From Salinispira sp. (GTDB taxonomy: Bacteria > Spirochaetota > Spirochaetia > DSM-27196 > Salinispiraceae), in contig OZ271918.1 in the NCBI GenBank assembly GCA_965602015.1, positions 2,720,001 to 2,784,000 of the forward strand: a stretch of 64,000 nucleotides of DNA. The letters are read 5' to 3'. Below the pieces are notes generated by a model that did not search any database, was not told the DNA's origin, and was given only the letters and a program-made list of their open reading frames with translations. How positions within the stretch are numbered: position 1 is the stretch's first letter; the number at the start of each line of letters is the position of its first letter. The position numbers and the translations under genes were made by a program. Positions 1 to 64,000 of this stretch are shown piece after piece.

Positions 1-285
1 ACCCTCGAGGAAGAGGGTACTAAACGAAGGAAACTCATAAAGCGGCTCATGGATCTTCGGGACGATATGCAGGACGCGGATATTCCCTGCAGCGTTTCAA
101 CCCCAAGCGGAAGCGTAGCCGAAGCCATAGCCCGGGAAGCCGTTGATTTTTCGGCGGATTATATCCTGATGGGGAGTCACGGGAACGGTGCCATGTACCA
201 CCTTGTAGTGGGATCGGTGGCCGAGGGAGTTCTCAAACGGACCGGCAAACCGGTCATCCTCGTCCCTTCGAAGGACGGTCAGTAG
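1..285 (+). CDS. Universal stress protein (5'-truncated by window edge)
   Basis: Frame is open from base 1. C-terminal USP signature ILMGSHG...GSVAEGVLKRTGKPVILVP. Confidence 0.85.
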   Translation, partial: TLEEEGTKRRKLIKRLMDLRDDMQDADIPCSVSTPSGSVAEAIAREAVDFSADYILMGSHGNGAMYHLVVGSVAEGVLKRTGKPVILVPSKDGQ

Positions 286-295
286 GAGCCTGTGA

Positions 296-1501
296 TTACC
301 GGAGGTTGTAGAGCATGGCTTTGAGCGCTTCGCTTTGCAGCTTCCGGGGGTTATTCCGGGCCTGGCGGGGATTGAACCCTCCGTCTACCAGCCGATGGAT
401 GTCATCCCTGGTGCTCACCCCAAGGTCATGCAGACTCCCCGGAAGTCCGAAATCATTCCTCATCTGGCTCAGGCGAATCGCCGCTTCGTGGGGAGTCTCC
501 TCTCCCATGGCCCGGCATATTTCCAGAATGCTTTGGCGGACCCACATCGCCCCATTGGGATGCTGACAGTCGCCGTCGTCAAGCTGATAATTGTATTCGA
601 TAAATCCCGGCAGCAGCACGGCCAAACCCATGCCGTGGGGCACTTTGAACAAGCTGGTTAGATAAAATGCCAGGGCGTGGGGTCCCGTGAGGCCTGACTG
701 ATCCAGGCTCCGGGCTGCACGAATAGAGCTGTTGGCCAGGGAAAGCAGGGCTTCCTCGCTTCCCGCAACCGCTTCGGGAAGGGCCCGATAGAGTTCTTCC
801 AGGGCGGACAGACTCTCGTCATGGGCATCCGCATCGGCTTTCGCCGACCATATTCCCTCGATGGCATGGGCGATGCTGTCAAAACCCTCCCCGGCAATCT
901 GGTTCGGACTTTGCATGATGCTGAAAAAGGGGTCGAAACAGGCGAGGTCCGGCACCAGCCGGTCATCCTGCAACTCGCAGGTTTTCCGGCCGCGCAGATA
1001 GTAGGCCCTCGAACTTACCGCCGAGCCGCTGCCAAAACCGCTTGAAACCGCGAATACTTTTGGTCTGGCATCCCGGCTCGCCCGGAATCTCATGATTTTT
1101 TTCGTGAGTATGTCGTCTTCAGCGTCGGGATGAAGAAATGATTCGAACAGGTAAATCTCATCTTCGTCGGCATCATAGAGGTAATGCCTGAGCATCTTGC
1201 CCAGATCAATGGCCCCTTCCCTGCCGAGACAAATAATCGAATCAAAATCCCTGTCCATGTAGTAATGAAGGGCATCGCCGATTTCTGCATTGGAAAGGGG
1301 ATACGTGAATGAAGAATACAGCCGATAGTGCTGTTTCCTGATTTTGCTATTTGAAAGTACCTGGGTGAAGGGAACAATATCCCAGGCTTTTTTCGAAGCC
1401 AGGATCAGCGGTTTGCCGATCTGCCAGTGCTCCAGAACCTCGACCAAATGCGAGGTCCCTTGATTGCCAACGTACACATCTTGAAGTATCCCAGCTCGCA
1501 T
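296..1501 (-). CDS. Iron-containing alcohol dehydrogenase family protein
   Basis: Metal ligands DSIAHAIE and HALAFYL...VPHG, C-terminal NNPR motif. NAD-binding glycine motifs are atypical. Confidence 0.75.
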   Translation of the reverse strand: MRAGILQDVYVGNQGTSHLVEVLEHWQIGKPLILASKKAWDIVPFTQVLSNSKIRKQHYRLYSSFTYPLSNAEIGDALHYYMDRDFDSIICLGREGAIDLGKMLRHYLYDADEDEIYLFESFLHPDAEDDILTKKIMRFRASRDARPKVFAVSSGFGSGSAVSSRAYYLRGRKTCELQDDRLVPDLACFDPFFSIMQSPNQIAGEGFDSIAHAIEGIWSAKADADAHDESLSALEELYRALPEAVAGSEEALLSLANSSIRAARSLDQSGLTGPHALAFYLTSLFKVPHGMGLAVLLPGFIEYNYQLDDGDCQHPNGAMWVRQSILEICRAMGEETPHEAAIRLSQMRNDFGLPGSLHDLGVSTRDDIHRLVDGGFNPRQARNNPRKLQSEALKAMLYNLR

Positions 1502-1621
1502 ACGATAACTATATACCGATATTATGAGAATTGGGTTATAAATTTCGAAAAAATGCGTTTTTTTCTGTATTTTTTTACATTTCTGCTACATTCCTGTCTA
1601 GTAAGAAGTTAGAATGCAGCA

Positions 1622-2422
1622 ATGACAAAAACCGGATTCGGCACGCATATCGCATGGCTTTCAGACATTCATATCGGCGCTGAAGGGGAGCTTCCCCACG
1701 GCGTGGATGTCAGGAATAACTTCATCAGGCTGATCCGCGATATCGCCGTCTTCGAGCCGGAGGTCCTCGTCCTGGGCGGCGACTTATGCCGCTGGGAGGG
1801 CGATGCCCGGGTATACCGCTGGATATCCGGCATCCTGAATGAGATTTCAGCGGATTGCAGAATCTGGGTTCTTCCGGGAAATCACGACGATCCCGCTCTG
1901 ATGAAGCAGACAGACGGACCGGTGAGTGTAGCCGGTCAGCTGCCCCGGATTGAACTGGTTTCCAGCCCTGCCGGAGATGTACGCTGCTTTCTCCTTGACA
2001 GTTCTCCCGGTGACCTGGACAGCAGTCAGCTCCGTTGGCTAGCCGCAGAGATGGATAAGGCGGAGGATGCGGCCCAATCCGGCACTGTGGCCGAACAGCT
2101 CCCGCCACTGGTATTCATCCACCATCCCCCTGCCCTGATGGGTGTCCCGTTTATGGATCGGAACTATCCTCTGAAAAACCACCGCGAACTGTCGGCCCTG
2201 CTTGAGACCCGGTGCTGTTGGGTTTTCAGCGGCCATTACCATTGCGATGTTCAGCGGAATATCGGTCTCAGCACGGCGTTTGCCAGTCCGTCGGCATTTA
2301 CGGCCATCAGCCCCCTCGCCGAGACCCATGTGCCCGACGCGGTGCCGCCGGGCTGGCGGCTGATCCGCATTGATGAGCAGGGGCTGCACACCTACCCCCG
2401 CTACCTTTATCCGATGCCCTGA
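1622..2422 (+). CDS. Calcineurin-like metallophosphoesterase (CpdA/GpdQ-like)
   Basis: Motifs SDIH, GGD, PGNHD, HHPP and SGHYH. Confidence 0.85.
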   Translation: MTKTGFGTHIAWLSDIHIGAEGELPHGVDVRNNFIRLIRDIAVFEPEVLVLGGDLCRWEGDARVYRWISGILNEISADCRIWVLPGNHDDPALMKQTDGPVSVAGQLPRIELVSSPAGDVRCFLLDSSPGDLDSSQLRWLAAEMDKAEDAAQSGTVAEQLPPLVFIHHPPALMGVPFMDRNYPLKNHRELSALLETRCCWVFSGHYHCDVQRNIGLSTAFASPSAFTAISPLAETHVPDAVPPGWRLIRIDEQGLHTYPRYLYPMP

Positions 2423-2979
2423 AACCCCATAAAGGCCAGGGCCAGCAGTCCGGCGGTAACCAGGGAAATGGGAGCCCCCTTCATGGCCTTGGGCAAATTC
2501 GCAAACTCCAGGCGTTCGCGGATTCCGGCGAAGATAAAAAGCGCAAGGGTGAATCCGATGGCGCTTGCAACGGCGAACACAACCCCTTCTCCGAGATTGT
2601 AATTATTGCGAACGACCAGGAGGGCAACGCCGAGAATAGCGCAGTTCGTGGTTATGAGCGGCAGGAAAACGCCGAGGGCCTGATAGAGCACCGGCGATAC
2701 CTTTTTGATAATCAGTTCGACCATCTGAACCAGACCGGCGATGACCAGAATAAAGGCGACGGTTTGGAGGAAGGTGATTTGCAGCGGCACGAGTATCAGA
2801 TTCTGAATGAGAAAGGTGACGATGCTCGCCAGGGTCATGACGAACATTACCGCCGCCCCCATTCCCAGAGCGGTGGAAATCCGGGAGCTCACCCCGAGAA
2901 AAGGGCAAATCCCCAAAAACTGAACGAGTACGATGTTATTTACCAGTGCCGCACTTATAAACAGGCTGAACAAATTCAT
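2407..2979 (-). CDS. rnfA: Rnf complex subunit A
   Basis: NNIVLVQFLGICPFLG and LPLITTNCAILG. Start taken at MNLFSLF. Confidence 0.95.
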   Translation of the reverse strand: MNLFSLFISAALVNNIVLVQFLGICPFLGVSSRISTALGMGAAVMFVMTLASIVTFLIQNLILVPLQITFLQTVAFILVIAGLVQMVELIIKKVSPVLYQALGVFLPLITTNCAILGVALLVVRNNYNLGEGVVFAVASAIGFTLALFIFAGIRERLEFANLPKAMKGAPISLVTAGLLALAFMGFQGIG

Positions 2980-2989
2980 ATAGACCCTC

Positions 2990-3595
2990 CTAGCTCCGGG
3001 CACCCGCCGAGCGGGCCTTTACGGCATTTACCGAAGCAATAATCAACCCCAGCGCAATAAATGCTCCGGGCGGCATGATAAACAGAAGCATGGTGGTGGC
3101 ATTCTCCCCGACGAAACTGAAGCCGAACAGCGAACCGTTGCCGAGGATTTCCCGCACTGAACCGAGCATGGTCAGCGCCATGGCGAAACCGAGGCCCATT
3201 CCGAGCCCGTCGAAGAGGGACGACAGCACGCCGTTTTTCCCGGCAAAAGCCTCCGCCCGTCCGAGGATTATGCAGTTGACGACTATGAGGGGAATAAACA
3301 GTCCGAGCTGCTCGTGGAGGCTGGGTAGCCGGGCGGCCATCATCAAGTCAATTACCGTAACAAAGCTGGCGATAACGACGATGTAGGCGGGAATCCGCAC
3401 CTTGTCGGGGATGAAATTCTTGATGGCGGCGATGACCATATTCGAACCCAGCAACACCGAAGTGGTGGCCAGCCCCATGGCCAGGCCGTTCATCGCCGAG
3501 TTGGTAACGCCCAGGGTGGGACACATTCCCAGAAGCAGGACAAATACCGGGTTTTCCCGGAAGAATCCCTTGCTGAAGGTCTTAGTCAGACTCAT
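2990..3595 (-). CDS. rnfE: Rnf complex subunit E
   Basis: ENPVFVLLLGMCPTLGVT and IPLIVVNCIILGRAEAFA. Confidence 0.95.
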   Translation of the reverse strand: MSLTKTFSKGFFRENPVFVLLLGMCPTLGVTNSAMNGLAMGLATTSVLLGSNMVIAAIKNFIPDKVRIPAYIVVIASFVTVIDLMMAARLPSLHEQLGLFIPLIVVNCIILGRAEAFAGKNGVLSSLFDGLGMGLGFAMALTMLGSVREILGNGSLFGFSFVGENATTMLLFIMPPGAFIALGLIIASVNAVKARSAGARS

Positions 3596-4161
3596 TGAAC
3601 ACCTCCGAAATAGCCTTCTGCGGACTTCCATGCGCGATTAACCGCATCGACATACGCCCTGGAGCTGATGGTAGCCGCGGTAACCGAATCTATAGCGCCC
3701 CCGTCCTTTCCCACCGCCAGGGACTGATCGGCTCCCAGCGACAGCCCGCGGAACTGCCGGGCAAAGGCCTCATCGTTGACCTTGCTTCCCAGTCCCGGGG
3801 TTTCCGCGTGGCGGACTGCGGTGGCGTTTATCAGCTCTCCCGCCGGAGTGAAGCCCGCCATAACCTGCATTTCTCCGCTGAACGCCTGATCGGTGATGCC
3901 GAGGACGGCGACAGCCACCAGATCGCCGTCGCGGTATGCCGGGTAAAGCCGATACCCCCCGGCTTCGGTCTGGTCTGCCAGGAGATCGTTATCGTAATCC
4001 GGGAGAACCGCTTCCAGGGCCGACAACTGCTTCGCCAGCTGATGGGCGGCGATAGCTTCCCGGGTGTATTCGAATGTGGCCGCCAACAGGCCGGCGGAAA
4101 TCAGGGCGATGGCCAGGAGCACCACCAGCATGTTCGCGAAGCTCGACTCGAGTTTTTTCAT
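3592..4161 (-). CDS. rnfG: Rnf complex subunit G
   Basis: N-terminal TM helix, HAETPGLG and FMN-attachment motif VTAATISS. Start taken at MKKLESS. Confidence 0.93.
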   Translation of the reverse strand: MKKLESSFANMLVVLLAIALISAGLLAATFEYTREAIAAHQLAKQLSALEAVLPDYDNDLLADQTEAGGYRLYPAYRDGDLVAVAVLGITDQAFSGEMQVMAGFTPAGELINATAVRHAETPGLGSKVNDEAFARQFRGLSLGADQSLAVGKDGGAIDSVTAATISSRAYVDAVNRAWKSAEGYFGGVQ

Positions 4162-5189
4162 GTACCGGCCTCCTTTTTTTGGGATTTCTGCGCTGCGGGT
4201 GCCTGTCCGGGCCGGGCGCCGAATCGCTTGGGGAGCACGTACTTGTCGATAACCGGGACGAATGCATTCATGATGAGAATGGCGTAGCTCACCCCTTCGG
4301 GATACGCGCCGAACAGCCTGATCAATCCCGTCAGGGTTCCCGCAGATGCGGCGTAAATAACCCTGCCTTTGAAGGTCATGGGACTGGTGACCATGTCGGT
4401 GGCCATAAACCATGCGCCGAGCATTGCGCCGCCTGCCAGCAGATGGAACAGCGGGTCTGCATAGCTCGCCGGATCGATGAGCCAGAATATTCCGGTAAAC
4501 AGACCGAGGCTGCCGAGGAACAGCAGGGGAACTTCCCAGCTGATGACCTTTTTATAGAGCAGGAACAGCCCTCCGATGAGTATCGCCAGGGCCGAGATTT
4601 CCCCGGCAGATCCGCTTATCCGTCCGAGAAAAAGATCCATATAGCCCGGGAGATCGGCTGTTGCGCCGCCCTCCGCAAGCCGGGCGAGGGGGGTGGAACT
4701 GCTCACCGCATCGATGTTCCAGGTCAACAAGCCCTGCCCTCTCTGCGGCCAGGTGGCCATATGGCCTGGAAAGGAAGCCAGCATAAATGCCCGTCCGACC
4801 AGCGCCGGATTAAAGGGATTGTGTCCAAGCCCGCCGAATGCCATTTTGCCCAGGCCGAGGGCGAATACCGCGCCGGCGGCCACCATCCACAGGGGGATTC
4901 CCGCCGGAACATTAACGCTCAAAAGCAGTCCTGTCAGCAGTGCAGAGCCGTCGGATATGCGGCTTTCCCTCTTGAGCAGGAACCGGGTCACCGCCCATTC
5001 GGTGACCAGCGACGTCACCACGGCTACCGCCACAATGGCCAGAACCCGAATCCCGAATGACCAGACGCTGACTGCCAGAGCCGGCAGCAGGGCGAGGTTT
5101 ACCGCCCACATTACCGAGGAAACCGAATCCCTGCTTTGCACATGGGGCGAGAGTGAAATGGTAAACCTGTGCGCTGTTGTGTTTGCCAT
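4158..5189 (-). CDS. rnfD: Rnf complex subunit D
   Basis: SPH, FGGLGHNPFNPALVGRAF, SSSTPL (FMN site) and FMATDMVTSP. Start taken at MANTTAH. Confidence 0.95.
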   Translation of the reverse strand: MANTTAHRFTISLSPHVQSRDSVSSVMWAVNLALLPALAVSVWSFGIRVLAIVAVAVVTSLVTEWAVTRFLLKRESRISDGSALLTGLLLSVNVPAGIPLWMVAAGAVFALGLGKMAFGGLGHNPFNPALVGRAFMLASFPGHMATWPQRGQGLLTWNIDAVSSSTPLARLAEGGATADLPGYMDLFLGRISGSAGEISALAILIGGLFLLYKKVISWEVPLLFLGSLGLFTGIFWLIDPASYADPLFHLLAGGAMLGAWFMATDMVTSPMTFKGRVIYAASAGTLTGLIRLFGAYPEGVSYAILIMNAFVPVIDKYVLPKRFGARPGQAPAAQKSQKKEAGT

Positions 5190-5191
5190 GA

Positions 5192-6529
5192 TTATTTCCC
5201 CTTCCTCTTGGCGGCGATAACCGCCGCCTTGCCGAGGCGGATATAGTCCACCAGCGGACGGTGCGAAGGACAGGTGTAGGAGCAGCTGCCGCATTCCACG
5301 CAGTCCAGGATGTTTCGCTTTTCCGCGTCGCCGTAGCGCTTCATTTCGCTGAGCTGCTGCAGAAGATAGGGTTCCAAACCCATGGGACAGGCATGTACGC
5401 AGCGGCCGCATCGAATGCAGTCCTCGACCTTGCTCCGGGCAGCTTCTTCCGCGGTCAGCACCAGAATGCCGCCGGTTCCTTTGGTGACCGGGATGTCCAG
5501 CCTTTGGGCTGCCTTGCCCATCATCGGCCCCCCGAGGATGACCTTGCCCGCTTGTTCACTGAGCCCGCCGGCGGCATTAATTACATCCTGCAGGGGCGTG
5601 CCGATACGCACGAGAAAGTTCCCGGGGCGTTTGACCCCCCGGCCGGTGACCGTAACAACCCGGCGCACCAGGGGGATGTTCCGCATGTAGGCGTCATAGG
5701 CGGCCTTGGCGGTGGCCACATTGTTCACTACGCATCCCACCTCTATCGGAAGGGTTCCCGAGGGGACCTCCCTGCCGGTAACCGCACGGATAAGCTGCTT
5801 TTCGGCGCCTTGGGGGTACTTAACCTTCAGGGGCTGCACCGCTATACCCACGCCGAGACGGGCGACCCGTTCGGCCATGTGCTCGAGGGCATCGGGCTTA
5901 TTGGCCTCGATGCCCATCACAACCCGATCAACCGAGAGATTACGCCTCAGGAGCTCGGTGCCCAGGATGATTTCATCGGCGTACTCGAGCATTATCCGGT
6001 GGTCTGAAGTCAGATAGGGTTCGCACTCGACGGCATTAATAAGGAGGGTGTCCGCTTTTTTGCCCGGGGGAAGGGAGTATTTAACATTGCTGGGGAAGGT
6101 GGCTCCCCCCAGCCCCACAACGCCCATTTCCAGCAGCTTTTCGTTTATACCCGGGGTTTCTTCCGGGAGGGCCGGGATTTCCGCTGAGAACGCATCAATG
6201 CCTTCCTCCCATTCGTCTCCGTCGACGGAAATTATTATCGCCTGCCGGGGGAAACCGGCCACATCGTAGGCGCTGGCCAATCGTTTGACCGTGCCTGATA
6301 CGGGAGAATGGACATTTGCGGAGATGAAGCCTTCGGCCTTGGCGATAAGGGTGCCGGTTTTTACCGCATCACCGGGCTTTACCAGCGGGCTGGCGGGCTT
6401 TCCGAGGTGCTGGCTCAAAAGCACCGTTACTTCTTTTGGGAGGGGCAGCTCGTAGATAGGGATGCCCGCTGTGAGTTTTTCCTCGGGTGGATGTATTCCG
6501 CCCATGGGGAAGGTCTTGAAAGCCGTCAT
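5192..6529 (-). CDS. rnfC: Rnf complex subunit C
   Basis: GIHPPE, GLGGATFP, ECEPYLTSD, YPQGAEKQL and two CxxCxxCxxxCP clusters. Confidence 0.95.
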   Translation of the reverse strand: MTAFKTFPMGGIHPPEEKLTAGIPIYELPLPKEVTVLLSQHLGKPASPLVKPGDAVKTGTLIAKAEGFISANVHSPVSGTVKRLASAYDVAGFPRQAIIISVDGDEWEEGIDAFSAEIPALPEETPGINEKLLEMGVVGLGGATFPSNVKYSLPPGKKADTLLINAVECEPYLTSDHRIMLEYADEIILGTELLRRNLSVDRVVMGIEANKPDALEHMAERVARLGVGIAVQPLKVKYPQGAEKQLIRAVTGREVPSGTLPIEVGCVVNNVATAKAAYDAYMRNIPLVRRVVTVTGRGVKRPGNFLVRIGTPLQDVINAAGGLSEQAGKVILGGPMMGKAAQRLDIPVTKGTGGILVLTAEEAARSKVEDCIRCGRCVHACPMGLEPYLLQQLSEMKRYGDAEKRNILDCVECGSCSYTCPSHRPLVDYIRLGKAAVIAAKRKGK

Positions 6530-7398
6530 GCGTTGGCCTCCTCGGATTCTGCTTGCTTTGCTTTCGGCGGCTTGACTTCAAACGTCGCCTGAATGGCCCC
6601 GGTGGGGCATACGGGAACGCATTTTCCGCATATAATGCATTTTTCCGGATCGATGTATGCCAGATTGTTTTCCATGCTAATGGCCTGGACCTTCTCCGGA
6701 CAGGTTTTCACGCATATTCCGCAGCCGATACAGGCATTCGAACAGTGTTTTTTTGCCTGGGCGCCTTTCTCCCTGCTTTGACAATTGACCCAGACCCGCC
6801 GTTCTTTCCGGCCCACAGGACGCAGCTCAAACAGGTCGCGGGGGCAGGCGACGACGCATGCGTTACATGCGGTGCACTTCTCGGGATCGACCTCCGGCAG
6901 TCCGGTTTCTTTATTCATGTGGAGGGCATCGAATTCACAGACCGCCTGGCAGTCACCCTGCCCCAGGCAGCCGAAGGGGCAGCCCGATTCGCCGGAATGC
7001 AGCATTGCCTGTATGCTGCAGCTCGACGGTCCGTCGTACTGTGATTTCGCCGGAGCGGCCTGGCAGCTTCCGCCGCAGCGCAGCACCGCAACTTTCTGAT
7101 CGATTACTCCGGCCTCGAGACCGAAATAGGAGCTAATTTCCTCCATAGTGCTTGGGCCGCCGGGAGGACAGCTGAGATGGGAAATATCGCCTTCTTCCGA
7201 CGCCTTGACCAGGGCTTCGGCCATTCCCGGACAACCGGGAAAGCCGCAGGCTCCGCAGTTAATGCCCGGGAGCAGCGCTTCAACTTCGGCGACCCGGGGA
7301 TCTTCCTGAACATGGAAGCGGCGGGCGACGACGAAAAGCAGGACGGCGAACAGCGCGGCTATTCCGCCCAGACTTATCAGTGAGTACAATATTGTCAT
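6526..7398 (-). CDS. rnfB: Rnf complex subunit B
   Basis: N-terminal TM, LPGINCGACGFPGC and several 4Fe-4S motifs. Confidence 0.95.
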   Translation of the reverse strand: MTILYSLISLGGIAALFAVLLFVVARRFHVQEDPRVAEVEALLPGINCGACGFPGCPGMAEALVKASEEGDISHLSCPPGGPSTMEEISSYFGLEAGVIDQKVAVLRCGGSCQAAPAKSQYDGPSSCSIQAMLHSGESGCPFGCLGQGDCQAVCEFDALHMNKETGLPEVDPEKCTACNACVVACPRDLFELRPVGRKERRVWVNCQSREKGAQAKKHCSNACIGCGICVKTCPEKVQAISMENNLAYIDPEKCIICGKCVPVCPTGAIQATFEVKPPKAKQAESEEANA

Positions 7399-7432
7399 AC
7401 AACACCCCTCAGGTGGTTTCTGTATCTACTGC

Positions 7433-7915
7433 CTAGTGCAGCTCACAAGCTTCGGTAACAGAATCGTTGAGAAGGGTGGCGGTGAAGCTGATGCGGGCTT
7501 TTAACGCCTTTCGGAAGAGGCTCAACACCGTATAGTACAGGGCGATCGAGCCGAGAGCCATTGCGGCCAGTAACTCTTCCGACATTCCCCGGGATTGAAA
7601 TGACAGGATGATGGTAAAAACTAAAGCCAGCGGCATCACGAAGGAAAGCAGCACCGACAAAATGCCGTCGGCGGTCTTCATTCGCAAATCGACGGCAGAA
7701 CCGACGCCTACGCCGTCCTCGGCGACGGCTTCTACCAGGCGGCCGGTACTGCCGCCCAGGGACTTGCTGCCGCAGCCCCCCTGCAGATGACAACTGCCGC
7801 AGGCTGAGTCTTGATATATACGGACAAATGCCCGGTTACCCTCCACGCTCTCGACAACGCCTCTTTGGCTGACTGTCCGAGCCTGGGAACCGGAGCTGGT
7901 ATAATGTTGAGTCAT
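7433..7915 (-). CDS. rseC: RseC/MucC family (SoxR reducing system) protein
   Basis: SACGSC...GC Cys motif, two C-terminal TM helices, immediately upstream of rnfB. Start taken at MTQHY. Confidence 0.8.
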   Translation of the reverse strand: MTQHYTSSGSQARTVSQRGVVESVEGNRAFVRIYQDSACGSCHLQGGCGSKSLGGSTGRLVEAVAEDGVGVGSAVDLRMKTADGILSVLLSFVMPLALVFTIILSFQSRGMSEELLAAMALGSIALYYTVLSLFRKALKARISFTATLLNDSVTEACELH

Positions 7916-7957
7916 GTAAATCCCCGAAAACTCCCGGTATGATTCTGGTACCGGCGT

Positions 7958-7986
7958 ATTATACACCGGTCTAGGATTCTGAACAA
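7958..7986 (-). promoter_or_regulatory. Candidate sigma70-type promoter of the rseC-rnf operon
   Basis: Minus strand reads TTGTTC-17 bp-TATAAT, about 40 bp upstream of the rseC start. Confidence 0.5.
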
Positions 7987-8015
7987 CATTATAAAAACAA
8001 TATATTGAACAGGGC

Positions 8016-10079
8016 TCAATCTCCGGTGCCGCAGCTGAACTCAATTACCGCGCTTTCCATGGGGGGAATAACGATTTCACAACCGTCAAGCTGTCCCGAG
8101 CCGATTATCCAGCGCAGCGGGCAGTCGCAGTTTTGAACCGATGAGAGCGAGGTTCGCAGGGCGCTGTGTTCGAGATTTACCATGATAAGCAGTCCCCGGT
8201 GCCCGTCATCAAGGGCATAGGCCAGGGTCCAGGGGCCTTCAGTGTCGATTATGCGCTTGCGATTGTGGATTTCACCGTGATCGCCCAGATGAAGCAAATT
8301 TTCCCGTTTTCGGAACGCGAGCAGCAGCTTCACATGTTCGAGGATTTCCCTGGACATATCGTCATCCTGCCAGGGGAAAGCGTTTATACTGTCGCCGGAA
8401 TTATAGGAGTTATGGACGTAGGGGCCTATGGTTTCCCGGGCAGAATTCGACAGGTTCGGCTTGGTTCGGCCCCTCTCCTGGCCGGCGTGAAGAAACACAA
8501 CTCCCTGGCTGGTGGCGAGCATGAGGTTCGCCGCCTTGATGCGCTGAATAAGCTCCCGCCGGTCTGCGGGGTTCTCAGGATCGAGCCCGCCATTATAGGC
8601 CAGCGAGTCCCGAAGGGTGAGCCCGTCGTGACACACCAGGTAGTTTACCACCTGACGGGGAGAAAACGTCCGAAAATTATGCTGCGGGTTGCCCAGCAGG
8701 TTGTGGAGAAGGTGGTGTTTGTCCACCTCGAGACCGCTGACAAACCCGGGGCTGGCCTCATTGAGCCCTCCACCTTTCAGGAGGTCCCGAATTTCGTCGG
8801 AAAACATGGCCACGGGGATATTGTCCGATGCCCGATCCTGATCCATTCCAGAGGTACCCTCGGCCCCGTTGTACATCCTCCAGCCCTCGCCGAGCATAAC
8901 GATGTCCGGATTGATTTCCCTGAGCATTGCATCGACTTCCAGAACGGTCCGGTCGTCGATCAGGCCCATCAGATCAAAGCGGAAGCCGTCGACGCAGAAT
9001 TCCTCGAGGAAATAGCGGAGGCTGTCGTGCACCAGCCGTCGGGCCATGGGGCGCTCACTGGCGAAATCATTGCCGCAGCCGGAGTTCGACGTAAAATTGC
9101 CCTCGTGATTTCGCCGGAACCAATAACCCGGGCAGCTCGCTTCGAGGCTGTGTGTCCTGGCCATATGATTGTACACGACGTCGAGAATTATCCCCAGCCC
9201 GCGGCGGTGCGCTTCCTTTATGAGGGTTTTAAGTTCACGAATCCGGGCGTAAGGGTCCTCGGGGTCGGCGGAAAACCAGCCCTCGGGAACGAAATAGCTC
9301 AGAGGATCATAGCCCCAGTTGTAATTACCCCCGGTGGTGTCGCCGTTTCCGTCGTGTTCCCTCTTTCGTTCGTCGGCGGAATACGCCTTCATTACCGGCA
9401 GCAGCTGAATATGGGTTACCCCGAGGGATGCGATGTAGTCGAGCTTCCGGGCCATGCCGAGGTAGGTTCCCCTTATCTCCGGCGGGACCCCGGAGTCGGG
9501 ATGAATGGTGAAGTCCCTGACCATGGCTTCGTAAATGACGATATTGCCGCTACTGTCCCCGGAGGCTTTGCTCTCTGCGCCTTCATCCTGTTCCAGGTTT
9601 ACCCTTCGGTGATTCTCCCACCCTCCCGGGGGATCCAATAGTCTATGGGCCATCGGGCCTTCCGGGGGAGTAAGCACGGCCCAGCCATGGAGCTCACCTT
9701 CCTCCTTTTCGGCCCGTACCCCGGGAAAGGGCAAGAGCGCCCGGGCATAGGGGTCGCAAAAAGGATATTCTTTCCCGCCGCGGACGATGATGTAACGGTA
9801 ACCCAGGCTTTCAGGGCTGCCGGGAATGTCTGCGGTTATACTCCAGCTTCCGTCCGCCGGGTCCGGGACAAGCCGCCCCGCGGGATATACATCCTCCGGG
9901 CTGTTATATGACCTGGCAACCTTCGCCGCCTCGGCAAAAATGAGGCGCACTTCGTCGGCACCCGGAGCCCAGAGGCAGAAGCTGCCCCGGAAGCCTTCTT
10001 CGGGGCTGCCGCTCAGCGAAGCGCCCAGGTGCTTTGTGCTGACAAATTCACTCTGATCAAAGGTAAGGACCTGTTTCAT
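8016..10079 (-). CDS. GH13 type I pullulanase / debranching enzyme
   Basis: YNWGYDP, LDVVYNH, DGFRFDLMG, GEGW and VNYLVCHDGLTL. No signal peptide. Confidence 0.9.
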   Translation of the reverse strand: MKQVLTFDQSEFVSTKHLGASLSGSPEEGFRGSFCLWAPGADEVRLIFAEAAKVARSYNSPEDVYPAGRLVPDPADGSWSITADIPGSPESLGYRYIIVRGGKEYPFCDPYARALLPFPGVRAEKEEGELHGWAVLTPPEGPMAHRLLDPPGGWENHRRVNLEQDEGAESKASGDSSGNIVIYEAMVRDFTIHPDSGVPPEIRGTYLGMARKLDYIASLGVTHIQLLPVMKAYSADERKREHDGNGDTTGGNYNWGYDPLSYFVPEGWFSADPEDPYARIRELKTLIKEAHRRGLGIILDVVYNHMARTHSLEASCPGYWFRRNHEGNFTSNSGCGNDFASERPMARRLVHDSLRYFLEEFCVDGFRFDLMGLIDDRTVLEVDAMLREINPDIVMLGEGWRMYNGAEGTSGMDQDRASDNIPVAMFSDEIRDLLKGGGLNEASPGFVSGLEVDKHHLLHNLLGNPQHNFRTFSPRQVVNYLVCHDGLTLRDSLAYNGGLDPENPADRRELIQRIKAANLMLATSQGVVFLHAGQERGRTKPNLSNSARETIGPYVHNSYNSGDSINAFPWQDDDMSREILEHVKLLLAFRKRENLLHLGDHGEIHNRKRIIDTEGPWTLAYALDDGHRGLLIMVNLEHSALRTSLSSVQNCDCPLRWIIGSGQLDGCEIVIPPMESAVIEFSCGTGD

Positions 10080-10417
10080 TAATTTCCTCGGTATTTTCGG
10101 CGCAGGGCCGCATCGGGTCGGTAGTATTTTCGCGTGGATGAGACCGGCCCGGTTCCGCTGAGCCGGTTTATCATTATGGAGATTGCCGAATCGACCTGTT
10201 CGTCCCGGATTTTTACCTGTTCCAGGCGGCCGAGCTGCAGGTTGACCCGGCGGGCCTTGCTCTCAGCAATATAACTGAGAACAAGCGCCCGGTCAGGCGC
10301 AGCCAGATAATACATGGCCAGCGCCAGATCAAGGTCGTCCATGCGCATAAGGGCATTTTGCACCTGAACAAAGGGCTGGCGCTGGATTTCATCTAAAATA
10401 CGCTTGTTTCTGTCCAT
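10079..10417 (-). CDS. Stand-alone FliG C-terminal-like protein
   Basis: 112-aa helical protein with a vqnALmrmD..dLAlAm / s..kA / v...qV..A pattern resembling FliG_C. Confidence 0.5.
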   Translation of the reverse strand: MDRNKRILDEIQRQPFVQVQNALMRMDDLDLALAMYYLAAPDRALVLSYIAESKARRVNLQLGRLEQVKIRDEQVDSAISIMINRLSGTGPVSSTRKYYRPDAALRRKYRGN

Positions 10418-10442
10418 TCTATCGCCGGGGCAGGAACCGGTG

Positions 10443-11684
10443 TTATTCCCGGATCCACCTGAAAATTTCCCCCAGACTCGCCTTTTTTCCCGTCATGAGA
10501 ATGCCGGTTCGAAATATCCTCGCGGCCATAAGACCGACCAGAACGATGGATGCCATCAGTATACCAGCAGAAAGCAGAATCTGGTACCAGGGAATCGCTG
10601 CGGAAGTAGAGCGCATTACCATGACGAGCGGGCTGGTCATGGGAAAGAGGCTGAGTCCCACCGCAAGGTTGCTTTGAGGATTCATGGCAATGGGCACGAA
10701 CATCATCAAGGGTACGATGAGGAATATTATGAGGGGCATGCCCAGCTGACCGACCTGCTGCTCGTCCCGGCTGGCCGCCCCTATAGCTGAGTAGAAGGAT
10801 GCATACAGCAGGAAACCCAGGAGGAAAAATAGCAGCAAGATTCCCAAGCTGCCCAGGCCGACACCCGCAGGGAGCCCGATACCAAAAAGCTGATTAACCG
10901 CGCCGCCCAACAGGAGAACCGCGGATATCCATAAAAGATACTGGAAGATGCCTGCCGCCCCGATTCCCAGTATTTTTCCCAGCATCAGCTCGTCGGCGTT
11001 AACCGAACTCATCATGAGTTCAACGGTCTTGCTGGTTTTTTCGAGCACCACCGACCGGCCGATTATCTGACCGTAGAACAGGATGGTCATGTACAGGAGC
11101 ATGGAAAGGGTAATCACCAGGAAGATGGTATCGTCCGGACTGGCATCGCTGGCGGTCTCCTCCCCGCCCTGGCCCATGGTGCTGACGGACAAGGCCGGCT
11201 GAGCTGTCAGATCGGCGGCGATCTCCCGGGATATACCGTAGCGCTCAAGCTTTTCTTCGTATGCCAGGCTTCCCACCGCCGAACGAACGGCCTGATGGAT
11301 GTGGTACTGGGTGTCGGTGGTGCCCAGATAGGAGATGGCATCGAGATCGGCATTAACCCGGATCACTCCGTCAACTTCATCTTCCGCCAAAAGCCCCCGG
11401 CCTGTTTCCTGGCTCCCCACCGGGATGAGATCGATATACCCCCCCTGGAGATTCAGTTGATCCTGTATGCGATTCGGGAGCTCGGAGCCCGGCGGGCTCA
11501 CCATGGCCAGAACGGTGTTATCGTCGAGGCTGAACGGATCGCTGGCGATGACGCTGGGAAGCACCGAGACTGCCACGATAAACAGCGGACCAAGGACGGT
11601 GCTGAGCCAAAATGCCTTGGTAAATGCGGTGCTGCGGAAATGCTGCGCGGCTATTATGCGGATTTTATTAAGCGTGGTTTTCAT
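10443..11684 (-). CDS. ABC-2 type transporter permease (NatB-like)
   Basis: EKTSKTVELMMSSV...LMLGKILG motif, N-terminal TM, extracellular loop and five C-terminal TMs. Confidence 0.88.
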   Translation of the reverse strand: MKTTLNKIRIIAAQHFRSTAFTKAFWLSTVLGPLFIVAVSVLPSVIASDPFSLDDNTVLAMVSPPGSELPNRIQDQLNLQGGYIDLIPVGSQETGRGLLAEDEVDGVIRVNADLDAISYLGTTDTQYHIHQAVRSAVGSLAYEEKLERYGISREIAADLTAQPALSVSTMGQGGEETASDASPDDTIFLVITLSMLLYMTILFYGQIIGRSVVLEKTSKTVELMMSSVNADELMLGKILGIGAAGIFQYLLWISAVLLLGGAVNQLFGIGLPAGVGLGSLGILLLFFLLGFLLYASFYSAIGAASRDEQQVGQLGMPLIIFLIVPLMMFVPIAMNPQSNLAVGLSLFPMTSPLVMVMRSTSAAIPWYQILLSAGILMASIVLVGLMAARIFRTGILMTGKKASLGEIFRWIRE

Positions 11685-12588
11685 GCTCTTCTCCCTTCTT
11701 CTCCCCGAGGAGGTCTGAGTAAATTGCGTGGAGCGACGGGCTTTTTTGCTCGAAGCGGCGAATATTCAATGTCTTCATAAGTTTGGCGAGAATGGCATTG
11801 CTGTCGGCTCCGGGCTCAAGAGTCAGTTCTCGGGATTTGGGGAAACTGATCACCGATTGTACCCCCGGCAGTTCGCCGGCGGGCGGGAACTCTCCGTCGG
11901 CCTCAACGTAGAGGGTGTTGTTTCCCAATTCCCGTTTTATCGATGAGAGCTCGCCGTTCACCAGCTGATTGCCCTTATTGAGAATACAGATATCGTCGCA
12001 GATTTTTTCAGCGTGATCCATGATGTGGGTGGAAAAGAGGACTGTCCGGCCTTCGCGTTTCATTTCCGACAAGATCTCGAGCATGAGGTTCTGACTTATG
12101 GGGTCCAAACCGCTGAACGGCTCATCCAGGATTATCAGATCGGGCTTGTGGATAAGCGAGATAATAAATTGCAGTTTTTGGGCCATGCCCTTGCTGAGAT
12201 CTTCAATTTTACGGCCGGCATATTCCTCGAGACCAAAGCGACTGAGCCATTCCCGGATGTCCCGGCTTAACTCCTCGCTTTTCCCCCGGCCTTTCAGGCT
12301 GGCGAAATACTCCAGGGCTTCGGCGCATTTCATTTTCGGATACAGCCCCCGCTCTTCGGGTAGATAGCCTATGCGCTCCCGGTCCTCCCGTTGAAGCCGG
12401 CGGCCGAGAAAGCGCACCTCGCCGCTGTCCGGCGCGATGATGTTAAGAATCATCCGAATGGTTGTGGACTTGCCGGCTCCGTTGGGTCCGAGAAGCCCAA
12501 AAATTCGCCCTTTTTCAAGTTTTATGCTGAGCCCGTCGACGGCCCGGACGTCTCCAAATTCCTTGGTGACCTCTAACAAGTCAATCAC
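11668..12588 (-). CDS. ABC transporter ATP-binding protein (NatA-like)
   Basis: Walker A GPNGAGKS, signature LSKGM, Walker B ILDEP. GTG start at 12588 follows an AGGAGG RBS. Confidence 0.92.
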   Translation of the reverse strand: MIDLLEVTKEFGDVRAVDGLSIKLEKGRIFGLLGPNGAGKSTTIRMILNIIAPDSGEVRFLGRRLQREDRERIGYLPEERGLYPKMKCAEALEYFASLKGRGKSEELSRDIREWLSRFGLEEYAGRKIEDLSKGMAQKLQFIISLIHKPDLIILDEPFSGLDPISQNLMLEILSEMKREGRTVLFSTHIMDHAEKICDDICILNKGNQLVNGELSSIKRELGNNTLYVEADGEFPPAGELPGVQSVISFPKSRELTLEPGADSNAILAKLMKTLNIRRFEQKSPSLHAIYSDLLGEKKGEEHENHA

Positions 12589-12699
12589 ATGTCCTCCTGC
12601 ACTTCTTTCTTCGTATGCGCTGTTGTACCCGCCGCCGCGGGAAATATTCGAAGGCCCTTGAACGCCCGCAATCCAACACCTATTATTAGGCCAGCATAT

Positions 12700-14217
12700 A
12701 TGGAACAGACGATACTCTGGTACGACCTCGAAACATTCGGCAGAAACCCTTATCACGACCGCATTGCTCAATTCGCCGCGCTGCGCACGGATTACTCCTT
12801 CGCACCAGTGGGCGAACCGTTGGTTCTCTACGCCAAGCCCGCTGACGACTACCTGCCGGACCCCGAAGCCTGCCTGGTCACCGGCATAACGCCCGGAGTC
12901 TGCCGGGAAAAGGGAATTCCCGAGTACCAGTTCGCCCTCCGCATCTTCGAAGAGATGATGGTACCGGGAACCACCGTTGCCGGGTACAACAGCATTCAAT
13001 TCGACGATGAGTTTATCAGGAATCTGTTTTACCGCAACCTGCTTGATCCGTATCTGCGGGAATACAGCCAGGGAAACAGCCGATGGGACCTGATAAACCT
13101 GATGCGGGCCACCCGTGACCTTCGCCCCCAGGGCATCGAATGGCCCGAGGACAAGGACGGGAGGCCCCTGTTCAAACTCGAGCAGCTTACAGAAGCCAAC
13201 GGCATCGGTCATCAAAATGCCCACGATGCCCTGGCAGATGTGTACGCCACCATCGACATGGCCCGTCTTGTTAAGGAAAAACAACCCCGGCTGTTCCACT
13301 GGGCATTCAAAACCCGCTACAAAACCGAACTGCGAAAACTGTTCGACCTGAACAGTCGGCCGGCCCTGGTGCACAGCGCGGCCTATCTCACGCGGGAGGA
13401 AGGCACCACTACGCTGATCTGCCCGCTGGGGGTACCGGGGGAACGGGCGCGCCAGGGACGGGACACCCTGGTCTGCGCCGACCTGCGCTACAATCCCGAA
13501 GAACTGGTCAAGCTATCGGTTGAAGAGATTCGGGACAGGGTTTTCCTGCCGTCGGCCCGGGAGGACAAACGTCATCGCCGCTTCCCCCTCTATCAGATAA
13601 AAATAAACAAGGGCCCCTTCATCGCCCCGTTAAACACCCTGAGCGACAAACGGGCCTCGGCCCTTGGCATCGACGTCGACGCCTGCCTGAGACACCGGGA
13701 AATACTTCTGGCCAACCGGGATTTAAGCGCACGGATCCGCGAAGTCTTTAATGAACCGCCGAAATCAACCCTCCCGAATGATCCGGATTACCAGATTTAC
13801 AGCGGCGGCTTCATAAGCGACAAAGACAGGGAAACCCTGAGCTACGTCAGAAGCGGACTTGAAGACATACTCCTGGCTTCGGATTCCGACAAGCCCTCCC
13901 TGGTTCGCTCATTTCTGGCTGACCGGGAGCGTCTGCCCCTTGAAGACCGGGACAGGATAACCAAGCTCATCAGCCGGGTTCTTGGCCGGAGCTTTAGCCC
14001 CTGGCTGCCCGAGCGCAGCGCCCAGAGCTGGCGTGAATTCTGTCAGAACCGCATCCTGTTTCCCCTGCTGGATGAAGCCATGGATATGCAGAAGGTTCAG
14101 CGGGAAATACAGCGTAAAATCGATGATCCGGCCACCGGAGTGCGGGGCAAGATAGTGCTCAAGGAGCTGCGGGAATATATCGATGAAGTAAAGAGACGTA
14201 CCCTGGAGGTAACATGA
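12700..14217 (+). CDS. sbcB: Exodeoxyribonuclease I
   Basis: DEDDh motifs YDLETFG, GYNSIQFDDEF and HDALADV, plus NSRWDL and YSGGF. Start taken at MEQTIL. Confidence 0.9.
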   Translation: MEQTILWYDLETFGRNPYHDRIAQFAALRTDYSFAPVGEPLVLYAKPADDYLPDPEACLVTGITPGVCREKGIPEYQFALRIFEEMMVPGTTVAGYNSIQFDDEFIRNLFYRNLLDPYLREYSQGNSRWDLINLMRATRDLRPQGIEWPEDKDGRPLFKLEQLTEANGIGHQNAHDALADVYATIDMARLVKEKQPRLFHWAFKTRYKTELRKLFDLNSRPALVHSAAYLTREEGTTTLICPLGVPGERARQGRDTLVCADLRYNPEELVKLSVEEIRDRVFLPSAREDKRHRRFPLYQIKINKGPFIAPLNTLSDKRASALGIDVDACLRHREILLANRDLSARIREVFNEPPKSTLPNDPDYQIYSGGFISDKDRETLSYVRSGLEDILLASDSDKPSLVRSFLADRERLPLEDRDRITKLISRVLGRSFSPWLPERSAQSWREFCQNRILFPLLDEAMDMQKVQREIQRKIDDPATGVRGKIVLKELREYIDEVKRRTLEVT

Positions 14218-16958
14218 CGGGGCTTCTCTCCCGCGCGAAGGAACTCCGCAGACAACTCGGCTTATCCGTACCCGTCGATCAGGCCCGATCCGGCGGCGAC
14301 GGGCTTGAAGGGGTGTCTGAGGAAGAACTCGAGAGCATAAACAGGAAAATAGACCAGGTAGCCTCCGCCAACAGGATAAACGTCTCTGGCGACACTTTCC
14401 GCATCGCCGCCGCAAAAAAAGGCCTGGCACTGCCGGTGCTGGTCAATCTGGGCAGCCTACTGGTGCTGGCCGCCGGCGTAGGCCTCATGCTCCTGTTCTT
14501 CCAGCAATCGGAAACAAACCTCGAACGGGAAATCCGTAGTCTGAGCTCGACGGAAGGCCGATTGCTTGAAGTTCTCCGTCAGGAAGCGGAGGCGAACCTT
14601 GCGGCCAAAGAAGCGGAAATCGCCGCCATTCAGGGACAGCTGGCCCGAATTCAAACAGAACGCGACAGTCTTGCCAGGGATTTCGAGCAGCGCATCGCGG
14701 ACCGGGAGACCCAGCTGCGCTCGGCTTTGGAGGCCGAACTGGAGGTCGAGCGCCAGAGGCTTCGGGAACAGGGCTTGAGCCCCGCCGAGGTTGAAGCGGA
14801 GATCGCCCGTTTGCGGGCCGAGAAAGAGACCGCCCTGGCCCAGGCCCTGGCCCAATACCGCAGCGATCTTCAAACTGAACGCGAGCAGGCCGAGGCAGCC
14901 CTCGCCCAGGTCGAAGCCGAAGCCGCGGCCGAACTGGCCGCCGCCAATGCGATACGAACCGAACTTCAAGCCGAGGCCCGTCAGCGGGAAGCCGAACTCC
15001 AGGCTCAGCTCGAAGAAGCGCGGCGGGAAAACCGAGCCGAACTCGAACAGGCCAGCGAGCAGGTCCGGGAGGCCCAGGCGGCCCTGGAACAGCTCAATGC
15101 CCGCCGGGAGCAGGAGCAGGCGCTGGGCTCCCAACTCAGCGGCTTGTACAACCAAATTCGAACCCAGGTCAACGGAGAAAACTATGAGCAGGCCGAAGCC
15201 ACCATCGGCCAGCTTAAGAATTTCCTGAATTCCCCCCAGTTCCTTTCATCCGAGAACCTCGCCCAGCGCCGGGAAACCGAGGTGTTCCTGGCCAACGCCC
15301 TGTCGGAACTGATAACCACCAGCCGCAGAAGGTCGGGAGAAACCGCTTCGCTGGCCCAGACCGCATCCTTGGTTACCCAGATTCGGGAAATGTACGGCGA
15401 AGCCCGGAATCTGGACAGCGCCGGTCAACGGGAGCAGGCCCTCGAACTCTATCGGGAAGCCATCAGCCTGGTCCCGGAAATCTCCCGGGCGTACGAGGAA
15501 GTCCAACTGGAAAACCGGCGGGAGTTCGAGAGCGAAATATCTGAAGCGGTGGCGCAGCGGGAATCCGAGACCTCCCGGAATCTCGAAGAGCAATATCTCG
15601 ATCAATTGAGGCAGCTGGAAGCCCGCCTCACTCAGGAAATCGAACTTGGGCGGCAACGAATTGCCGAGCAGGAAGCGCTTATCAGCCTTCAGAGCACTCA
15701 GCTTTCCGAGAGCCGTGAAACCATTGACGGTCAAATTTCAACAATAGAATCCCAGAACGCCAGCATAACCGGACTTCAGAACCGGGTTGGCAGTCTCGGC
15801 CAGCGGATCGCCGAACTGGAGGGAGAGCTGGAAACCCGGACGGATGATTTACTCGCTCTCCAGGAAGATTATCGCGAACTCGAAGCCCTGGGGAGGGCCA
15901 TCGATAACCAGGCGGAAAACCTGAGCAATGACGTGGCTACCCTGCAGACTCAAATTCTCGCCCGAAATCAGCAGATCGCCGGACAGAACGAAGAAATATC
16001 CGCCCTCGAAGAACAAGTGCGCAGCCTTCAGGCCAGCCTGGATAGCAGCAGGGAAGAACTGTCAGCGGCACAGGCAAATCTTCAGGAGCTCGAGACTGAC
16101 GGAGAGGATGATGAACAGATCATTGCAGAGCTTCGCAGCCTGCTCGGTGCAGCCCGGGATGAGCTCGCCGCCCTCCGGCCGCAAAATCAGGAAAACCTCG
16201 GGCGAATCGCCGACCTTGAAAGCCGGATTGCCGAGCTGGAGTCCGCCGCAGCGGAGGGGGACGCCGCTGCCGACCAGGCGGGGCTCACTGAACTCCAGGA
16301 AGCCGAGCTGGAATCCCTGAGAACCAGAGTTGCCGAGCTTGAAAACCTGGAAAACCAGGTGAGCGCCATCCAGAGCCAGCGCGACGCCGCTCAACAGGAT
16401 CTCGACGAGATAAGAACTCTCCGCGACGATCTGGAGGAACGAATAGCCGCCCTGGAACAGCAGAACCGTGACCTGGATTCCCAGCTCGACGCGGCTACCA
16501 CCGCAGGCTCCAGGATATCCCGGGCGGCTTCCCAGCAGATAGCCGAACTCGAAACCCGCATCGATGTTCTGCAGCGCATCGCCGACAGTTATGATGAGAT
16601 GGTCGCTTCCTACCGGAATTTTCGCAGTGAAGAAGAAAGGCTTCTGGGGGATTCAGGACAGGCCGGAAGCCTGTCGCTGCTCCAGGCCCGAATCGCCCTG
16701 GACCGCTTCCTCGGGCAGGAAGATGTACAGGCGGCGTTTCCCGGAATCTACCAGCGCATCGAAGCGTACAATCAGGCCTTCCAGACTGCCGGGGAGGCTG
16801 AAGTCCTCTTTCTCATGATTGACGAACTGGCGGCGGTGCAGTCATATCCCAGCCCCCGGGCTCAGGCCGAATATGTAAGAGAGCAAATATCTGAAAGCGA
16901 TGATCCCGCCCGGACTGAGCTCTATCAGATTCTCCTGGATATCATCGAGAACCGCTGA
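14214..16958 (+). CDS. Membrane-anchored long coiled-coil protein
   Basis: One TM near residues 70-95 followed by about 700 aa of E/Q/A/R/L-rich heptads. No Walker motifs. ATGA overlap with the sbcB stop. Confidence 0.75.
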   Translation: MTGLLSRAKELRRQLGLSVPVDQARSGGDGLEGVSEEELESINRKIDQVASANRINVSGDTFRIAAAKKGLALPVLVNLGSLLVLAAGVGLMLLFFQQSETNLEREIRSLSSTEGRLLEVLRQEAEANLAAKEAEIAAIQGQLARIQTERDSLARDFEQRIADRETQLRSALEAELEVERQRLREQGLSPAEVEAEIARLRAEKETALAQALAQYRSDLQTEREQAEAALAQVEAEAAAELAAANAIRTELQAEARQREAELQAQLEEARRENRAELEQASEQVREAQAALEQLNARREQEQALGSQLSGLYNQIRTQVNGENYEQAEATIGQLKNFLNSPQFLSSENLAQRRETEVFLANALSELITTSRRRSGETASLAQTASLVTQIREMYGEARNLDSAGQREQALELYREAISLVPEISRAYEEVQLENRREFESEISEAVAQRESETSRNLEEQYLDQLRQLEARLTQEIELGRQRIAEQEALISLQSTQLSESRETIDGQISTIESQNASITGLQNRVGSLGQRIAELEGELETRTDDLLALQEDYRELEALGRAIDNQAENLSNDVATLQTQILARNQQIAGQNEEISALEEQVRSLQASLDSSREELSAAQANLQELETDGEDDEQIIAELRSLLGAARDELAALRPQNQENLGRIADLESRIAELESAAAEGDAAADQAGLTELQEAELESLRTRVAELENLENQVSAIQSQRDAAQQDLDEIRTLRDDLEERIAALEQQNRDLDSQLDAATTAGSRISRAASQQIAELETRIDVLQRIADSYDEMVASYRNFRSEEERLLGDSGQAGSLSLLQARIALDRFLGQEDVQAAFPGIYQRIEAYNQAFQTAGEAEVLFLMIDELAAVQSYPSPRAQAEYVREQISESDDPARTELYQILLDIIENR

Positions 16959-16970
16959 CAACCTTCAGAA

Positions 16971-18326
16971 TCAGTATCCCATTATCTCGAGAAAATCCGC
17001 CGTGGGAATGCTGTAATTGCGGGACTGCAGAACCAGATTGTCTTCATCGCCCCCGGAGAACAGGGCCCGGAAGCTCAGCATGTATATGCCGTCCCGCACA
17101 TCCCGATACTCCCGGAGGAACTCTAACAGGCCTGGGTTCTGTACCAGTCTGGAGGCATCGCCCTCTCGGTAGAACACCCACATTCCCTCGTCGGTGAGGA
17201 ACCACAGGGTGCCGTCGCTTAACACCGTCAGCAGGCGGCCGGGAATCGGGCCTTCATCGTCGGCGATTGCCTCCAAGGAGCTTTCGATCATGCCCCCCGG
17301 GGCTGCCTGCCCGCGGTCCCAGCCGAACGTGGCGTATTCTGCCCTCTCCAGTTCCACTACCGACAGATAACTTCTGGGGACATCGCCGTCGGGTCCCCGG
17401 TGGTACAGTCCCTCCCGGGAATACCGCGGGTTCGTTCCGTCGAACTCATCGAGGCTGAATTCGATCTTGGTTTCGAGAAAGGGCGGGTCCAGGGCAAAGG
17501 ATGCGGCGGCGGGAACCGAAAAATCGAAAGTATACTGTTGCAGGGCTTCGTAGACCGCGCCGTTTCGATAGTAAAACATTAGATAGCCGAAAGAGCCGCT
17601 TTCGGGATCTTCGGCATCGACACCGAGGAGGGCGGCGGAGCTGCCGTCGAATCCTTCCCCGGGATATTCGGCGGCGAATGGAAGAAGGGGCTGGAAAAAC
17701 GTCCAGCGCTGAGCGCCGGCGGGGACGAAGGGCCTCAGGGGTTGATACTGGTCCCCGGAAACAGACGCATCGGAAGCCACCACCGGGGAAACCGCCCATC
17801 CGCCGGTTTCTCCGTCGAAATTACGGCGCACCAGCAGTAAACCGTCTCCCAGTCCCTCCCGTGAAATAGGCACGGCCCCGGTGAATCGCAGACCAAAATC
17901 ACTGCCCTCGCCGGTAATGCCGAAAAAATCCCATTGAGCTCCAAGCCCGCCGTCCAGGAACCCCTGCTCCAGGGTCTGTTCAAACTCATTGATATCATAG
18001 CTGATTTCGAATGGATCTTCCCCGGTGACTTGAAGATTGGCATTGCTCCCGTCGGCTTGAACTATGCGGACCCAGTCAAAACCCTGGGGTATGGTGAGAA
18101 ACAGCTGATTATATCCGGAATACGGCGAATGATAGGTATAAAACGGCTGGTAACCCCGGTTCAAAACTCCCGAGTCCACCCCTCGAAGCACAAAGTTCGA
18201 TTCCAGACTCATTGTATCAATTAAACGGGCCGCATAGCTGACGTCCGGCAGGAAGGGGGGCAGGGAACATGCGGCAAGGGTGAAAAACAGAAGGACCAGG
18301 AAGATACTCCGAATAGTAGTTCTCAT
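16971..18326 (-). CDS. Hypothetical lipoprotein
   Basis: MRTTIRSIFLVLLFFTLAAC lipobox, acidic and aromatic beta-rich mature part. Confidence 0.7.
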   Translation of the reverse strand: MRTTIRSIFLVLLFFTLAACSLPPFLPDVSYAARLIDTMSLESNFVLRGVDSGVLNRGYQPFYTYHSPYSGYNQLFLTIPQGFDWVRIVQADGSNANLQVTGEDPFEISYDINEFEQTLEQGFLDGGLGAQWDFFGITGEGSDFGLRFTGAVPISREGLGDGLLLVRRNFDGETGGWAVSPVVASDASVSGDQYQPLRPFVPAGAQRWTFFQPLLPFAAEYPGEGFDGSSAALLGVDAEDPESGSFGYLMFYYRNGAVYEALQQYTFDFSVPAAASFALDPPFLETKIEFSLDEFDGTNPRYSREGLYHRGPDGDVPRSYLSVVELERAEYATFGWDRGQAAPGGMIESSLEAIADDEGPIPGRLLTVLSDGTLWFLTDEGMWVFYREGDASRLVQNPGLLEFLREYRDVRDGIYMLSFRALFSGGDEDNLVLQSRNYSIPTADFLEIMGY

Positions 18327-19549
18327 AATCCAAACCTCATGCCCAGGGTCAGAAACGGCGGGCTCAGATACAGCAGTTGCGAAAGGGGAATGACATTCGA
18401 ACCACCGCCGCGGGTGAGAAACTCGCTGAGCTGGGGATCGAATAAAACGAGAAAAGGGAACGCCAGGGCGACATTGAGTTCGCTGTGCCTCCCGATTCGC
18501 CACACAAGTCCGTTTTCCAGCCGGATTTCAAGGGGGAACAGGGGGTCCACCAGCCAGGACTCTTCGGTAAGGATCCGGATAGATCCGTTGAGATCAAGAA
18601 CCGGCTGAATATCCAGGGGCCAAGGGAGGATATCCAGCCGCAGCCCCGCCTGTACCCCCGCACTAAGAAGCGGAATGCTGACAAGCAGGGCATCATCACC
18701 ATCCCTGCGGTCGCCGCTATCATAGGCCTGAATTCCCAGCTGATACGCGACCACATCCAGTCCCAGTCTCAGCCGGTCCTGCAAAAGGAGAACTCCTGCC
18801 CCGAATCGGGGAAATGAAATCATGTGAAGACCGGCGTACAGATACATGACATCCAGAGGCTCCTGGCGGGAGGACAAGTCGATTTGAGCGCTGTTCTGGA
18901 GGAAGAGCTCGGTTTCCTCCGGGAAGTACCCGCTTTTCTCCGCAAAAATGCTGTATGAGGCCGGAACCGCCAACTCGACAATCGCGAAGCCCTCAGCTCC
19001 GATGTCCAGCTTGAGTTCGCTGCCGTCGGGATTCGCAAAGGGTATTCGCAGATTGCTGCCCTCCTGCGCGATGATTCTCAGCCGGGCAGAATCCGTAATG
19101 GGATTGAGCCGGGCATCCAGCTCCTGAATTGCCTCATACCAGAAGCCCGCGAAAAGGTTCCGGTATTGGGGATCAACTTCGCCGTTCACCCTGAACCGTG
19201 ATATTTCGCTGCCCAGCAGGGCATCAAACAGGGTGAAATCCGCGGATAGATCCTGCATCTCACCGGAAAACCTCACCTCGAGAACCGAATCCGCTCCGTT
19301 AAGAACAGCCCGTTGGAACGAATCCAGCTCTCCGGCGGATTCAAGCCGGCGGTCCAGAATAAAATCAACGGACTCCACCTCATTCTGCATGCGCAATAAG
19401 AGGCTTTCCCGAATGACCTGCTGCTGTTCTTCGCTAAAGGATGAATCCCCGTCGAATTCCGAAAGGTAGAGACTGCGCCGGGCTTCCTGTGAGTAGGCGA
19501 AGGCAGCGGCAAAAAGCATGAATACAAAGAACATTCTCCGCACAATCAT
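18323..19549 (-). CDS. Secreted/outer-membrane protein with PEGA-like segment and putative C-terminal beta-barrel
   Basis: Signal peptide (AFAYS-QE), EKSGYFP segment, amphipathic strands ending LTLGMRFGL. Confidence 0.6.
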   Translation of the reverse strand: MIVRRMFFVFMLFAAAFAYSQEARRSLYLSEFDGDSSFSEEQQQVIRESLLLRMQNEVESVDFILDRRLESAGELDSFQRAVLNGADSVLEVRFSGEMQDLSADFTLFDALLGSEISRFRVNGEVDPQYRNLFAGFWYEAIQELDARLNPITDSARLRIIAQEGSNLRIPFANPDGSELKLDIGAEGFAIVELAVPASYSIFAEKSGYFPEETELFLQNSAQIDLSSRQEPLDVMYLYAGLHMISFPRFGAGVLLLQDRLRLGLDVVAYQLGIQAYDSGDRRDGDDALLVSIPLLSAGVQAGLRLDILPWPLDIQPVLDLNGSIRILTEESWLVDPLFPLEIRLENGLVWRIGRHSELNVALAFPFLVLFDPQLSEFLTRGGGSNVIPLSQLLYLSPPFLTLGMRFGL

Positions 19550-20934
19550 TCCCACTCCCCTGCACCTATTCCGAGCTGATAGATGCTGTGAGCTGCCCGG
19601 TTGTAGACATACCAGCGGCCGGCGGCCTCGGCGAAGGTGAGAGAGTAATCGCGCAGGAAATCCGGACTGTGAAACATATCCCAGAGCGAGAAAGACGAGA
19701 TTGCATCGATTCCGGTATTTTCGCTGCTCAGAGGCTGGATACCTCCGGGATTCAGACGATAGAGCTCAAGCCGGGCATTAAGGGGCGATAACCAGCCGTT
19801 GTCATCAGCCGGCCAGTTTTGCACGGCAAACAGCTCTCCGTCGAACTGGAATACCGGCAGGTCGCTGTCGATGTCTTGACGGGCGGGGATGACGATGTAC
19901 TCGTATCGATTAATTATGCCGCCGGGCAGATCCCCGGAAACATCATCAGGAAGGCTGTCGGCGGCCTGAAAGGGGAACAGCCCCTGATCCGCCAAATCTC
20001 CGTAGGGGAGAAAAAACATCAGATAGAACAGTTGCTGTCCGCCGGTCGACACGGCTATGACCGGCATAATGCGGTCATTAGCCCGATCGGTAATGACCTC
20101 GGCCAGACGGAAGTCGAAATCAAATCGATCCTCAAAGCCCTCCCATCCCAGCTTGTTAATTTCCAGTTGAGTTACCTGGAGGGGACTGGTAATAAGATGC
20201 ACGCTTCTGGCATCGAAGTCGGCATAATCATCGTAGAGGAAGTTGCTGTCTCCACCGGTTCCGTCGGGAAGCCGGTCTCCGTTCTCGTCCTCGCTGTACA
20301 ACAGGATGAGGCGCAGTTCCTCCTCGGGACCGACCACATGGGGATGGGAGGCCGGCAGCCGTCCGGCAACCACGACGTAGTCCCGATAGCGGGCCTCCGC
20401 GTCGGAATATACCGTCGCATATTGAAAATTTCTGTCCCAACGGCCGGAGAAGCGGTATTCGGGTTCAGCGGCGCCTTCGGTAAATCCCAGGGCGTTGCGG
20501 CCGAGGTCGAGGAAACCGCCGCCGAGTATCCGAAATTCGAAATTTCCCCCGGAGTACACCCAGCTGTCATAGCGGCCGAACACATCGTCCAGGGAGCGGC
20601 TGTCATAAATCAGCTCCAAATCCGGAGTGAAAACCAGTGCTCTTTCGGGTTCGATGGGGCCGCTTTGGTAACTGAGAACAAGGAGCTCGGTATAGCGATC
20701 GGTATTGCGATTAAGAAGGTAGCGGGCAAACCCATCCTCGGGCTGTACGGAGCGGAGTACGACTGACGATTCCTCATATACCTCCGGCAGCCCCTCAATT
20801 CTGCCAAGTTCCGCGCTGCGCTGAACGTAATTTAAGTATCCCGGCATTCCGCCCCGAAGGTTGAAATAGCCGCCGCATGCGGGAACCAGCAGCACAATCA
20901 AAATTACCAAGGCTGACTTATGCAAATTTACCAT
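19546..20934 (-). CDS. Hypothetical lipoprotein
   Basis: MVNLHKSALVILIVLLVPAC lipobox, acidic beta-rich body. Confidence 0.7.
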   Translation of the reverse strand: MVNLHKSALVILIVLLVPACGGYFNLRGGMPGYLNYVQRSAELGRIEGLPEVYEESSVVLRSVQPEDGFARYLLNRNTDRYTELLVLSYQSGPIEPERALVFTPDLELIYDSRSLDDVFGRYDSWVYSGGNFEFRILGGGFLDLGRNALGFTEGAAEPEYRFSGRWDRNFQYATVYSDAEARYRDYVVVAGRLPASHPHVVGPEEELRLILLYSEDENGDRLPDGTGGDSNFLYDDYADFDARSVHLITSPLQVTQLEINKLGWEGFEDRFDFDFRLAEVITDRANDRIMPVIAVSTGGQQLFYLMFFLPYGDLADQGLFPFQAADSLPDDVSGDLPGGIINRYEYIVIPARQDIDSDLPVFQFDGELFAVQNWPADDNGWLSPLNARLELYRLNPGGIQPLSSENTGIDAISSFSLWDMFHSPDFLRDYSLTFAEAAGRWYVYNRAAHSIYQLGIGAGEWE

Positions 20935-22265
20935 TTTACCATCACTCCCAGGGTCAGCGGGACCAGCTCGGGCGTCATGCCGAGCCCGTTACTCCAAATG
21001 CGGGGAGAAAACAGAGGCAGATTATAGCGAAGCTCCTGGCGGAGAAAAAATGCGAAATGCGGGTAATTCAGTTCATGGTGCAGGACGATGAGATTGATAT
21101 AACTGTCGACGGCGGTGGCTCCCGTGCTGACCGGGGAAAAGGCAAGGCCGAAGCCCGCGGCATAAGCCAGCCGGTATCGGGATTCCGGGGGGAAAAACAG
21201 GTAATTGCCGTACTCGAGACTGACTTCATCGTGAACCAGGGTGCGCCCCCCCTCGGGCAAATCATCCCTGGGCAAATTGAAGTAGAACTGGTTGGCCAGC
21301 CGCAGATACATTGTGTCGCTTAAAAGATACATCCGCAAAGCGCTTTGAAGGCCCAGGAAAAACCACGGATTATAGGCGAACTCCGTGGCAAAACTGCTTT
21401 TGGGATAGAGGGGACTGAGGGTGACCTGATTAGTCCGGCCGGTAAGGGCGAAGGCCTGGGTGGCGCTATAGTACCCATCGAGGCTTTTCTCAACCTCAAG
21501 CTGCTGGCCTAATGCCAGCGGCTGATAAGGAAGTCTGGCATTGCCGTTTTCAATCCTTCCGATGACGCCGAAACCGGGCATGCTCAGTACCGTCCCTTCG
21601 TCAGTTGAGGCAAAGTCCACGGTGGCCGCGGAGGTCCCCACCAGTATTCCGGGATTCTGCTTCATAAAAAGAATCTGTCCGGCAGCATCGCCGATCTGAT
21701 CCATAATCTCGGTCATCAGCTCCTTCATGCTGGTAAGAAGCAGCAGACCGCTGCGGGCGATCCTCACATCGCCGGCGATGATGCGGTCCGAACGGATATC
21801 GTAGGCCTTCACCATGAGAAATACCCGCCGTTCCTCCAGACGGAAATACACGCTCAAGGCCACATCCCGGTCATCTGCGGCGGCAATATCCACGGGCAGC
21901 CGGGTAAATACATCGTCCCTCCCGCTGCGCTGCATATAGCCGGCCCAGGAATCCGAAGGAACGGCGGTAAAACCCCGTCCGATTACCTCGTTCACCACGA
22001 TATCGTCTATTATTCTCCGGTACTCTTTACTTTCCGCATCGAGGGCGGAATCCGCGTTTTCTCCGCCGTTTTCCCCGTCCATAGGCTCACCGTCGAGATT
22101 CCAGGCGGGGAATACCAGGACTTCAATGTCCCGGGTGTCGGGTTCCGCCGGCGCTTCCAACGGAGCATCGACATCCTGGGCCCACAGTGAGCCGGAAATG
22201 AGAAGCAGAGTCTGGATGAGCAGAAATATCTGCGGAGCTGGGCGTTTGGGAGACATCACTGCCAT
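20928..22265 (-). CDS. Secreted/outer-membrane protein, probable paralogue of 18323-19549
   Basis: Signal peptide (SLWA-QD), EKSLDGYY segment, C-terminus LTLGVMVKW. Start uncertain. Confidence 0.6.
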   Translation of the reverse strand: MAVMSPKRPAPQIFLLIQTLLLISGSLWAQDVDAPLEAPAEPDTRDIEVLVFPAWNLDGEPMDGENGGENADSALDAESKEYRRIIDDIVVNEVIGRGFTAVPSDSWAGYMQRSGRDDVFTRLPVDIAAADDRDVALSVYFRLEERRVFLMVKAYDIRSDRIIAGDVRIARSGLLLLTSMKELMTEIMDQIGDAAGQILFMKQNPGILVGTSAATVDFASTDEGTVLSMPGFGVIGRIENGNARLPYQPLALGQQLEVEKSLDGYYSATQAFALTGRTNQVTLSPLYPKSSFATEFAYNPWFFLGLQSALRMYLLSDTMYLRLANQFYFNLPRDDLPEGGRTLVHDEVSLEYGNYLFFPPESRYRLAYAAGFGLAFSPVSTGATAVDSYINLIVLHHELNYPHFAFFLRQELRYNLPLFSPRIWSNGLGMTPELVPLTLGVMVKW

Positions 22266-22279
22266 AGTATAGCGTGAAT

Positions 22280-23938
22280 TTACTTGGTCTTCATGATTTT
22301 TACCCCGTCCCATTGATCGGGAGGCGGGTCTTTTTGAAAGTCGCGGCAGCGCTGTATCATTTCCACGGCGATGTGATCCTCCGGAAGGACGGATCGCACG
22401 GACTCAAAGCCTTCGATGGCCTGGGAGAAATCCTGGGCGTAATAGGCGTCCATCGCCCGGTGATGCAGGTTCCAGGCCCGCTCAGTGGCGGAATCAAGTT
22501 CGCGTTCAACCCCGTAAATGCGAATCCCGCGTTTTTTACCCTTAACCGCGACGGTATCGAGGAGTCTGGTGGGAAAGTTTTCGGATATTTTACGCTGAAG
22601 GCTCTCGGAAATTATCAAATCCTGCCGGTACTCTTTGGTAAGGCCCTCAAGGCGGCTGGCCAGGTTCACCATGTCGCCGATTACCGTATAATCCATTTTT
22701 TTCTCTGCGCCTATATTGCCGACGGTAACAATGCCGTAATTTATTCCGATCCCCGTTAAAAACGGCGGATATCCTTTAGCCTGCTGTTTTGCGTTGAAGG
22801 ACCTCATGGCTTCCACCATATCCAGGCCGGCGCTCACTGACTGGTAAGCATCGTCATCGTGTTTCACCGGAGCGCCGAATATCGCCATAATGGCGTCGCC
22901 GATATATTTATCGACGATTCCCTGATGGTCCATGATGATGTCGACCATCATGGTGAAATAGGTGTTGAGCTGATTCACCAGTTCGCTGGGGTGCATGGAT
23001 TCGGAAATGGTGGTAAACGAACGGATATCCGAGAAAAGGATAGCCAGAACCCGGTCCTCTCCGACCAGCATCGACTCGGGGCTCTGAAAGAACCGGTCTA
23101 TCAGCTCCTGGGGTACGTATTTTTGGAAAATCTGCCGCACCTTTTTCTCTTTGTGCTCCGCAAGGGCTGCATCCCGGGCAAAGCGCTTGATTTCCGTATA
23201 TGCCCGGTCGAGCTCGCCGGTCATGATGTTAAAGGTGTGCGCCAGTGCTCCGGTTTCGTCATCGTATTCTACCGGAACTTTTTTACTCAGGTCGCTGGTG
23301 GTGATAATATCCCTCATGGTGTCCACGACGGTATTTAAGGGCCGAATGAGCCTGGTGGTCACTGTATAAAGTATGACGCTGGTCAGTACGAGCGATGCGA
23401 TGAGCAGATAAATGGTCCGCGTCGTGATCTGATTTATATCCTGAAAGAATGTGGCTCGGCTCTCGGTGACCAGCAGGAACCACTGGAAGGGCTCGAACAC
23501 AAAACCCTTGGCAACCCGGGGAACTCCGGCGATAGTTATCTCGAACAGGGCGTTGTCTTCGGTACCGTAGATATCCGCCAGCCGCTGACTGTCTCCTTCG
23601 GTCAGCAATAGCTCTCCGCTGGTCATCTGGAGCCTGCCTTGGGGATCAACGGCAAAAATCAGTTCAGTGTCGCTGCGAATGATGGAGTCAGCATAGACGC
23701 CTATGCTGCCCTTGGTTGCCTGGATATAGTCATCGGAACGCTGAAGGTCATTTTCCACCAGGAGCTGATACTGGCTGAGCGCATACTTCTCAAGTTCGGC
23801 GACTTTAAAGCCCAGGAAGTCCCTGGCAAGGCGGTTTATTCCCGCAGATGCGAGGAAAAAACTGGAAGCGCCGACTAACAGCACCGACACCGAGATGATT
23901 GGGAAGACGACTGCGATGATTTTTGCCCGAAATTTCAT
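22280..23938 (-). CDS. Membrane class III adenylate cyclase (2 TM, sensor, HAMP, cyclase)
   Basis: LFSDIRSFT, DKYIGDAIM and DYTVIGDMVNLASRLEG. HAMP motif DETGALAHTFN. Confidence 0.92.
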   Translation of the reverse strand: MKFRAKIIAVVFPIISVSVLLVGASSFFLASAGINRLARDFLGFKVAELEKYALSQYQLLVENDLQRSDDYIQATKGSIGVYADSIIRSDTELIFAVDPQGRLQMTSGELLLTEGDSQRLADIYGTEDNALFEITIAGVPRVAKGFVFEPFQWFLLVTESRATFFQDINQITTRTIYLLIASLVLTSVILYTVTTRLIRPLNTVVDTMRDIITTSDLSKKVPVEYDDETGALAHTFNIMTGELDRAYTEIKRFARDAALAEHKEKKVRQIFQKYVPQELIDRFFQSPESMLVGEDRVLAILFSDIRSFTTISESMHPSELVNQLNTYFTMMVDIIMDHQGIVDKYIGDAIMAIFGAPVKHDDDAYQSVSAGLDMVEAMRSFNAKQQAKGYPPFLTGIGINYGIVTVGNIGAEKKMDYTVIGDMVNLASRLEGLTKEYRQDLIISESLQRKISENFPTRLLDTVAVKGKKRGIRIYGVERELDSATERAWNLHHRAMDAYYAQDFSQAIEGFESVRSVLPEDHIAVEMIQRCRDFQKDPPPDQWDGVKIMKTK

Positions 23939-23994
23939 TGTGAACCCATGCCCTTCGTTACAGTATCGGCGGTGCGCGGAAGATTTTCAGGGAT

Positions 23995-25149
23995 TTATGA
24001 TAGCCGTCTGCGGTTTTCACCCTGGAACTGCCGGCGAAGGCTGCTTTCCCGCAAATCCTCCATTTCCGGGGTTCGCCGGGCCAGGCGGCCCCACAAATTA
24101 CGCAGGTCTTCCGGCGCTTCATCATCGGGGAAAATAACACTCCACATATTAATTATTTGGGGCTTGGTCGCCTGATGGATGAAGCTCCGGATTTTCCTGA
24201 TTATCCGCTCACTGTCATTGTCAAAGCTAAAGCGAAATAAGGGATGTGGTTTTTGTGGGTAACGCCCCGCGTCGAGGTCGCGGATAAAAGCGGCGAGCCG
24301 GGTCTTGAGAGTTCGTATGCTTGAGTAGCTGCCCCAGCCCGAGGCCGCGAGCATGCGGGCATTGAGGCGCTGTTCGTACTGACCCCTCTGGGGGATGGCA
24401 AAAACCGGCTTTTTGAGATACATGGCCTCGCTGAGGGTCTGGTGGCCTGCGCTGGTAATTATTGCTCGGCAACCGGCCACAGCCTCGGCATAGGATTCCC
24501 GGGGATCGGGAAAAAGCCGGTAGTTGTGTATTCCCATCTGATGAAGCCGTTTGAGAACCGCGGGCCGGTAACTGTCTTTCAAACTCACGAGAAAATAATC
24601 CCCTTGCCGCGTGCGAACCTCAGTCAATTCCCGGCGGATCATGGGCCCCACATCGCCGTTGTAAAACGAACAGAAAATCCGCTTGTCAAACACCGGCATC
24701 ATAAACCGGGCGGCGGCCTTAACCGCAAGGGCGTCGGGGGAAAAAGACGGACTGGTAATTACGATTCCCGGGTGATTAAACTGCAGCACCGGAATTCCAA
24801 TCCTTTTTGCAGCCACCGCGCTGAAGGGTTCATAGTCGTTTATCAGCACCGAAATATTATGGTCCTTTAGCATGCGGCTCATCCTCACGATTTTTGTTCT
24901 TAAGGTGAGCAGGGTCGGCAGGTTTTCAGTGAAGGTTCGGTAGTAGTCGATGCGGTCGGTGATCTTCACCAGATGCATATGGGGAACGGGGAGGACCAGG
25001 GCGTCGGGGGCCTTTTGGGATAGAAACCCGTGAACCGTCGGGGGCGCCAGAATTGCCACCTGGTAATCCCCGCAAAGAGCCTCGTAAAACGCCACTGTGC
25101 GGGAAACATGTCCGAATCCCTCTCCGTTGCAGGCAAGTCCGATCTTCAT
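23995..25149 (-). CDS. GT-B glycosyltransferase (MJ1255/VC2487-like)
   Basis: NGEGFGHVSR, INDYEP, SAGHQTLSEA and GQYEQRLNA. Confidence 0.8.
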   Translation of the reverse strand: MKIGLACNGEGFGHVSRTVAFYEALCGDYQVAILAPPTVHGFLSQKAPDALVLPVPHMHLVKITDRIDYYRTFTENLPTLLTLRTKIVRMSRMLKDHNISVLINDYEPFSAVAAKRIGIPVLQFNHPGIVITSPSFSPDALAVKAAARFMMPVFDKRIFCSFYNGDVGPMIRRELTEVRTRQGDYFLVSLKDSYRPAVLKRLHQMGIHNYRLFPDPRESYAEAVAGCRAIITSAGHQTLSEAMYLKKPVFAIPQRGQYEQRLNARMLAASGWGSYSSIRTLKTRLAAFIRDLDAGRYPQKPHPLFRFSFDNDSERIIRKIRSFIHQATKPQIINMWSVIFPDDEAPEDLRNLWGRLARRTPEMEDLRESSLRRQFQGENRRRLS

Positions 25150-25335
25150 ATTCACCTCGGTTCGGCTAAGCGTTCGATTTATCTTTGCCTACCCGCTCGA
25201 CAGCCTAGAAGGATTCTGTCAGTATTGGATGAGTTCCGAGTTAAAAATCCATCATCGGCTCCGGCTCCCCGGAAAACTCCGGGCCCATTGGGCGTGCCGG
25301 GCGCAGTTCAACAACACAGCCAGAGGTGACCTTCG

Positions 25336-26238
25336 GTGTTTTTTTATGATCGCGATATTGACAACTCCATCATCGACGAATACCAGCTCGACGGCCCTAA
25401 GGGGCGGCAACTATTCCTCAAGGAAATCGCCGATGAACTCCAGGTTTTTCCCGAGGACTACCGGCTGTTCGGTCCGTATTGGTGGTTTATAAAGGATCAG
25501 CTCAGACGGGCAGGAATTGCCCGAAACGCATGGTTCCACCTTTCGCCGGCGGACGGCGAAACCCTGGAGGCCTTGTCGGACAAACCGAAGGCCCTGGTGC
25601 TTGCGGCGGCGCTTCAGTACCTGCGGATGCTTCAGGAGGATCCCCAACCCCTCACAGAAGATGAAAAAGCCCAGCATTTTTGGGAATCCGGCCGGGAAGG
25701 CCGGATCATCACCATCGAGGACAGCGGATTATCGCTGCAACCGGATCTTTTCGCCGATTTGGAAAAGCACGAGATCAGAACCCGGGATTTCCTCAACATG
25801 CCGGATAACTACATTCCAAGAATCTGGAAGGAGCGGGGCCTGCTGCGCAAAGAAGAGGGGAAGCCCTTTTCCGCATACCGATGTTTCCTCAGGTACCTGG
25901 GCACCGCGGCAGACGAACAGGCGAAGGCCGATGCCTGGCTTCTCATCGGCATCCTGTTCTTCGAACAGGGTCACTTCCCCAAGGCGGTTTTTGCATTTTC
26001 GAATGCCTACGACCGGGACACCCAGGATTGGATATTGGCCCACCTGGCGGAGGCCCGGGTCTCAAATGGCGAACTTCGGGACGGGCTCCAGCTTTTCGAA
26101 CAGCTGGTGCAGCGGATGCCCGGCAATCCCGAATACCGCCAACGCCTGGAGGAACTCAGGAGACGGGCGGATCAGCCCGTGGAGCTGGAAGAAATCAACG
26201 AACTACCCTTCCATGCGTTTAAGCGAAGCACCGGATAA
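25336..26238 (+). CDS. TPR-repeat protein
   Basis: C-terminal TPR-like repeats (AWLLIGILFFEQGHFPKAVFAF, LAEARV...PGNPEY). Confidence 0.65.
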   Translation: MFFYDRDIDNSIIDEYQLDGPKGRQLFLKEIADELQVFPEDYRLFGPYWWFIKDQLRRAGIARNAWFHLSPADGETLEALSDKPKALVLAAALQYLRMLQEDPQPLTEDEKAQHFWESGREGRIITIEDSGLSLQPDLFADLEKHEIRTRDFLNMPDNYIPRIWKERGLLRKEEGKPFSAYRCFLRYLGTAADEQAKADAWLLIGILFFEQGHFPKAVFAFSNAYDRDTQDWILAHLAEARVSNGELRDGLQLFEQLVQRMPGNPEYRQRLEELRRRADQPVELEEINELPFHAFKRSTG

Positions 26239-27261
26239 CTCCTCCAGGAGCGCTTCGCTGTCTTCCCAACCAAGGCAGGCGTCTGTGATGCTCTGACCGT
26301 ATTTCAGCTGGTCGAGCACCGCGAGGGGCTGCTTCCCCTCGACGAGATTACTTTCAATCATTAGTCCGAAGATCTCGCTGCCGCCGCCGGCGATCTGTTC
26401 AGCCAGATTCCGGCCAACGTCCATCTGACGGCAATGGTCCTTCATGGAATTGCCGTGACTGCAGTCGATCATGAGTCTGGGGCGAAGCCCCTCTCTCCGG
26501 AGGGACGCACAGTGCGTTGCAATAGACTCCCGATCAAAATTGGTGGCCCCTCCGCCCCCCCGGAGAATCAGATGGGCATAATCATTGCCGCTGGTCTCGA
26601 CGATTGCTGCGACGCTCTGTTTAGTGACTGAGAGGAAGTGGTGGGAACCCGCGCTGGCGTGTATGGCATCTATTGCCGTTGTCACCGAGCCGTCGGTGCC
26701 GTTTTTGAAACCAACGGGCATACTCAATCCCGATGCCAGTTCGCGGTGTATCTGGCTCTCGGTCGTGCGGGCGCCGATGGCTCCCCAGCTAACCGCGTCG
26801 GCAATGAACTGCGGAGTTATGGTATCGAGAAACTCGCAGCCGCAGGGCATGCCCATCTCACCGAGATCGACCAAAAGCTGCCTGGCCAGATGCAGCCCCT
26901 TGTTGATCTCGAAACTATCGTCGAGATAGGGGTCGTTGATCAGACCCTTCCACCCTTTTCGGGTCCTGGGTTTCTCGAAGTACACCCGCATGACGATTTC
27001 CAGGGTATCCCGGTAGCGATGCCGAAGATCGCTGAGACGCCTCCCGTACTCCCTTGCAGCCCGGGTATCATGAATCGAACAGGGCCCGATGACCACCAGC
27101 AGCCTGCGGTCGCGTTCATCCATGATATTTTCGATGGCCTTTCGGGTTTCCGAAACCGTCCGCTCGCCGGTTTCGCTGAGGGGAATTTCCTCCATCAGTA
27201 TTGCCGGGGGAATGAGGGGCTTCAGCTGTTTGATTCTCAGGTCGTCTACGGGGAAATGCAC
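26203..27261 (-). CDS. aroG: DAHP synthase, class I-alpha (AroF/G/H type)
   Basis: GPCSIHD, RVYFEKPRT..GWKG, IGARTTESQIHRELASG and DCSHGNS. Confidence 0.93.
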   Translation of the reverse strand: MHFPVDDLRIKQLKPLIPPAILMEEIPLSETGERTVSETRKAIENIMDERDRRLLVVIGPCSIHDTRAAREYGRRLSDLRHRYRDTLEIVMRVYFEKPRTRKGWKGLINDPYLDDSFEINKGLHLARQLLVDLGEMGMPCGCEFLDTITPQFIADAVSWGAIGARTTESQIHRELASGLSMPVGFKNGTDGSVTTAIDAIHASAGSHHFLSVTKQSVAAIVETSGNDYAHLILRGGGGATNFDRESIATHCASLRREGLRPRLMIDCSHGNSMKDHCRQMDVGRNLAEQIAGGGSEIFGLMIESNLVEGKQPLAVLDQLKYGQSITDACLGWEDSEALLEELSGASLKRMEG

Positions 27262-27305
27262 TGTGGGTACTCCTGGGTACCGGCCGCAGCGGCCGGGGTT
27301 GAGGG

Positions 27306-29432
27306 TCAGGCGTTCTGGCGTTCCCGGGCGAATTCCAGGAAGTGATCGCCGCTCAAGGGTTTGCTGTGATAAAACCCCTGGATAATATCACAATTATTGT
27401 TGAGCAGGAAGTTCAACTGTTCGGCATTATCCACGCCTTCGGCCACGACCCGGTACCCCATTCCCTGCACCATTGAAATAATGGCCTGCACCAGGGCGCT
27501 GTTCTGGCTGTCGAAGGGAAGGTCTATGACAAACGAGCGGTCGATTTTCACCGCCGCAATGGGAAGGCGCTTGAGGTATGAAAGACTTGAATAGCCCGTG
27601 CCGAAATCATCAATGGAAAATTTGAGGCCGATGTCCGCCATGTTCTGAAGTTTGCTGATCAGACCGTCCTGATCCTCAACCAGGGAGTTTTCCGTTATTT
27701 CAAGGTGGAGCGACCGGGGGTCGAGACTGTTCATCCTCAGGTTCGAAATAAGAGTGCGCTGGAGCTTACCGTCCCGCAGCTGCCGGGGGCTCAGATTAAT
27801 GCTCACCGGAATGCTCAACCCCCTCGAACGCCAAAGCACCAGGGTTTTGCAGGCCTCTTCGATGACCCAGGTACCGATGGGGATAATCAGTCCGGTTTCC
27901 TCGGCTACGGGGATAAACTCCGCGGGGCTAACGGACCCCAAAACCCCATGGTTCCAGCGCAGCAGTGCTTCGGCTCCGACAAGATTGCCGGCACCGTCCA
28001 GCTGCGGCTGATAATGAAGGCTGAGCTCTCTGCGATCGACCGCCTGACGCAGGTAATTAATCATCTGGATCTTGCCCACCGCCCGCTCCTGCATTGCCGG
28101 AGTGTAAAAACGGTAGGTGTTGCGGTCGAGTTTCGCTTCCTGGAGAGCTTGATCGGCGTGACTGGTAATATCCGCAATTGAAAGGCCGTCCCGGGGGAAC
28201 ATGGAAATACCAATGCTGGCGCTGAGATAGACGCTGTGCCAATCCCATTCGAATTGCTTCTGAAAAACTTCAAGCAGCCGTTCACTTATCATCGCCACAT
28301 CAAGTTCACTGCCGACCTCGGAAATGAGAATTCCGAACTCGTCGCCTCCGGTGCGGTACAACCGTCCCTGATTCCCCAGGGAAGCGGAAAAGCGCTTCGC
28401 GATGGCATTAAGAATTTCATTTCCCGCGTCATTGCCGAGGCTTTCGTTGATATTTCCGAAATAATCAATGTCTATCTGAAGAACGGCGTGAAGCGGTGTT
28501 TGCCCCCCAATAGCGCCCTGGTTACGGCATATTTCATTCAGTGCGCTGAAAAACTGACGCCGGTTTTCCAGTCTGGTCAAGGGGTCATGGGTTTCCAGAT
28601 AGGCAAGTTCAGACTCGATATTTCTCGTACGGCTCGCCCGGTCCAGGTACTCCCTCACCAGAATGAAGGCCATCATGATGGTCAGCAGGGTGAAGGCTGC
28701 GCCGAGGAAACTCTGTTCCAGCCCTCTCACGGGGAACATGTCCAGAATATAGACGGTCAAAAGGAGGGCCAGGCCGACGCTGATGCTGATGCGCAGCAGG
28801 AGGTCCCTTTTCAAGCCCTTGCGGAACAGGCTTATGGCCATGTAGTAGCCGGCGCCTGAAACAAGCAGGGCGTCGCGAATCCAGGCAAGGACTCCCCGTG
28901 ATGCCACACCCTCAGGGCCAATCGTCACGATACCACGGGGAAACGCCGCCCCGGCGCCGATGAGGACGGCGGACGCGATCATTACGGTCACCAGAACCAG
29001 CTTGTCTAATCCGGTCATGACGGTCTGCGTCGCGGAGCTGATCAGGGAGCCTGTTTGCGCTACCTGTAATTCGGCGGTAAACAGATCCTCCCGACGGAGA
29101 TACACCAGCAGCGCGAACAGTAGAAGCATGGAATTAATGAGCAGGTGCTCCAGATTGTGAAGCCGCAATGACGAATAGGGAGTGCCGCCGGCGGCCTGAA
29201 ACAGGTTGTACATTTTAATCAATGGAAATGCGCCGGCCAGAGTGCTGATAAGCACAGCGACGAAATGGAACCACTTGCGGGATTTATACAGCAGGTAGCT
29301 GAAGAACGCCGTGGTGAAGAGGAGAAGCCCAATCTGTATGGACAGCCTGATTATGGCACCGATGCCGCCCGAGGAGAAAAAAGTATATATATTCACGAAA
29401 AAACGTTCCGATGAAGTACGCTGCCACCGCAT
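27306..29432 (-). CDS. Multi-TM diguanylate cyclase/phosphodiesterase (GGDEF-EAL)
   Basis: About 7 TMs, intact GGDEF, EALLRW and DDFGTGYSSL. Confidence 0.92.
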   Translation of the reverse strand: MRWQRTSSERFFVNIYTFFSSGGIGAIIRLSIQIGLLLFTTAFFSYLLYKSRKWFHFVAVLISTLAGAFPLIKMYNLFQAAGGTPYSSLRLHNLEHLLINSMLLLFALLVYLRREDLFTAELQVAQTGSLISSATQTVMTGLDKLVLVTVMIASAVLIGAGAAFPRGIVTIGPEGVASRGVLAWIRDALLVSGAGYYMAISLFRKGLKRDLLLRISISVGLALLLTVYILDMFPVRGLEQSFLGAAFTLLTIMMAFILVREYLDRASRTRNIESELAYLETHDPLTRLENRRQFFSALNEICRNQGAIGGQTPLHAVLQIDIDYFGNINESLGNDAGNEILNAIAKRFSASLGNQGRLYRTGGDEFGILISEVGSELDVAMISERLLEVFQKQFEWDWHSVYLSASIGISMFPRDGLSIADITSHADQALQEAKLDRNTYRFYTPAMQERAVGKIQMINYLRQAVDRRELSLHYQPQLDGAGNLVGAEALLRWNHGVLGSVSPAEFIPVAEETGLIIPIGTWVIEEACKTLVLWRSRGLSIPVSINLSPRQLRDGKLQRTLISNLRMNSLDPRSLHLEITENSLVEDQDGLISKLQNMADIGLKFSIDDFGTGYSSLSYLKRLPIAAVKIDRSFVIDLPFDSQNSALVQAIISMVQGMGYRVVAEGVDNAEQLNFLLNNNCDIIQGFYHSKPLSGDHFLEFARERQNA

Positions 29433-29506
29433 CTCGCAGCGAAGGTATTTCCCACCGGCCTCCGCTACAAGTATCGGCAGCTATCCGGCAGAATGGCCGA
29501 ATAATA

Positions 29507-32500
29507 TCAGATTTCTATTTCGATGTCACCGTTCGGATAGGAGCAGCAGCTCAGTATGGTTCCCGAATCAGCGCTCCGTCGGTCGAGAATATTCGGTTCA
29601 TCCATTATTACCCGGCCGGACACCAATGTGCAGCGGCATTCGCCGCATCGTCCGACCAGGCAGTTGCCGCGCAGCCTCCGGCCGGCCTTTGTGAGTCCGT
29701 CCAATACGCTCTCTCCGGGATTTATGGTCACGAACGAATTGTCGGGCAAAAGCCGCATTTCAGCCCTGTGAGCCGGACGCCGGGAGCGGCTGTGCGCCGG
29801 GGTGAATGCTTCCCGGTGAATGGCGAGATCGCTGCCCGCTGCGGACAGTCCCGCGCTCATGATTTCGACGAAATCCGCTCCGCCGCATATATACGCCGTG
29901 GACAAGTCTCCGCTGAGATCCTGCACATCGGAAACATCGATTCGCCGTTGGTGAACACCTACTCTTCCTGCCTCAAACGCAGACAGCCAGACGGGACTCC
30001 CGCCGGCCGGGGCTGCGGTGCTCGGGCTCCCGGCGCTCGGGGCAGCAGCGTCCGGGGCAGCATAGCCCGGAGCTGTGGCGCCCGGGCTCCCGGCGCCGAC
30101 AAACAGGTCGATCTTTAGCCGAGGCAGTCGTTTGGCGATGGTTTCCAATCCGGAGTAAAACGGCCAGTATGCCAGATCGCCGGTGGCGACCAATAATCTG
30201 CCTCCCTTCTGAGGGACAGCCTCCAAGCTTCTGGCGTGCAGCATGGACAATACGGGAGCGAATCCCGCTCCCGCTGCGATAAACAGTTCTCCGGAAATCG
30301 AATTTTCTCCGAGGGTAAAATCGCCGTGAGCCGGTCCTCCCCGAAGCTTTTGGCCAACCCGGGCGTCCTCGGCAAAGAACTCCCATGCAAGCCCACCTTC
30401 CCTCCGTTGGATGACGATTGCGTCCCGGGGACAGGTCTCGACGGAATAGGCGCGAAGGAACGAACGGCCCCGGTGGGTAATGCGGAAGGTTATGCATTGT
30501 CCCGGTTTGGCAATCACCGCAGAACCGTCTGACCGGGAAATGCCGACCCGCAGGAACTCGTCGCCAAATCGCTCTATGTAATCTATTCGATAGAGCACGG
30601 GCACATCGGATGATCCTGATTTTTTTCGGAAGTACCAGGCTGCACCAAGAAATAACAACTCTCCGCCCACGCCCAGCGCCAAAATGCCCCCAGCCCTGGG
30701 ATCCCAGCCGTAGCTATGAAGACCTGTAGCCATCAGATTGACGCCGAACCAGGAAAACAATAGCACAATCAAGGATGCGGCCGAGCTCAGTGATAGGGCA
30801 TACTCGCTTAATTTTTCCCCGGGGCGGGCATGAAGAAGGAGCGAGAGCCAGATGATAAGAAGAAGTGCGGCATTCTCTTTCGGATCCCAACCCCAGAAGC
30901 GTCCCCAGCTTTGGTCGGCCCAAATTCCGCCGAGCATGGTGCCGACGAACATAAACAGCAGGGCCAGGCGGAGACTGAGCAGAAGACCGCGATATCTGGC
31001 AGCGGCGTTTCCCGGACCGTCGGGAGATCTGATAATGGAAACCGCATGGACATGCCCGATGGCCGAGGCAAGGAAAACCAGGGCATAACCGGTGATAATT
31101 ACCAGTACATGGACGCTGAGCCAGAAATTGCTGTCGAGAACGGCCTGGACAACTGCCAGGTCATCTCCGCCGGAAATAAATCCCGGTGAAACAAGAAGGA
31201 CAAGAGAAGCGCACAAAAGTACCGCCGCCTGCTGCCTCGAATTACGTACCCCCAACACGATCCCTGCTACGGGCATGAGAAAACCGACCAACAGCAGGCT
31301 GGAGTAAAGACTGGTGACCGGCGGCCTTCCGGTAATAAAAATGCGCAGCAGCAGTCCGGACAAGCTGAGCAGCACCCCAAGGGCGACCCCGGCAGGAGCC
31401 GCAGATTGCACTGCCCTCACCAACCATCGGCTTCCGGAGGTATATGCCGCGGGAGCCCTGTTGCGGGAAGCCAGGTAGATGTACATCAGCGCCGAGGCGG
31501 CAAATAGCAAACCCGCAAGCCGGTATGGCCGCAGATTTCGATACCATCCCTCGGCCCGCAGCCTGGCTGATGAGAGGTCGGTACTGTCTGCCTGAAGCGT
31601 TATTATGCGGGAAATATAGTCGGGGGATAAAATCCCTGAGGACTGGAGGATTGAGTCTCTATCGCTGGGAGGCAGGGAGGGATCGAGGGGATGATACCAC
31701 AGACCGTCTCCGCCGGGCATTACCCGGAGGGGATGCCCCCGGTAAAAATCCGGCTCAATCGATTCCGGATTATCGATCCTGAGAAACTCGAGACTCCCCG
31801 CCAATCGCAAAACAGTTTCGAGCCGGGCATCCAAAAGCAACAGTTCATCGGAAAGAGGATCCTCTCCCGGAGCTAGCCCAGCAGCCAGCGCGGCAATGTT
31901 CTCGATTGCCGGAAGAAAGTCCGCCGCCGAGTAACGCCCGGTCGGCCGATCCGGAAGGCCGATAAGGGTAAACAAGTCCGGATGATTGACCTTGATCACA
32001 TCGGCCCTCAGGGCATCCAGGGGCGAGAACAGAAGAGCTTCGATAAACGCCGCACCGTCATATCCGGCGGCCCGTCGGCGACCGGAAAGCTCATATAGGA
32101 GGATGCCGCCGAAACTCTCGGCGGGCATCAATCGGCCACCGGAATACACCGCCAGATCCTCTGTCATAGCTCCAGTCGCGCCGCCGATCAGCACAAAAAG
32201 CGCGATACATGCGCAGAACATGAGCAGGATCAAAGCTGATTTCATGACCGGCTTTATCCTATCCGGCAGCACAGCGGCAGCGGTCTGGTGATCAACTCCA
32301 CCACCCGGCATCACTGCTGAAGCGCTCCGGCGTTCAGCTCCAGCGGCCGGCATCACTGTTGCTGCAGATGGATTTTGCTTCGCCCCGGACAGTTTGGCTC
32401 TCCGCTTTTTCTCCCCCCGCCTTCTTTCACCGCGGCTGAAATAGTGGAACAGAAATCCGAAAAAACTGATTCCCGTTCCTATGTAGGGCAAGAGAGCGCC

Positions 32501-33502
32501 TCCGGTCTTTTGAACAGAGAACACAGAAGCTGCAGTGCCGTCATTATTAAACTGATATGAACTCTGATAAAAGACATAGTTCCGATACCTCAGGGGCCGA
32601 TTCATAGCGATGCTGCGCCTGATAGCAGGACCGGCGTCGCGAATCTCCACCTGACTCACGAAGGAGCGCGGAATATCCGTGTCGGGAAAGAACTCCGCTT
32701 CAAAGTCAAGCAAGCCGATGGTGAAAGGAAGCGGCTCTTCTGCAGGCCGAAGCGCAAGCTCGAGGGTTGCAGGACGGCCGCCCACCGGGATTGTCAAACC
32801 GGTCCCGATAGCCGATCCCGCCCAAATATCAACTGCATTAGTTCCGCCGCCGGGAGAAATTAGACGTCCGGAAAGCAGGGGAAGGTTAGAGGCTGCGCTG
32901 TCCGCCCAGGGCACCGGGAGGTACATCCCGGGAGCCTCGGCATCAGGACGGGCATTTGCAATGACCTGGTCGATCTCAAGGCGGTATGTTCGGCGGGAAT
33001 CGTCAGCCCCGATTTCCCAGGTATACACAGTGTTTCCCCGATGCGATCCGAGCACAAAGCTTCCCAACACCGCATCCCGATCAGCAATGGGAAGGGCATC
33101 CTCTGGACCCGAAATCCGATACGTCACTTCCCAGCGGTCGCTGTAAAAGATCCTGTCAGCCTGCTGGCCCTCCCAAATACCCAAAACGAAATACTCGGAA
33201 AAGACATCCGAAAAGCCTCCGAACAGCAGAACAACAAGGCCGATGTGGCCGATTATCAAGCCGAACGGCCGTCTGACACCGGGGAACCTTCTGATAATCG
33301 AGAAAAGCATATTGACCAGGAAGAGGGCCAGTATCAGCCCACCGCCGTACCAGGCATAGAATAGCTGCTGCTGAACTTGATAAATGCCAAGACGTATTTG
33401 AAGCAGGGTGCCGGTAAGTACGAGAAAAAATGACGCAACGAGGATAATGAGGGTGAAATTCATGGAACCGATGAAATCAGCTGCCCTACGGGAGAATCGC
33501 AT
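29507..33502 (-). CDS. Fusion of CcsBA (ResB+CcsA) cytochrome c synthase with an FAD/NAD(P)H oxidoreductase and a [2Fe-2S] ferredoxin
   Basis: ResB (GHIG, MNRPLRYRNYVFYQSS), CcsA WWD motif WADQSWGRFWGWDPKE, SVHV, GLHSY. Then RAYSV, FIAAGAGFAPVLSM, YICG, HREAF and C-x4-C-x2-C...C. Confidence 0.85.
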   Translation of the reverse strand: MRFSRRAADFIGSMNFTLIILVASFFLVLTGTLLQIRLGIYQVQQQLFYAWYGGGLILALFLVNMLFSIIRRFPGVRRPFGLIIGHIGLVVLLFGGFSDVFSEYFVLGIWEGQQADRIFYSDRWEVTYRISGPEDALPIADRDAVLGSFVLGSHRGNTVYTWEIGADDSRRTYRLEIDQVIANARPDAEAPGMYLPVPWADSAASNLPLLSGRLISPGGGTNAVDIWAGSAIGTGLTIPVGGRPATLELALRPAEEPLPFTIGLLDFEAEFFPDTDIPRSFVSQVEIRDAGPAIRRSIAMNRPLRYRNYVFYQSSYQFNNDGTAASVFSVQKTGGALLPYIGTGISFFGFLFHYFSRGERRRGEKKRRAKLSGAKQNPSAATVMPAAGAERRSASAVMPGGGVDHQTAAAVLPDRIKPVMKSALILLMFCACIALFVLIGGATGAMTEDLAVYSGGRLMPAESFGGILLYELSGRRRAAGYDGAAFIEALLFSPLDALRADVIKVNHPDLFTLIGLPDRPTGRYSAADFLPAIENIAALAAGLAPGEDPLSDELLLLDARLETVLRLAGSLEFLRIDNPESIEPDFYRGHPLRVMPGGDGLWYHPLDPSLPPSDRDSILQSSGILSPDYISRIITLQADSTDLSSARLRAEGWYRNLRPYRLAGLLFAASALMYIYLASRNRAPAAYTSGSRWLVRAVQSAAPAGVALGVLLSLSGLLLRIFITGRPPVTSLYSSLLLVGFLMPVAGIVLGVRNSRQQAAVLLCASLVLLVSPGFISGGDDLAVVQAVLDSNFWLSVHVLVIITGYALVFLASAIGHVHAVSIIRSPDGPGNAAARYRGLLLSLRLALLFMFVGTMLGGIWADQSWGRFWGWDPKENAALLLIIWLSLLLHARPGEKLSEYALSLSSAASLIVLLFSWFGVNLMATGLHSYGWDPRAGGILALGVGGELLFLGAAWYFRKKSGSSDVPVLYRIDYIERFGDEFLRVGISRSDGSAVIAKPGQCITFRITHRGRSFLRAYSVETCPRDAIVIQRREGGLAWEFFAEDARVGQKLRGGPAHGDFTLGENSISGELFIAAGAGFAPVLSMLHARSLEAVPQKGGRLLVATGDLAYWPFYSGLETIAKRLPRLKIDLFVGAGSPGATAPGYAAPDAAAPSAGSPSTAAPAGGSPVWLSAFEAGRVGVHQRRIDVSDVQDLSGDLSTAYICGGADFVEIMSAGLSAAGSDLAIHREAFTPAHSRSRRPAHRAEMRLLPDNSFVTINPGESVLDGLTKAGRRLRGNCLVGRCGECRCTLVSGRVIMDEPNILDRRSADSGTILSCCSYPNGDIEIEI
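32263..32368. repeat. Degenerate 42-bp in-frame tandem repeat (about 2.5 copies) inside the CcsBA fusion
   Basis: CCGGCA(G/T)CAC recurs at 32263, 32305 and 32347, encoding AATVMP/ASAVMP/AAAVLP. Confidence 0.6.
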
Positions 33503-33583
33503 ACGCTGCTTATTGTGCTTTTAGGGCTTGTGAGGGTCAAGGGATTTCACTACACGTGAGGCCATCCAGTGTTTACCTTATAG

Positions 33584-33695
33584 AGTGCCCGAAAGCTTGT
33601 TGAAAAACAGATTGTTGTCAGTGAATGGGGCAAGAGGAATGCCGTTAACCAGTTTTTCCCTCTCAGGCAACGGCTTCAACAAGCTTTGGGGTACT
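33584..33695. mobile_element. MITE/REPIN-like doublet 1 (inverted ~21-bp ends, ~70-bp spacer)
   Basis: AGTGCCCGAAAGCTTGTTGAA ... TTCAACAAGCTTTGGGGTACT, the same motif as the ends at 37298 and 40737. Confidence 0.75.
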
Positions 33696-33722
33696 GTATG
33701 TCTCGCATAAGGAGTATGTCAC

Positions 33723-34298
33723 ATGAAAAAAATAGTGGTTGTTTTTATATTGCTTGTCTCAAGCGTGAGTCTACTGGCATCAGGAGGCAATGAAGACGCG
33801 AACGATGCGCTCTCTCAGGAGGAATGGCCCGATCAGATCCAGGGCATACCGATCACCAGGTTTGAGGACGATTTCGAGTATCCGATCCAGTATAGCGAAG
33901 AAGAGTGGAGACAGTTTCTCAGTGATTTCGACTACATTATCCTTCGGGAAAAGGGAACGGAACGGGCCTGGCTGAACAAGTACAACGGAAATAAAGAACG
34001 GGGCACCTATTACTCAAAGGCTACCGGCCAGCCGCTCTTTAGCTCAGAGACAAAATATGATTCGGGAACTGGCTGGCCGAGTTTCTGGGAGCCCATCGAT
34101 TCAAATGCAGTACATCTTATTCCCGATTATTCATATGGCATGATCCGTGTAGAAGTTGTCGATAGCTTAAGCGGCTCGCATTTGGGACATGTGTTCCCCG
34201 ATGGACCGGCACCAACAGGGCTTCGCTATTGCATGAATTCTGCTGCAATGATTTTTGTTCCTGAAGGAGAATCGCCCCCACAAGTAGGACTGAGGTAA
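33723..34298 (+). CDS. msrB: Peptide-methionine (R)-S-oxide reductase with signal peptide
   Basis: KGTERA, KYDSGTGWPSF, SHLGHVFPDGP and RYCMNSAA. N-terminal export signal. No Zn-binding CxxC. Confidence 0.92.
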   Translation: MKKIVVVFILLVSSVSLLASGGNEDANDALSQEEWPDQIQGIPITRFEDDFEYPIQYSEEEWRQFLSDFDYIILREKGTERAWLNKYNGNKERGTYYSKATGQPLFSSETKYDSGTGWPSFWEPIDSNAVHLIPDYSYGMIRVEVVDSLSGSHLGHVFPDGPAPTGLRYCMNSAAMIFVPEGESPPQVGLR

Positions 34299-34354
34299 GG
34301 AATCCCTTGATTTAGCTCCGGCTATGGGCATAGACTCTCAATCAGGAGGAACAC

Positions 34355-35113
34355 ATGCTCATAGCTTTGATTGTTCTTGGGTCCTTAATCGCCCTATTTA
34401 TCATCATCTATTTTATAGAACCCTTTGTTATCGCCCTACTATTTTCGTGGATACTGTCGCTATTCGTGAAAAATCCCCCGTATGTGGATGTGGAAGAAGA
34501 GTTTCCTGAAGGTAAACTGCTCAAAGATAACTGGAAGGTTATCAGGGAAGAGCTTGATGTGGTCTTAAGGAATATTGAGAACATTCCCAAATTCCACGAA
34601 GTTGACAATCTGCAACGCTTTATTTCTGCGAAAGATGATAAAGCATGGAGGACCTTTATTATAAAAGGCTTTAACGAATGGTTGGAGAACAATTGCGAAC
34701 AGGTGCCAAAAACTACTGAACTGATCAAACAGATACCCCGGGTATCCATGGCAATGTTCAGTATTATTGATGGAGGTAAACATATCCCTCCTCATTACGG
34801 CTTTTTCAAATCAGTGTTGCGCTACCACCTGGCAATGATCATCCCCGAGGGCGAATGCTACATACTGGTTGATGGCCAGAAGTACAGTTGGGTTGAGGGA
34901 GATCATGTTCTTTTCGATGATACCTACAAACATGAGGTATGGAACAAAACGGATCAACGACGAGTAGTTCTATTCATCGACGTCCTTCGGGAAAAGGGCT
35001 TGCCAAAATGGATGCAGGCGATCAACCGATGGATGTTTGGGATTCTTCGGAATTCGAAAAAGCTACAAAAAGCAGCAAAAAACGCTGAAGTGGCAAAGGA
35101 CATATCCGCATAG
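34355..35113 (+). CDS. Membrane-anchored Asp/Asn beta-hydroxylase family 2OG-Fe(II) dioxygenase (LpxO-like lipid hydroxylase?)
   Basis: FSII..GKHIPPHYG, LRYHL, W.EG...LFDDTYKHEVWN...RVVLFID and an N-terminal hydrophobic anchor. Confidence 0.85.
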   Translation: MLIALIVLGSLIALFIIIYFIEPFVIALLFSWILSLFVKNPPYVDVEEEFPEGKLLKDNWKVIREELDVVLRNIENIPKFHEVDNLQRFISAKDDKAWRTFIIKGFNEWLENNCEQVPKTTELIKQIPRVSMAMFSIIDGGKHIPPHYGFFKSVLRYHLAMIIPEGECYILVDGQKYSWVEGDHVLFDDTYKHEVWNKTDQRRVVLFIDVLREKGLPKWMQAINRWMFGILRNSKKLQKAAKNAEVAKDISA

Positions 35114-35123
35114 TTATTAACCT

Positions 35124-35223
35124 AGTACCTGGAAGCTTGTTAATACGTACGATTAGCCTACTGAGCACGAGTATGATTCGTCGGCTGGTCCCTTTTTCTT
35201 TTTTCAACAAGCTTTCAGGCACT
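35124..35223. mobile_element. MITE/REPIN-like doublet 2
   Basis: AGTACCTGGAAGCTTGTTAA ... TTCAACAAGCTTTCAGGCACT between two convergent genes. Confidence 0.72.
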
Positions 35224-35230
35224 CGAATCA

Positions 35231-35995
35231 TTAGCTTCGATATAGCAACGCATTCGCCGGGCAAATATCAACTTGAATGTCCGCCGGTATTTTATTTTCG
35301 AGAGCCACACTCCATAGAAGGTGATCACCATAACCGTCGCTTGTACCGTTGACCCGATGGCCGTCGTGTTCAAGCCATGGGACGCTGCAGCTATCCGCCA
35401 GGTATCCATGGCTTCCGATGCTCAAACCGAGAGCTTTAACTGCTGCCTCTTTCACCGTCCAAATTGATAAAAACTTCTTCTTGTCCAAAGTGTCAGATTC
35501 GACAATCAACTTTTCGCTTGGGTTAAAATAATACTTCATCACTGCACGGATACTCGAGGGTAGCAATGAGCGTCTCGTGTCCTCGAGATCGACCCCGATA
35601 TGACACTCCGCACTCAGGCCGATAAGCAAAGCATCCGAGCGTGTGCTCATGTTGAAAAACTCGAACTTTTGTCCGTTCATCCTTCGAAGTCGTGGCTTAC
35701 CCAGAGGACCGTTCTCAATTTCATCTCCTATATCTAATGGTTCCATGCCCTGAGAACTAAACCAGCTATCCAGTCCGCTATACAGACATATCCTACGCCG
35801 TAAATAATCCTTAGCATCATCGGTTCTGACATAAGCCTTTGTCGCATCAAAATCAACCGGACGCGGCATGATTACCGGTGATAGGTTTGAAGCGTTCCAA
35901 GGATCAGGAATTAGCTCTGGAATATCAGTGAATAATAAAAGGGCGGGATCTTGAGGACTTTCACTTTGAATAAAAACATCTTCCCTGGCGGACAT
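35231..35995 (-). CDS. Sfp-type 4'-phosphopantetheinyl transferase
   Basis: GKPRL, FNMS, IGVDLE and WTVKEAAVKALG. Confidence 0.85.
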   Translation of the reverse strand: MSAREDVFIQSESPQDPALLLFTDIPELIPDPWNASNLSPVIMPRPVDFDATKAYVRTDDAKDYLRRRICLYSGLDSWFSSQGMEPLDIGDEIENGPLGKPRLRRMNGQKFEFFNMSTRSDALLIGLSAECHIGVDLEDTRRSLLPSSIRAVMKYYFNPSEKLIVESDTLDKKKFLSIWTVKEAAVKALGLSIGSHGYLADSCSVPWLEHDGHRVNGTSDGYGDHLLWSVALENKIPADIQVDICPANALLYRS

Positions 35996-36050
35996 AGGTC
36001 ATGTATAGTACTCTATCCGAATCCGAAGTGAAATAGATCTGGAGGCACAA

Positions 36051-37295
36051 GTGGCAGAGCAACGCAGAGTCGTGATTACCGGTTTAGGAACCGTAAACCC
36101 CCTGGGAATGAACGTCAGTGAATTCTGGGATAATCTAGTAAAAGGTAAAAGCGGCGCCCGAGTAGCCCAAAATATGAACTTGGACGACTTCCATGTCCAG
36201 ATTGCTGCGGAAATTGATCTGCCCGATGTTCGGGACTTCTTTAAGCAACGAAAAATGGCACGGAGGCTGGACCGACATATTGTTCTCGGACATATCGCAG
36301 GGGTTCAAGCCGTGAAAGATGCCGGCTTTGAAGAGGCTGATAGGCCTGAGCGGATCGGGGTCCTCATCGGTACCGGCGATGCAGGGTTGATCACCCACTT
36401 TGAGCAAATCGGCCGGATTTACAAGACTGGACTTTCATCGGTCAGCCCCTTCTATATCTCAGCAGCGATCCCTAACTCGACAAGCGCCATGATTAGTATG
36501 GAATTTGGTTTCGGCGGTCCCAGCTTCTCGGTCAGCTCGGCTTGTGCGTCAGCAAATCATGCATTTGGTCTCGCAGTAAATATGATACAAAGCGGCATGA
36601 CTGATGTGATGTTCACCGGAGGAACGGAAGCAGTAGCTACAGAGCCCTCAATCGCCGCATTCGGCCAGATCGGCGCCCTATCAACAAGAAATGACGACCC
36701 CCTTACCGCATCGCGTCCATTTGACATCGACCGTGATGGTTTCGTAATGGGAGAAGGCGCAGGCGTGCTATGTCTCGAAGAACTCGAACATGCGAAAAAA
36801 CGCGGGGCAAAAATATACGGAGAAATTGCAGGATACGGATTTACCAGTGACGCCTACGACCTCGTTGCCCCTCATCCGGATGGAGAAGGCGCATCCCGAG
36901 CGATCACCATGGCCCTCGAGGCGGCCAAGGTCAATGCCGATGAATTAGATTTTATAAATACTCACGGGACCAGTACTCCACTGGGCGACAAAGCCGAATG
37001 CATGGCAGTTAATAAGGCCATCGGAGGCGATTTAGCCTCCACCATACCTGTGCATAGCACCAAAAGCATGACGGGCCATTTGATCGGGGCTGCGAGTGCG
37101 GTCGAAGCAATAGCAGGTATTATGTCGTTTGAACAGGGCGTGATACACCATACGATAAATCAATTCACAAAAGACCCTGAGCTCAATTACAACATAATCA
37201 CAGAACCCCTGGAAAAACGAGCGGAGGTGTTTTTATCGAATGCTTTTGGCTTCGGTGGTCAAAACGCATGCGTAGTATTCAAGCGGCAGCTTTAA
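36051..37295 (+). CDS. fabF: 3-oxoacyl-ACP synthase II
   Basis: RRVVITGLG, SACAS (Cys), NTHGTST, KSMTGH and NAFGFGG. Confidence 0.93.
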   Translation: MAEQRRVVITGLGTVNPLGMNVSEFWDNLVKGKSGARVAQNMNLDDFHVQIAAEIDLPDVRDFFKQRKMARRLDRHIVLGHIAGVQAVKDAGFEEADRPERIGVLIGTGDAGLITHFEQIGRIYKTGLSSVSPFYISAAIPNSTSAMISMEFGFGGPSFSVSSACASANHAFGLAVNMIQSGMTDVMFTGGTEAVATEPSIAAFGQIGALSTRNDDPLTASRPFDIDRDGFVMGEGAGVLCLEELEHAKKRGAKIYGEIAGYGFTSDAYDLVAPHPDGEGASRAITMALEAAKVNADELDFINTHGTSTPLGDKAECMAVNKAIGGDLASTIPVHSTKSMTGHLIGAASAVEAIAGIMSFEQGVIHHTINQFTKDPELNYNIITEPLEKRAEVFLSNAFGFGGQNACVVFKRQL

Positions 37296-38358
37296 GGAGT
37301 GCCCCAAAGCTTGTTGAGTTCTTGTTTCAGTCATAAATATACTTTGGGACATAGCGTTTCATTGAAATCCCTGGATTTCTCCATGCCATAAACCAGGTTT
37401 TATTCGCTTGATCATCAAGTTCGATTTTTGATCTAAATACCCGACGCATCATGCCTTTGGATAGATTGTCAAGGATTAACTCCCTATTCGCACCTGCTAT
37501 CTCGGCACGAGTAGTTTGTGTTCCTTTTCGATACTGCCTTACCCGATGAGGGATAATGCAGTTATGAAAAAGCTGGTATACCGTCAATCTGCTCATCATT
37601 GCCGACGGACATCGAGCAAACTGAACCGTCTCGCGCACATGATCAGACAAGTCTTTCCGGAATTGCCGATCACAATAATTCACCGGAAACAAAGGATTTG
37701 AACGAGCTCTAAGCTCTTTTGAAGAGATCCTGGAATGATGCATACATCGAGATAACCCCCTGACCTCATTAAATGCTTCGGGATAGCAGTGGTGTTCATC
37801 TGTATACAATCGCGCTTCGATCTGCTCTTTTTGAGCAATCAGCTTAAGGAGCACATCGAAGAGCATCTTCATTGATCGTTTTGTAGATCTGGAGTCTGCA
37901 ACTGCTGTTTCTTCTAATAATTTCCGCTTCCTTTTCTGTGCTTTTGTCATTTTACCTTTACGTCTGAGTATTGATAATCCAATCGCATATAGATATTCGC
38001 TTTCAGAACCAACCAAGATATTGATATTGTTAGGGAAGAATTGGCTTCGAGAAAAAGATTCAAAGCCATCTGCACAAAAATTCTCCTTCGATTTGAGCAA
38101 GGGTTGAAGAAAACTGAGGATTCCGAGGGCTGAGCGCGATAACCTTTCAATTCGATTTTGAATCACATCAACGCTGACACCCAGCAATCGTGTCAAATCC
38201 CATAGCCCCGAGCAGGTTACCAAGTGATTGTCATCACCGGTGCTAAATTGCAGGAAATCACCGGACTAAAATTGCAGACTCCGGCTTGAAAAAAAGGGCG
38301 ATGCTACCTTGTAATGGTTGTTACCACACAATCATTCAAGTAAGGAGCACGCCCTAAA

Positions 38359-39609
38359 ATGCTGGAGCTACTGATGCATGAAGCACAGATGTTGAAACAA
38401 CAGGGTAAGAGAATCGGTCAGATCGCCGAAGCCCTGGGAAAAAGTGAACGCATGGTTCACTACTACCTTGCAGAGCCTTCAAGGTCTCGAAAGAAGCGGA
38501 ATTACACGAGCAAGCTCGATCCGTTCAAACCCTACATCGACACTATACTCGAGGAAGACCCGTCCTTCAATCGGGAGGTTCTGTTGAGGAACCTGCGAAA
38601 ACAGAAATACGATGGCGGGGTCACAATCCTCAGGGATTATGCTGCCAGGAAGGCTGCAGATATCACAAAACAGGCAGTTATCCGGTTCGAAACCGAACCG
38701 GGCTACCAGGCTCAGGTGGATTGGAAAATCCTGGGAAAACAGCTGGTGGACGGACGGTGGCAGAAACTCTATGCCTTTGTCATGGTATTCGGCTACTCGA
38801 GAATGCCGTTTGTCATTCATACCACGAGCATGGACATGGCCACCTTTCTGATGTGCCACGTATTGGCATTCACATATTTTGGCGGGGTGCCGGAAGAAAT
38901 CCTGTACGACAACATGAAAACCGCCTTTATCTACCAGGCCGCAGAGGAGAAATGGCAGGTCAACAAGCACCTGCTGTCTCTGGCCCGGCACTATGGATTC
39001 ACACCCCGCCGATGCCAGGTCCGCCGGCCTCAGACCAAAGGAAAGGTCGAACGGTTCATCCAGTTCTACGAGAACAACTTCTGGATCGAGCACAAAGCAC
39101 TGCCAGCTGGACTGATTGAGTTAAACGAAGCAGTCATCACCTGGTGCGAGGATATCAGCCACAGAGTCATCGGCGGGCTCAATGAAAGCCGATCAGAACG
39201 CTTTACGCATGAAAAGGCTTTCCTTACCCCCTTACCAACGCAGCCGTTTGATTACCGGAAACCGACCAATGTGCGTGTCTCCGGTGAATCTCTGGTACGG
39301 GTGAGAAACAACTGGTACAGCGTTCACCCGCAATTCATTGGTGCAGAGGTAATTGTACGTATCGATCCGCTCACCGGTGAGGCCGAAGTATCATCAGAGG
39401 ATCAGATCATCCGAACCTTCATGCTTAACCTCGAATTGCGAAATCAACGGTTCTACCTGGCTGAACACTCAGCGGCGCTGACCGAGCTCTGGAAAAGGCA
39501 GTACCGGATACCCAAGAGAAGAAAACGGATAAAGGTTTCTACCGATGTTGATGTCCGCTCACCTGGGGAGTACGACCGCTTGTTTGCACTGCAGGAGGCG
39601 GCCTCATGA
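38359..39609 (+). CDS. istA: IS21 transposase
   Basis: RFETEPGYQAQVDW, LYDNMKT and PQTKGKVER. Confidence 0.95.
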   Translation: MLELLMHEAQMLKQQGKRIGQIAEALGKSERMVHYYLAEPSRSRKKRNYTSKLDPFKPYIDTILEEDPSFNREVLLRNLRKQKYDGGVTILRDYAARKAADITKQAVIRFETEPGYQAQVDWKILGKQLVDGRWQKLYAFVMVFGYSRMPFVIHTTSMDMATFLMCHVLAFTYFGGVPEEILYDNMKTAFIYQAAEEKWQVNKHLLSLARHYGFTPRRCQVRRPQTKGKVERFIQFYENNFWIEHKALPAGLIELNEAVITWCEDISHRVIGGLNESRSERFTHEKAFLTPLPTQPFDYRKPTNVRVSGESLVRVRNNWYSVHPQFIGAEVIVRIDPLTGEAEVSSEDQIIRTFMLNLELRNQRFYLAEHSAALTELWKRQYRIPKRRKRIKVSTDVDVRSPGEYDRLFALQEAAS

Positions 39610-40367
39610 CTAGTAAAAGCACAATGATTACAGCCCGTATGGAAGAGTTGGGTTTGAGCTTCATGGCTGCCGGTCTGGACAGTTTTCTCTCAAGCCAGGT
39701 GAATCAGGATGCGCCTCTGATTGAAGCGATCGGAGAACTCATTGATCTGGAACTGATTCCCCGAAAGGAACGAATGGCCAAAACCCGCTTGAAGGTTTCA
39801 GGAATTCCCCAGGGAAAGAATCTTGAATCCTTTGATCTGTCATGGCCGAAAGGCGGTCTTACACACAAGCAGTTCAACGAACTGTCCACCCTTGCGTTCA
39901 TTGAACGTAAAGAGAATGTCATTCTGCTTGGTCCCAGTGGATTGGGTAAAACGCACCTCATGACAGCGCTTGGACAGAAGGCATGTATGAATGGGTATAC
40001 GGCCTATTTCATCAGCTGTCTTGATTTGCTTGAACGATTACAGCGTTCCCGGGATCAGGGAAGATTGAAAAACAAACTGACCTGGTTTGGCAAACCCCAC
40101 GTTCTGTTGATTGATGAAGTTGGGTATGAAAACCTGAATGCTGAGCAGGCAGCCTTGTTTTTCCAGCTGATCAATACCCGCTATGAGCATGGATCAATCA
40201 TTCTGACCAGCAACAAAGTATTCGGGAAGTGGGGAGAAATCATGACTGATGACGCAGTTGCTACGGCCACTTTGGACCGGCTGCTTCATCACTCCCATGT
40301 GATCAGCCTGAAAGGAGACTCGTATCGGATGAAGGATCGAATGAAAATCGGAGTCGTTGACTTCTAA
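39606..40367 (+). CDS. istB: IS21 helper ATPase
   Basis: GPSGLGKT, LLIDEVGY, LDRLLHH and GDSYR. ATGA overlap with istA. Confidence 0.95.
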   Translation: MTSKSTMITARMEELGLSFMAAGLDSFLSSQVNQDAPLIEAIGELIDLELIPRKERMAKTRLKVSGIPQGKNLESFDLSWPKGGLTHKQFNELSTLAFIERKENVILLGPSGLGKTHLMTALGQKACMNGYTAYFISCLDLLERLQRSRDQGRLKNKLTWFGKPHVLLIDEVGYENLNAEQAALFFQLINTRYEHGSIILTSNKVFGKWGEIMTDDAVATATLDRLLHHSHVISLKGDSYRMKDRMKIGVVDF

Positions 40368-40819
40368 AAAATTTGCCGGAAGTCTGCAATTTAACTCCGG
40401 TGAAAAACTGCAATTTCATTCCGGCGTTGACAGTGATGGAAGATCATCAGATAGTCGACCTTCTTTTTTGCATAATAATCAATATTAAAACTCTTACTGG
40501 AAAAAGTTCGTCCACAACCTTTGCAACGAACACGAGAAATCTTTCCATCAATTTCTGTCCAATATGCGCCATGAGAACTCAACCATGAGCCTGTGCTAGG
40601 AGGTGAGCAAAAGAAGGTACACTTTGGATTCGGGCAGTGTGGCAACTTGCTCATTATCATCTCCTTGGCGCTATCTCATATATTAGAAACACCACCTGGT
40701 TATTGGCTTTGCTTCATTTAACAAGCTTTGGGGTACTCCAATTGATTTACCACTCCGACTGAATTAAGATTTAACTGAACCAGGCAGAAACAACCAAACA
40801 GAAGGAAGCCACCCAGGCC

Positions 40820-42235
40820 ATGAATCCGTTTTTTTCCACCCCCAGTTTGATTCTCGCCGGCAGCATGCTGGGCCTAACAATGGGAATTACGCTTCTGGTA
40901 CACGGCACAATGACAAAAACCAGGATGGGGCATTGGTTTGGGACTGCACTGCTCCTCGTTTCGTTTGGTATTATTTCATTCCTGTTTGATGGCCGTTTGC
41001 CGGCTTTGGTTCAACAGCTTATTTCAACTGTTCCGCTTCTTGCCGGGTTTATGGTCTATGAGTTCGGGTTCAGTCATATTTTTCGCAGACCGCTTCGGCC
41101 TGCGGTTCCCCTGATTGCCCTTTCGCTAAGCATTCCATTGCTCGCAGCGGGAACCTTGATCTGGGATAGTTTTATTTTCCGCACAGTGGCGGTAAACAGC
41201 ATTCTCGTTTTTTACTTGATTCGGGTGTCGCTACTTTGCTTTGCCCAAGCGAGGGTACTACCCAAGACCGCGGTCCGTCTTTTTGGTTTTTTAAATCTTA
41301 TGCTGGCATTGGCTCCGCCGATCAGTCTTGCGTTTATTCTTGCGGATTCCCAGACCATCACGGTTAGTAATCATGGTTTTATCAATAGTTTTTACTTCTT
41401 TATGTTTTATTTGTGGATGTTTGTCCTGGTCGGCGGGTACTTTGAGTTTCGCGGCTTGGATAATCGGCAAGAGGACAAGACACAGCGGGATGCTGAAGAA
41501 CTCCTCCTTGATAATCAGCGGTTCCTGAACAGGGTAATCAGTCATGATTTGAACGGTCCCCTGAGCAGCCTGCACAATCTTCTTGTGGAACTGAGAGATT
41601 TACTTCGCGCCGGTCAAATACCCGAGAGTCAGTTTGTCGACGTTATGGTAGACGTCAGCCGTTCGAGTAATCGCCTTCTGCAAAATGTGAGCGATCTTGG
41701 CAAGTATCAGCTTCACCGGGCACTTCCCCGTCCAAGGGAAACCCTCCTTGCACCTTTACTGTGGTCGTCCATTGAATCGATGGAGGTCGAGGCTCAGCTT
41801 CGCAATATTGAAATAATTCAGGAGTTTCAGGAAGATTTATTGGTGCTGGCTGACCAACAGGGTTTACAGGCAGTGGTTCGCAATCTTCTTGAGTTCTTCA
41901 TCGATAGGAGTCCGAAAAACAGTTTTATTCTTCTTCAGGCCGTGCGAAGCAGGGATGATAAAACGCTCATCAATATCCGGATCAAAGATCAGGGCGATGC
42001 TCTCGCTCCGGATTTTATTTCTGATTTAGCAGAATATCTGAATAGACGTCATAATCTCTATTCGAAACAGGAAAATGCCTCAAGCATTGGATTGATGGTT
42101 ATGCTAACGGTCTGCAGAGAACTCAACTGGGATTTGATTTTTTCCAACTTGGATAATAATGAGGGAGTTCAGGCGGAACTTCGCATTCCCGCGTCAGGCA
42201 GTAGGCAAAGCGGGATGATCGACCCGGAGGTCTAA
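40820..42235 (+). CDS. Multi-TM sensor histidine-kinase-like protein with degenerate ATPase domain
   Basis: About 7 TMs and H-box SHDLNGPL. N and G boxes are degenerate (RNLLEFF, DQGDA, SSIGL). Confidence 0.7.
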   Translation: MNPFFSTPSLILAGSMLGLTMGITLLVHGTMTKTRMGHWFGTALLLVSFGIISFLFDGRLPALVQQLISTVPLLAGFMVYEFGFSHIFRRPLRPAVPLIALSLSIPLLAAGTLIWDSFIFRTVAVNSILVFYLIRVSLLCFAQARVLPKTAVRLFGFLNLMLALAPPISLAFILADSQTITVSNHGFINSFYFFMFYLWMFVLVGGYFEFRGLDNRQEDKTQRDAEELLLDNQRFLNRVISHDLNGPLSSLHNLLVELRDLLRAGQIPESQFVDVMVDVSRSSNRLLQNVSDLGKYQLHRALPRPRETLLAPLLWSSIESMEVEAQLRNIEIIQEFQEDLLVLADQQGLQAVVRNLLEFFIDRSPKNSFILLQAVRSRDDKTLINIRIKDQGDALAPDFISDLAEYLNRRHNLYSKQENASSIGLMVMLTVCRELNWDLIFSNLDNNEGVQAELRIPASGSRQSGMIDPEV

Positions 42236-42765
42236 TCACCCAGTATTATTACTTCTCCGATCACCGTTACTGCAACTTTTCCATCAACGAGCGCCTGACC
42301 GATCATCGATGCAAAATACCCGTCGAAGTCGAGTTTTTTCGCCAAGAGGGTGACTGTGCTGCCTGGCAGGATGGGCTCGAGATAATATGCGCCTGCGATT
42401 CGGGTGGCCCGGGCCGGGACTGGAACCGCATCGGATGCAATATCGGTTTTCCCCCGGGTCTCGAAATAGTACATGCATAGGCCGAGCTGACCGATCATCT
42501 CGAGGGTAAAATTCCCCGGATAGAGCGGAGCGCCGGGGAAATGTCCCTGAAATACCGGATCGCCGGGATCGATATAACGATCTCCGGCGATAAGTCCGGC
42601 ATCCAGGTCAAGACCGGTGATTCGGTCAATGAATAGCAGAGGTTCCCGATGGGGAATGATTTTCTCTATATCCTTTTTTCCATAGTCGCAGCTGACCGGT
42701 AGCGTAGACGGGTCGAACAGAGCTTTTTTTCGGAAACTGCGAAGCAGCTTATCGGGATCGTTCAT
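42232..42765 (-). CDS. 3-hydroxyacyl-ACP dehydratase (FabZ/FabA family)
   Basis: IPHREPLLFIDRI and FQGHFPGAPLYPG...E...Q. Confidence 0.88.
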   Translation of the reverse strand: MNDPDKLLRSFRKKALFDPSTLPVSCDYGKKDIEKIIPHREPLLFIDRITGLDLDAGLIAGDRYIDPGDPVFQGHFPGAPLYPGNFTLEMIGQLGLCMYYFETRGKTDIASDAVPVPARATRIAGAYYLEPILPGSTVTLLAKKLDFDGYFASMIGQALVDGKVAVTVIGEVIILGD

Positions 42766-42778
42766 TGTTGTCCGGTCC

Positions 42779-42845
42779 TTTTTTTTGCGCGCTCGTTTAA
42801 TTTTGCGCGATCATGTTTTTTGCGCAATCATGTTTTTGGCGCTTG
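42779..42845. repeat. Short degenerate tandem repeat TTTTGCGC(G/A)ATCATG (about 4 copies)
   Basis: ttttgcgcgctcg / ttttgcgcgatcatg / ttttgcgcaatcatg / tttggcgc in the gap between the AOS and dehydratase genes. Confidence 0.6.
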
Positions 42846-42885
42846 TACTATCATTCGGCACTTGAATTGTGCTTTACGGCGCAAA

Positions 42886-44142
42886 CTAGGCTTTAAGGCC
42901 CTTCGCGATGACGTCTTCCATTATGTTGAGTGCTGTATCCATATCTTCCCTGTTGAACTGGGATGAGACTGAGATCCGGAACCGTCGGGCATGGGCGGGA
43001 ACCGCCGGATAGTCAATGGGCTGGAGAAACAGTCCCCGCAGCTGCATTTCGGCGGCGAAGCGAAAGAGTTTTTCTCCGCTTGGCCCGATGATCACCGGGA
43101 TGACCTGGCTTTCGCTGTCGCCGATGTCCAGGCCCATAGCCTGTATGTTTTCCTTGAGGTAGCGGGTATTGGACCAAAGTTTATCCCGCAGGCTTGAATC
43201 TCTGGTAGCCACTTCCAGGGCCTTGATGAGTCCTGCTACAACAGGGGGGCTGGGGGCGCAGGAGAAATTCCAAGCGGATGCATATCCTTTGAGATAGCGG
43301 ACTATGGATGAATTTGAGGCGATGAATCCGCCGACTCCGCCGAAGCTCTTGCTCAGGGTTCCGTATGACATTCCCACCTTATCTTCAAGGCCGAAGTACT
43401 CGCCGATGCCCCCGCCATGGTCTCCGAACATGAGGGTTGAATGAGCCTCATCCAGGTAAACCGGTGTGTTGTACGCATCCGAGAGCTTGACGATTTCCGG
43501 GAGCTTGCAGAGATCCCCGTCCATTGAATACACGCCTTCGACGCAAATCAGTTTTCTCTTGTCTTTGAACTGCTCGAGCTTTTGCTCGAGGCTGTTCATA
43601 TCATTGTGATCGAAAAAGACCATCTTGGCGCCGGAAAGGGTTCCTCCGTCGATCAGGCTTTTATGGATTTTTTCATCGAAGATGACCACATCGCCTTTAC
43701 GGAGCAGTCCCTGGAGGGCGCCCACGTTTCCGCCGTATCCCGATGAGAATAAAAGGGCATCTTCCTTGCCTTTGAGTTTTGCCAGTTTTTTAGCGAACTC
43801 AAGGTGGAGATCCAATGTGCCCGATACAAGCGGTGCTCCGGAGGAACTCATGCCGTATTTATCCACCGCTTCCTTCACCGCTTCAAGCACTTCCGGATGA
43901 GTGGACAGACCCAGGTAATTATAGCTGGTCATGTTTATCATCTTCCGGCGTTTCCCATCCAGATTACTGAGTATTTCAGTCTCCGCGCTGGGCGCCTTCA
44001 ACAGGCTCTGTCCGGTAAAACTGAATGCAGTCTGAACTTCGGGATCCAGGAACCATTCCTCGAAATCCCGAGGCGGGTCCAGAACATTGGGACTGTCGTT
44101 ATAATGAAAATCCGCGAGACTAAAATCGGTAGCTTTTGCCAT
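42886..44142 (-). CDS. PLP-dependent alpha-oxoamine synthase (serine palmitoyltransferase-like)
   Basis: SYNYLGL, FSSGY, EGVYSMDGD, DEAHS and GTLSKSFG (PLP Lys). The Spt-like role is inferred from gene context. Confidence 0.8.
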   Translation of the reverse strand: MAKATDFSLADFHYNDSPNVLDPPRDFEEWFLDPEVQTAFSFTGQSLLKAPSAETEILSNLDGKRRKMINMTSYNYLGLSTHPEVLEAVKEAVDKYGMSSSGAPLVSGTLDLHLEFAKKLAKLKGKEDALLFSSGYGGNVGALQGLLRKGDVVIFDEKIHKSLIDGGTLSGAKMVFFDHNDMNSLEQKLEQFKDKRKLICVEGVYSMDGDLCKLPEIVKLSDAYNTPVYLDEAHSTLMFGDHGGGIGEYFGLEDKVGMSYGTLSKSFGGVGGFIASNSSIVRYLKGYASAWNFSCAPSPPVVAGLIKALEVATRDSSLRDKLWSNTRYLKENIQAMGLDIGDSESQVIPVIIGPSGEKLFRFAAEMQLRGLFLQPIDYPAVPAHARRFRISVSSQFNREDMDTALNIMEDVIAKGLKA

Positions 44143-44300
44143 GGTAATTCCTCATTTTGGGATAGATCCGGATGTGGGGTGGATGATGAGAAAGACGGGA
44201 TGATATCCAGGTATGACCGGAGGCCCCATCCCCTGCCGGAACGTCACCGTCCGGCGGAACGGAAATGATCCCGAGCCGCCGGTGGTGAAAGTGGAGCGTA

Positions 44301-44543
44301 CTACTCGACGTGCTCCATAAATTTGTCAGCGAGTCCGTCGATGTCACCGATGTCAGCCAGTTCGGAACGGGGGATCTTGATATCAAGGTCCCGCATTGAA
44401 CAGCTGACAACTTCGATAATATCGAGGCTGTTGGCGCCGTAATCCTTCATGGACTTGGAGGCGTCAATTTCATCCATTTCGATATCATCAAGATTATCGA
44501 CGATGTTTTTTTTGATGACTTCAATGACTTCGTTCTTCGTCAT
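44301..44543 (-). CDS. Acyl carrier protein, AcpK-like (beta-branching donor type)
   Basis: Acidic 80-aa protein with a GANSLD phosphopantetheine motif instead of GxDS. Confidence 0.88.
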   Translation of the reverse strand: MTKNEVIEVIKKNIVDNLDDIEMDEIDASKSMKDYGANSLDIIEVVSCSMRDLDIKIPRSELADIGDIDGLADKFMEHVE

Positions 44544-44610
44544 GATGTCTCTCCTCTATTAAATCCGTCTCAGTACGGCAAACTCACGGGCGAAAAACCC
44601 GTGGACCGAA

Positions 44611-45432
44611 TCAGGACGTTTGGTTCCGCTTCTCCTTCCAGAGGAGGAAGCGGTGCATGGTATTATCTGAAAAAGGATGGCCGTAGTCAACATTCACCAC
44701 CTGACCATTCATTCCGTCCATGTATCCGCTTGCAAAGGCGAATACCGCCTTTCCGCATTCGTCGGGAGTGAGAATGAGACTTTCATCCGCAAGCCCCTGC
44801 TCCCGAATGTAATCGAAAAACTCTTCCCCAAAAATGGCCGAGAAGCTTTCGGTTTTCACCTGTCCGAATCGAATGACATTAACCCGGGAACCCTCGGGCA
44901 GAAGATGGGCGGCCATATACTTGCCGAAAAATTCCAACAATGCCTTGGAGGCCGCGACATAATCATACCCCGGATAAAAATGATCGGGGCCGTCGCTCGA
45001 TATGCCGATTACCTTCGCCGGATATCTGCCGAATTTCGCCTTTATTTTCCGGGTGTATTCAATCATCGGCCAGGTTGAGTAGTCCAGGGTTTTATACAGG
45101 CTTCGTTTTTTGTATGCGTCGAGATTCTTCATGGTTGCCGCATAGCCCACATTGCTGATAAATATGTCGATGCCTTCGGCAATCCCGGCGGCTTTCTCGA
45201 GCAATGCGTCAGTATCATCATCGTGGGAAACATCAGCCTGAACCAACAGCGGTTCCGGTGCCCCGGCATCGGAAAACTGCTTCTTTAATTCGTCCATGTC
45301 CGCCGATCCCCATTTATAGGTGAGGATCGTTTGGGCGCCGGCCTTCCCGAAATAGAGGGCCGATGCCAGACCGATGCCCTTGGTGCCGCCGGTAATCAGA
45401 ACTGTTTTTCCGCTCATGTCTATTGTAATCAT
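44611..45432 (-). CDS. SDR, probable enoyl-ACP reductase (FabL/FabI-like)
   Basis: TGGTKGIG and a Y-x6-K arrangement (YDYVAASK). Confidence 0.7.
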   Translation of the reverse strand: MITIDMSGKTVLITGGTKGIGLASALYFGKAGAQTILTYKWGSADMDELKKQFSDAGAPEPLLVQADVSHDDDTDALLEKAAGIAEGIDIFISNVGYAATMKNLDAYKKRSLYKTLDYSTWPMIEYTRKIKAKFGRYPAKVIGISSDGPDHFYPGYDYVAASKALLEFFGKYMAAHLLPEGSRVNVIRFGQVKTESFSAIFGEEFFDYIREQGLADESLILTPDECGKAVFAFASGYMDGMNGQVVNVDYGHPFSDNTMHRFLLWKEKRNQTS

Positions 45433-45549
45433 GTTTTCTCCTCTCAGGCCTAATCTCCGCCCCGGCGCTGAGCCTCGCTATGATTTGCGGGCTTAGCCCA
45501 TCGCAGACGGATACATCAATAATTTTGCCGTTGCAGTATAGAGATTTTT

Positions 45550-46362
45550 TTAGCCAGCGTACAAATCGTCGATTATTTTTTTGGTTTCCGGATATCCGAA
45601 ACTCAGCGCATGCATCATATCCTCCTGAAGGCGGGCTTCGATGAGCAGCTTTTTTTTCACTGCTGCCAGGGAGTACTTAAGCAATTGCACAGATTTGGGA
45701 TTTTTTTCGGCGATCTGAATGGCGATATCCCGGGCTTTTTCCAGCACCTCGGAGCGCGGAAGAATGTAATTGATATTGGTGGATTTTTCCGCCAGCTCCC
45801 GTCCCTTGTACCGCTTCCCGGTAAACATCATTTCATTCGCAATGTAGGATCCCACGGCCTGCTGAAGCAGGGTGGTGGTTCCCATTCCCGGGGTGAATCC
45901 CATGTTCATAAACACCGTTCCATACCGGGCCTCGCGGGCGGCGATGATTATGTCGGAGCACAGTCCGATGACAAAGCCCCCTCCCATCGCATGTCCTTCC
46001 ATGGCGGAAATCACGGGAAACCGGCAGTTGATAAGCCGCTCGGAAATCACCAAATCCCGCACAACGATTTTACCGCTTGCCAGCTCCATAAGGCTGTCCT
46101 TGTCAGCACCGCCGGAAAATGTGCTGTCCAGCCCACGGAGAATCAAAACCCGGGGATTCGATTCTTCAATTTCATCGAGGGCCAGGAGAAAGTCGGCGAC
46201 AAAATCATGGGAGAATACATTCTGCCCGGGAACATCATGCATGAACAGGGTCGCAATTTCCCTCTCGTCGATTGCCCAGGAGACCCGGCCGTAGCGCTCG
46301 TGAAGCTCCTCGGCTGAACTCCCCTCCTGGTATTCGCTTATTTCTGCTTTTTTGCTCATCAT
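45550..46362 (-). CDS. ECH2 decarboxylase (PksI-like)
   Basis: GHAMGGGFVIGLCSD, FMNMGFTPGMGTT and C-terminal EDMMH. Confidence 0.85.
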   Translation of the reverse strand: MMSKKAEISEYQEGSSAEELHERYGRVSWAIDEREIATLFMHDVPGQNVFSHDFVADFLLALDEIEESNPRVLILRGLDSTFSGGADKDSLMELASGKIVVRDLVISERLINCRFPVISAMEGHAMGGGFVIGLCSDIIIAAREARYGTVFMNMGFTPGMGTTTLLQQAVGSYIANEMMFTGKRYKGRELAEKSTNINYILPRSEVLEKARDIAIQIAEKNPKSVQLLKYSLAAVKKKLLIEARLQEDMMHALSFGYPETKKIIDDLYAG

Positions 46363-47324
46363 TGCATTCCTTTTCCCGATATGGGATTCTCCGGCTTGAA
46401 CCGGGCGAACCACCCGGGAGCCTCTCCGTTGGCAAATGCTTCAAGCCCCGAAAGCACCGCAGGATCTTCCATCCGCGTTAACAGAGCGTCTCTACCTTGC
46501 GAGAGTTTGCTTTCAAAGCTGCTGTCTATCGCAGCAGAGAAAAAGTCCTTGGCGGAGGCCAGGGCCCCGGGTTCGGCGCGCATCATGGTCTTGATTGTGA
46601 TTTTCGCTTTTCGTTCGATCTGATCCGCGGGGTAGACCTCATCTGCCAGTCCGTAATCCCTCGCCCGTTCGGCTCCGATGCGCTGAGCGCTGAGAACGAG
46701 ATAGCGAAATCGCTGAGGGTTCATCCTCAGGGAGAACACATAGGGAAGCACATTGTAGGGAACAAGTCCGAACAGCACTTCCGACAGTTCCCAACTTGCG
46801 GTTTCCGACGCGATAACCACATCACAGGCGGCGGCAAGCCCCACCCCCCCGGCCTTTACGTCACCCTCGACCAGTGCGATTACCGGTTTCCCGCCTTTCA
46901 TTATTCGGGCCAGCAGCCGGGCATATGCATCAACCGCCTTCCGACGCAGTGCGACCGGGTCGCCGGACGATGGATCATTCGGGTCGCCGGCCGACGGATC
47001 ATTTGTGTCGCCGGCCGCCGGAGCATTCTGGCTGCCCGCCGCCGGAGCATCGGGGTCGCCGGGCGCAGCGGCAGCGCTATTGGAGCCCTCGCCCTGTTCT
47101 TCAAGGCTTTGCTGAAGATTATCCAGATCCATTCCGAGACAAAAGCTTTCCTCTCCGGATCGTATCAGGATTAGTTTGACCCGCGGATTGTTTAAGGACG
47201 ACTCAATTTCGGCAGACAGGGCCGCAATGCCGTCGTAGTTTAAACGATTTCCCCGCCCATCGGACATGTGAATAACCGCAAGCCCGCTATCTTCATAGGA
47301 GCTGACGGTTTTAGGCGAAGTCAT
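46359..47324 (-). CDS. ECH1 dehydratase (PksH-like)
   Basis: FCLGMD, GDVKAGGVGLAAACD and LSEVLFGLVPYNVLP. Confidence 0.85.
   Translation of the reverse strand: MTSPKTVSSYEDSGLAVIHMSDGRGNRLNYDGIAALSAEIESSLNNPRVKLILIRSGEESFCLGMDLDNLQQSLEEQGEGSNSAAAAPGDPDAPAAGSQNAPAAGDTNDPSAGDPNDPSSGDPVALRRKAVDAYARLLARIMKGGKPVIALVEGDVKAGGVGLAAACDVVIASETASWELSEVLFGLVPYNVLPYVFSLRMNPQRFRYLVLSAQRIGAERARDYGLADEVYPADQIERKAKITIKTMMRAEPGALASAKDFFSAAIDSSFESKLSQGRDALLTRMEDPAVLSGLEAFANGEAPGWFARFKPENPISGKGMQ
46957..47076. repeat. 24-bp in-frame tandem repeat x5 inside ECH1
   Basis: GGGTCGCCGGNCGNYGGATCATTY-like units at 46957, 46981, 47005, 47029 and 47053, encoding AGDPNDPS-like octapeptides. Confidence 0.8.
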
Positions 47325-48534
47325 AGCTGCGGTACCAGTCCTTCACCGCCTTGAGAACCAGAAGCCCCGAGCCCTGGTAATGTTTTTTGTACCAGCCGTC
47401 GAGAACCGTGAAGTCTGGTTCAAAATCGGGATTTTCGATATAGGTTTCCCGCAGTTTTTCTAGTTCTTCGTATTCCTCGACGCTGCATACCCGCCGGGCG
47501 TCGAGCTTTTGGTCTATTTTCATTTTTGCCAGTTCGGCCTTTGCGCCGGGAAGTACTTTGCCCGAATAGAATTCGCCGATAGCCCCGGATCCGTAGGCAA
47601 ACAGGGCGATGTCCTTGCCCTCCACATCGTCGGCATGGTTCACCAGTGCCGCCAGCCCCGTGAGATTGCTGGTGCCGTATGTCGATCCCACCCGCCGGCT
47701 GTAATCCAGAGCGGGCAATACCCGGGCATTAAAGTCTACCTTGAGCTCAGCCTTCTTTTTTGGAGCATTTTCCCGGGTCAGGGCCCGATGGGCCTGGAAG
47801 GCGATTCCCGGAAAGGGGGTGTGGTACACGAAATAGGCGAAATCCTTGTCGAAGTCGGTGGATCCGGCATTTCGCTGGTAATCCTCATATGCTCCCTGGA
47901 CCGCATCCATGTAGGAGAACAGGCTTACTTCATTGTTTCCCACTTCTGCCTGAGCGGAGGGACGGAAGGTATCGTAGATGTCGGTTGTCCAGGATCCCTT
48001 CTTCTCGGGATAGTATTCGAGTATTTTCGGCGTATCGGAGATTAGCGCCGCCGCTGCACATCCGCCGAGCACAAATTCTTCCATGAGGCCCAGATGCTGC
48101 CGGGAAAAATCAGTGGCGATAACCAGGGCTTTTTTTCCTTTATTGAGCCCGGAAGCGATCCAGTTCACCGCCGCATCGATTCCCGCAACCCCGGAGTAGC
48201 AGGCGAACTTCGTTTCGAAGTTGCGGACGTTTGATCCCAGGCCGAGGGCGCGGTGTATGTTTGTCGATATGGGTTTACCGAAATCAACCGAACCTTCGGT
48301 ACCGACGATGAGCATGCCGATATCCTTTTTATCTTCCTCGCTCAGTATGGCAAGGGCGGCATTGGCCCCCATGGTTACGGTATCTTCCCAGGCCGGATTG
48401 AGGCTTCGGGTTTCGATGAGATAGTCGTTTTTGATCTGCTCGGGATCCCTGCCCCGGGCAACGGCCAGGTCGGCCTGATTGAGACACATGGATGTGCCGT
48501 ACATGTTCAGCTTTTCTATGCCTACTCTATTCAT
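47311..48534 (-). CDS. HMG-CoA/HMG-ACP synthase (PksG-like)
   Basis: VGIE, EDTVTM, ETKFACYSG (Cys), YHTPF (His) and FAYGSG. RBS CAGGAG before the ATG at 48534. Confidence 0.9.
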   Translation of the reverse strand: MNRVGIEKLNMYGTSMCLNQADLAVARGRDPEQIKNDYLIETRSLNPAWEDTVTMGANAALAILSEEDKKDIGMLIVGTEGSVDFGKPISTNIHRALGLGSNVRNFETKFACYSGVAGIDAAVNWIASGLNKGKKALVIATDFSRQHLGLMEEFVLGGCAAAALISDTPKILEYYPEKKGSWTTDIYDTFRPSAQAEVGNNEVSLFSYMDAVQGAYEDYQRNAGSTDFDKDFAYFVYHTPFPGIAFQAHRALTRENAPKKKAELKVDFNARVLPALDYSRRVGSTYGTSNLTGLAALVNHADDVEGKDIALFAYGSGAIGEFYSGKVLPGAKAELAKMKIDQKLDARRVCSVEEYEELEKLRETYIENPDFEPDFTVLDGWYKKHYQGSGLLVLKAVKDWYRSYDFA

Positions 48535-48572
48535 GCTTTGCTCCTGTATGTTCACGCTCCAGAGACAAGGTC

Positions 48573-49316
48573 CTATGGGGCGTAGGTAAGTCCGGCGGCA
48601 ACCCGTATGTCCTCGCCGGTAATAAATCCCGCCTCATCGGTGGAGAGGTAGTATACCGCGGAGGCAATTTCTTCTGCGGTGCCCACTCTCCGGGCGGGGC
48701 AGTGCTTGACCCAATAGTCTTTAAGCTGATGAGCCATGTTATCGTCTGTCATGTCTGTAGGAACGAAGCCTACGGTTACGATGTTGCTGGTTATGCCCTT
48801 TTTCCCGTATTCCTTGGCGATGGTGAGGCTCATCCCGTGAAGACCCGCTTTGGCCGCCGCGTAATTGACCTGTCCGCTTGAACCGTAGGCCGCCAGGGAA
48901 GACACATGGACAAGCCGGCCCTTTCTGTTGGAGAGGAAGTGGAGGAGAAAACTTCTGGACACAATAAACGGCGCGGTCAGGTCAACATCGATAACGGTCT
49001 TCCACTCCTCGTCGCTCATCAGGGCAGCCGCGTTGTCCCTGAGAGTGGCGGCGTTGTTTACCACAGCGGTCACGCTGCCGAAGTCTTTGATGGCGTTTTC
49101 GCACACTTCTTCAATGGCGTGGTGGTCTACCAGGTCGAGCTGGTAGGATCGGATGTCGGCATCGGAACGCAGTTCCTTGGCCTGGGCTATAGTCTCGTCG
49201 GCGGCTTTACTGTTGGATGCGTAGGTAAAACCCACGTCCCATCCCTCTGAAATAAAACGGAGCACGATGGCCCGCCCGATTCCCCGGGATCCCCCGGTAA
49301 TAAATGCTGCGGGCAT
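48573..49316 (-). CDS. 3-oxoacyl-ACP reductase (FabG-like SDR)
   Basis: TGGSRGIG, NNA and GQVNYAAAK. TAATG overlap with the KS stop. Confidence 0.88.
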   Translation of the reverse strand: MPAAFITGGSRGIGRAIVLRFISEGWDVGFTYASNSKAADETIAQAKELRSDADIRSYQLDLVDHHAIEEVCENAIKDFGSVTAVVNNAATLRDNAAALMSDEEWKTVIDVDLTAPFIVSRSFLLHFLSNRKGRLVHVSSLAAYGSSGQVNYAAAKAGLHGMSLTIAKEYGKKGITSNIVTVGFVPTDMTDDNMAHQLKDYWVKHCPARRVGTAEEIASAVYYLSTDEAGFITGEDIRVAAGLTYAP

Positions 49317-50599
49317 TATTCCTCCCACTTTTTGATCAGGCTGCAGCAATTAAGGCCGCCGAATCCGAATGAATTTTTAAGCATGTACTTCACCTCCCAC
49401 TCCACGGGACCGTCGGCGCACACATCGGCCTCGATCTGGGGATCCAGGTTATCGACGTTGATGGTCGGGTGCAGTTTACCGTGATTCATCTGCATAATGC
49501 CCCCGATGGTTTCTACCAGGGGACTGGCCCAGCAGGTATGGCCAAGCATGGATTTGGGGGCGTTGATTTTCATGTTCTTGATATGCTCGCCAAACACGTT
49601 TTTGAGCGCGGTGAACTCCTGCACGTCTCCGGCGGGGGTGCCGGTCGCGTGGCAGTTCGCGTAGGAGACTTGCTCGGGCTTAACGCCGGCATCCTCCAGG
49701 ACCTTCCGCATGACCCAGGCCTGATGTTCGGATCCAGGCATGGGCAGATGGTTCGCGTTGGCATTTGCCCGGACCGCTAAGATTTCCGCGTATATCTTCG
49801 CGCCGCGGGCTTGGGCTGACTCCAGGGTCTCCACCACCAGAGCGGCGGATCCGTGACTGTACACGAATCCGTTTCGTCCGGTATCGAAGGGCCGACAGGC
49901 CTTTTCGGGATTATCATTAAGCTCTTTATCCATCACCACCGAATTGATGATGACTGAAGCCTGAATATCAGGCTCGGCGACATCGAAAAGGGCTCCGCTG
50001 ACCAGGGCCCGCTCGACCTCTCCGGACTTAATATCCCTGAAGGCATCCCTCAGAGCCAGGTTACCGCTGGCGCAGGCGCCGCCAACGGTGTAGCAGGGGC
50101 CGTGGACCTGCAGAACTTCGGAGATCAGGGCGGGCACATTGTTGTCGATGGCTTCTACGGAGCTGAGGGGATCGAGATACTCGGGCTCCTCCTGATACTG
50201 CTTGCTCATTTTATATATGTACTTTGAGTTGAGGTTATGACCGCCGACTACAACCATGGTCATGTAGGGATCGATATCCCGTGCTTCCAGACCGGCATCG
50301 AGCCAGGCATTTTGCGCCGTCAGGACGGCAGTTCGGGACGAGAATGTGGCACTGCGGAAGAGTTTGCGGACCCTCTTGAACTTTGCCTCCCCGATATTGT
50401 CCTTGATGCGCTCCAGGGCCGCGGCGGTGTCGTAATCTCCCAGATCCCCTCCAACCCGGTTTTCACAGGCATCGAGGTCAAGGCTCTCCCATTTTTTTAC
50501 TCCGGATTTTCCGGCCAGCAGGTTATCGTAATACTGGTCAACGTCATCTCCCAAGGGATTGATTGTTGCCATACCGGTTATAACTATTCGAGTGCTCAT
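49316..50599 (-). CDS. Stand-alone ketosynthase (PksF-like, catalytic Cys retained)
   Basis: VVGGHNL, TVGGACASG, NCHATGT, KSMLGH and NSFGFGG. Confidence 0.88.
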   Translation of the reverse strand: MSTRIVITGMATINPLGDDVDQYYDNLLAGKSGVKKWESLDLDACENRVGGDLGDYDTAAALERIKDNIGEAKFKRVRKLFRSATFSSRTAVLTAQNAWLDAGLEARDIDPYMTMVVVGGHNLNSKYIYKMSKQYQEEPEYLDPLSSVEAIDNNVPALISEVLQVHGPCYTVGGACASGNLALRDAFRDIKSGEVERALVSGALFDVAEPDIQASVIINSVVMDKELNDNPEKACRPFDTGRNGFVYSHGSAALVVETLESAQARGAKIYAEILAVRANANANHLPMPGSEHQAWVMRKVLEDAGVKPEQVSYANCHATGTPAGDVQEFTALKNVFGEHIKNMKINAPKSMLGHTCWASPLVETIGGIMQMNHGKLHPTINVDNLDPQIEADVCADGPVEWEVKYMLKNSFGFGGLNCCSLIKKWEE

Positions 50600-50662
50600 A
50601 CTTTGTTAACTCCATTGCCCGTCGCCATAAAAACGCGAGCGGGATTTATAAATTGACTGCTA

Positions 50663-51610
50663 CTAGCTGATTTTGTCGATTGCCTCGATGGTGCCTGCGG
50701 GTTTTGCCCGTAATTCTTTGTAGAAAGATTTCCACAGGCCGCCTAAAACCTTGCCCGGTCCGACCTCGAGAACCAGATCGTCTTCTGCGCCGGTTATGAT
50801 TGAGTTGTCGATGAGGTACTGCATGGATGAAACCCATTGCACCGTTGAAACGATCTGTTCACCGGCCCGCAGCCGGGCTTTGTCTCCGCTCTCAAGCGGC
50901 CTTCCCGTAACATTCGAAATAATGGGCAGCTTAGGATCGGAAAAGCGTAGGTTCGCGGTGCGCTGCTGGAATTCCTTTCGGGCGCTCTCCAGAAGAGGCG
51001 AATGAAAGGGGCCGCTGACTTTGAGCCGAACGACTTTCATTGCGCCGGCCTCATCAAGGGCGGCTTCGGCGGCATCAAGGCCTTCGGCGGTGCCGGCAAT
51101 CACCATCTGAACCGGAGAACTGTGATTGGCTATGAATACACCCTTTCCCGCGAGGGGTTCTACCACAGCCCGGGCATCTTCAAAGGGGAGGCCCAGGACC
51201 GCTGACATTGCGCTGGGTCCCACGGGGCTGTCGGCAGCCCGGGAGCCTTTTTCCATCACTTCGCCGCGGATTGCCACCGCTTCAAAGAGGTCTTGAGTCG
51301 AAAGCACACCGGCTTCGTGCAAGGCGGCGTACTCGCCGACGGAAAAACCCATGACCGCGTCGGGTGTGAATCCCTTGGAACGCAGCAGGGCTGCCGCGCT
51401 AATGTTCATCAGGGTGACAGCCGCCTGGGTATTGTCGGTTTGCTTGAGGTCATCCTCGCTTCCATCAAACATCAACGCCGCCATGTCTTTTCCCAGCACC
51501 CGGGAAGCCGAGGCAAACAGCCCCCGGACCTCATCGCTGGCCTCGTACAAATCTTTCGCCATACCCGGATACTGGGCTCCCTGACCGGGAAATAAAAAAA
51601 CCGTGCTCAT
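50663..51610 (-). CDS. fabD: Malonyl-CoA:ACP transacylase
   Basis: FPGQGAQ, GFSVGEY, R, VSGPFHS and EVGPG. Confidence 0.9.
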   Translation of the reverse strand: MSTVFLFPGQGAQYPGMAKDLYEASDEVRGLFASASRVLGKDMAALMFDGSEDDLKQTDNTQAAVTLMNISAAALLRSKGFTPDAVMGFSVGEYAALHEAGVLSTQDLFEAVAIRGEVMEKGSRAADSPVGPSAMSAVLGLPFEDARAVVEPLAGKGVFIANHSSPVQMVIAGTAEGLDAAEAALDEAGAMKVVRLKVSGPFHSPLLESARKEFQQRTANLRFSDPKLPIISNVTGRPLESGDKARLRAGEQIVSTVQWVSSMQYLIDNSIITGAEDDLVLEVGPGKVLGGLWKSFYKELRAKPAGTIEAIDKIS

Positions 51611-51622
51611 ATAAACCGTCCC

Positions 51623-52750
51623 TTACAATGACTTGCCGTATACCCGGTGAGTCCGATAATGCTCGGCTCCCCAGTTTTCAAGCATATTCCTCAGATCGAG
51701 ATTGGATTCCAGAATCCAGCTGAACTCCGCCCCCGCTATGCCCATGCCGACGCTTCGCTTGTACAGTTCGTAGACGAACAGGGCGTCGATTCCCTTCTTT
51801 TGGTAGGCCTTGCGCACGCCGAATGCGGCGATGCGGATGTTCTCGCATTTTTTCTTGCCCGCCAGAAGCTTAAAGACCCCGAAAGGAAGAATTTTACCGT
51901 TTAAACCGTGGAAGACCGGGTTTAGATCGGGGATGGGGAAGGCAAAACCCACCGGCTCGCCGTCGACATAGGCGAACAAGGTAATATCGGGCATTATCGC
52001 CATCTTCAACCCGTCGGCCAGTTGATCGAATTCCTGTTTATTCCAGGGGACATATCCCCAGTTGTCAGTCCATGCGTCATCCCACATATCCCGGACGTAG
52101 TCAAGATCGCGCTTCCAATTCTTCATATCGACATTGCGGATCTCCACCCTGCTCCGTTTCCGGGCCAGTTCGGCAACCCGGACGATTTTGTCGCTGAGTT
52201 TCATGGTGGTTTTCATGCGGTAGGAATACAGATCCTGGTCCTTGGTGTAACCGGCGGACTCATAGTGTTTTCCGTAGTACGGCGGGTTGTAGGGCATCTC
52301 GATAACCGGCAGGGTTTCGAAACTGTCTATCTGGTTACCAAGCTGATAATTGGTCGAACCGTGAACCGGTCCCATGGCCTTTTCCATTCCCCGCTCGCGC
52401 AGCCAATCCTCTGCGGCGGCGAACAGCGCGGAAGATACCTCTTCATCGTCGTAGGCCTCGAAGAAGCCCACAAATCCGGTTTTGGTATTCTGATACGTGC
52501 AAAAAGCGCGGTCCACGATGGCGACGATGCGGCCCACAACCTCACCGTCCCTCCAGGCGAGGAACTCCTGCAGCTCCGCATGATCGAATAGTCCGTTATG
52601 CTTGCGGTCGAAAAGGTGCTTCACATCCATATCTAAGGGCGGGACCCAGGCGTCATATTTCGTCGCCTGGCCGCGGTACACCCGATAAGGAAATTTCATA
52701 AAGCGTGAAAAATCCTTTTTGCCGTCTAACGGCCTCACTTCAACTGCCAT
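51623..52750 (-). CDS. Tandem-GNAT acyltransferase resembling bacterial ceramide synthase (bCerS/YghO family)
   Basis: F.KFPYRVY...WVPPL, VVGRI.AI, GFFE, MPYNPPYY, NWGYVP and SWILESN. Confidence 0.7.
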   Translation of the reverse strand: MAVEVRPLDGKKDFSRFMKFPYRVYRGQATKYDAWVPPLDMDVKHLFDRKHNGLFDHAELQEFLAWRDGEVVGRIVAIVDRAFCTYQNTKTGFVGFFEAYDDEEVSSALFAAAEDWLRERGMEKAMGPVHGSTNYQLGNQIDSFETLPVIEMPYNPPYYGKHYESAGYTKDQDLYSYRMKTTMKLSDKIVRVAELARKRSRVEIRNVDMKNWKRDLDYVRDMWDDAWTDNWGYVPWNKQEFDQLADGLKMAIMPDITLFAYVDGEPVGFAFPIPDLNPVFHGLNGKILPFGVFKLLAGKKKCENIRIAAFGVRKAYQKKGIDALFVYELYKRSVGMGIAGAEFSWILESNLDLRNMLENWGAEHYRTHRVYGKSL

Positions 52751-52788
52751 GAATAGCTCCTCAAGGTTTCCGGTGTAATATGGTCAGC

Positions 52789-52818
52789 AGTATACGGGGA
52801 ATTCTCAAAAATTGGCAA
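52789..52818 (-). promoter_or_regulatory. Candidate sigma70-type promoter of the lipid cluster
   Basis: Minus strand reads TTGCCA-18 bp-TATACT, about 40 bp upstream of the GNAT start. Confidence 0.45.
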
Positions 52819-52915
52819 GGTATGCCGAATCGGGTTCAGAGTCGCACAGCGCAGGGCATACATGCGGCATTCCGCCTTCTCTGTTATATTCCGGTGCACC
52901 TTCTCTATTATATAT

Positions 52916-52943
52916 AAAAAAAAGACCGGCCGGCGGCCGGTCT
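52916..52943 (-). terminator. Rho-independent terminator
   Basis: Stem AGACCGGCC-ggc-GGCCGGTCT followed by a U-run on the minus strand, downstream of the 53015 gene. Confidence 0.75.
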
Positions 52944-53014
52944 CTTAATACTGCATACAATGCCTGTACCCCGGCGACAGATTCGTACGCGGGGGCACGT
53001 ACCGATTATACGGG

Positions 53015-53677
53015 CTATTCCGGCGTTCCCCCGGGAAGAACGGTCTGGGTCGCATCATCGACCCGGGCGGCAAAATGGGTGTCGAAGAGGGCGCTGTTCC
53101 GGCTGTCCGAAATCTCAATAAAACCGTCGGTTCCCACATCGGCGTTTTGCAGGTCCGCATCGGTCATGCTGCTGAACCAGTCGTCAGGATTGAGCACTAC
53201 CTGGATTTCGTAATTCTGGCCGGCTTCCACAGTCAGCTCTCCGGCCACCGCTTCAAAAACTTCCCCGGAAATAAACACCACCCGGATGTTGTTGCCGTTC
53301 CAGGTGCCTTCGAGCAGAATGCTGGGAGTCGAACCGTCATCGAGTAATTCGGCTCCGAAATTAACACTTCGGTATACCCCGGGAGTCAACACAAAAGACG
53401 GAAGCGCCGGTTCCGACACACCGGTTAACAGGTTCACTACGCTCAGCGAAGGCTCGGTAACCGAAACCGAACCGTCAGGTCCATCGTAATCGAATACTAT
53501 TTCGGTAATTCGGGCTTCGGCAGTGGTCCACACCGGCAGTTCAGTCAAAGCCCGTGAGGTTACGCTGGGGTGCAGTACGAATTTCGTACTGACAACGGGT
53601 TCCGAGTTAAACAGGCTGCAGCCTGCGGTAATGACGAGCAATAGCAGCATCGCCAACGGCGTAATAATTCGTTTCAT
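53015..53677 (-). CDS. Hypothetical lipoprotein
   Basis: MKRIITPLAMLLLLVITAGC lipobox, acidic beta-rich body. Confidence 0.7.
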   Translation of the reverse strand: MKRIITPLAMLLLLVITAGCSLFNSEPVVSTKFVLHPSVTSRALTELPVWTTAEARITEIVFDYDGPDGSVSVTEPSLSVVNLLTGVSEPALPSFVLTPGVYRSVNFGAELLDDGSTPSILLEGTWNGNNIRVVFISGEVFEAVAGELTVEAGQNYEIQVVLNPDDWFSSMTDADLQNADVGTDGFIEISDSRNSALFDTHFAARVDDATQTVLPGGTPE

Positions 53678-53804
53678 AATCATCCTCCTCTCGAATGATA
53701 TGAGCGGAAAATTAACACCATCATATTCAAAAAACCATATGCAGCAATTTTTTTTTGGATTTTTGAAAAGAAAATGTCAGCGCTTTTTTACCTAATGGAA
53801 ATTT

Positions 53805-55943
53805 CTACGAACCGGCGGGTACAAAATCCGCCTTCTGTTCGTCCACCGACACGGCGGAAACTATCACATCGATGGGATCTCCGAGGCGATAGATCTTTCC
53901 GCTCTCCCGGCCCCGAAGCTGATACAGCTGTTCGTCGAACTCGTAACGGTCATCCTTCATGCTGCTCAAATGGATGAGACCGTCTATCAGGTATTCGCTG
54001 AGCCTGACGAAGAGTCCGAAGCTCGTCACTCCGGAAACGACGCCGGATGCTTTGACACCGATACGCTTCACCAGAAATTCCATGCTCTTGATGCGGACAT
54101 ACTCCCGTTCCGCATCGGCGGCGCGGATCTCCATGCGGGTGGCGTGTTCGCAAATAGCCTGGAGTTCTGACAACGCGTTCGCATTCCCGCGGAATTTACG
54201 GGGGCTGGCTGCGCCGGGTGACAGGCTGCCTTCCATGCTCATACCTGATGCGGCGTAGCTCTTCAGAAGCCGATGGACAACGAGGTCGGCATAGCGGCGT
54301 ATCGGCGAGGTAAAATGGGTGTAGGCATCAAAAGCCAAACCAAAATGACCGCGGTTTTCCGTGTCGTACACCGCCTTGCTCATGGACCTCAGGGCAACGC
54401 TCTGCACCAGATCCCGATATTCGAAGTTTTCTATAATACCCAGCAGTTTCCGGTAGTCATCGCTTTCAAGTTCTCCGGCGGGAATTCGGTAATCGATGCC
54501 GTAGCTTTTTAACAGATCCAGCAGCGCCTGGCTGTCGGATATTTCCGGCTGGGCATGCACCCGGTAAATCAGCGGCGGAGAGCCGCAGGATTGGACATGC
54601 GAGGCCACCACCCTGTTGGCGAGAAGCATGCACTCCTCAACCAGTCGATGAGCGTCGAGGCGCTGCGACGGCCGTATTTGACGGGGCAGGCCCCGCTTAT
54701 CGAGGGTAATAACCGGTACCGAAGCGTCGAAATCGATGCTGCCAGCCTCTTCCCTTCGACGCCGCAGCAAAAGCGTTACCGCATGAAGAAGATTGAGTTC
54801 CCGGGCGTTGGGGTCAGCGGCCCCGTTGAGGACATTTTCCACTTCCTCGTAACTGTATCGCCGCTTGCTGCGGATTATGGATTCGCGTATTCGGTAGCCG
54901 ATCACCTCGGCCCGTGAATCCAGGGTCATAATCACGCTGTACGCCGGGCGGTCGACCTTTGGTTTCAGGCTGCACAGGTCGTTCGCCAGTTTTTCCGGCA
55001 GCATGGGTATGACGCTTCCGATGAAGTAAATGCTGGTTCCCCGCTCCCGGGCCTCCCGATCCAGAGCGCTGCCCGACGCGACGAAATGACTGACATCGGC
55101 AATATGTACCGCCAGTTCGAAATAGCCGTTTCCCAACTGCTTTATTGAGATGGCGTCGTCAAAGTCTTTCGCGCTGACCGGATCGATGGTGAGAACATTG
55201 TCGCGGCGAAGGTCCAAACGGGTCTTCTTAAGTTTGCGAAAGTCGGGGTTGCCGAGCGACTGACTCTCCTTGGCAACATTCTCGGGAAAGCTGCCCGGAA
55301 GCCCGCGAACCCGGGAAATAATTTTTAAGTCCATGCCCGGATCGTCGGCCTTGCCCAGAACCTCGGTTACCACTCCCCTTCGGTCCATCACCACGACCTG
55401 GCCGACCCTGGCAGTTCCCGGGACTTTGACCGGAATGTCTGTCGCAGGCCCCTGCTCCGGGACCAGTACCAGCGCACCGGATTTTGCCTTTTTCAGGACG
55501 CCTACGGTGAAGGAATCCGAAACCTCGAGGATGCGGTCAATTCGCCCTATGGGATTGCGGCCCTGCGGTCTGCTAATAACCCTCGCCCGCACCGTGTCAC
55601 CGTCGCGGGCCTCGCCGATTGCTTCAAGTGGAATAAACAGGTCTGTGCCTCCGGGCACAAGGACGAAACCAAAGCCCCGGTTATGGACAGAAAGCTTTCC
55701 GCTGAGGATTTCCGGACCCGCAGCAGCGTTTTTTGCTGGCGCCTGCCCGGAGGAACTTCTGTTTCCCCGGACTCTTCGGGGGGGGCGGCGGTCCTTCTCC
55801 CGAGCCTTGTCCTTTCTGGGGGTGACTTCCCCGCCGCTCCGGTTCTTGTGTTTTGCCGAGGGACGGCGGCGCCGGGATGATTTCTTTTTTATGTTTTCGC
55901 CCTCAGGAGGGCCATTTTTTTTCTGTGATCTGCTTTCACTCAT
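53805..55943 (-). CDS. rnr: Ribonuclease R
   Basis: CSD HNRGFGFV, TIDPVSAKDFDDA, HFTSPIRRYADL and a C-terminal S1 domain. Confidence 0.93.
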   Translation of the reverse strand: MSESRSQKKNGPPEGENIKKKSSRRRRPSAKHKNRSGGEVTPRKDKAREKDRRPPRRVRGNRSSSGQAPAKNAAAGPEILSGKLSVHNRGFGFVLVPGGTDLFIPLEAIGEARDGDTVRARVISRPQGRNPIGRIDRILEVSDSFTVGVLKKAKSGALVLVPEQGPATDIPVKVPGTARVGQVVVMDRRGVVTEVLGKADDPGMDLKIISRVRGLPGSFPENVAKESQSLGNPDFRKLKKTRLDLRRDNVLTIDPVSAKDFDDAISIKQLGNGYFELAVHIADVSHFVASGSALDREARERGTSIYFIGSVIPMLPEKLANDLCSLKPKVDRPAYSVIMTLDSRAEVIGYRIRESIIRSKRRYSYEEVENVLNGAADPNARELNLLHAVTLLLRRRREEAGSIDFDASVPVITLDKRGLPRQIRPSQRLDAHRLVEECMLLANRVVASHVQSCGSPPLIYRVHAQPEISDSQALLDLLKSYGIDYRIPAGELESDDYRKLLGIIENFEYRDLVQSVALRSMSKAVYDTENRGHFGLAFDAYTHFTSPIRRYADLVVHRLLKSYAASGMSMEGSLSPGAASPRKFRGNANALSELQAICEHATRMEIRAADAEREYVRIKSMEFLVKRIGVKASGVVSGVTSFGLFVRLSEYLIDGLIHLSSMKDDRYEFDEQLYQLRGRESGKIYRLGDPIDVIVSAVSVDEQKADFVPAGS

Positions 55944-56312
55944 TATTCTTCTTCTTTCATGCTTATATTTTTCTTACTCGCCGGGCCGGTAAACCAGAAT
56001 TGTCCTCCGCGCCGTCCACGCGCGCCGCCCAGGCCATGCGCACCGGCCAGGTCATGCGCACCGGCAAGCGAAGGACAAAGCCAGATATTCCGGCGGGAAT
56101 TAGATTGTTGCAGCGGATGTCGGCAGCGAATCTGCCGGGGTCGATGCGGCTCATTGATGCGGTCTTGAACTATTCTCCGCATTTCCGGTGAATCATTCCC
56201 GGATGTATTACTCAGAGTACAGTAGTTATAGAGGACAAGCAAGCATGGCGCCTGGAAGCTTGTTGGAAACTCTCGAAAGCCGGGTGTCACCGTCGAGATT
56301 CACCGCCAAGAG

Positions 56313-57227
56313 TTACTCTGCCGACCCTTTACGAGCCAGGCTAGCCCCCATTTTTAATGAAAGCAGCTTGGTCCGGTCGTCGTCGGCCCGGCTGGTCATA
56401 ACTACGGGAATCCGGGGCCCGATAAGATTTCCCGCAATGGTTGCCCCTGCCATATACGTGAAGGATTTATAGGCTACGTTCCCGCTGTTCAGGTCGGGAA
56501 AAAGCAGGATGTCCGCGTCTCCCGCCACTTCGCTTTCTATGCCCTTGGTAGCCGCAGCCTCGGCGGACAGGGCCACATCGAGACCGAAGGGTCCCTCGAT
56601 GACCGCCGAACCCAGCTCATCGACGAGGATGCCGTCGCGGTACTCATTGACCATCCGATCGGCGTCGATGGTGGCCGGAATTTTCTTGTTTACCGTCTCC
56701 ACCGGCGCAACCAGTCCGACCTTGGGCTTTTCAATACCCAGGGACCGGACGGTTTCCAGGGCGTTCTTGAGGATTATAATCTTCGTTTCGTAATCCGGCT
56801 GGATGTTGATTGCGCAATCGCTGAGAAAGACGATTTTGTGATAGGCCGGCATCTCGCAGGCGCCAATGTGGCTGGCGAGCCTGCCGGGTTCAACCAATCC
56901 GTATTCTTTATAAAATATCGCCCGGCTGAAGTTTGCTGTGTGCACCGATCCCTTCATTGCCACATCCGCCCGTCCGTCCCGCAGGGCTTCGGCAGTGAAT
57001 GCGCAGGCCTGGTCTTCCCGCTGGGCGGGGAGAATTTCTATCCGATCCCGGGGCACCTGGTACTCATCCGCGGCCTGCAGTATGCCCTCCGGGTCGCCGA
57101 TTAAGAGGAATCGGGCCCAGCTGTGTTCGCAGGCCTGGGCAACCGTAGTCATTATTGCCCGTTCCTGGGGAAACGGAATGGCAACCACCGATTCACCGGC
57201 GGGTTTAAAAAAATCGTCTAAATTCAT
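56313..57227 (-). CDS. ptb: Phosphate butyryl/acetyltransferase
   Basis: MKGSVHT, SDCAINIQP, EGPFGLDVA, GDADILLFP and TSRAD. Confidence 0.88.
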   Translation of the reverse strand: MNLDDFFKPAGESVVAIPFPQERAIMTTVAQACEHSWARFLLIGDPEGILQAADEYQVPRDRIEILPAQREDQACAFTAEALRDGRADVAMKGSVHTANFSRAIFYKEYGLVEPGRLASHIGACEMPAYHKIVFLSDCAINIQPDYETKIIILKNALETVRSLGIEKPKVGLVAPVETVNKKIPATIDADRMVNEYRDGILVDELGSAVIEGPFGLDVALSAEAAATKGIESEVAGDADILLFPDLNSGNVAYKSFTYMAGATIAGNLIGPRIPVVMTSRADDDRTKLLSLKMGASLARKGSAE

Positions 57228-57243
57228 CGCGCTGTTTCTCCGC

Positions 57244-58418
57244 TCATTTGGTCGCCGACTCAGGCCGGTACGTCGATACCGGCCGGCTGCCGTTCAGGGC
57301 TGAGAAGGCATTCTCCGCAAGGGCTTCCATTTCGCCTTCGCCGGGGCGCAAAAACAGCGGCGCGAGCCAGCTTAGCCGGGCCTTGAGTTCTTCCACCACC
57401 CGCTTACTGTGAGCCATGCCGCCGGTGAGGATAATTCCGTCGATCTCGCCCCTGAGGCTCGCGCCGTGCCCTGCGATTTCCCGGCTGATTTGATGCATCA
57501 TTGCCCTCAGGGTGAGGTCGGCCCTGGCATCGCCTTCAGCGATCATCGCCTCGGCGTCGCGCAAATCATTGACCCCGAGGTAGGCAACCATTCCGCCCTT
57601 GCCGACCAGACGCTTTTTTAAGGTTTTATGAATTTGTCCGCCGACCGTCGGGGTCTGTCCCTCATCTGCAAAGGCAGTCATGACTTCGGCCATGAGCTGG
57701 CCGGTGGGCAGTCCGCCGCAGCGCTCGGGCGAGAATGGTCCGTCGCCGTCCAGGGCGTTGTTTACGTCGATGACCCGGCCCCTTCGATGAGCGCCTACCG
57801 ATACCCCGCCGCCCATGTGGGCGACGATGAAGTTGCAGTCCTCATAGGAACGGCCCAGTTCGCGAGCCACCGAACGGGCGCAGGCTTTTTGGTTCAGGGC
57901 GTGAAAAATGCTTCGCCGAGAGATTTCCGGCATCCCCGAAATACGGGCTTCGTCCATCAGTTCGTCAACCACCACCGGATCGGCAATATAGGCGGGGCAG
58001 CAATGCCGCTGGGCGATTTCCCGGGCGATAATGCCCCCGAGATTACTGGCATGCTCGCCGTAAAATCCCTGGGAGAGATGGTCGATCATCACTTCGTCGA
58101 CGGCATACACCCCGCCGTTCATGGGAGCCAGCAGGCCTCCGCGGCCAATTACCGCCGAGAGCCCGCTGTCTCCGTAGCCATGGTCCTGCAGGAAGTCCGT
58201 CACCGCCTTGGCGCGGAAACCCTTCTGCTCCGCTACTCCGTCGAAGTTGCAGATTACATCGGCGGCATGAGAGAGAGTGGCGGCGGCGACCTCCTTGAGT
58301 TCCGCGGAACCCGATGGCCCCGCGGAAGAACCGCCGCCGCCGTTTGATGAAAACAGCGCCAGTTTGGTGCTGGTTGAACCGGGATTGATGACGAGGACAA
58401 GGGCGTCGGCCGCCTTCG

Positions 58419-58422
<4 letters not shown>
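57244..58422 (-). CDS. buk: Butyrate (branched-chain carboxylate) kinase
   Basis: INPGSTSTK, GRGGLL, HASNLG, FHALNQKA and HMGGGVSV. Confidence 0.93.
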
Positions 58423-59828
<1,406 letters not shown>

Positions 59829-59840
59829 GTTCTATATCTC

Positions 59841-60914
59841 CTATACCGCAACCGCCGCGTCGGCTTCCGCCCGGGACACGACTTCTTCCACCGGGGGAAC
59901 CACTCCGCCCATCCACAGGTAGCGTTCAACGGGCACCATGGACGACACCGCCAGGTCCACGTCGTCGGCCATTTGCCCGTCGCTTAGTTCCATTACGGCG
60001 ATACGCCCGCCCTTTTTCGCCAGGGCATCGGCCAGCAGGGAAATCCGCTTTTTCGGGAAGGGAAAAAGGGTCTTGAGCCGCAGCAGACCGGCCCGTACCC
60101 CCTTGGCCCGCAGTTCGTCCACGGCTGTGTGGGCAATCCTGCTTGATATTCCGTATGCGATAAACACAAAATCAGCGTCATCCACCTGGTACTCTTCGAA
60201 ATCGATAATCTCTTCCAGGGACTTGTACTTTGCCATCAGGTGCTTATTGTGATCGGACAGCAGTTCACGGTTCATATGGATTGAGGTGATCAGGTTCTTG
60301 AAGCTGTCGTTGTCGGCGTACAGGGCCCAGTCATGACGCTTGCCGTGCAGCACCTTCTCGGGAAAGGCCACCGGCTCCATCATCTGTCCGATATAGGCAT
60401 CGGAAAGAATAAACGCAGTCATGCGGTAGGTGTCCGCCAGCTCGAAGGCCCGGTAGGTCATGTCGCACATTTCCTGGGCGGAATTCGGCGCCAGAACGAT
60501 GTTCCGGTAGTTGCCGTGACCGCCGCCTTTTACCACCATGTTGTAATCGCTTTGCTCAGGCCAGATATTGCCAAGACCCGGACCGGCGCGCTGCACATCG
60601 ACCATGACGCAGGGCAGTTCGGCCCCAGCCAGATAGCTCAGGCCTTCGGCCATCAGGGCGATTCCCGGTCCCGAGCTCGCGGTCATGACCCGGGCGCCGG
60701 CGCCGGCTGCGCCAAAGAGCATGCTGATTACCGAAACTTCGCTCTCCGCCTGGAGAAAATGCCGGCCGGCTTTCCGGTACAGATCGGCCGCCGCGTGGGC
60801 GATTTCGCTTGCCGGGGTTATGGGATAGCCGAAAAAATGGGTTCCGCCGCCCAAAAGAGCGCCGTAGACCACCGCTTCGTTTCCCTTCATCAGCTGTTTC
60901 TGGATATTAGGCAT
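59841..60914 (-). CDS. 2-oxoacid:ferredoxin oxidoreductase alpha subunit (VorB-like)
   Basis: MKGNEA, GYPITP, QAESE, TASSGPG and QRAGPGLG. Confidence 0.9.
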   Translation of the reverse strand: MPNIQKQLMKGNEAVVYGALLGGGTHFFGYPITPASEIAHAAADLYRKAGRHFLQAESEVSVISMLFGAAGAGARVMTASSGPGIALMAEGLSYLAGAELPCVMVDVQRAGPGLGNIWPEQSDYNMVVKGGGHGNYRNIVLAPNSAQEMCDMTYRAFELADTYRMTAFILSDAYIGQMMEPVAFPEKVLHGKRHDWALYADNDSFKNLITSIHMNRELLSDHNKHLMAKYKSLEEIIDFEEYQVDDADFVFIAYGISSRIAHTAVDELRAKGVRAGLLRLKTLFPFPKKRISLLADALAKKGGRIAVMELSDGQMADDVDLAVSSMVPVERYLWMGGVVPPVEEVVSRAEADAAVAV

Positions 60915-61158
60915 AACTTGCCCCCTTTGCGAATTCATCGGGAATCGAGTCTTCGTCGGCATAAACCGTAATGGCGCCGGGTTCGGGGCAGACGTAATAG
61001 CAGATGCCGCAGGCGGTGCACTTGTCGCTGCGGAAAATCGTCGCCTGATACCCGAGCTTGTTAATGGTAGACCCGATGGTCAGGCAGTTATTGGGACAAT
61101 AATGAACGCAGAGCCGGCAGCCCTTGCATTCATCAGGTTCGACATACACGTAGTTCAT
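60907..61158 (-). CDS. 2x[4Fe-4S] ferredoxin (delta subunit)
   Basis: CKGCRLCVHYCP and CTACGICYYVCPE. Confidence 0.92.
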   Translation of the reverse strand: MNYVYVEPDECKGCRLCVHYCPNNCLTIGSTINKLGYQATIFRSDKCTACGICYYVCPEPGAITVYADEDSIPDEFAKGASYA

Positions 61159-61184
61159 GTTTCCTCCTGAGGATGAGATGGTCG

Positions 61185-61727
61185 TTAAATTCCGCCGAAA
61201 ATATCTTCCTGACCGGTGCCGAAGTAATTGATGTCGCTTAACTCCTGGAGAACGGGCATGGGAATTTCTTCGACGATCAGTTCGTGATGAGGACAGCTGA
61301 TGCGCGGGCAGATGATGATTTTATTTTTTTTACCCGGCAGAAAGAGCACAATTTGCTCGTCGCAGCGGCATTCCGAATCGATGTCGGCGCATCCCTCGGC
61401 AATGTTCAGGTGAACATCGCAGTAAGGGCAGTAGGCATCCACTTTCGCATCGGGATCGAGCCCGTGCCCCATGAAGGTGAAGAGATTGGCATGGCTTCCC
61501 CAAATGGAGTCGAGAAACACATATCCGGGCTGGTCATCAATGCGGATTTTTAACTTGATGGAGGGCTCATCGTGAATTCTTACGCTGTCCACCAGCAGGT
61601 TATGTCCATTGGGACAAAACAGGGACTCCACCAGCAGGACTTCGACGTCCTGTTTCCATAACAAACGCATTCCCTTGGGAATGTTCTGTTTAAAGCTATC
61701 AGGTATGGCTTTGGTACGTAGTTCCAT
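61185..61727 (-). CDS. Cys/His-rich hypothetical protein leading the VOR operon
   Basis: CPNGH, CPYC and CPRISCPHH motifs. Confidence 0.65.
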   Translation of the reverse strand: MELRTKAIPDSFKQNIPKGMRLLWKQDVEVLLVESLFCPNGHNLLVDSVRIHDEPSIKLKIRIDDQPGYVFLDSIWGSHANLFTFMGHGLDPDAKVDAYCPYCDVHLNIAEGCADIDSECRCDEQIVLFLPGKKNKIIICPRISCPHHELIVEEIPMPVLQELSDINYFGTGQEDIFGGI

Positions 61728-61886
61728 AAAGTCTCCCCGAGGGGTATCTGGCAGCCGGCGGTCCGCAGGACCGGTTCGTCGGTACCCGGCGTATCACCCC
61801 TCTGATAGCAATTGTAACCCCGCTTTACTCAGGGCGCCAGAAAATATTTAATATATTGAACACGACCTCATTTCGAAACTGAACTC

Positions 61887-62762
61887 CTATTTGATCCCAT
61901 ATGCTCCTATGCGGTGAAAAATAATCAGCGCCGCGAAGATGTCGATGACAAGGATGGATGGGATGATGATGATGGCCGGCATGATTTCCACAGCGTTTAT
62001 GCCCATTGCAATGAGTTTCGCAGTCAGGGCCGTCATGAGGTAAACCAAAAACACCAGGTAGATTGCCGATCCCAGTACTCCAAGGACACGCCCCTTGAGC
62101 AGCATGCAGCCGCAGATGATCGACAGGGGCAGGAAAAACGCCAAATCAAGCCCCTGTACAATAAGCGTGGTGTAATGGTCCAGCCCGGACGGATAGAGAC
62201 TGCCGTCAATTAGCGGCGGAACCACTTCCATGAGCCAGAGCGAGGCGATGATCGCGCCGTTTATAATGAGAAAAATTCCGGGAAAACGGAATCCCAGGTC
62301 CGCCCCGGGCTCAAGCCCGGTCATCAGTATCTGGGAAGCGATAATCTGCCGCATTAGCAAAACAAGCGAAGCGCCTGCAAGGAATGCATAAACTAGAAAA
62401 AGTGCGTTGTAGGTCCCCATGCAGAGGTACATGGTGTAGCTGACAAAAAAATACCCCAGTGTTCCACCGGCAAATAGCCTTCGTCGCAAAGTAATGTTAC
62501 TGAGACGCAAAGCGGCAATTATCAGCGCCGGTACAGCCAAAAACAGGGTAATGTAATCCTGAGCGATTCCCTGTATGGCGACATCGGCGGACATGTGCCG
62601 GTACAGCCCGGTTCCGTAGATTAGGATCTGCTCTCCGCGCACGCTCTCATGGTAGAAATTACCCGGTCCGCCTACTGAAAATATTCCGACTGCAGCGGCA
62701 TATGCGGCAACAATGGCGATGATGAGCATGAGAATCCTCGTGCTGCGTTCTGTGTGGTTCAT
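61887..62762 (-). CDS. Multi-pass membrane protein (about 8 TM)
   Basis: Repeated hydrophobic segments, QDYITL and VQGLDL. Confidence 0.75.
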   Translation of the reverse strand: MNHTERSTRILMLIIAIVAAYAAAVGIFSVGGPGNFYHESVRGEQILIYGTGLYRHMSADVAIQGIAQDYITLFLAVPALIIAALRLSNITLRRRLFAGGTLGYFFVSYTMYLCMGTYNALFLVYAFLAGASLVLLMRQIIASQILMTGLEPGADLGFRFPGIFLIINGAIIASLWLMEVVPPLIDGSLYPSGLDHYTTLIVQGLDLAFFLPLSIICGCMLLKGRVLGVLGSAIYLVFLVYLMTALTAKLIAMGINAVEIMPAIIIIPSILVIDIFAALIIFHRIGAYGIK

Positions 62763-62818
62763 AAAATCTCCCGTTTATCATTTGATGTATATAGATCCGC
62801 CAGACAGCGCCCGGGCGA

Positions 62819-63433
62819 TTAGCCGCCGTTTTGCGCCTGACGGGTAAACGAAGCAAATATGCTGCTGCAGCAACGGGAAATCCGGTCGATGTTTTCCTGG
62901 TCCAGACGCCCAGTGCTTCTTCCCGCGCTTATGAACACCAGTTCTCCGTGCATGTAGCAGTGAAGAATGTGGGCCAGCCGGTTGATATCCGACTCGTTCT
63001 TCATTGGTCCGGGCATCCAGCGCCGTATCCAATTGGAGAACACCACTGAGGCCCGCTGTAACTCAAGGGCGGTGGACTCCGGTGCATCCCCCATCAACGG
63101 ATCCAGCCATACAAGGCGGTACCGGTGCGGGTATCTGCCGGCATACTGAAGATAGGTATCAAAAAGGTTTCCCCGCTCTGAGGGGCCGGGGATGCGCCGG
63201 TAGTCGATTTCTCCGGAGCTTCGGGGTAGATCATCCAGTAAACCGGCGAGGGCGCTGCTTATGGCATGCCAGCGCAGCTCATCCCAACTGGAAAAATAAT
63301 TGTACATATTGGTATGGGCGCAGCCGACCCTTCGGGCAAGCTTCCTCAAATTGAGGTCCTTGTACTCTACCCCTGCGTCGATCATTTCCATATAGCTTTG
63401 AATGAGACTGTGTTTGCTGATTTTCAACGCCAC
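62819..63433 (-). CDS. TetR/AcrR family regulator
   Basis: HTH LNLRKLARRVGCAHTNMYNYFSS. GTG start after GAGGGGA. Confidence 0.88.
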   Translation of the reverse strand: MALKISKHSLIQSYMEMIDAGVEYKDLNLRKLARRVGCAHTNMYNYFSSWDELRWHAISSALAGLLDDLPRSSGEIDYRRIPGPSERGNLFDTYLQYAGRYPHRYRLVWLDPLMGDAPESTALELQRASVVFSNWIRRWMPGPMKNESDINRLAHILHCYMHGELVFISAGRSTGRLDQENIDRISRCCSSIFASFTRQAQNGG

Positions 63434-63471
63434 TCCCCTCGGTATTCCCCTGCAGACAGCAGAATGTTTTA

Positions 63472-63486
63472 ATTACCAGTGGTAAT
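63472..63486. promoter_or_regulatory. Palindrome ATTACCA-G-TGGTAAT, candidate TetR operator
   Basis: Perfect 7-1-7 inverted repeat about 40 bp upstream of tetR in the divergent gap. Confidence 0.55.
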
Positions 63487-63646
63487 CTACCAATATGAAT
63501 AGTACCCGGTCAATACCACAAGGGGCAGACCGAACTTTCGAAGGCCCTCAAATTATGTGACACTTTTTATTTGCTGAGTTGTTGAATTCACCAAATGCGG
63601 CACTATACTTTGTTGCATACCATATGTAATGGATCGGGAGGTCCCC

Positions 63647-64000
63647 ATGAAAAAGATCAAATCAACAGCGGCCATCGCGCTGATTATGCTCGCCCTTTTG
63701 GGAATTAGCGGCTGCGACTGGCTTGTCGGCTCGTTAGTCGGCGGCAACGCAGTAAATGTATTCGCAGAGGGCAGTACTGCGGAATTCTGGAAATCCGGAT
63801 TCACCAGCGAATCCCTTGAAGGCGCCGTAATTACCCTGACCAACATCGACGACCCGTCGTTCAGCACAACCACATCTGTTGACTCCGAGGGCTATTTCTC
63901 GGTCGGCGGCCTGGAAGCCGGACGATATCGGGTGACCGGAAGTAAAAACGAATGGGTTTTTGTCCCCCGTGAAGTGTTTATCGGCGGAACATTCGCTACT
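63647..64000 (+). CDS. Lipoprotein with carboxypeptidase-regulatory-like domain (3'-truncated, absent from ORF track)
   Basis: GGAGG RBS, MKKIKSTAAIALIMLALLGISGC lipobox and LEGAVITL...DSEGYFSVGGLEAGRYRV. Frame is open to the window end. Confidence 0.75.
   Translation, partial: MKKIKSTAAIALIMLALLGISGCDWLVGSLVGGNAVNVFAEGSTAEFWKSGFTSESLEGAVITLTNIDDPSFSTTTSVDSEGYFSVGGLEAGRYRVTGSKNEWVFVPREVFIGGTFAT

Follow-up and report, generated by a model that had tools for sequence, protein, structure and literature searches.

Results

The window is a 64,000-nucleotide stretch of Salinispira sp. DNA (contig OZ271918.1, positions 2,720,001 to 2,784,000), and the gene described here lies with all its parts on the reverse strand. 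A single open reading frame at 29507..33502 encodes 1,331 amino acids and is free of internal stops. Read from the N terminus, ResB is followed by CcsA, which bears a WWD motif and closes with the last membrane helix; an FAD/NAD(P)H module comes next, and a [2Fe-2S] ferredoxin forms the C terminus. A sequence-only reading had described this arrangement, and profile matches and a structure model spanning aa 440 to 1331 bore it out. Pfam matches were found to ResB (PF05140, aa 78 to 325), Cytochrom_C_asm (PF01578, aa 731 to 929), and Fer2 (PF00111, aa 1257 to 1323), the first two above their gathering scores, and TIGR03144 matched at 105 bits, below its cutoff of 187.6. An ESM Atlas search gave no usable match. 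Directly upstream of the start codon lies a weak sigma70-like promoter match (33512..33540), which is a consensus match only; nine such sites were found and 4.7 were expected by chance.

Two genes could appear united through an assembly artifact or a strain-specific read-through. Contigs from sequencing runs X1 and X2 cover positions 29000 to 34400, including the whole frame, with 0 differences, and a contig from run X3 (30159 to 30886) bridges the junction near 30.6 kb, such that no stop or frameshift separates the two parts. The four runs compared represent one sample, possibly the source of the window itself; support independent of that sample comes from 27 other fused clusters. The fused frame is also open in genomes G005, G009, and G060, and the one in-frame stop, seen in the G001 assembly, falls within the periplasmic domain, away from the junction. 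In total, the fusion was found in 28 sequence clusters of roughly 30 to 55% identity, with or without fused ResB, and in 5 of 99 genomes searched, only in the order of the host, likely spirochetes. The possibility that the fusion is confined to this strain was thereby overturned, nothing spoke in favor of an artifact, and we regard that explanation as refuted, with virtually no credence left to it. We conclude from these sequences that the architecture is a rare but conserved fusion.

The synthase part begins with a CcsB/ResB region (aa 1 to 355; 32438..33502) that aligns with PDB entries 25vk and 7s9y and for which hydropathy predicts three membrane helices at the N terminus together with a periplasmic domain. 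A basic, low-complexity linker follows (aa 359 to 445; 32168..32428) and contains a signal-peptide-like hydrophobic segment, at the position of which split CcsA-reductase forms start with a similar segment. The CcsA periplasmic domain (aa 446 to 655; 31538..32167) was recognized in the model and by alignment with 25vk aa 292 to 496. Next, the CcsA membrane core (aa 656 to 961; 30620..31537) was supported by PF01578, TIGR03144, a model with nine predicted helices, and a Foldseek match to 7s9y (E value of 6e-13). Within the core lies the heme-handling WWD motif (aa 861 to 873; 30884..30922), whose residues W861, W866, W870, W872, and D873 do not vary across the 24 aligned sequences.

Four histidines noted earlier as plausible heme ligands align with H81, H635, H733, and H774 of 25vk, the ligands of heme 1 and heme 2 in CcsBA of Bacteroides thetaiotaomicron (PMC13645880), by correspondences counted by hand from the alignment. 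They are, in the same order, His86 (GHIG; 33245..33247), equivalent to TM-His1 and a histidine in 7/7 ResB-containing alignment rows; His798 (SVHV; 31109..31111), equivalent to P-His1; His891 (LLHA; 30830..30832), equivalent to TM-His2; and His929 (GLHSY; 30716..30718), equivalent to P-His2, with the last three invariant in all 24 sequences. Like the CcsBA proteins of Helicobacter hepaticus (7s9y/7s9z) and B. thetaiotaomicron (25vk), which are system II cytochrome c synthases and heme exporters, the fusion unites ResB and CcsA in a single chain and has four histidine ligands, a WWD motif, periplasmic domains, and a final helix that returns inside. Unlike them, it has about 370 extra C-terminal residues forming an FAD/NAD(P)H/[2Fe-2S] reductase, and the 828-aa B. 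thetaiotaomicron CcsBA matched the synthase part only. We conclude that, by domains, ligands, and WWD motif, the protein is a system II CcsBA.

The tail is predicted to be cytoplasmic. The last membrane helix of the model and its basic exit (RKK; 30620..30700) are expected to leave the tail inside, K/R residues follow this helix in 28/28 fusions, and the P-His2 loop ahead of it is periplasmic in CcsBA (PMC13645880). Beyond the helix, an FAD-binding beta-barrel (aa ~969 to 1063; 30314..30598), containing a RAYS motif, was indicated by NCBIfam, the model, and Foldseek. It is followed by an NAD(P)H-binding domain (aa ~1070 to 1235; 29798..30295) with GAGFAP, ICGG, and EAF motifs and an Ala/Pro/Ser-rich insertion (aa ~1138 to 1188; pLDDT below 50), and by the [2Fe-2S] domain (PF00111; 29510..29770) with C1281, C1286, C1289, and C1319. 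The set of RxYS, GxGxxP, CG, and ExF motifs and cluster cysteines is thus complete in the window's protein. The serine of the GxxS flavin-phosphate motif is replaced by tryptophan in this protein and its subclade (4/28) and is kept in 23/28 fusions.

Class assignment of the tail rests on fold, order, and motifs. NCBIfam models for PaaE, MmoC, BenC, Hcr, and flavohemoglobin-type reductases span aa ~973 to 1330 with scores below every cutoff (49 to 75 bits versus 383 to 500 for the PaaE, MmoC, BenC, and Hcr equivalogs). Pfam NAD_binding_1 and FAD_binding_6 gave no match to the window's protein at an E value of ≤0.01, and each matched 3 of 5 fused relatives scanned. The domain order is that of phthalate dioxygenase reductase, and the modeled tail matched 2pia, 7ylr, and the reductase part of self-sufficient P450s (CYP116B46) in Foldseek. 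In fold, order, and motifs the tail therefore resembles phthalate dioxygenase reductase, PaaE, and Hcr; it differs in falling below all equivalog cutoffs and in being joined to a membrane heme protein, and no oxygenase partner is adjacent to the fusion gene. With the tail of fusion P0004 as query, the closest stand-alone relatives found were ~40% identical; most of those with a name carry the label PaaE or ferredoxin-NADP reductase, and the named taxa belong to the Myxococcota. We conclude that the tail is a predicted FNR-[2Fe-2S] reductase module of the phthalate dioxygenase reductase/PaaE type.

Across the fusions, the four cluster cysteines are kept in 27/28, R/K-x-Y/F-S in 28/28, and E-x-F in 27/28. 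Mean identity is ~30% for the tail versus 49% for the CcsA core, and in one DNA pair of fusion genes the tail is 46% identical. Distances in the tail correlate with those in CcsA (Spearman coefficient of 0.69, 25 sequences, with 0 of 2,000 permutations as high), and the two trees show identical subclades. The tail is missing from CcsA proteins of the same clade in G004, G007, and G090, and one member, P0018, is frameshifted. The trees fit one fusion followed by about three independent losses, and by sequence close relatives can dispense with the tail. On a profile of stand-alone reductases, the window strain's tail scored 130 bits versus 188 to 373 for the G060-like clade, and the tails of P0012, P0013, P0024, and P0123 scored merely 58 to 97 bits. 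With its lower scores, insertion, and GxxS substitution, the tail appears more diverged, or drifting, in the window strain's subclade. A search of CcsA for docking residues linked to the tail found none, the clade markers being common to tail-less forms, and a similar reductase gene lies nearby at 1 of 80 unfused large-CcsA loci.

One candidate role for the tail was compensation for a missing ferrochelatase. HemA, HemB, and HemH are absent from the host genome (G000). Across the order, however, HemB occurs in only 14 and HemH in 12 of 99 genomes, and HemB is missing from 4/5 fusion genomes and also from 18/18 non-fusion CcsA genomes. Moreover, the fusion of G060 adjoins hemH and hemB, and therefore heme auxotrophy does not explain the tail. 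The tail-less genomes G004, G007, and G090 lack both HemB and HemH and keep a P460-family gene, and neither enzyme was found in the B. thetaiotaomicron control. We reject ferrochelatase replacement as a general rule and treat auxotrophy as the usual background in this order. G000 encodes three FecB/BtuF-family ABC binding proteins, and neither of the two scanned could be assigned to heme uptake.

The host encodes two exported CXXCH candidates, a P460-family protein and a heme-c sensor kinase, that are plausible clients of the synthase and resemble gas or redox sensors. All five fusion genomes encode a member of the P460 family, and a CcsA-family gene is present in 19 of the 20 genomes with P460. 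The host genome lacks terminal oxidases; cytochrome bd was not found in G000, G001, G005, and G009, nor a heme-copper oxidase in the five fusion genomes. CcdA and ResA-like thioredoxin genes adjoin each other in G000, and CcdA-family genes are present in 5/5 genomes tested, four of them fusion genomes. A separate branch for thiol reduction thus leaves the tail unneeded for that task, and we reject the tail as a CcdA substitute. Three UbiA-family genes in G000, two MenA-like but below cutoff, mean that a quinol could also serve as reductant.

Discussion

Ligation by system II requires Fe2+ heme, and CcsBA is thought to obtain its heme from ferrochelatase (PMC10663686). We lean, with modest confidence, toward a tail that reduces ferric heme at the cytoplasmic entry site, as Cyc2p does in system III of yeast. 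NAD(P)H would reduce FAD, which would hand single electrons to the tethered [2Fe-2S] domain in the manner of phthalate dioxygenase reductase. The [2Fe-2S] domain might then reduce Fe3+ heme at the cytoplasmic vestibule or the TM-heme site (H86/H891), after which Fe2+ heme would move to the H798/H929/WWD site for ligation to CXXCH proteins, among which the P460-family protein and the sensor kinase are the likely clients, with CcdA and the ResA-like thioredoxin taking care of thiols. On this view, the tail would help without being indispensable and would matter most where heme is scavenged or oxidized.

Several observations support built-in heme reduction: the fusion is kept in 28 clusters and its cofactor motifs in nearly all of them, tail and CcsA distances are correlated, the fold is that of a reductase, clients are present, the host lacks HemA, HemB, and HemH, and the predicted topology (model and K/R pattern) sets the tail on the side of heme entry (PMC10663686, section 5). 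Precedent comes from Cyc2p, described in PMC3884852 as an NAD(P)H heme reductase that interacts with HCCS. Cyc2p is a functional analogue of the proposed role; it is not fused to its synthase, works on the intermembrane side, and serves the unrelated HCCS. To our knowledge, it also has no [2Fe-2S] domain. Against heme reduction weigh the tail-less kin, the diverged tail, the lack of docking residues, and an auxotrophy that does not discriminate. When the sequence-only reading proposed that the fusion carries its own cytoplasmic reductant for heme, the architecture, ligands, and predicted location of the tail held up, and the reductant role itself is one that we infer.

A less likely alternative is a single capture of a PaaE-like reductase by an otherwise ordinary CcsBA, in which case the tail would act on a different cytoplasmic acceptor, or simply be tethered to the membrane, while decaying or being lost in several lineages. 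The repeated losses, faster evolution of the tail, low-scoring tails, frameshifted member, missing docking signature, and scarcity of neighboring reductases all favor such loose coupling. However, the cluster cysteines and core flavin motifs survived deep divergence behind a short linker, the parts were co-inherited across three families, and one might expect a pure passenger to come apart or degrade more quickly. Rather improbable is a self-sufficient, NAD(P)H-driven synthase in which the TM heme would be a retained cofactor, as proposed for CcmF, and would act as a wire that takes electrons from NAD(P)H, by way of FAD and the [2Fe-2S] domain, to external heme, either reducing heme captured outside for ligation or re-reducing periplasmic heme-c gas sensors in hosts without terminal oxidases. 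Mostly heme-scavenging hosts, the absent oxidases, and sensor-like clients would suit a wire, as would CcmF of system I, a WWD-family synthase whose TM heme is a proposed conduit to substrate heme with unknown reductant (PMC10663686). CcmF, however, uses holo-CcmE and a relay of two tryptophans that are absent from CcsBA (PMC10663686), and no sign of that relay was seen in the fusions. Aromatic positions were not enriched in 27 fused versus 300 unfused CcsA cores, a comparison of sequence alone; moreover, every synthase feature is intact and G060 makes its own heme. A wire, if real, would make the fusion a system II machine that operates like CcmF and brings its own electron source.

An exported MsrB is the divergent neighbor of the fusion in G000, G001, and G005, and the tail could be its MsrQ-like electron donor. 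The complete genome G002 has neither ccsBA nor P460 but retains, at the corresponding locus, an MsrB that is 74% identical. In G009 and G060, MsrB lies on other contigs, and both CcdA and a ResA-like thioredoxin are encoded by the host. Co-occurrence is thus not obligate, and we reject this very improbable role; that MsrB remains when the fusion is lost also counts against the transmembrane electron conduit suggested from the sequence.

How heme is kept ferrous before system II ligation is listed as unresolved (PMC13645880, 2026), and heme reduction in system II is a question mark in Table 1 of PMC5526843. A natural single-chain synthase-reductase fusion points to a candidate class of reductant, although its rarity (28 clusters, one order) and repeated loss limit its reach. 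Our literature search, which covered openly accessible papers, found none describing the architecture. If heme reduction is correct, the tail would be the first dedicated system II heme reductase found in that search and would parallel Cyc2p, and the whole fusion might prove useful as a maturation enzyme complete in itself. Whereas the heme domains of SpNox and flavohemoglobin are unrelated to CcsBA and come without a [2Fe-2S] domain, both proteins likewise join an FNR module to a heme-binding domain, and the SpNox tail is cytoplasmic after its membrane helices.

Structure and topology of the fusion protein

The ccsBA-reductase fusion gene (window 29507-33502, minus strand) is a single open frame of 1331 aa. 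The sequence-only reading of an uninterrupted frame was borne out by contigs from two sequencing runs that spanned the whole locus with 0 differences, and by a third run's contig that bridged the synthase/reductase junction, all four runs being from one sample that is possibly the source of the window sequence itself. GC3 was alike over three parts of the gene (0.58, 0.62 and 0.64). Pfam indicated ResB (residues 78-325), Cytochrom_C_asm (731-929) and Fer2 (1257-1323), and neither the Pfam FAD nor the NAD models matched the 1331-aa protein. Residues ~973-1330 were covered by the NCBIfam reductase models PaaE, MmoC, GbcB, BenC, Hcr and flavohaemoglobin, every score being far below cut-off. The closest solved structures by sequence were CcsBA of Bacteroides thetaiotaomicron (25vk; E 4e-37) and Helicobacter hepaticus (7s9y; E 2e-34), followed by ferredoxins. 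Counted through the alignment, H86, H798, H891 and H929 correspond to 25vk H81, H635, H733 and H774, where H81 and H733 are the reported ligands of haem 1 and H635 and H774 those of haem 2 (PMC13645880), which upholds the four histidines earlier proposed as haem ligands.

An AlphaFold2 model of residues 440-1331, made with a 24-row alignment (mean pLDDT 77.8, pTM 0.66), began with a periplasmic domain, which was followed by nine long helices, a beta-barrel, an alpha/beta domain containing a disordered insertion and, last, a ferredoxin domain. The top five Foldseek matches comprised 7ylr, full-length self-sufficient P450s, CcsBA 7s9y and phthalate dioxygenase reductase 2pia. Together with the NCBIfam coverage, these results agree with the earlier claim of an FNR-type FAD/NAD module and ferredoxin after the last transmembrane helix. 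P-His2 lies in the loop preceding the last helix of the CcsA core and is reported as a ligand of the periplasmic haem in CcsBA (PMC13645880); after this loop comes one more helix, with basic residues at its end in 28/28 fusions. Because the loop is periplasmic and is followed by one further helix with a basic end, we infer that the reductase tail is cytoplasmic, the side from which haem is reported to enter CcsBA (PMC10663686).

Alignment A1 also indicated a signal peptide-like segment at the CcsB/CcsA junction (window 32168-32260, minus strand). Six fused relatives (P0002, P0009, P0011, P0012, P0013 and P0024) had a hydrophobic stretch with small residues at its end and then Gln, and split CcsA forms carried an N-terminal signal peptide at the same position. 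In H. hepaticus CcsBA, a comparable stretch ends in Ala363-Tyr-Ala365, near residue 368, where "natural proteolysis" has been reported (PMC11322641), and the protease cutting CcsBA is called unknown in one account (PMC13645880). Signal peptidase I may be that protease, although there is a two-residue offset from the cleavage site and cleavage persisted despite a 20-residue deletion.

Distribution and history of the fusion

Residues 780-1331 were searched against proteins of 732-2330 aa, and the best 120 of 7999 scored candidates included at least 24 clusters with both a CcsA and a reductase domain, at 27-53% identity to the Salinispira fusion; ResB was also fused in 7 of these and lacking from the chain in 17. 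When 1.84 billion representatives were searched with a profile, the best 150 matches brought in P0121, P0123 and two fragments, so that the fusion clusters number at least 28; starting from P0004 (521-1661 aa), a third search gave no additional fusion among its best 120 matches. Since P0015, a "Spirochaetota bacterium" protein, was the sole fused homologue bearing a taxon name, the host group is presumptive. A two-part name assigned automatically by JGI indicates no more than that annotation pipelines recognise both domains. Within the order, 5/99 genomes had the fusion: the host G000, G001 and G005 (family f1), G060 (f2) and G009 (f3). The fusion is thus not confined to one strain; such confinement, coupled with a reductase part that binds no cofactor, was one of the outcomes that the earlier reading had named as fatal to it. 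In the G001 assembly, one in-frame stop interrupts the periplasmic domain and the contig runs out inside the tail; P0002, 99.6% identical to the G001 protein, is intact. Same-clade CcsA proteins stopping after the last helix were found in G004, G007 and G090. With two candidates scored per genome, a 401-genome phylum sample contained no further fusion and large tail-less CcsA in eight genomes. A set of 80 named large-CcsA loci, drawn almost entirely from other phyla, contained no fusion (0/80), and in one of them a similar reductase gene lay close by.

A CcsA-core tree drew its 116 rows from the 28 fusions, the 3 tail-less loci, 5 short CcsA sequences, 45 of the 80 named loci and the 35 top-ranking unfused proteins; in it, 78 unfused proteins were split from the fusions by a branch with SH-aLRT 100. 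The tail-less proteins of G004/G007 and of G090 (the latter identical to P0122) nested among the fusions, as did P0129, which may be incomplete; the long-branch outgroup also joined there, and the tree is read as unrooted. A tail tree (27 tails, excluding the frameshifted P0018, together with 50 of 120 stand-alone hits and 2 others) had the same subclades and set the 50 stand-alone reductases apart with support 94, unstarred. Core and tail pairwise identities were correlated (Spearman 0.69; 25 sequences, three left out), with 0/2000 permutations as high. The simplest reading is a single fusion event, then joint inheritance and about three losses. The nearest stand-alone relatives of the P0004 tail were PaaE-like proteins at ~40% identity.

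Possible roles of the reductase tail

Haem ligation requires Fe2+ haem, for which ferrochelatase has been proposed as the source for CcsBA (PMC10663686). In vitro, DTT is reported to suffice for CcsBA with no other factor (PMC8112865), and how system II haem stays reduced is treated as an open question (PMC13645880; PMC5526843, Table 1). The fusion makes that question directly testable, and yeast Cyc2p is a functional precedent for a haem reductase (PMC3884852).

We favor a role for the tail as a built-in haem reductant, because a PDR-type module, which splits hydride into single electrons, sits on the haem-entry side. Electrons would pass from NAD(P)H via FAD to the [2Fe-2S] cluster, and the tail may well deliver them to ferric haem at the vestibule or transmembrane site (H86/H891). 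Of the two roles offered by the sequence-only reading, the cytoplasmic reductant is therefore retained as the best reading. The other, a transmembrane wire, is improbable and gained no support when the sequences of 27 fused, 4 tail-less and 300 unfused CcsA cores were compared: no aromatic column was enriched, and clade-specific core residues were common to fused and tail-less forms. An MsrQ-like role for the tail as donor to MsrB was rejected, as MsrB stays where the fusion is absent. The divergent msrB gene (window 33723-34298, plus strand) encodes a protein with an N-terminal export signal, a single cysteine and no visible zinc ligands, and exported MsrB is conserved in G001, G002 and G005.

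A serious though unlikely rival is that the tail is a loosely coupled passenger. All four cluster cysteines were kept in 27/28 fusions, the exception being P0018, and the motifs R/K-x-Y/F-S, E-x-F, the GxGxxP proline and the CG cysteine were found in 28, 27, 26 and 22 of the 28. Mean identity was 30% for the tail versus 49% for the core, and the GxxS serine is Trp in the four-member subclade of the Salinispira fusion. On a stand-alone reductase profile, the Salinispira tail scored 130 bits, six intact G060-like tails 294-373, P0018 188 and the most diverged tails 58-97. Taken as a family, the tails seem to be under selection for redox function, but in several lineages they have drifted. Haem auxotrophy was rejected as a general explanation of the tail: HemB was absent in 4/5 fusion genomes but also in 18/18 non-fusion CcsA genomes, and the G060 fusion lies in a locus with ferrochelatase and HemB. 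The tail would thus be an optional aid. Both halves belong to known families, and no paper describing their union was found in the literature searched, in keeping with the earlier remark that the architecture is not known from characterized proteins. We conclude that the fusion is a real, conserved and rare variant of system II CcsBA, for which we infer the mechanism.

Haem and cytochrome c context

The host genome had 13,494 six-frame ORFs, 34 of them with CXXCH and only two of these with an export-like hydrophobic N-terminus too. These two, both encoded just beyond the window end, are a Cytochrome_P460-family protein (G000:C1:2794871-2795524) and, adjoining it, a membrane sensor that carries HAMP, Hpt and HATPase domains (G000:C1:2795446-2797689). 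The former best resembled the P460/cytochrome c'-beta family (7ead, E 2e-7), with Lys at the position of 7ead Phe, which we take to be the P460 cross-link position; the latter aligned weakly with the haem-c chemoreceptor domain 3b47 (E 0.79). Such pairs occur in the host module (L151, G000:C1:2794871-2798615) and at L042, L047 and L055, with a CheA-like kinase as output, alongside CheX- and CheY-like genes, in G000 and G031 and an adenylate/guanylate cyclase as output in G005 and G009. The module may serve to sense NO or redox state. Among the 99 genomes, 23 had a CcsA-family gene, 20 a P460-family gene and 19 both. P460 was present in 5/5 fusion genomes, beside the fusion in G060 and ~10 kb off in G009. 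The complete genome G002, of the same genus, had neither gene, and its EAL gene directly adjoins MsrB at the fusion locus.

CcdA and a ResA-like thioredoxin were present in G000. HemA, HemB, HemH, cytochrome bd and haem-copper oxidase were looked for in this 99.7% complete genome and none was found, so haem presumably must be scavenged. Two membrane proteins with C-terminal FAD/NAD domains (L146 and L147, G000:C1:876419-877786 and 3139236-3140537), one carrying PF01794 and SpNox-like, could likewise point to the use of scavenged haem b. Locus L050 (G060:C17:2300-18000) contains a P460-family gene, ccsB, ccsA-reductase, cupredoxin, ferrochelatase, DUF2231, polyprenyl-synthase-like, MenA-like, hemL-like and hemB genes, a putative compact haem and cytochrome c module. 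Besides its fusion, G009 has a second, short unfused ccsB-ccsA pair (L057, G009:C25:777-2571).

Genes flanking the fusion

Within the 3' end of the fusion gene is the region's best promoter-like match (window 29501-29529, minus strand; 10 of 12, extended -10), directed into a GGDEF-EAL gene (27306-29432) that may have a transcript of its own. A fatty-acid/polyketide-like cluster (34355-37295 and 42232-51600; names from 35996 onward read from translations) includes Asp/Asn beta-hydroxylase family, phosphopantetheinyl transferase, ketosynthase, HMG-CoA-synthase-like, enoyl-CoA hydratase and aminotransferase genes. Translations indicate that it is split by an IS21-like transposase pair (38359-40367) and a likely IS gene (37327-38223), and G005 has a similar cluster upstream of its own fusion. 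Rnf-like complex genes (2407-7398, minus strand), also read from translations, are a possible source of low-potential electrons.

Follow-up and report, generated by a model that had tools for sequence, protein, structure and literature searches.

Introduction

Cassettes of the AcpK/PksF/PksG/PksH/PksI type normally add beta-methyl branches on modular PKS lines such as that of bacillaene, and bacterial ceramide synthesis, as in Caulobacter, uses Spt together with a bCerS of the GNAT fold. The known routes to methyl-branched sphingoid bases start from branched-chain keto acid primers or rely on a SAM methyltransferase, and Sorangium reportedly makes a C9-methyl-C20 sphingosine. Described bases of this kind include the iso bases of Bacteroidota, fungal 9-methyl-4,8-sphingadienine and tunicate aplidiasphingosine (PMC2444003). 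In E. coli BL21 and Sphingomonas, which have acpR-spt, Spt prefers its dedicated ACP, and yghO (ECD_02850) is the bCerS-family gene of E. coli BL21 (PMC9386255). Beta-branching outside modular PKSs, by discrete enzymes, has been described for the fogacin type II PKS (Sato et al. 2019, in PMC11522927), as its title indicates, and for orphan type II-linked HMG synthases (10.1101/509463).

Here, an operon of Salinispira sp., a spirochaete of a salt mat, was analysed in a 64,000-nucleotide stretch of its closed genome (the window). Judged from sequence, it probably encodes a type II fatty acid synthase that is complete in itself and carries its own beta-branching enzymes, and the product of which would be a methyl-branched ceramide-type membrane lipid. 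The closest named relative of the source genome is Salinispira pacifica.

Results

Operon and gene content

Eleven open reading frames, all on the minus strand (42232..52750), were found in the order GNAT, FabD, KS, FabG, HMGS, ECH1, ECH2, enoyl-reductase-like SDR, ACP, alpha-oxoamine synthase (AOS) and FabZ (table 1). This agrees with a first-pass annotation of the window, and Pfam and NCBIfam gave each frame the fold stated there. Overlaps, also noted there, occur at three junctions (KS/FabG, 1 nt; HMGS/ECH1, 14 nt; ECH1/ECH2, 4 nt), and the other intergenic gaps are 12-158 nt. The gene before GNAT ends in a 12-bp terminator and the GNAT gene is directly preceded by a promoter candidate, in a window whose total counts of promoters (18 versus 17.4) and terminators (22 versus 20.8) equal those expected by chance.

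Table 1. Features of the operon and its surroundings (window positions).
Feature	Position	Strand	Basis
OlsC/LpxO-like lipid 2-hydroxylase	34355..35113	+	PF05118; NF052565 158 bits, under cut-off
Phosphopantetheinyl transferase (PPTase)	35231..35995	-	PF01648
Second FabF, travels with cluster	36051..37295	+	beside core in 12 related loci; own clade and motif
FabZ-type dehydratase (DH)	42232..42765	-	PF07977; TIGR01750 70 bits
Spt-like alpha-oxoamine synthase, own clade	42886..44142	-	PLP Lys265, His160; trees, AU tests
Dedicated ACP, GANS-type, lacking the Arg found in PKS donor ACPs, immediately before AOS	44301..44543	-	PRK07117 55 bits, under cut-off 79
Enoyl-reductase-like SDR (ER), FabI-type Y-x6-K motif	44611..45432	-	best PDB match Thermus FabI, 74 bits
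ECH2, PksI-like decarboxylase	45550..46362	-	PRK07110 251 bits, over cut-off 215
ECH1, PksH-like dehydratase, ~40-aa low-complexity insert	46359..47324	-	PF00378; PRK07112 102 bits
PKS-type HMG synthase (beta-branching)	47311..48534	-	best PDB matches CurD (254 bits) and PksG (236 bits); CoA-type enzymes at most 192 bits
FabG-type ketoreductase (KR)	48573..49316	-	TIGR01830 223 bits
PksF-related ketosynthase, Cys176-His317-His354 triad kept	49316..50599	-	best model PRK07103, 335 bits, under cut-off 445; motifs, trees
FabD malonyl transacylase	50663..51610	-	PF00698; sole genome match
bCerS/YghO-family GNAT, 375 aa, likely N-acyltransferase (ceramide synthase)	51623..52750	-	full-length match to E. 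coli BL21 YghO, 33% identity over 382 aa, E 1e-67
Sigma70-like promoter candidate, upstream of GNAT gene	52789..52818	-	10/12 consensus match, best on minus strand

The operon is a complete fatty-acid-building set joined to methyl-branching enzymes usual on antibiotic assembly lines: the PKS-type HMGS, ECH1 and ECH2 that define a canonical beta-branching cassette are all present. The HMGS enzymes of the cluster have a short loop, as in the mevalonate type; loop length was considered as a guide to acceptor size and set aside as uninformative, since CurD combines a long loop with a short substrate. The enoyl-reductase-like SDR represents a family of its own (81 representatives at E<=1e-30), and a viral scan with one relative from this family gave no match.

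The absence of a modular PKS, noted at first for the window, holds for the whole closed genome, which has 4 stand-alone KSs, 1 FabD, 2 ACPs, a separate mevalonate-type HMGS, housekeeping FabG, FabZ and FabV, and no BioD match above the cut-off. Among the matches listed for the 20 other type-1 genomes, three matches being left off the list, a KS in a frame longer than 1000 aa occurs in one genome. The nearby PPTase and second FabF count as part of the system; Pfam-confirmed PPTases adjoin the core in three related loci (L005, L036, L050), and at the position of the Ile108 gate 10 of 11 copies of the second FabF have Asp or Glu. The OlsC/LpxO-like gene was seen to adjoin the cluster in this genus only, and is found also in L036. 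Its enzyme may supply a 2-hydroxy acyl chain. S. pacifica contains, as a major component, an unidentified aminolipid, and it has C16:0 2-OH, which three related type strains lack (PMC4511686). Both constituents were counted in favour of the branched-ceramide reading.

Ketosynthase and carrier protein

The KS does not belong to the non-elongating PksF/KS0 type, since it retains Cys176, which KS0 enzymes lack. This Cys is present in 20/20 type-1 and 4/4 type-2 enzymes and in that of L160, and in none of seven KSs from PKS-linked cassettes. The ACP has the GANS motif, as claimed. The donor Arg, part of the motif G(A/V)(N/D)Sx(D/E)R as read off seven PKS-linked reference ACPs, is present in all seven of these donor ACPs and absent from all 21 aligned ACPs of this type. 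At the Trp flag position of acceptor ACPs, as we presume it to lie, neither of the genome's two ACPs has a Trp. The description as an AcpK/PksF-type cassette was borne out for HMGS, ECH1 and ECH2 and not for a KS0; the ACP agrees with it in GANS and departs from it in the missing Arg and in a PRK07117 score under the cut-off. From its residues, the KS likely elongates as well as decarboxylates, and the retained Cys-His-His together with an ACP without the donor-type Arg makes a self-contained synthase likely, rather than an add-on cassette.

The mechanism favoured in the first-pass annotation, with the GANS-ACP as acetyl donor only, a KS that decarboxylates despite its Cys and branching on a chain borne by housekeeping AcpP, would still yield a branched amino-lipid; it differs from the self-contained synthase in the carrier only, and its probability overlaps with that of the latter. 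In trees the KS comes out as the sister group of the KS0 enzymes, its pocket region is unlike that of FabF, and HMG synthases normally work with separate donor and acceptor ACPs (PMC11522927), all of which would suit this mechanism. Against this, the Cys is retained across the PKS-free clade, the ACP is without the donor Arg, and there would be no need for a dedicated KR, DH, ER and PPTase beside housekeeping FabG, FabZ and FabV, so that we regard a donor-only ACP as a minority possibility.

Recurrence of the cluster

The nine-gene core KS-KR-HMGS-ECH1-ECH2-ER-ACP-AOS-DH recurs widely, also on high-GC metagenome contigs, whose variants have two enoyl reductases. In the synteny search that had been proposed, 24 type-1 loci were examined (L001-L005, L036-L052, L062, L063); the KS-to-DH order was intact in 14 other loci (L001, L005, L036, L037, L040, L042-L044, L046-L050, L052; two genes are inserted in L046), and most of the remainder were cut by contig ends. 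An order kept so often indicates that the arrangement is not due to chance. Across loci the full KS/KR/DH/ER/ACP set is kept together with HMGS/ECH1/ECH2. Exceptions, counted against the branched-ceramide reading, are L002, where no AOS follows the ACP, G012, where the core is split, and a Serratia plasmid bearing the module without AOS.

This HMGS type occurs in 21 of 401 Spirochaetota genomes. A close AOS was found in 20 of these 21 and in 0 of the other 380, a bCerS homologue in 21/21 (132/401 overall; 1/9 type-2), and a CerR-like gene in 16/20 type-1 and 0/9 type-2 genomes; these are counts over related genomes, which overstate independence. The co-occurrence of all three with the type-1 cluster was counted in support. 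In two type-1 genomes (G020, G058) another Spt-like gene lies close to a bCerS gene, only a few genes away, and could account for their bCerS, which was counted against the branched-ceramide reading.

The cassette might instead chiefly make an isovaleryl (iso-branched) ACP primer for bulk membrane fatty acids, much as in the alternative isovaleryl-CoA route of myxobacteria but on ACP, with the AOS and GNAT using the general acyl pool. Acetoacetyl is the simplest acceptor and is used by CurD (PMC11522927), the only FabD of the genome lies in this operon, S. pacifica has 11.7% iso-C15:0 (PMC4511686), and full-length E1 dehydrogenase matches occur in just 5 of the 20 other type-1 genomes. A primer would need neither the dedicated KR nor the DH, yet both are retained; VorB (over its cut-off) and an E1-lipoyl-FabH fusion would be other routes to branched primers here; and the anteiso and iso-even acids of S. 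pacifica are beyond the reach of the cassette, while S. africana also has iso-C15:0 (PMC4511686). The close AOS moreover tracks the cassette in 20 of 21 genomes; a primer function appears improbable.

Alpha-oxoamine synthase

The best PDB match of the AOS was Sphingobacterium Spt (273 bits), and GTLSK265 and His160, invariant or nearly so, indicate an AOS fold with a PLP Lys and a stacking His. NCBIfam Spt models scored 333, 264 and 222 bits against cut-offs of 640, 500 and 670, none of which was reached, whereas three Spt references do pass; BioF/Kbl-type models scored 318-343 bits, near the best Spt score. In a careful tree of 20 rows, picked by the analyst from a 40-row set and with few references, the AOS lay on the Spt side (94/96) together with other bCerS-adjacent AOSs; an earlier 45-row tree was made in quick mode, and a FastTree run placed the AOS clade differently. 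By AU tests, grouping with Kbl (p=0.015), with BioF (reference, Alicyclobacillus bioF; p=0.0006) and in an exclusive clade with known Spt (p=0.015) was rejected. The AOS, whose placement against BioF and Kbl had been called for, therefore groups with neither; its description as Spt-like stands for the side of the tree, and not for the known Spt clade or the Spt cut-offs. In this it may resemble the 'clade B' Spt-like enzymes (PMC11334938). Ser81/Arg82 and Met271 of Sphingobacterium Spt correspond to Ala103/Pro104 and Asn292. These residues, the position outside the known Spt clade, the few references and the differing FastTree placement were counted against the branched-ceramide reading.

A cysteate fatty acyltransferase (CFAT) was also considered, and the AOS does not match it: the equivalent of CFAT Lys280, needed for cysteate use, would be Cys295, at a position obtained through the Sphingobacterium Spt alignment. 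An ESM Atlas search with the AOS returned generic aminotransferase clusters only, and a named AOS of S. pacifica is 86% identical.

The similar BioF/Kbl-type scores would be expected if the AOS were BioF or Kbl and the cassette served a modular PKS elsewhere. That explanation is largely refuted and very improbable, given the closed genome without a modular PKS or a BioD above cut-off, the AU tests, and a separate true Kbl that passes its cut-off and is, with this AOS, the only alpha-oxoamine synthase of the genome. That a sole non-Kbl AOS is accompanied by three bCerS homologues was counted in favour of ceramide-type synthesis.

GNAT and CerR-like genes

The GNAT had been called ceramide-synthase-like, and its full-length match to YghO upholds this: it is a true bCerS homologue and, by this homology, likely a ceramide synthase. 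In the tree it falls among homologues whose genes lie next to spt and cerR. Three findings named beforehand as contrary to the proposed pathway (an AOS grouping with BioF/Kbl, a GNAT outside the bCerS clade, a trans-AT PKS elsewhere) were looked for, and none was obtained. In this locus, as in L001, L005 and L036, the GNAT is the first gene of the operon. It adjoins the core in 4 of 17 related loci having upstream sequence, and none of the retrieved high-GC loci has it within the stretch examined; both findings were counted against the branched-ceramide reading. The CerR-like gene is unlinked to the operon here, and the similarity of such genes to E. coli CerR is weak (25%), which was likewise counted against.

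The AOS might instead release the branched chain as a free amino-ketone or amino-alcohol metabolite (signal or antimicrobial), the bCerS gene being an unrelated neighbour. The separation of the AOS clade from known Spt, its stand-alone members without lipid genes within about 1.5 kb (L117-L123), the GNAT so often unlinked to the core, and the occurrence of the module with other end enzymes or none (type-2 clusters with PlsC; the Serratia plasmid) would accord with this. It is opposed by the near-restriction of bCerS and CerR-like genes to type-1 over type-2 genomes, by the GNAT in first position in four loci, and by the related loci, in which the core is not accompanied by an exporter or tailoring gene; we consider it rather unlikely.

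Discussion

In the proposed pathway, the PPTase would activate the dedicated ACP, malonyl would be loaded by FabD, and the Cys-bearing KS would do both priming (acetyl-ACP) and condensation. A beta-keto group would be converted to a 3-methyl enoyl by HMGS, ECH1 and ECH2, and ordinary extension cycles would be run by KR, DH, ER and, in spirochaetes, the second FabF. The AOS would then join acyl-ACP and a small amino acid (most probably serine, with alanine or glycine as possible alternatives) to a 3-keto long-chain base, the bCerS homologue would put on the N-acyl chain, and the unlinked CerR-like reductase would reduce the ketone. The first-pass proposal of a branched chain from a dissociated type II FAS, condensed with an amino acid and N-acylated, thus fits the gene content; the ordinary AcpK/PksF set it assumed does not.

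If this pathway operates, a single terminal iso branch from acetoacetyl has nearly an even chance, one mid-chain methyl, as in a 9-methyl base, is doubtful, and repeated isoprenoid-like methyls are somewhat more so. The methyls of known bases, at C5, C9, C13 and C17 or, in odd-numbered chains, at the iso terminus, would map to odd acyl carbons reachable by beta-branching. More speculatively, and with low probability, one KS and one ACP could alternate branching (HMGS/ECH1/ECH2) and reductive (KR/DH/ER) cycles, giving an isoprenoid-like chain with a methyl at every fourth carbon from malonyl only, without IPP, and, through the AOS, a phytanyl- or geranylgeranyl-type base like aplidiasphingosine. 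If true, this would be a third route to isoprenoid-like membrane chains. The gene set is exactly enough for such a chain, and the two enoyl reductases of the high-GC variants would then be one per kind of double bond.

With the PKS cassettes (bacillaene AcpK/PksF/G/H/I, curacin CurB-F, thiomarinol, bongkrekic acid BonF-I) the operon shares PKS-type HMGS, ECH1, ECH2, a GANS-type ACP, a PksF-related KS and the predicted chemistry; it differs in having no modular PKS or W-flag acceptor ACP, in the KS Cys and the missing donor Arg, and in travelling with dedicated KR, DH, ER, FabF, PPTase and AOS. With the Spt/AcpR/AasR/bCerS/CerR pathway (Caulobacter, E. coli BL21, Sphingomonas) it shares a full-length bCerS homologue, a CerR-like gene elsewhere in the genome and a dedicated ACP before the oxoamine synthase, an order which, like acpR-spt in E. 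coli BL21 and Sphingomonas, was counted in favour of our reading; there AasR loads the chain, whereas here it would be made de novo and branched on the ACP. The fogacin system, judged by its title, makes a polyketide with KS-CLF pairs; the present operon has no CLF, the FAS set is fully reducing and the end point is likely a membrane lipid. Sorangium was absent from the named matches in two lists of 120, most entries of which are nameless. In the literature searched, most subscription journals lying outside its scope, we did not find a published description of a route combining a branching FAS, an Spt-like AOS and bCerS.

Beta-branching is known as polyketide tailoring, and here it likely serves membrane-lipid synthesis. 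A KS that is likely elongation-competent, with a single carrier, would bear on the evolution of the cassettes and on module-free programming of branching. A direct test is possible in S. pacifica DSM 27196, a relative that is in culture and non-pathogenic, with its major aminolipid. Many ceramide structures of anoxic habitats have no known producer (PMC11334938); with this pathway, spirochaetes would join the organisms likely to make sphingolipids, and odd-chain or branched ceramides of such habitats would gain a genetic source.

Operon and host genome

The first-pass annotation had described eleven co-directional, partly overlapping genes, and this was confirmed on the minus strand with three overlapping junctions, in the order GNAT-fabD-KS-KR(FabG)-HMGS-ECH1-ECH2-ER-ACP-AOS-DH(FabZ). 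Every fold assignment was backed by Pfam and NCBIfam; curated NCBIfam cut-offs were passed only by the FabG-like gene (broad models) and ECH2 (PRK07110), the other operon genes being divergent. ECH1 carries a low-complexity Gly/Asp/Pro/Ala insert of about 40 residues.

The host genome is closed (3.87 Mb). Among named organisms Salinispira pacifica is its closest relative, with an alpha-oxoamine synthase (AOS) 86% identical to that of the operon. The host encodes one malonyl transacylase, inside the operon, and two ACPs, that of the operon and the housekeeping AcpP; housekeeping FabG, FabZ, FabV and FabH lie elsewhere, as does a mevalonate operon that includes a separate HMGS. All four ketosynthases are stand-alone, which extends the absence of a modular PKS from the window to the whole genome and argues against a cassette serving a PKS; that reading, taken together with a BioF or Kbl identity of the AOS, is highly improbable. 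In 20 other cluster genomes (bins 73-99% complete), a KS in a frame longer than 1000 aa was found only in G057 among the matches listed, three further matches lying outside that list.

The kinase-like gene next to the operon occupies the same place in the same-genus locus L036 (34% identity). A probable IS21-family element, absent from L036, separates the operon from the FabF of the cluster and appears nested in a second, interrupted transposase.

Coordinates of the operon and of other features in the host genome (G000, contig C1)
Feature	Reference	Position	Remarks
Eleven-gene operon	window	52750 to 42232	minus strand
ECH1	window	46359-47324
Genes assigned to the system from related loci	window	35231-37295
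Putative IS21 element with second transposase	window	37327-40660
Predicted istA	window	38359-39609
Predicted istB	window	39606-40367
Second transposase, apparently interrupted	window	37327-38223 + 40391-40660
Orphan membrane histidine-kinase-like gene	window	40820-42235	convergent with fabZ, 4-nt overlap
Phosphate butyryltransferase, butyrate kinase and Vor (2-ketoisovalerate oxidoreductase) genes	window	56313-60962	just upstream
bCerS-like paralogue	G000:C1	296255-297442	beside sugar-transporter-like gene, near acyltransferase-like gene
bCerS-like paralogue	G000:C1	3036135-3037328	beside sugar-transporter-like gene
E1 alpha-E1 beta-lipoyl-FabH fusion (2-oxoacid dehydrogenase E1), 1126 aa	L127	1071-4451	G000:C1:1660070-1663450

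Distribution in Spirochaetota

HMGS matches at E<=1e-80 were obtained in 30 of 401 Spirochaetota genomes, comprising type 1 (21 genomes of 11 families, the host counted; HMGS 58-100% identical to that of the operon) and type 2 (nine genomes, 41-44%). Of 24 related type-1 loci, 14 keep the whole core order KS-KR-HMGS-ECH1-ECH2-ER-ACP-AOS-DH; the remainder are mostly cut by contig ends, with locus L002 (no AOS after the ACP) and genome G012 (core split) as exceptions. A second FabF adjoins the core in 12 loci, usually together with a PPTase, and the window genes parted from the operon by the IS21 element and the kinase gene are therefore counted as part of the system. In 10 of 11 copies of this FabF, the position of the Ile108 chain-length gate (described in PMC9006962) is occupied by Asp or Glu.

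A close AOS (65% or more) was present in 20/21 type-1 genomes and in 0/380 others; the one type-1 genome with no such match is a bin of 73% completeness. A homologue of bCerS was found in 21/21 type-1 genomes versus 132/401 overall and 1/9 type-2 genomes, and a CerR-like gene in 16/20 type-1 versus 0/9 type-2 genomes; since the genomes are kin, this co-occurrence is an association and not an independent test. Of the 17 loci having upstream sequence, only four show the GNAT gene next to the core.

Ketosynthase and acyl carrier protein

In canonical cassettes a non-elongating ketosynthase (KS0) makes the acetyl-donor ACP (PMC12560621). The operon KS is sister to the KS0 enzymes of cassettes (support 100/100), but its Cys176-His317-His354 triad rules out a KS0. 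The catalytic Cys is kept in 20/20 type-1 and 4/4 type-2 KSs and in the enzyme of metagenome locus L160, and in 0/7 PKS-linked cassette KSs taken for comparison (six Ser, one Met). The operon ACP has the GANS motif; an Arg two residues on is missing from all 21 aligned copies and present in 7/7 PKS donor ACPs. The earlier AcpK/PksF-type labels were thus corrected, and we infer a self-contained synthase whose single ACP would be both donor and chain carrier.

The ACP gene directly precedes the AOS gene. E. coli BL21 and Sphingomonas show the same order for acpR and spt, and there Spt prefers the dedicated ACP (PMC9386255).

Oxoamine synthase and bCerS homologue

The best solved-structure match of the AOS was Sphingobacterium Spt (273 bits; next 227), and no NCBIfam Spt cut-off was reached. 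A maximum-likelihood tree of 20 rows gave the cluster AOS a clade of their own (100/99), beside further AOS encoded next to bCerS genes; the split that divides the Spt side, where this clade falls, from Kbl, BioF and HemA has support 94/96. Several results speak against a BioF or Kbl: grouping with Kbl (AU test, p=0.015) or BioF (p=0.0006) was rejected, the one further oxoamine synthase in the genome is a true Kbl, and BioD was not found in the closed genome. Of the proposed Spt identity the side of the tree stood; exclusive grouping with known Spt was rejected (AU p=0.015). The deep position of the clade is soft, since a 40-row FastTree run put known Spt closer to Kbl/BioF (88). The placement resembles 'Spt-like clade B' of a Black Sea study (PMC11334938).

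The AOS has Tyr at the Asn52 position, as in Sphingomonas Spt; Ser81-Arg82 is replaced by Ala-Pro and Met271 by Asn, and a Lys follows the stacking His. The enzyme lacks the Lys that cysteate acyltransferases need (PMC13692747). Spirochaete AOS encoded directly beside bCerS in loci L076, L077, L092 and L095 form another non-canonical Spt-like clade, with GGSPL replacing the GSRF of Spt and Arg after the stacking His.

The GNAT was upheld as a bCerS homologue: it is 33% identical over 382 aa to YghO, encoded by the acyltransferase gene of the E. coli BL21 ceramide cluster, and nests among homologues adjoining spt or cerR. The Caulobacter pathway runs in the order Spt, bCerS, CerR (PMC11087976). 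Two more distant paralogues (table) occur in the genome.

Proposed product

We consider it fairly probable that a branched acyl chain is built de novo on the dedicated ACP and condensed with a small amino acid, and that the product is then N-acylated and reduced to a ceramide-type lipid. Beta-branching would place methyls on odd acyl carbons, that is, at base C5, C9, C13 and so on, or at an iso end; iso bases, 9-methyl bases and the terpenoid aplidiasphingosine (structures in PMC2444003) all fit these positions. Release of a free amino-ketone metabolite instead is unlikely.

The lipids reported for S. pacifica in PMC4511686 are compatible with a branched ceramide-type product, without proving it: a major unidentified aminolipid, C16:0 2-OH (1.8%; given there as absent from three related type strains), and iso-C15:0 (11.7%) alongside anteiso and iso-even acids. 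An OlsC/LpxO-like hydroxylase gene lies at the cluster edge in the genus. A bulk iso-primer role for the cassette would account for iso acids, but the anteiso and iso-even acids count against it, and VorB and an E1-lipoyl-FabH fusion, as other branched-primer sources in the genome, weaken a purely iso-primer role; we regard it as quite unlikely. The fusion itself could be a one-protein primer supply for branched fatty acids; an E1 frame of 1210 aa occurs in genome G210, and an E1 match in G332 is split over two frames. Genes of branched-chain acyl-CoA metabolism lie upstream of the operon (table) and in L036 too.

Prior descriptions and related modules

Beta-alkylation on a type II system reportedly occurs in fogacin biosynthesis. 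With the seven orphan type II-linked HMG synthases of 10.1101/509463, this means that 'PKS-free' branching is by itself not new. Searches of an open-access library turned up no account of a branching cassette that is coupled to a reducing FAS, an oxoamine synthase and bCerS. The first-pass picture holds overall, with the KS0/donor-ACP and Spt labels corrected: the system is real and conserved, and apparently uncharacterised.

Eight metagenome loci were found through a relative of the ER. Five (62-72% GC) have two ER-like genes; three of these show an AOS and two (L160, L161) most of the core. Among the matches that carry a name, relatives of their AOS occur in Myxococcota, Desulfobacterales, Saprospiraceae, Acidobacteriota, Aquabacterium and Ca. 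Jettenia; a Myxococcota AOS and a Myxococcota HMGS lie on contigs of identical length, suggesting that they are linked. The AOS of the anammox Ca. Jettenia belongs to this broad clade and matches the L160 enzyme at 57%; ACP-AOS fusions also occur in the clade, their ACPs not GANS-type (P0386 cluster, P0308 and P0342 for these clade members).

A Serratia fonticola plasmid (CP013914.1; loci L167/L168) carries DH-KS-KR-HMGS-ECH1-ECH2-ER with divergent ACP and AT and no AOS, several genes being broken and the PKS-free module partly duplicated across the record ends. Type 2 loci L058 and L061 read KS-methyltransferase-KR-HMGS-ECH1-ECH2-ACP-PlsC-AcpS, with Cys in the KS, a SAM methyltransferase, and ER, DH and AOS absent from the locus; they possibly make alpha- and beta-methylated chains for phospholipids. 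Because the AOS-bearing, plasmid and type 2 loci differ in their end enzymes, a PKS-free branching module seems to have been reused with various end enzymes.
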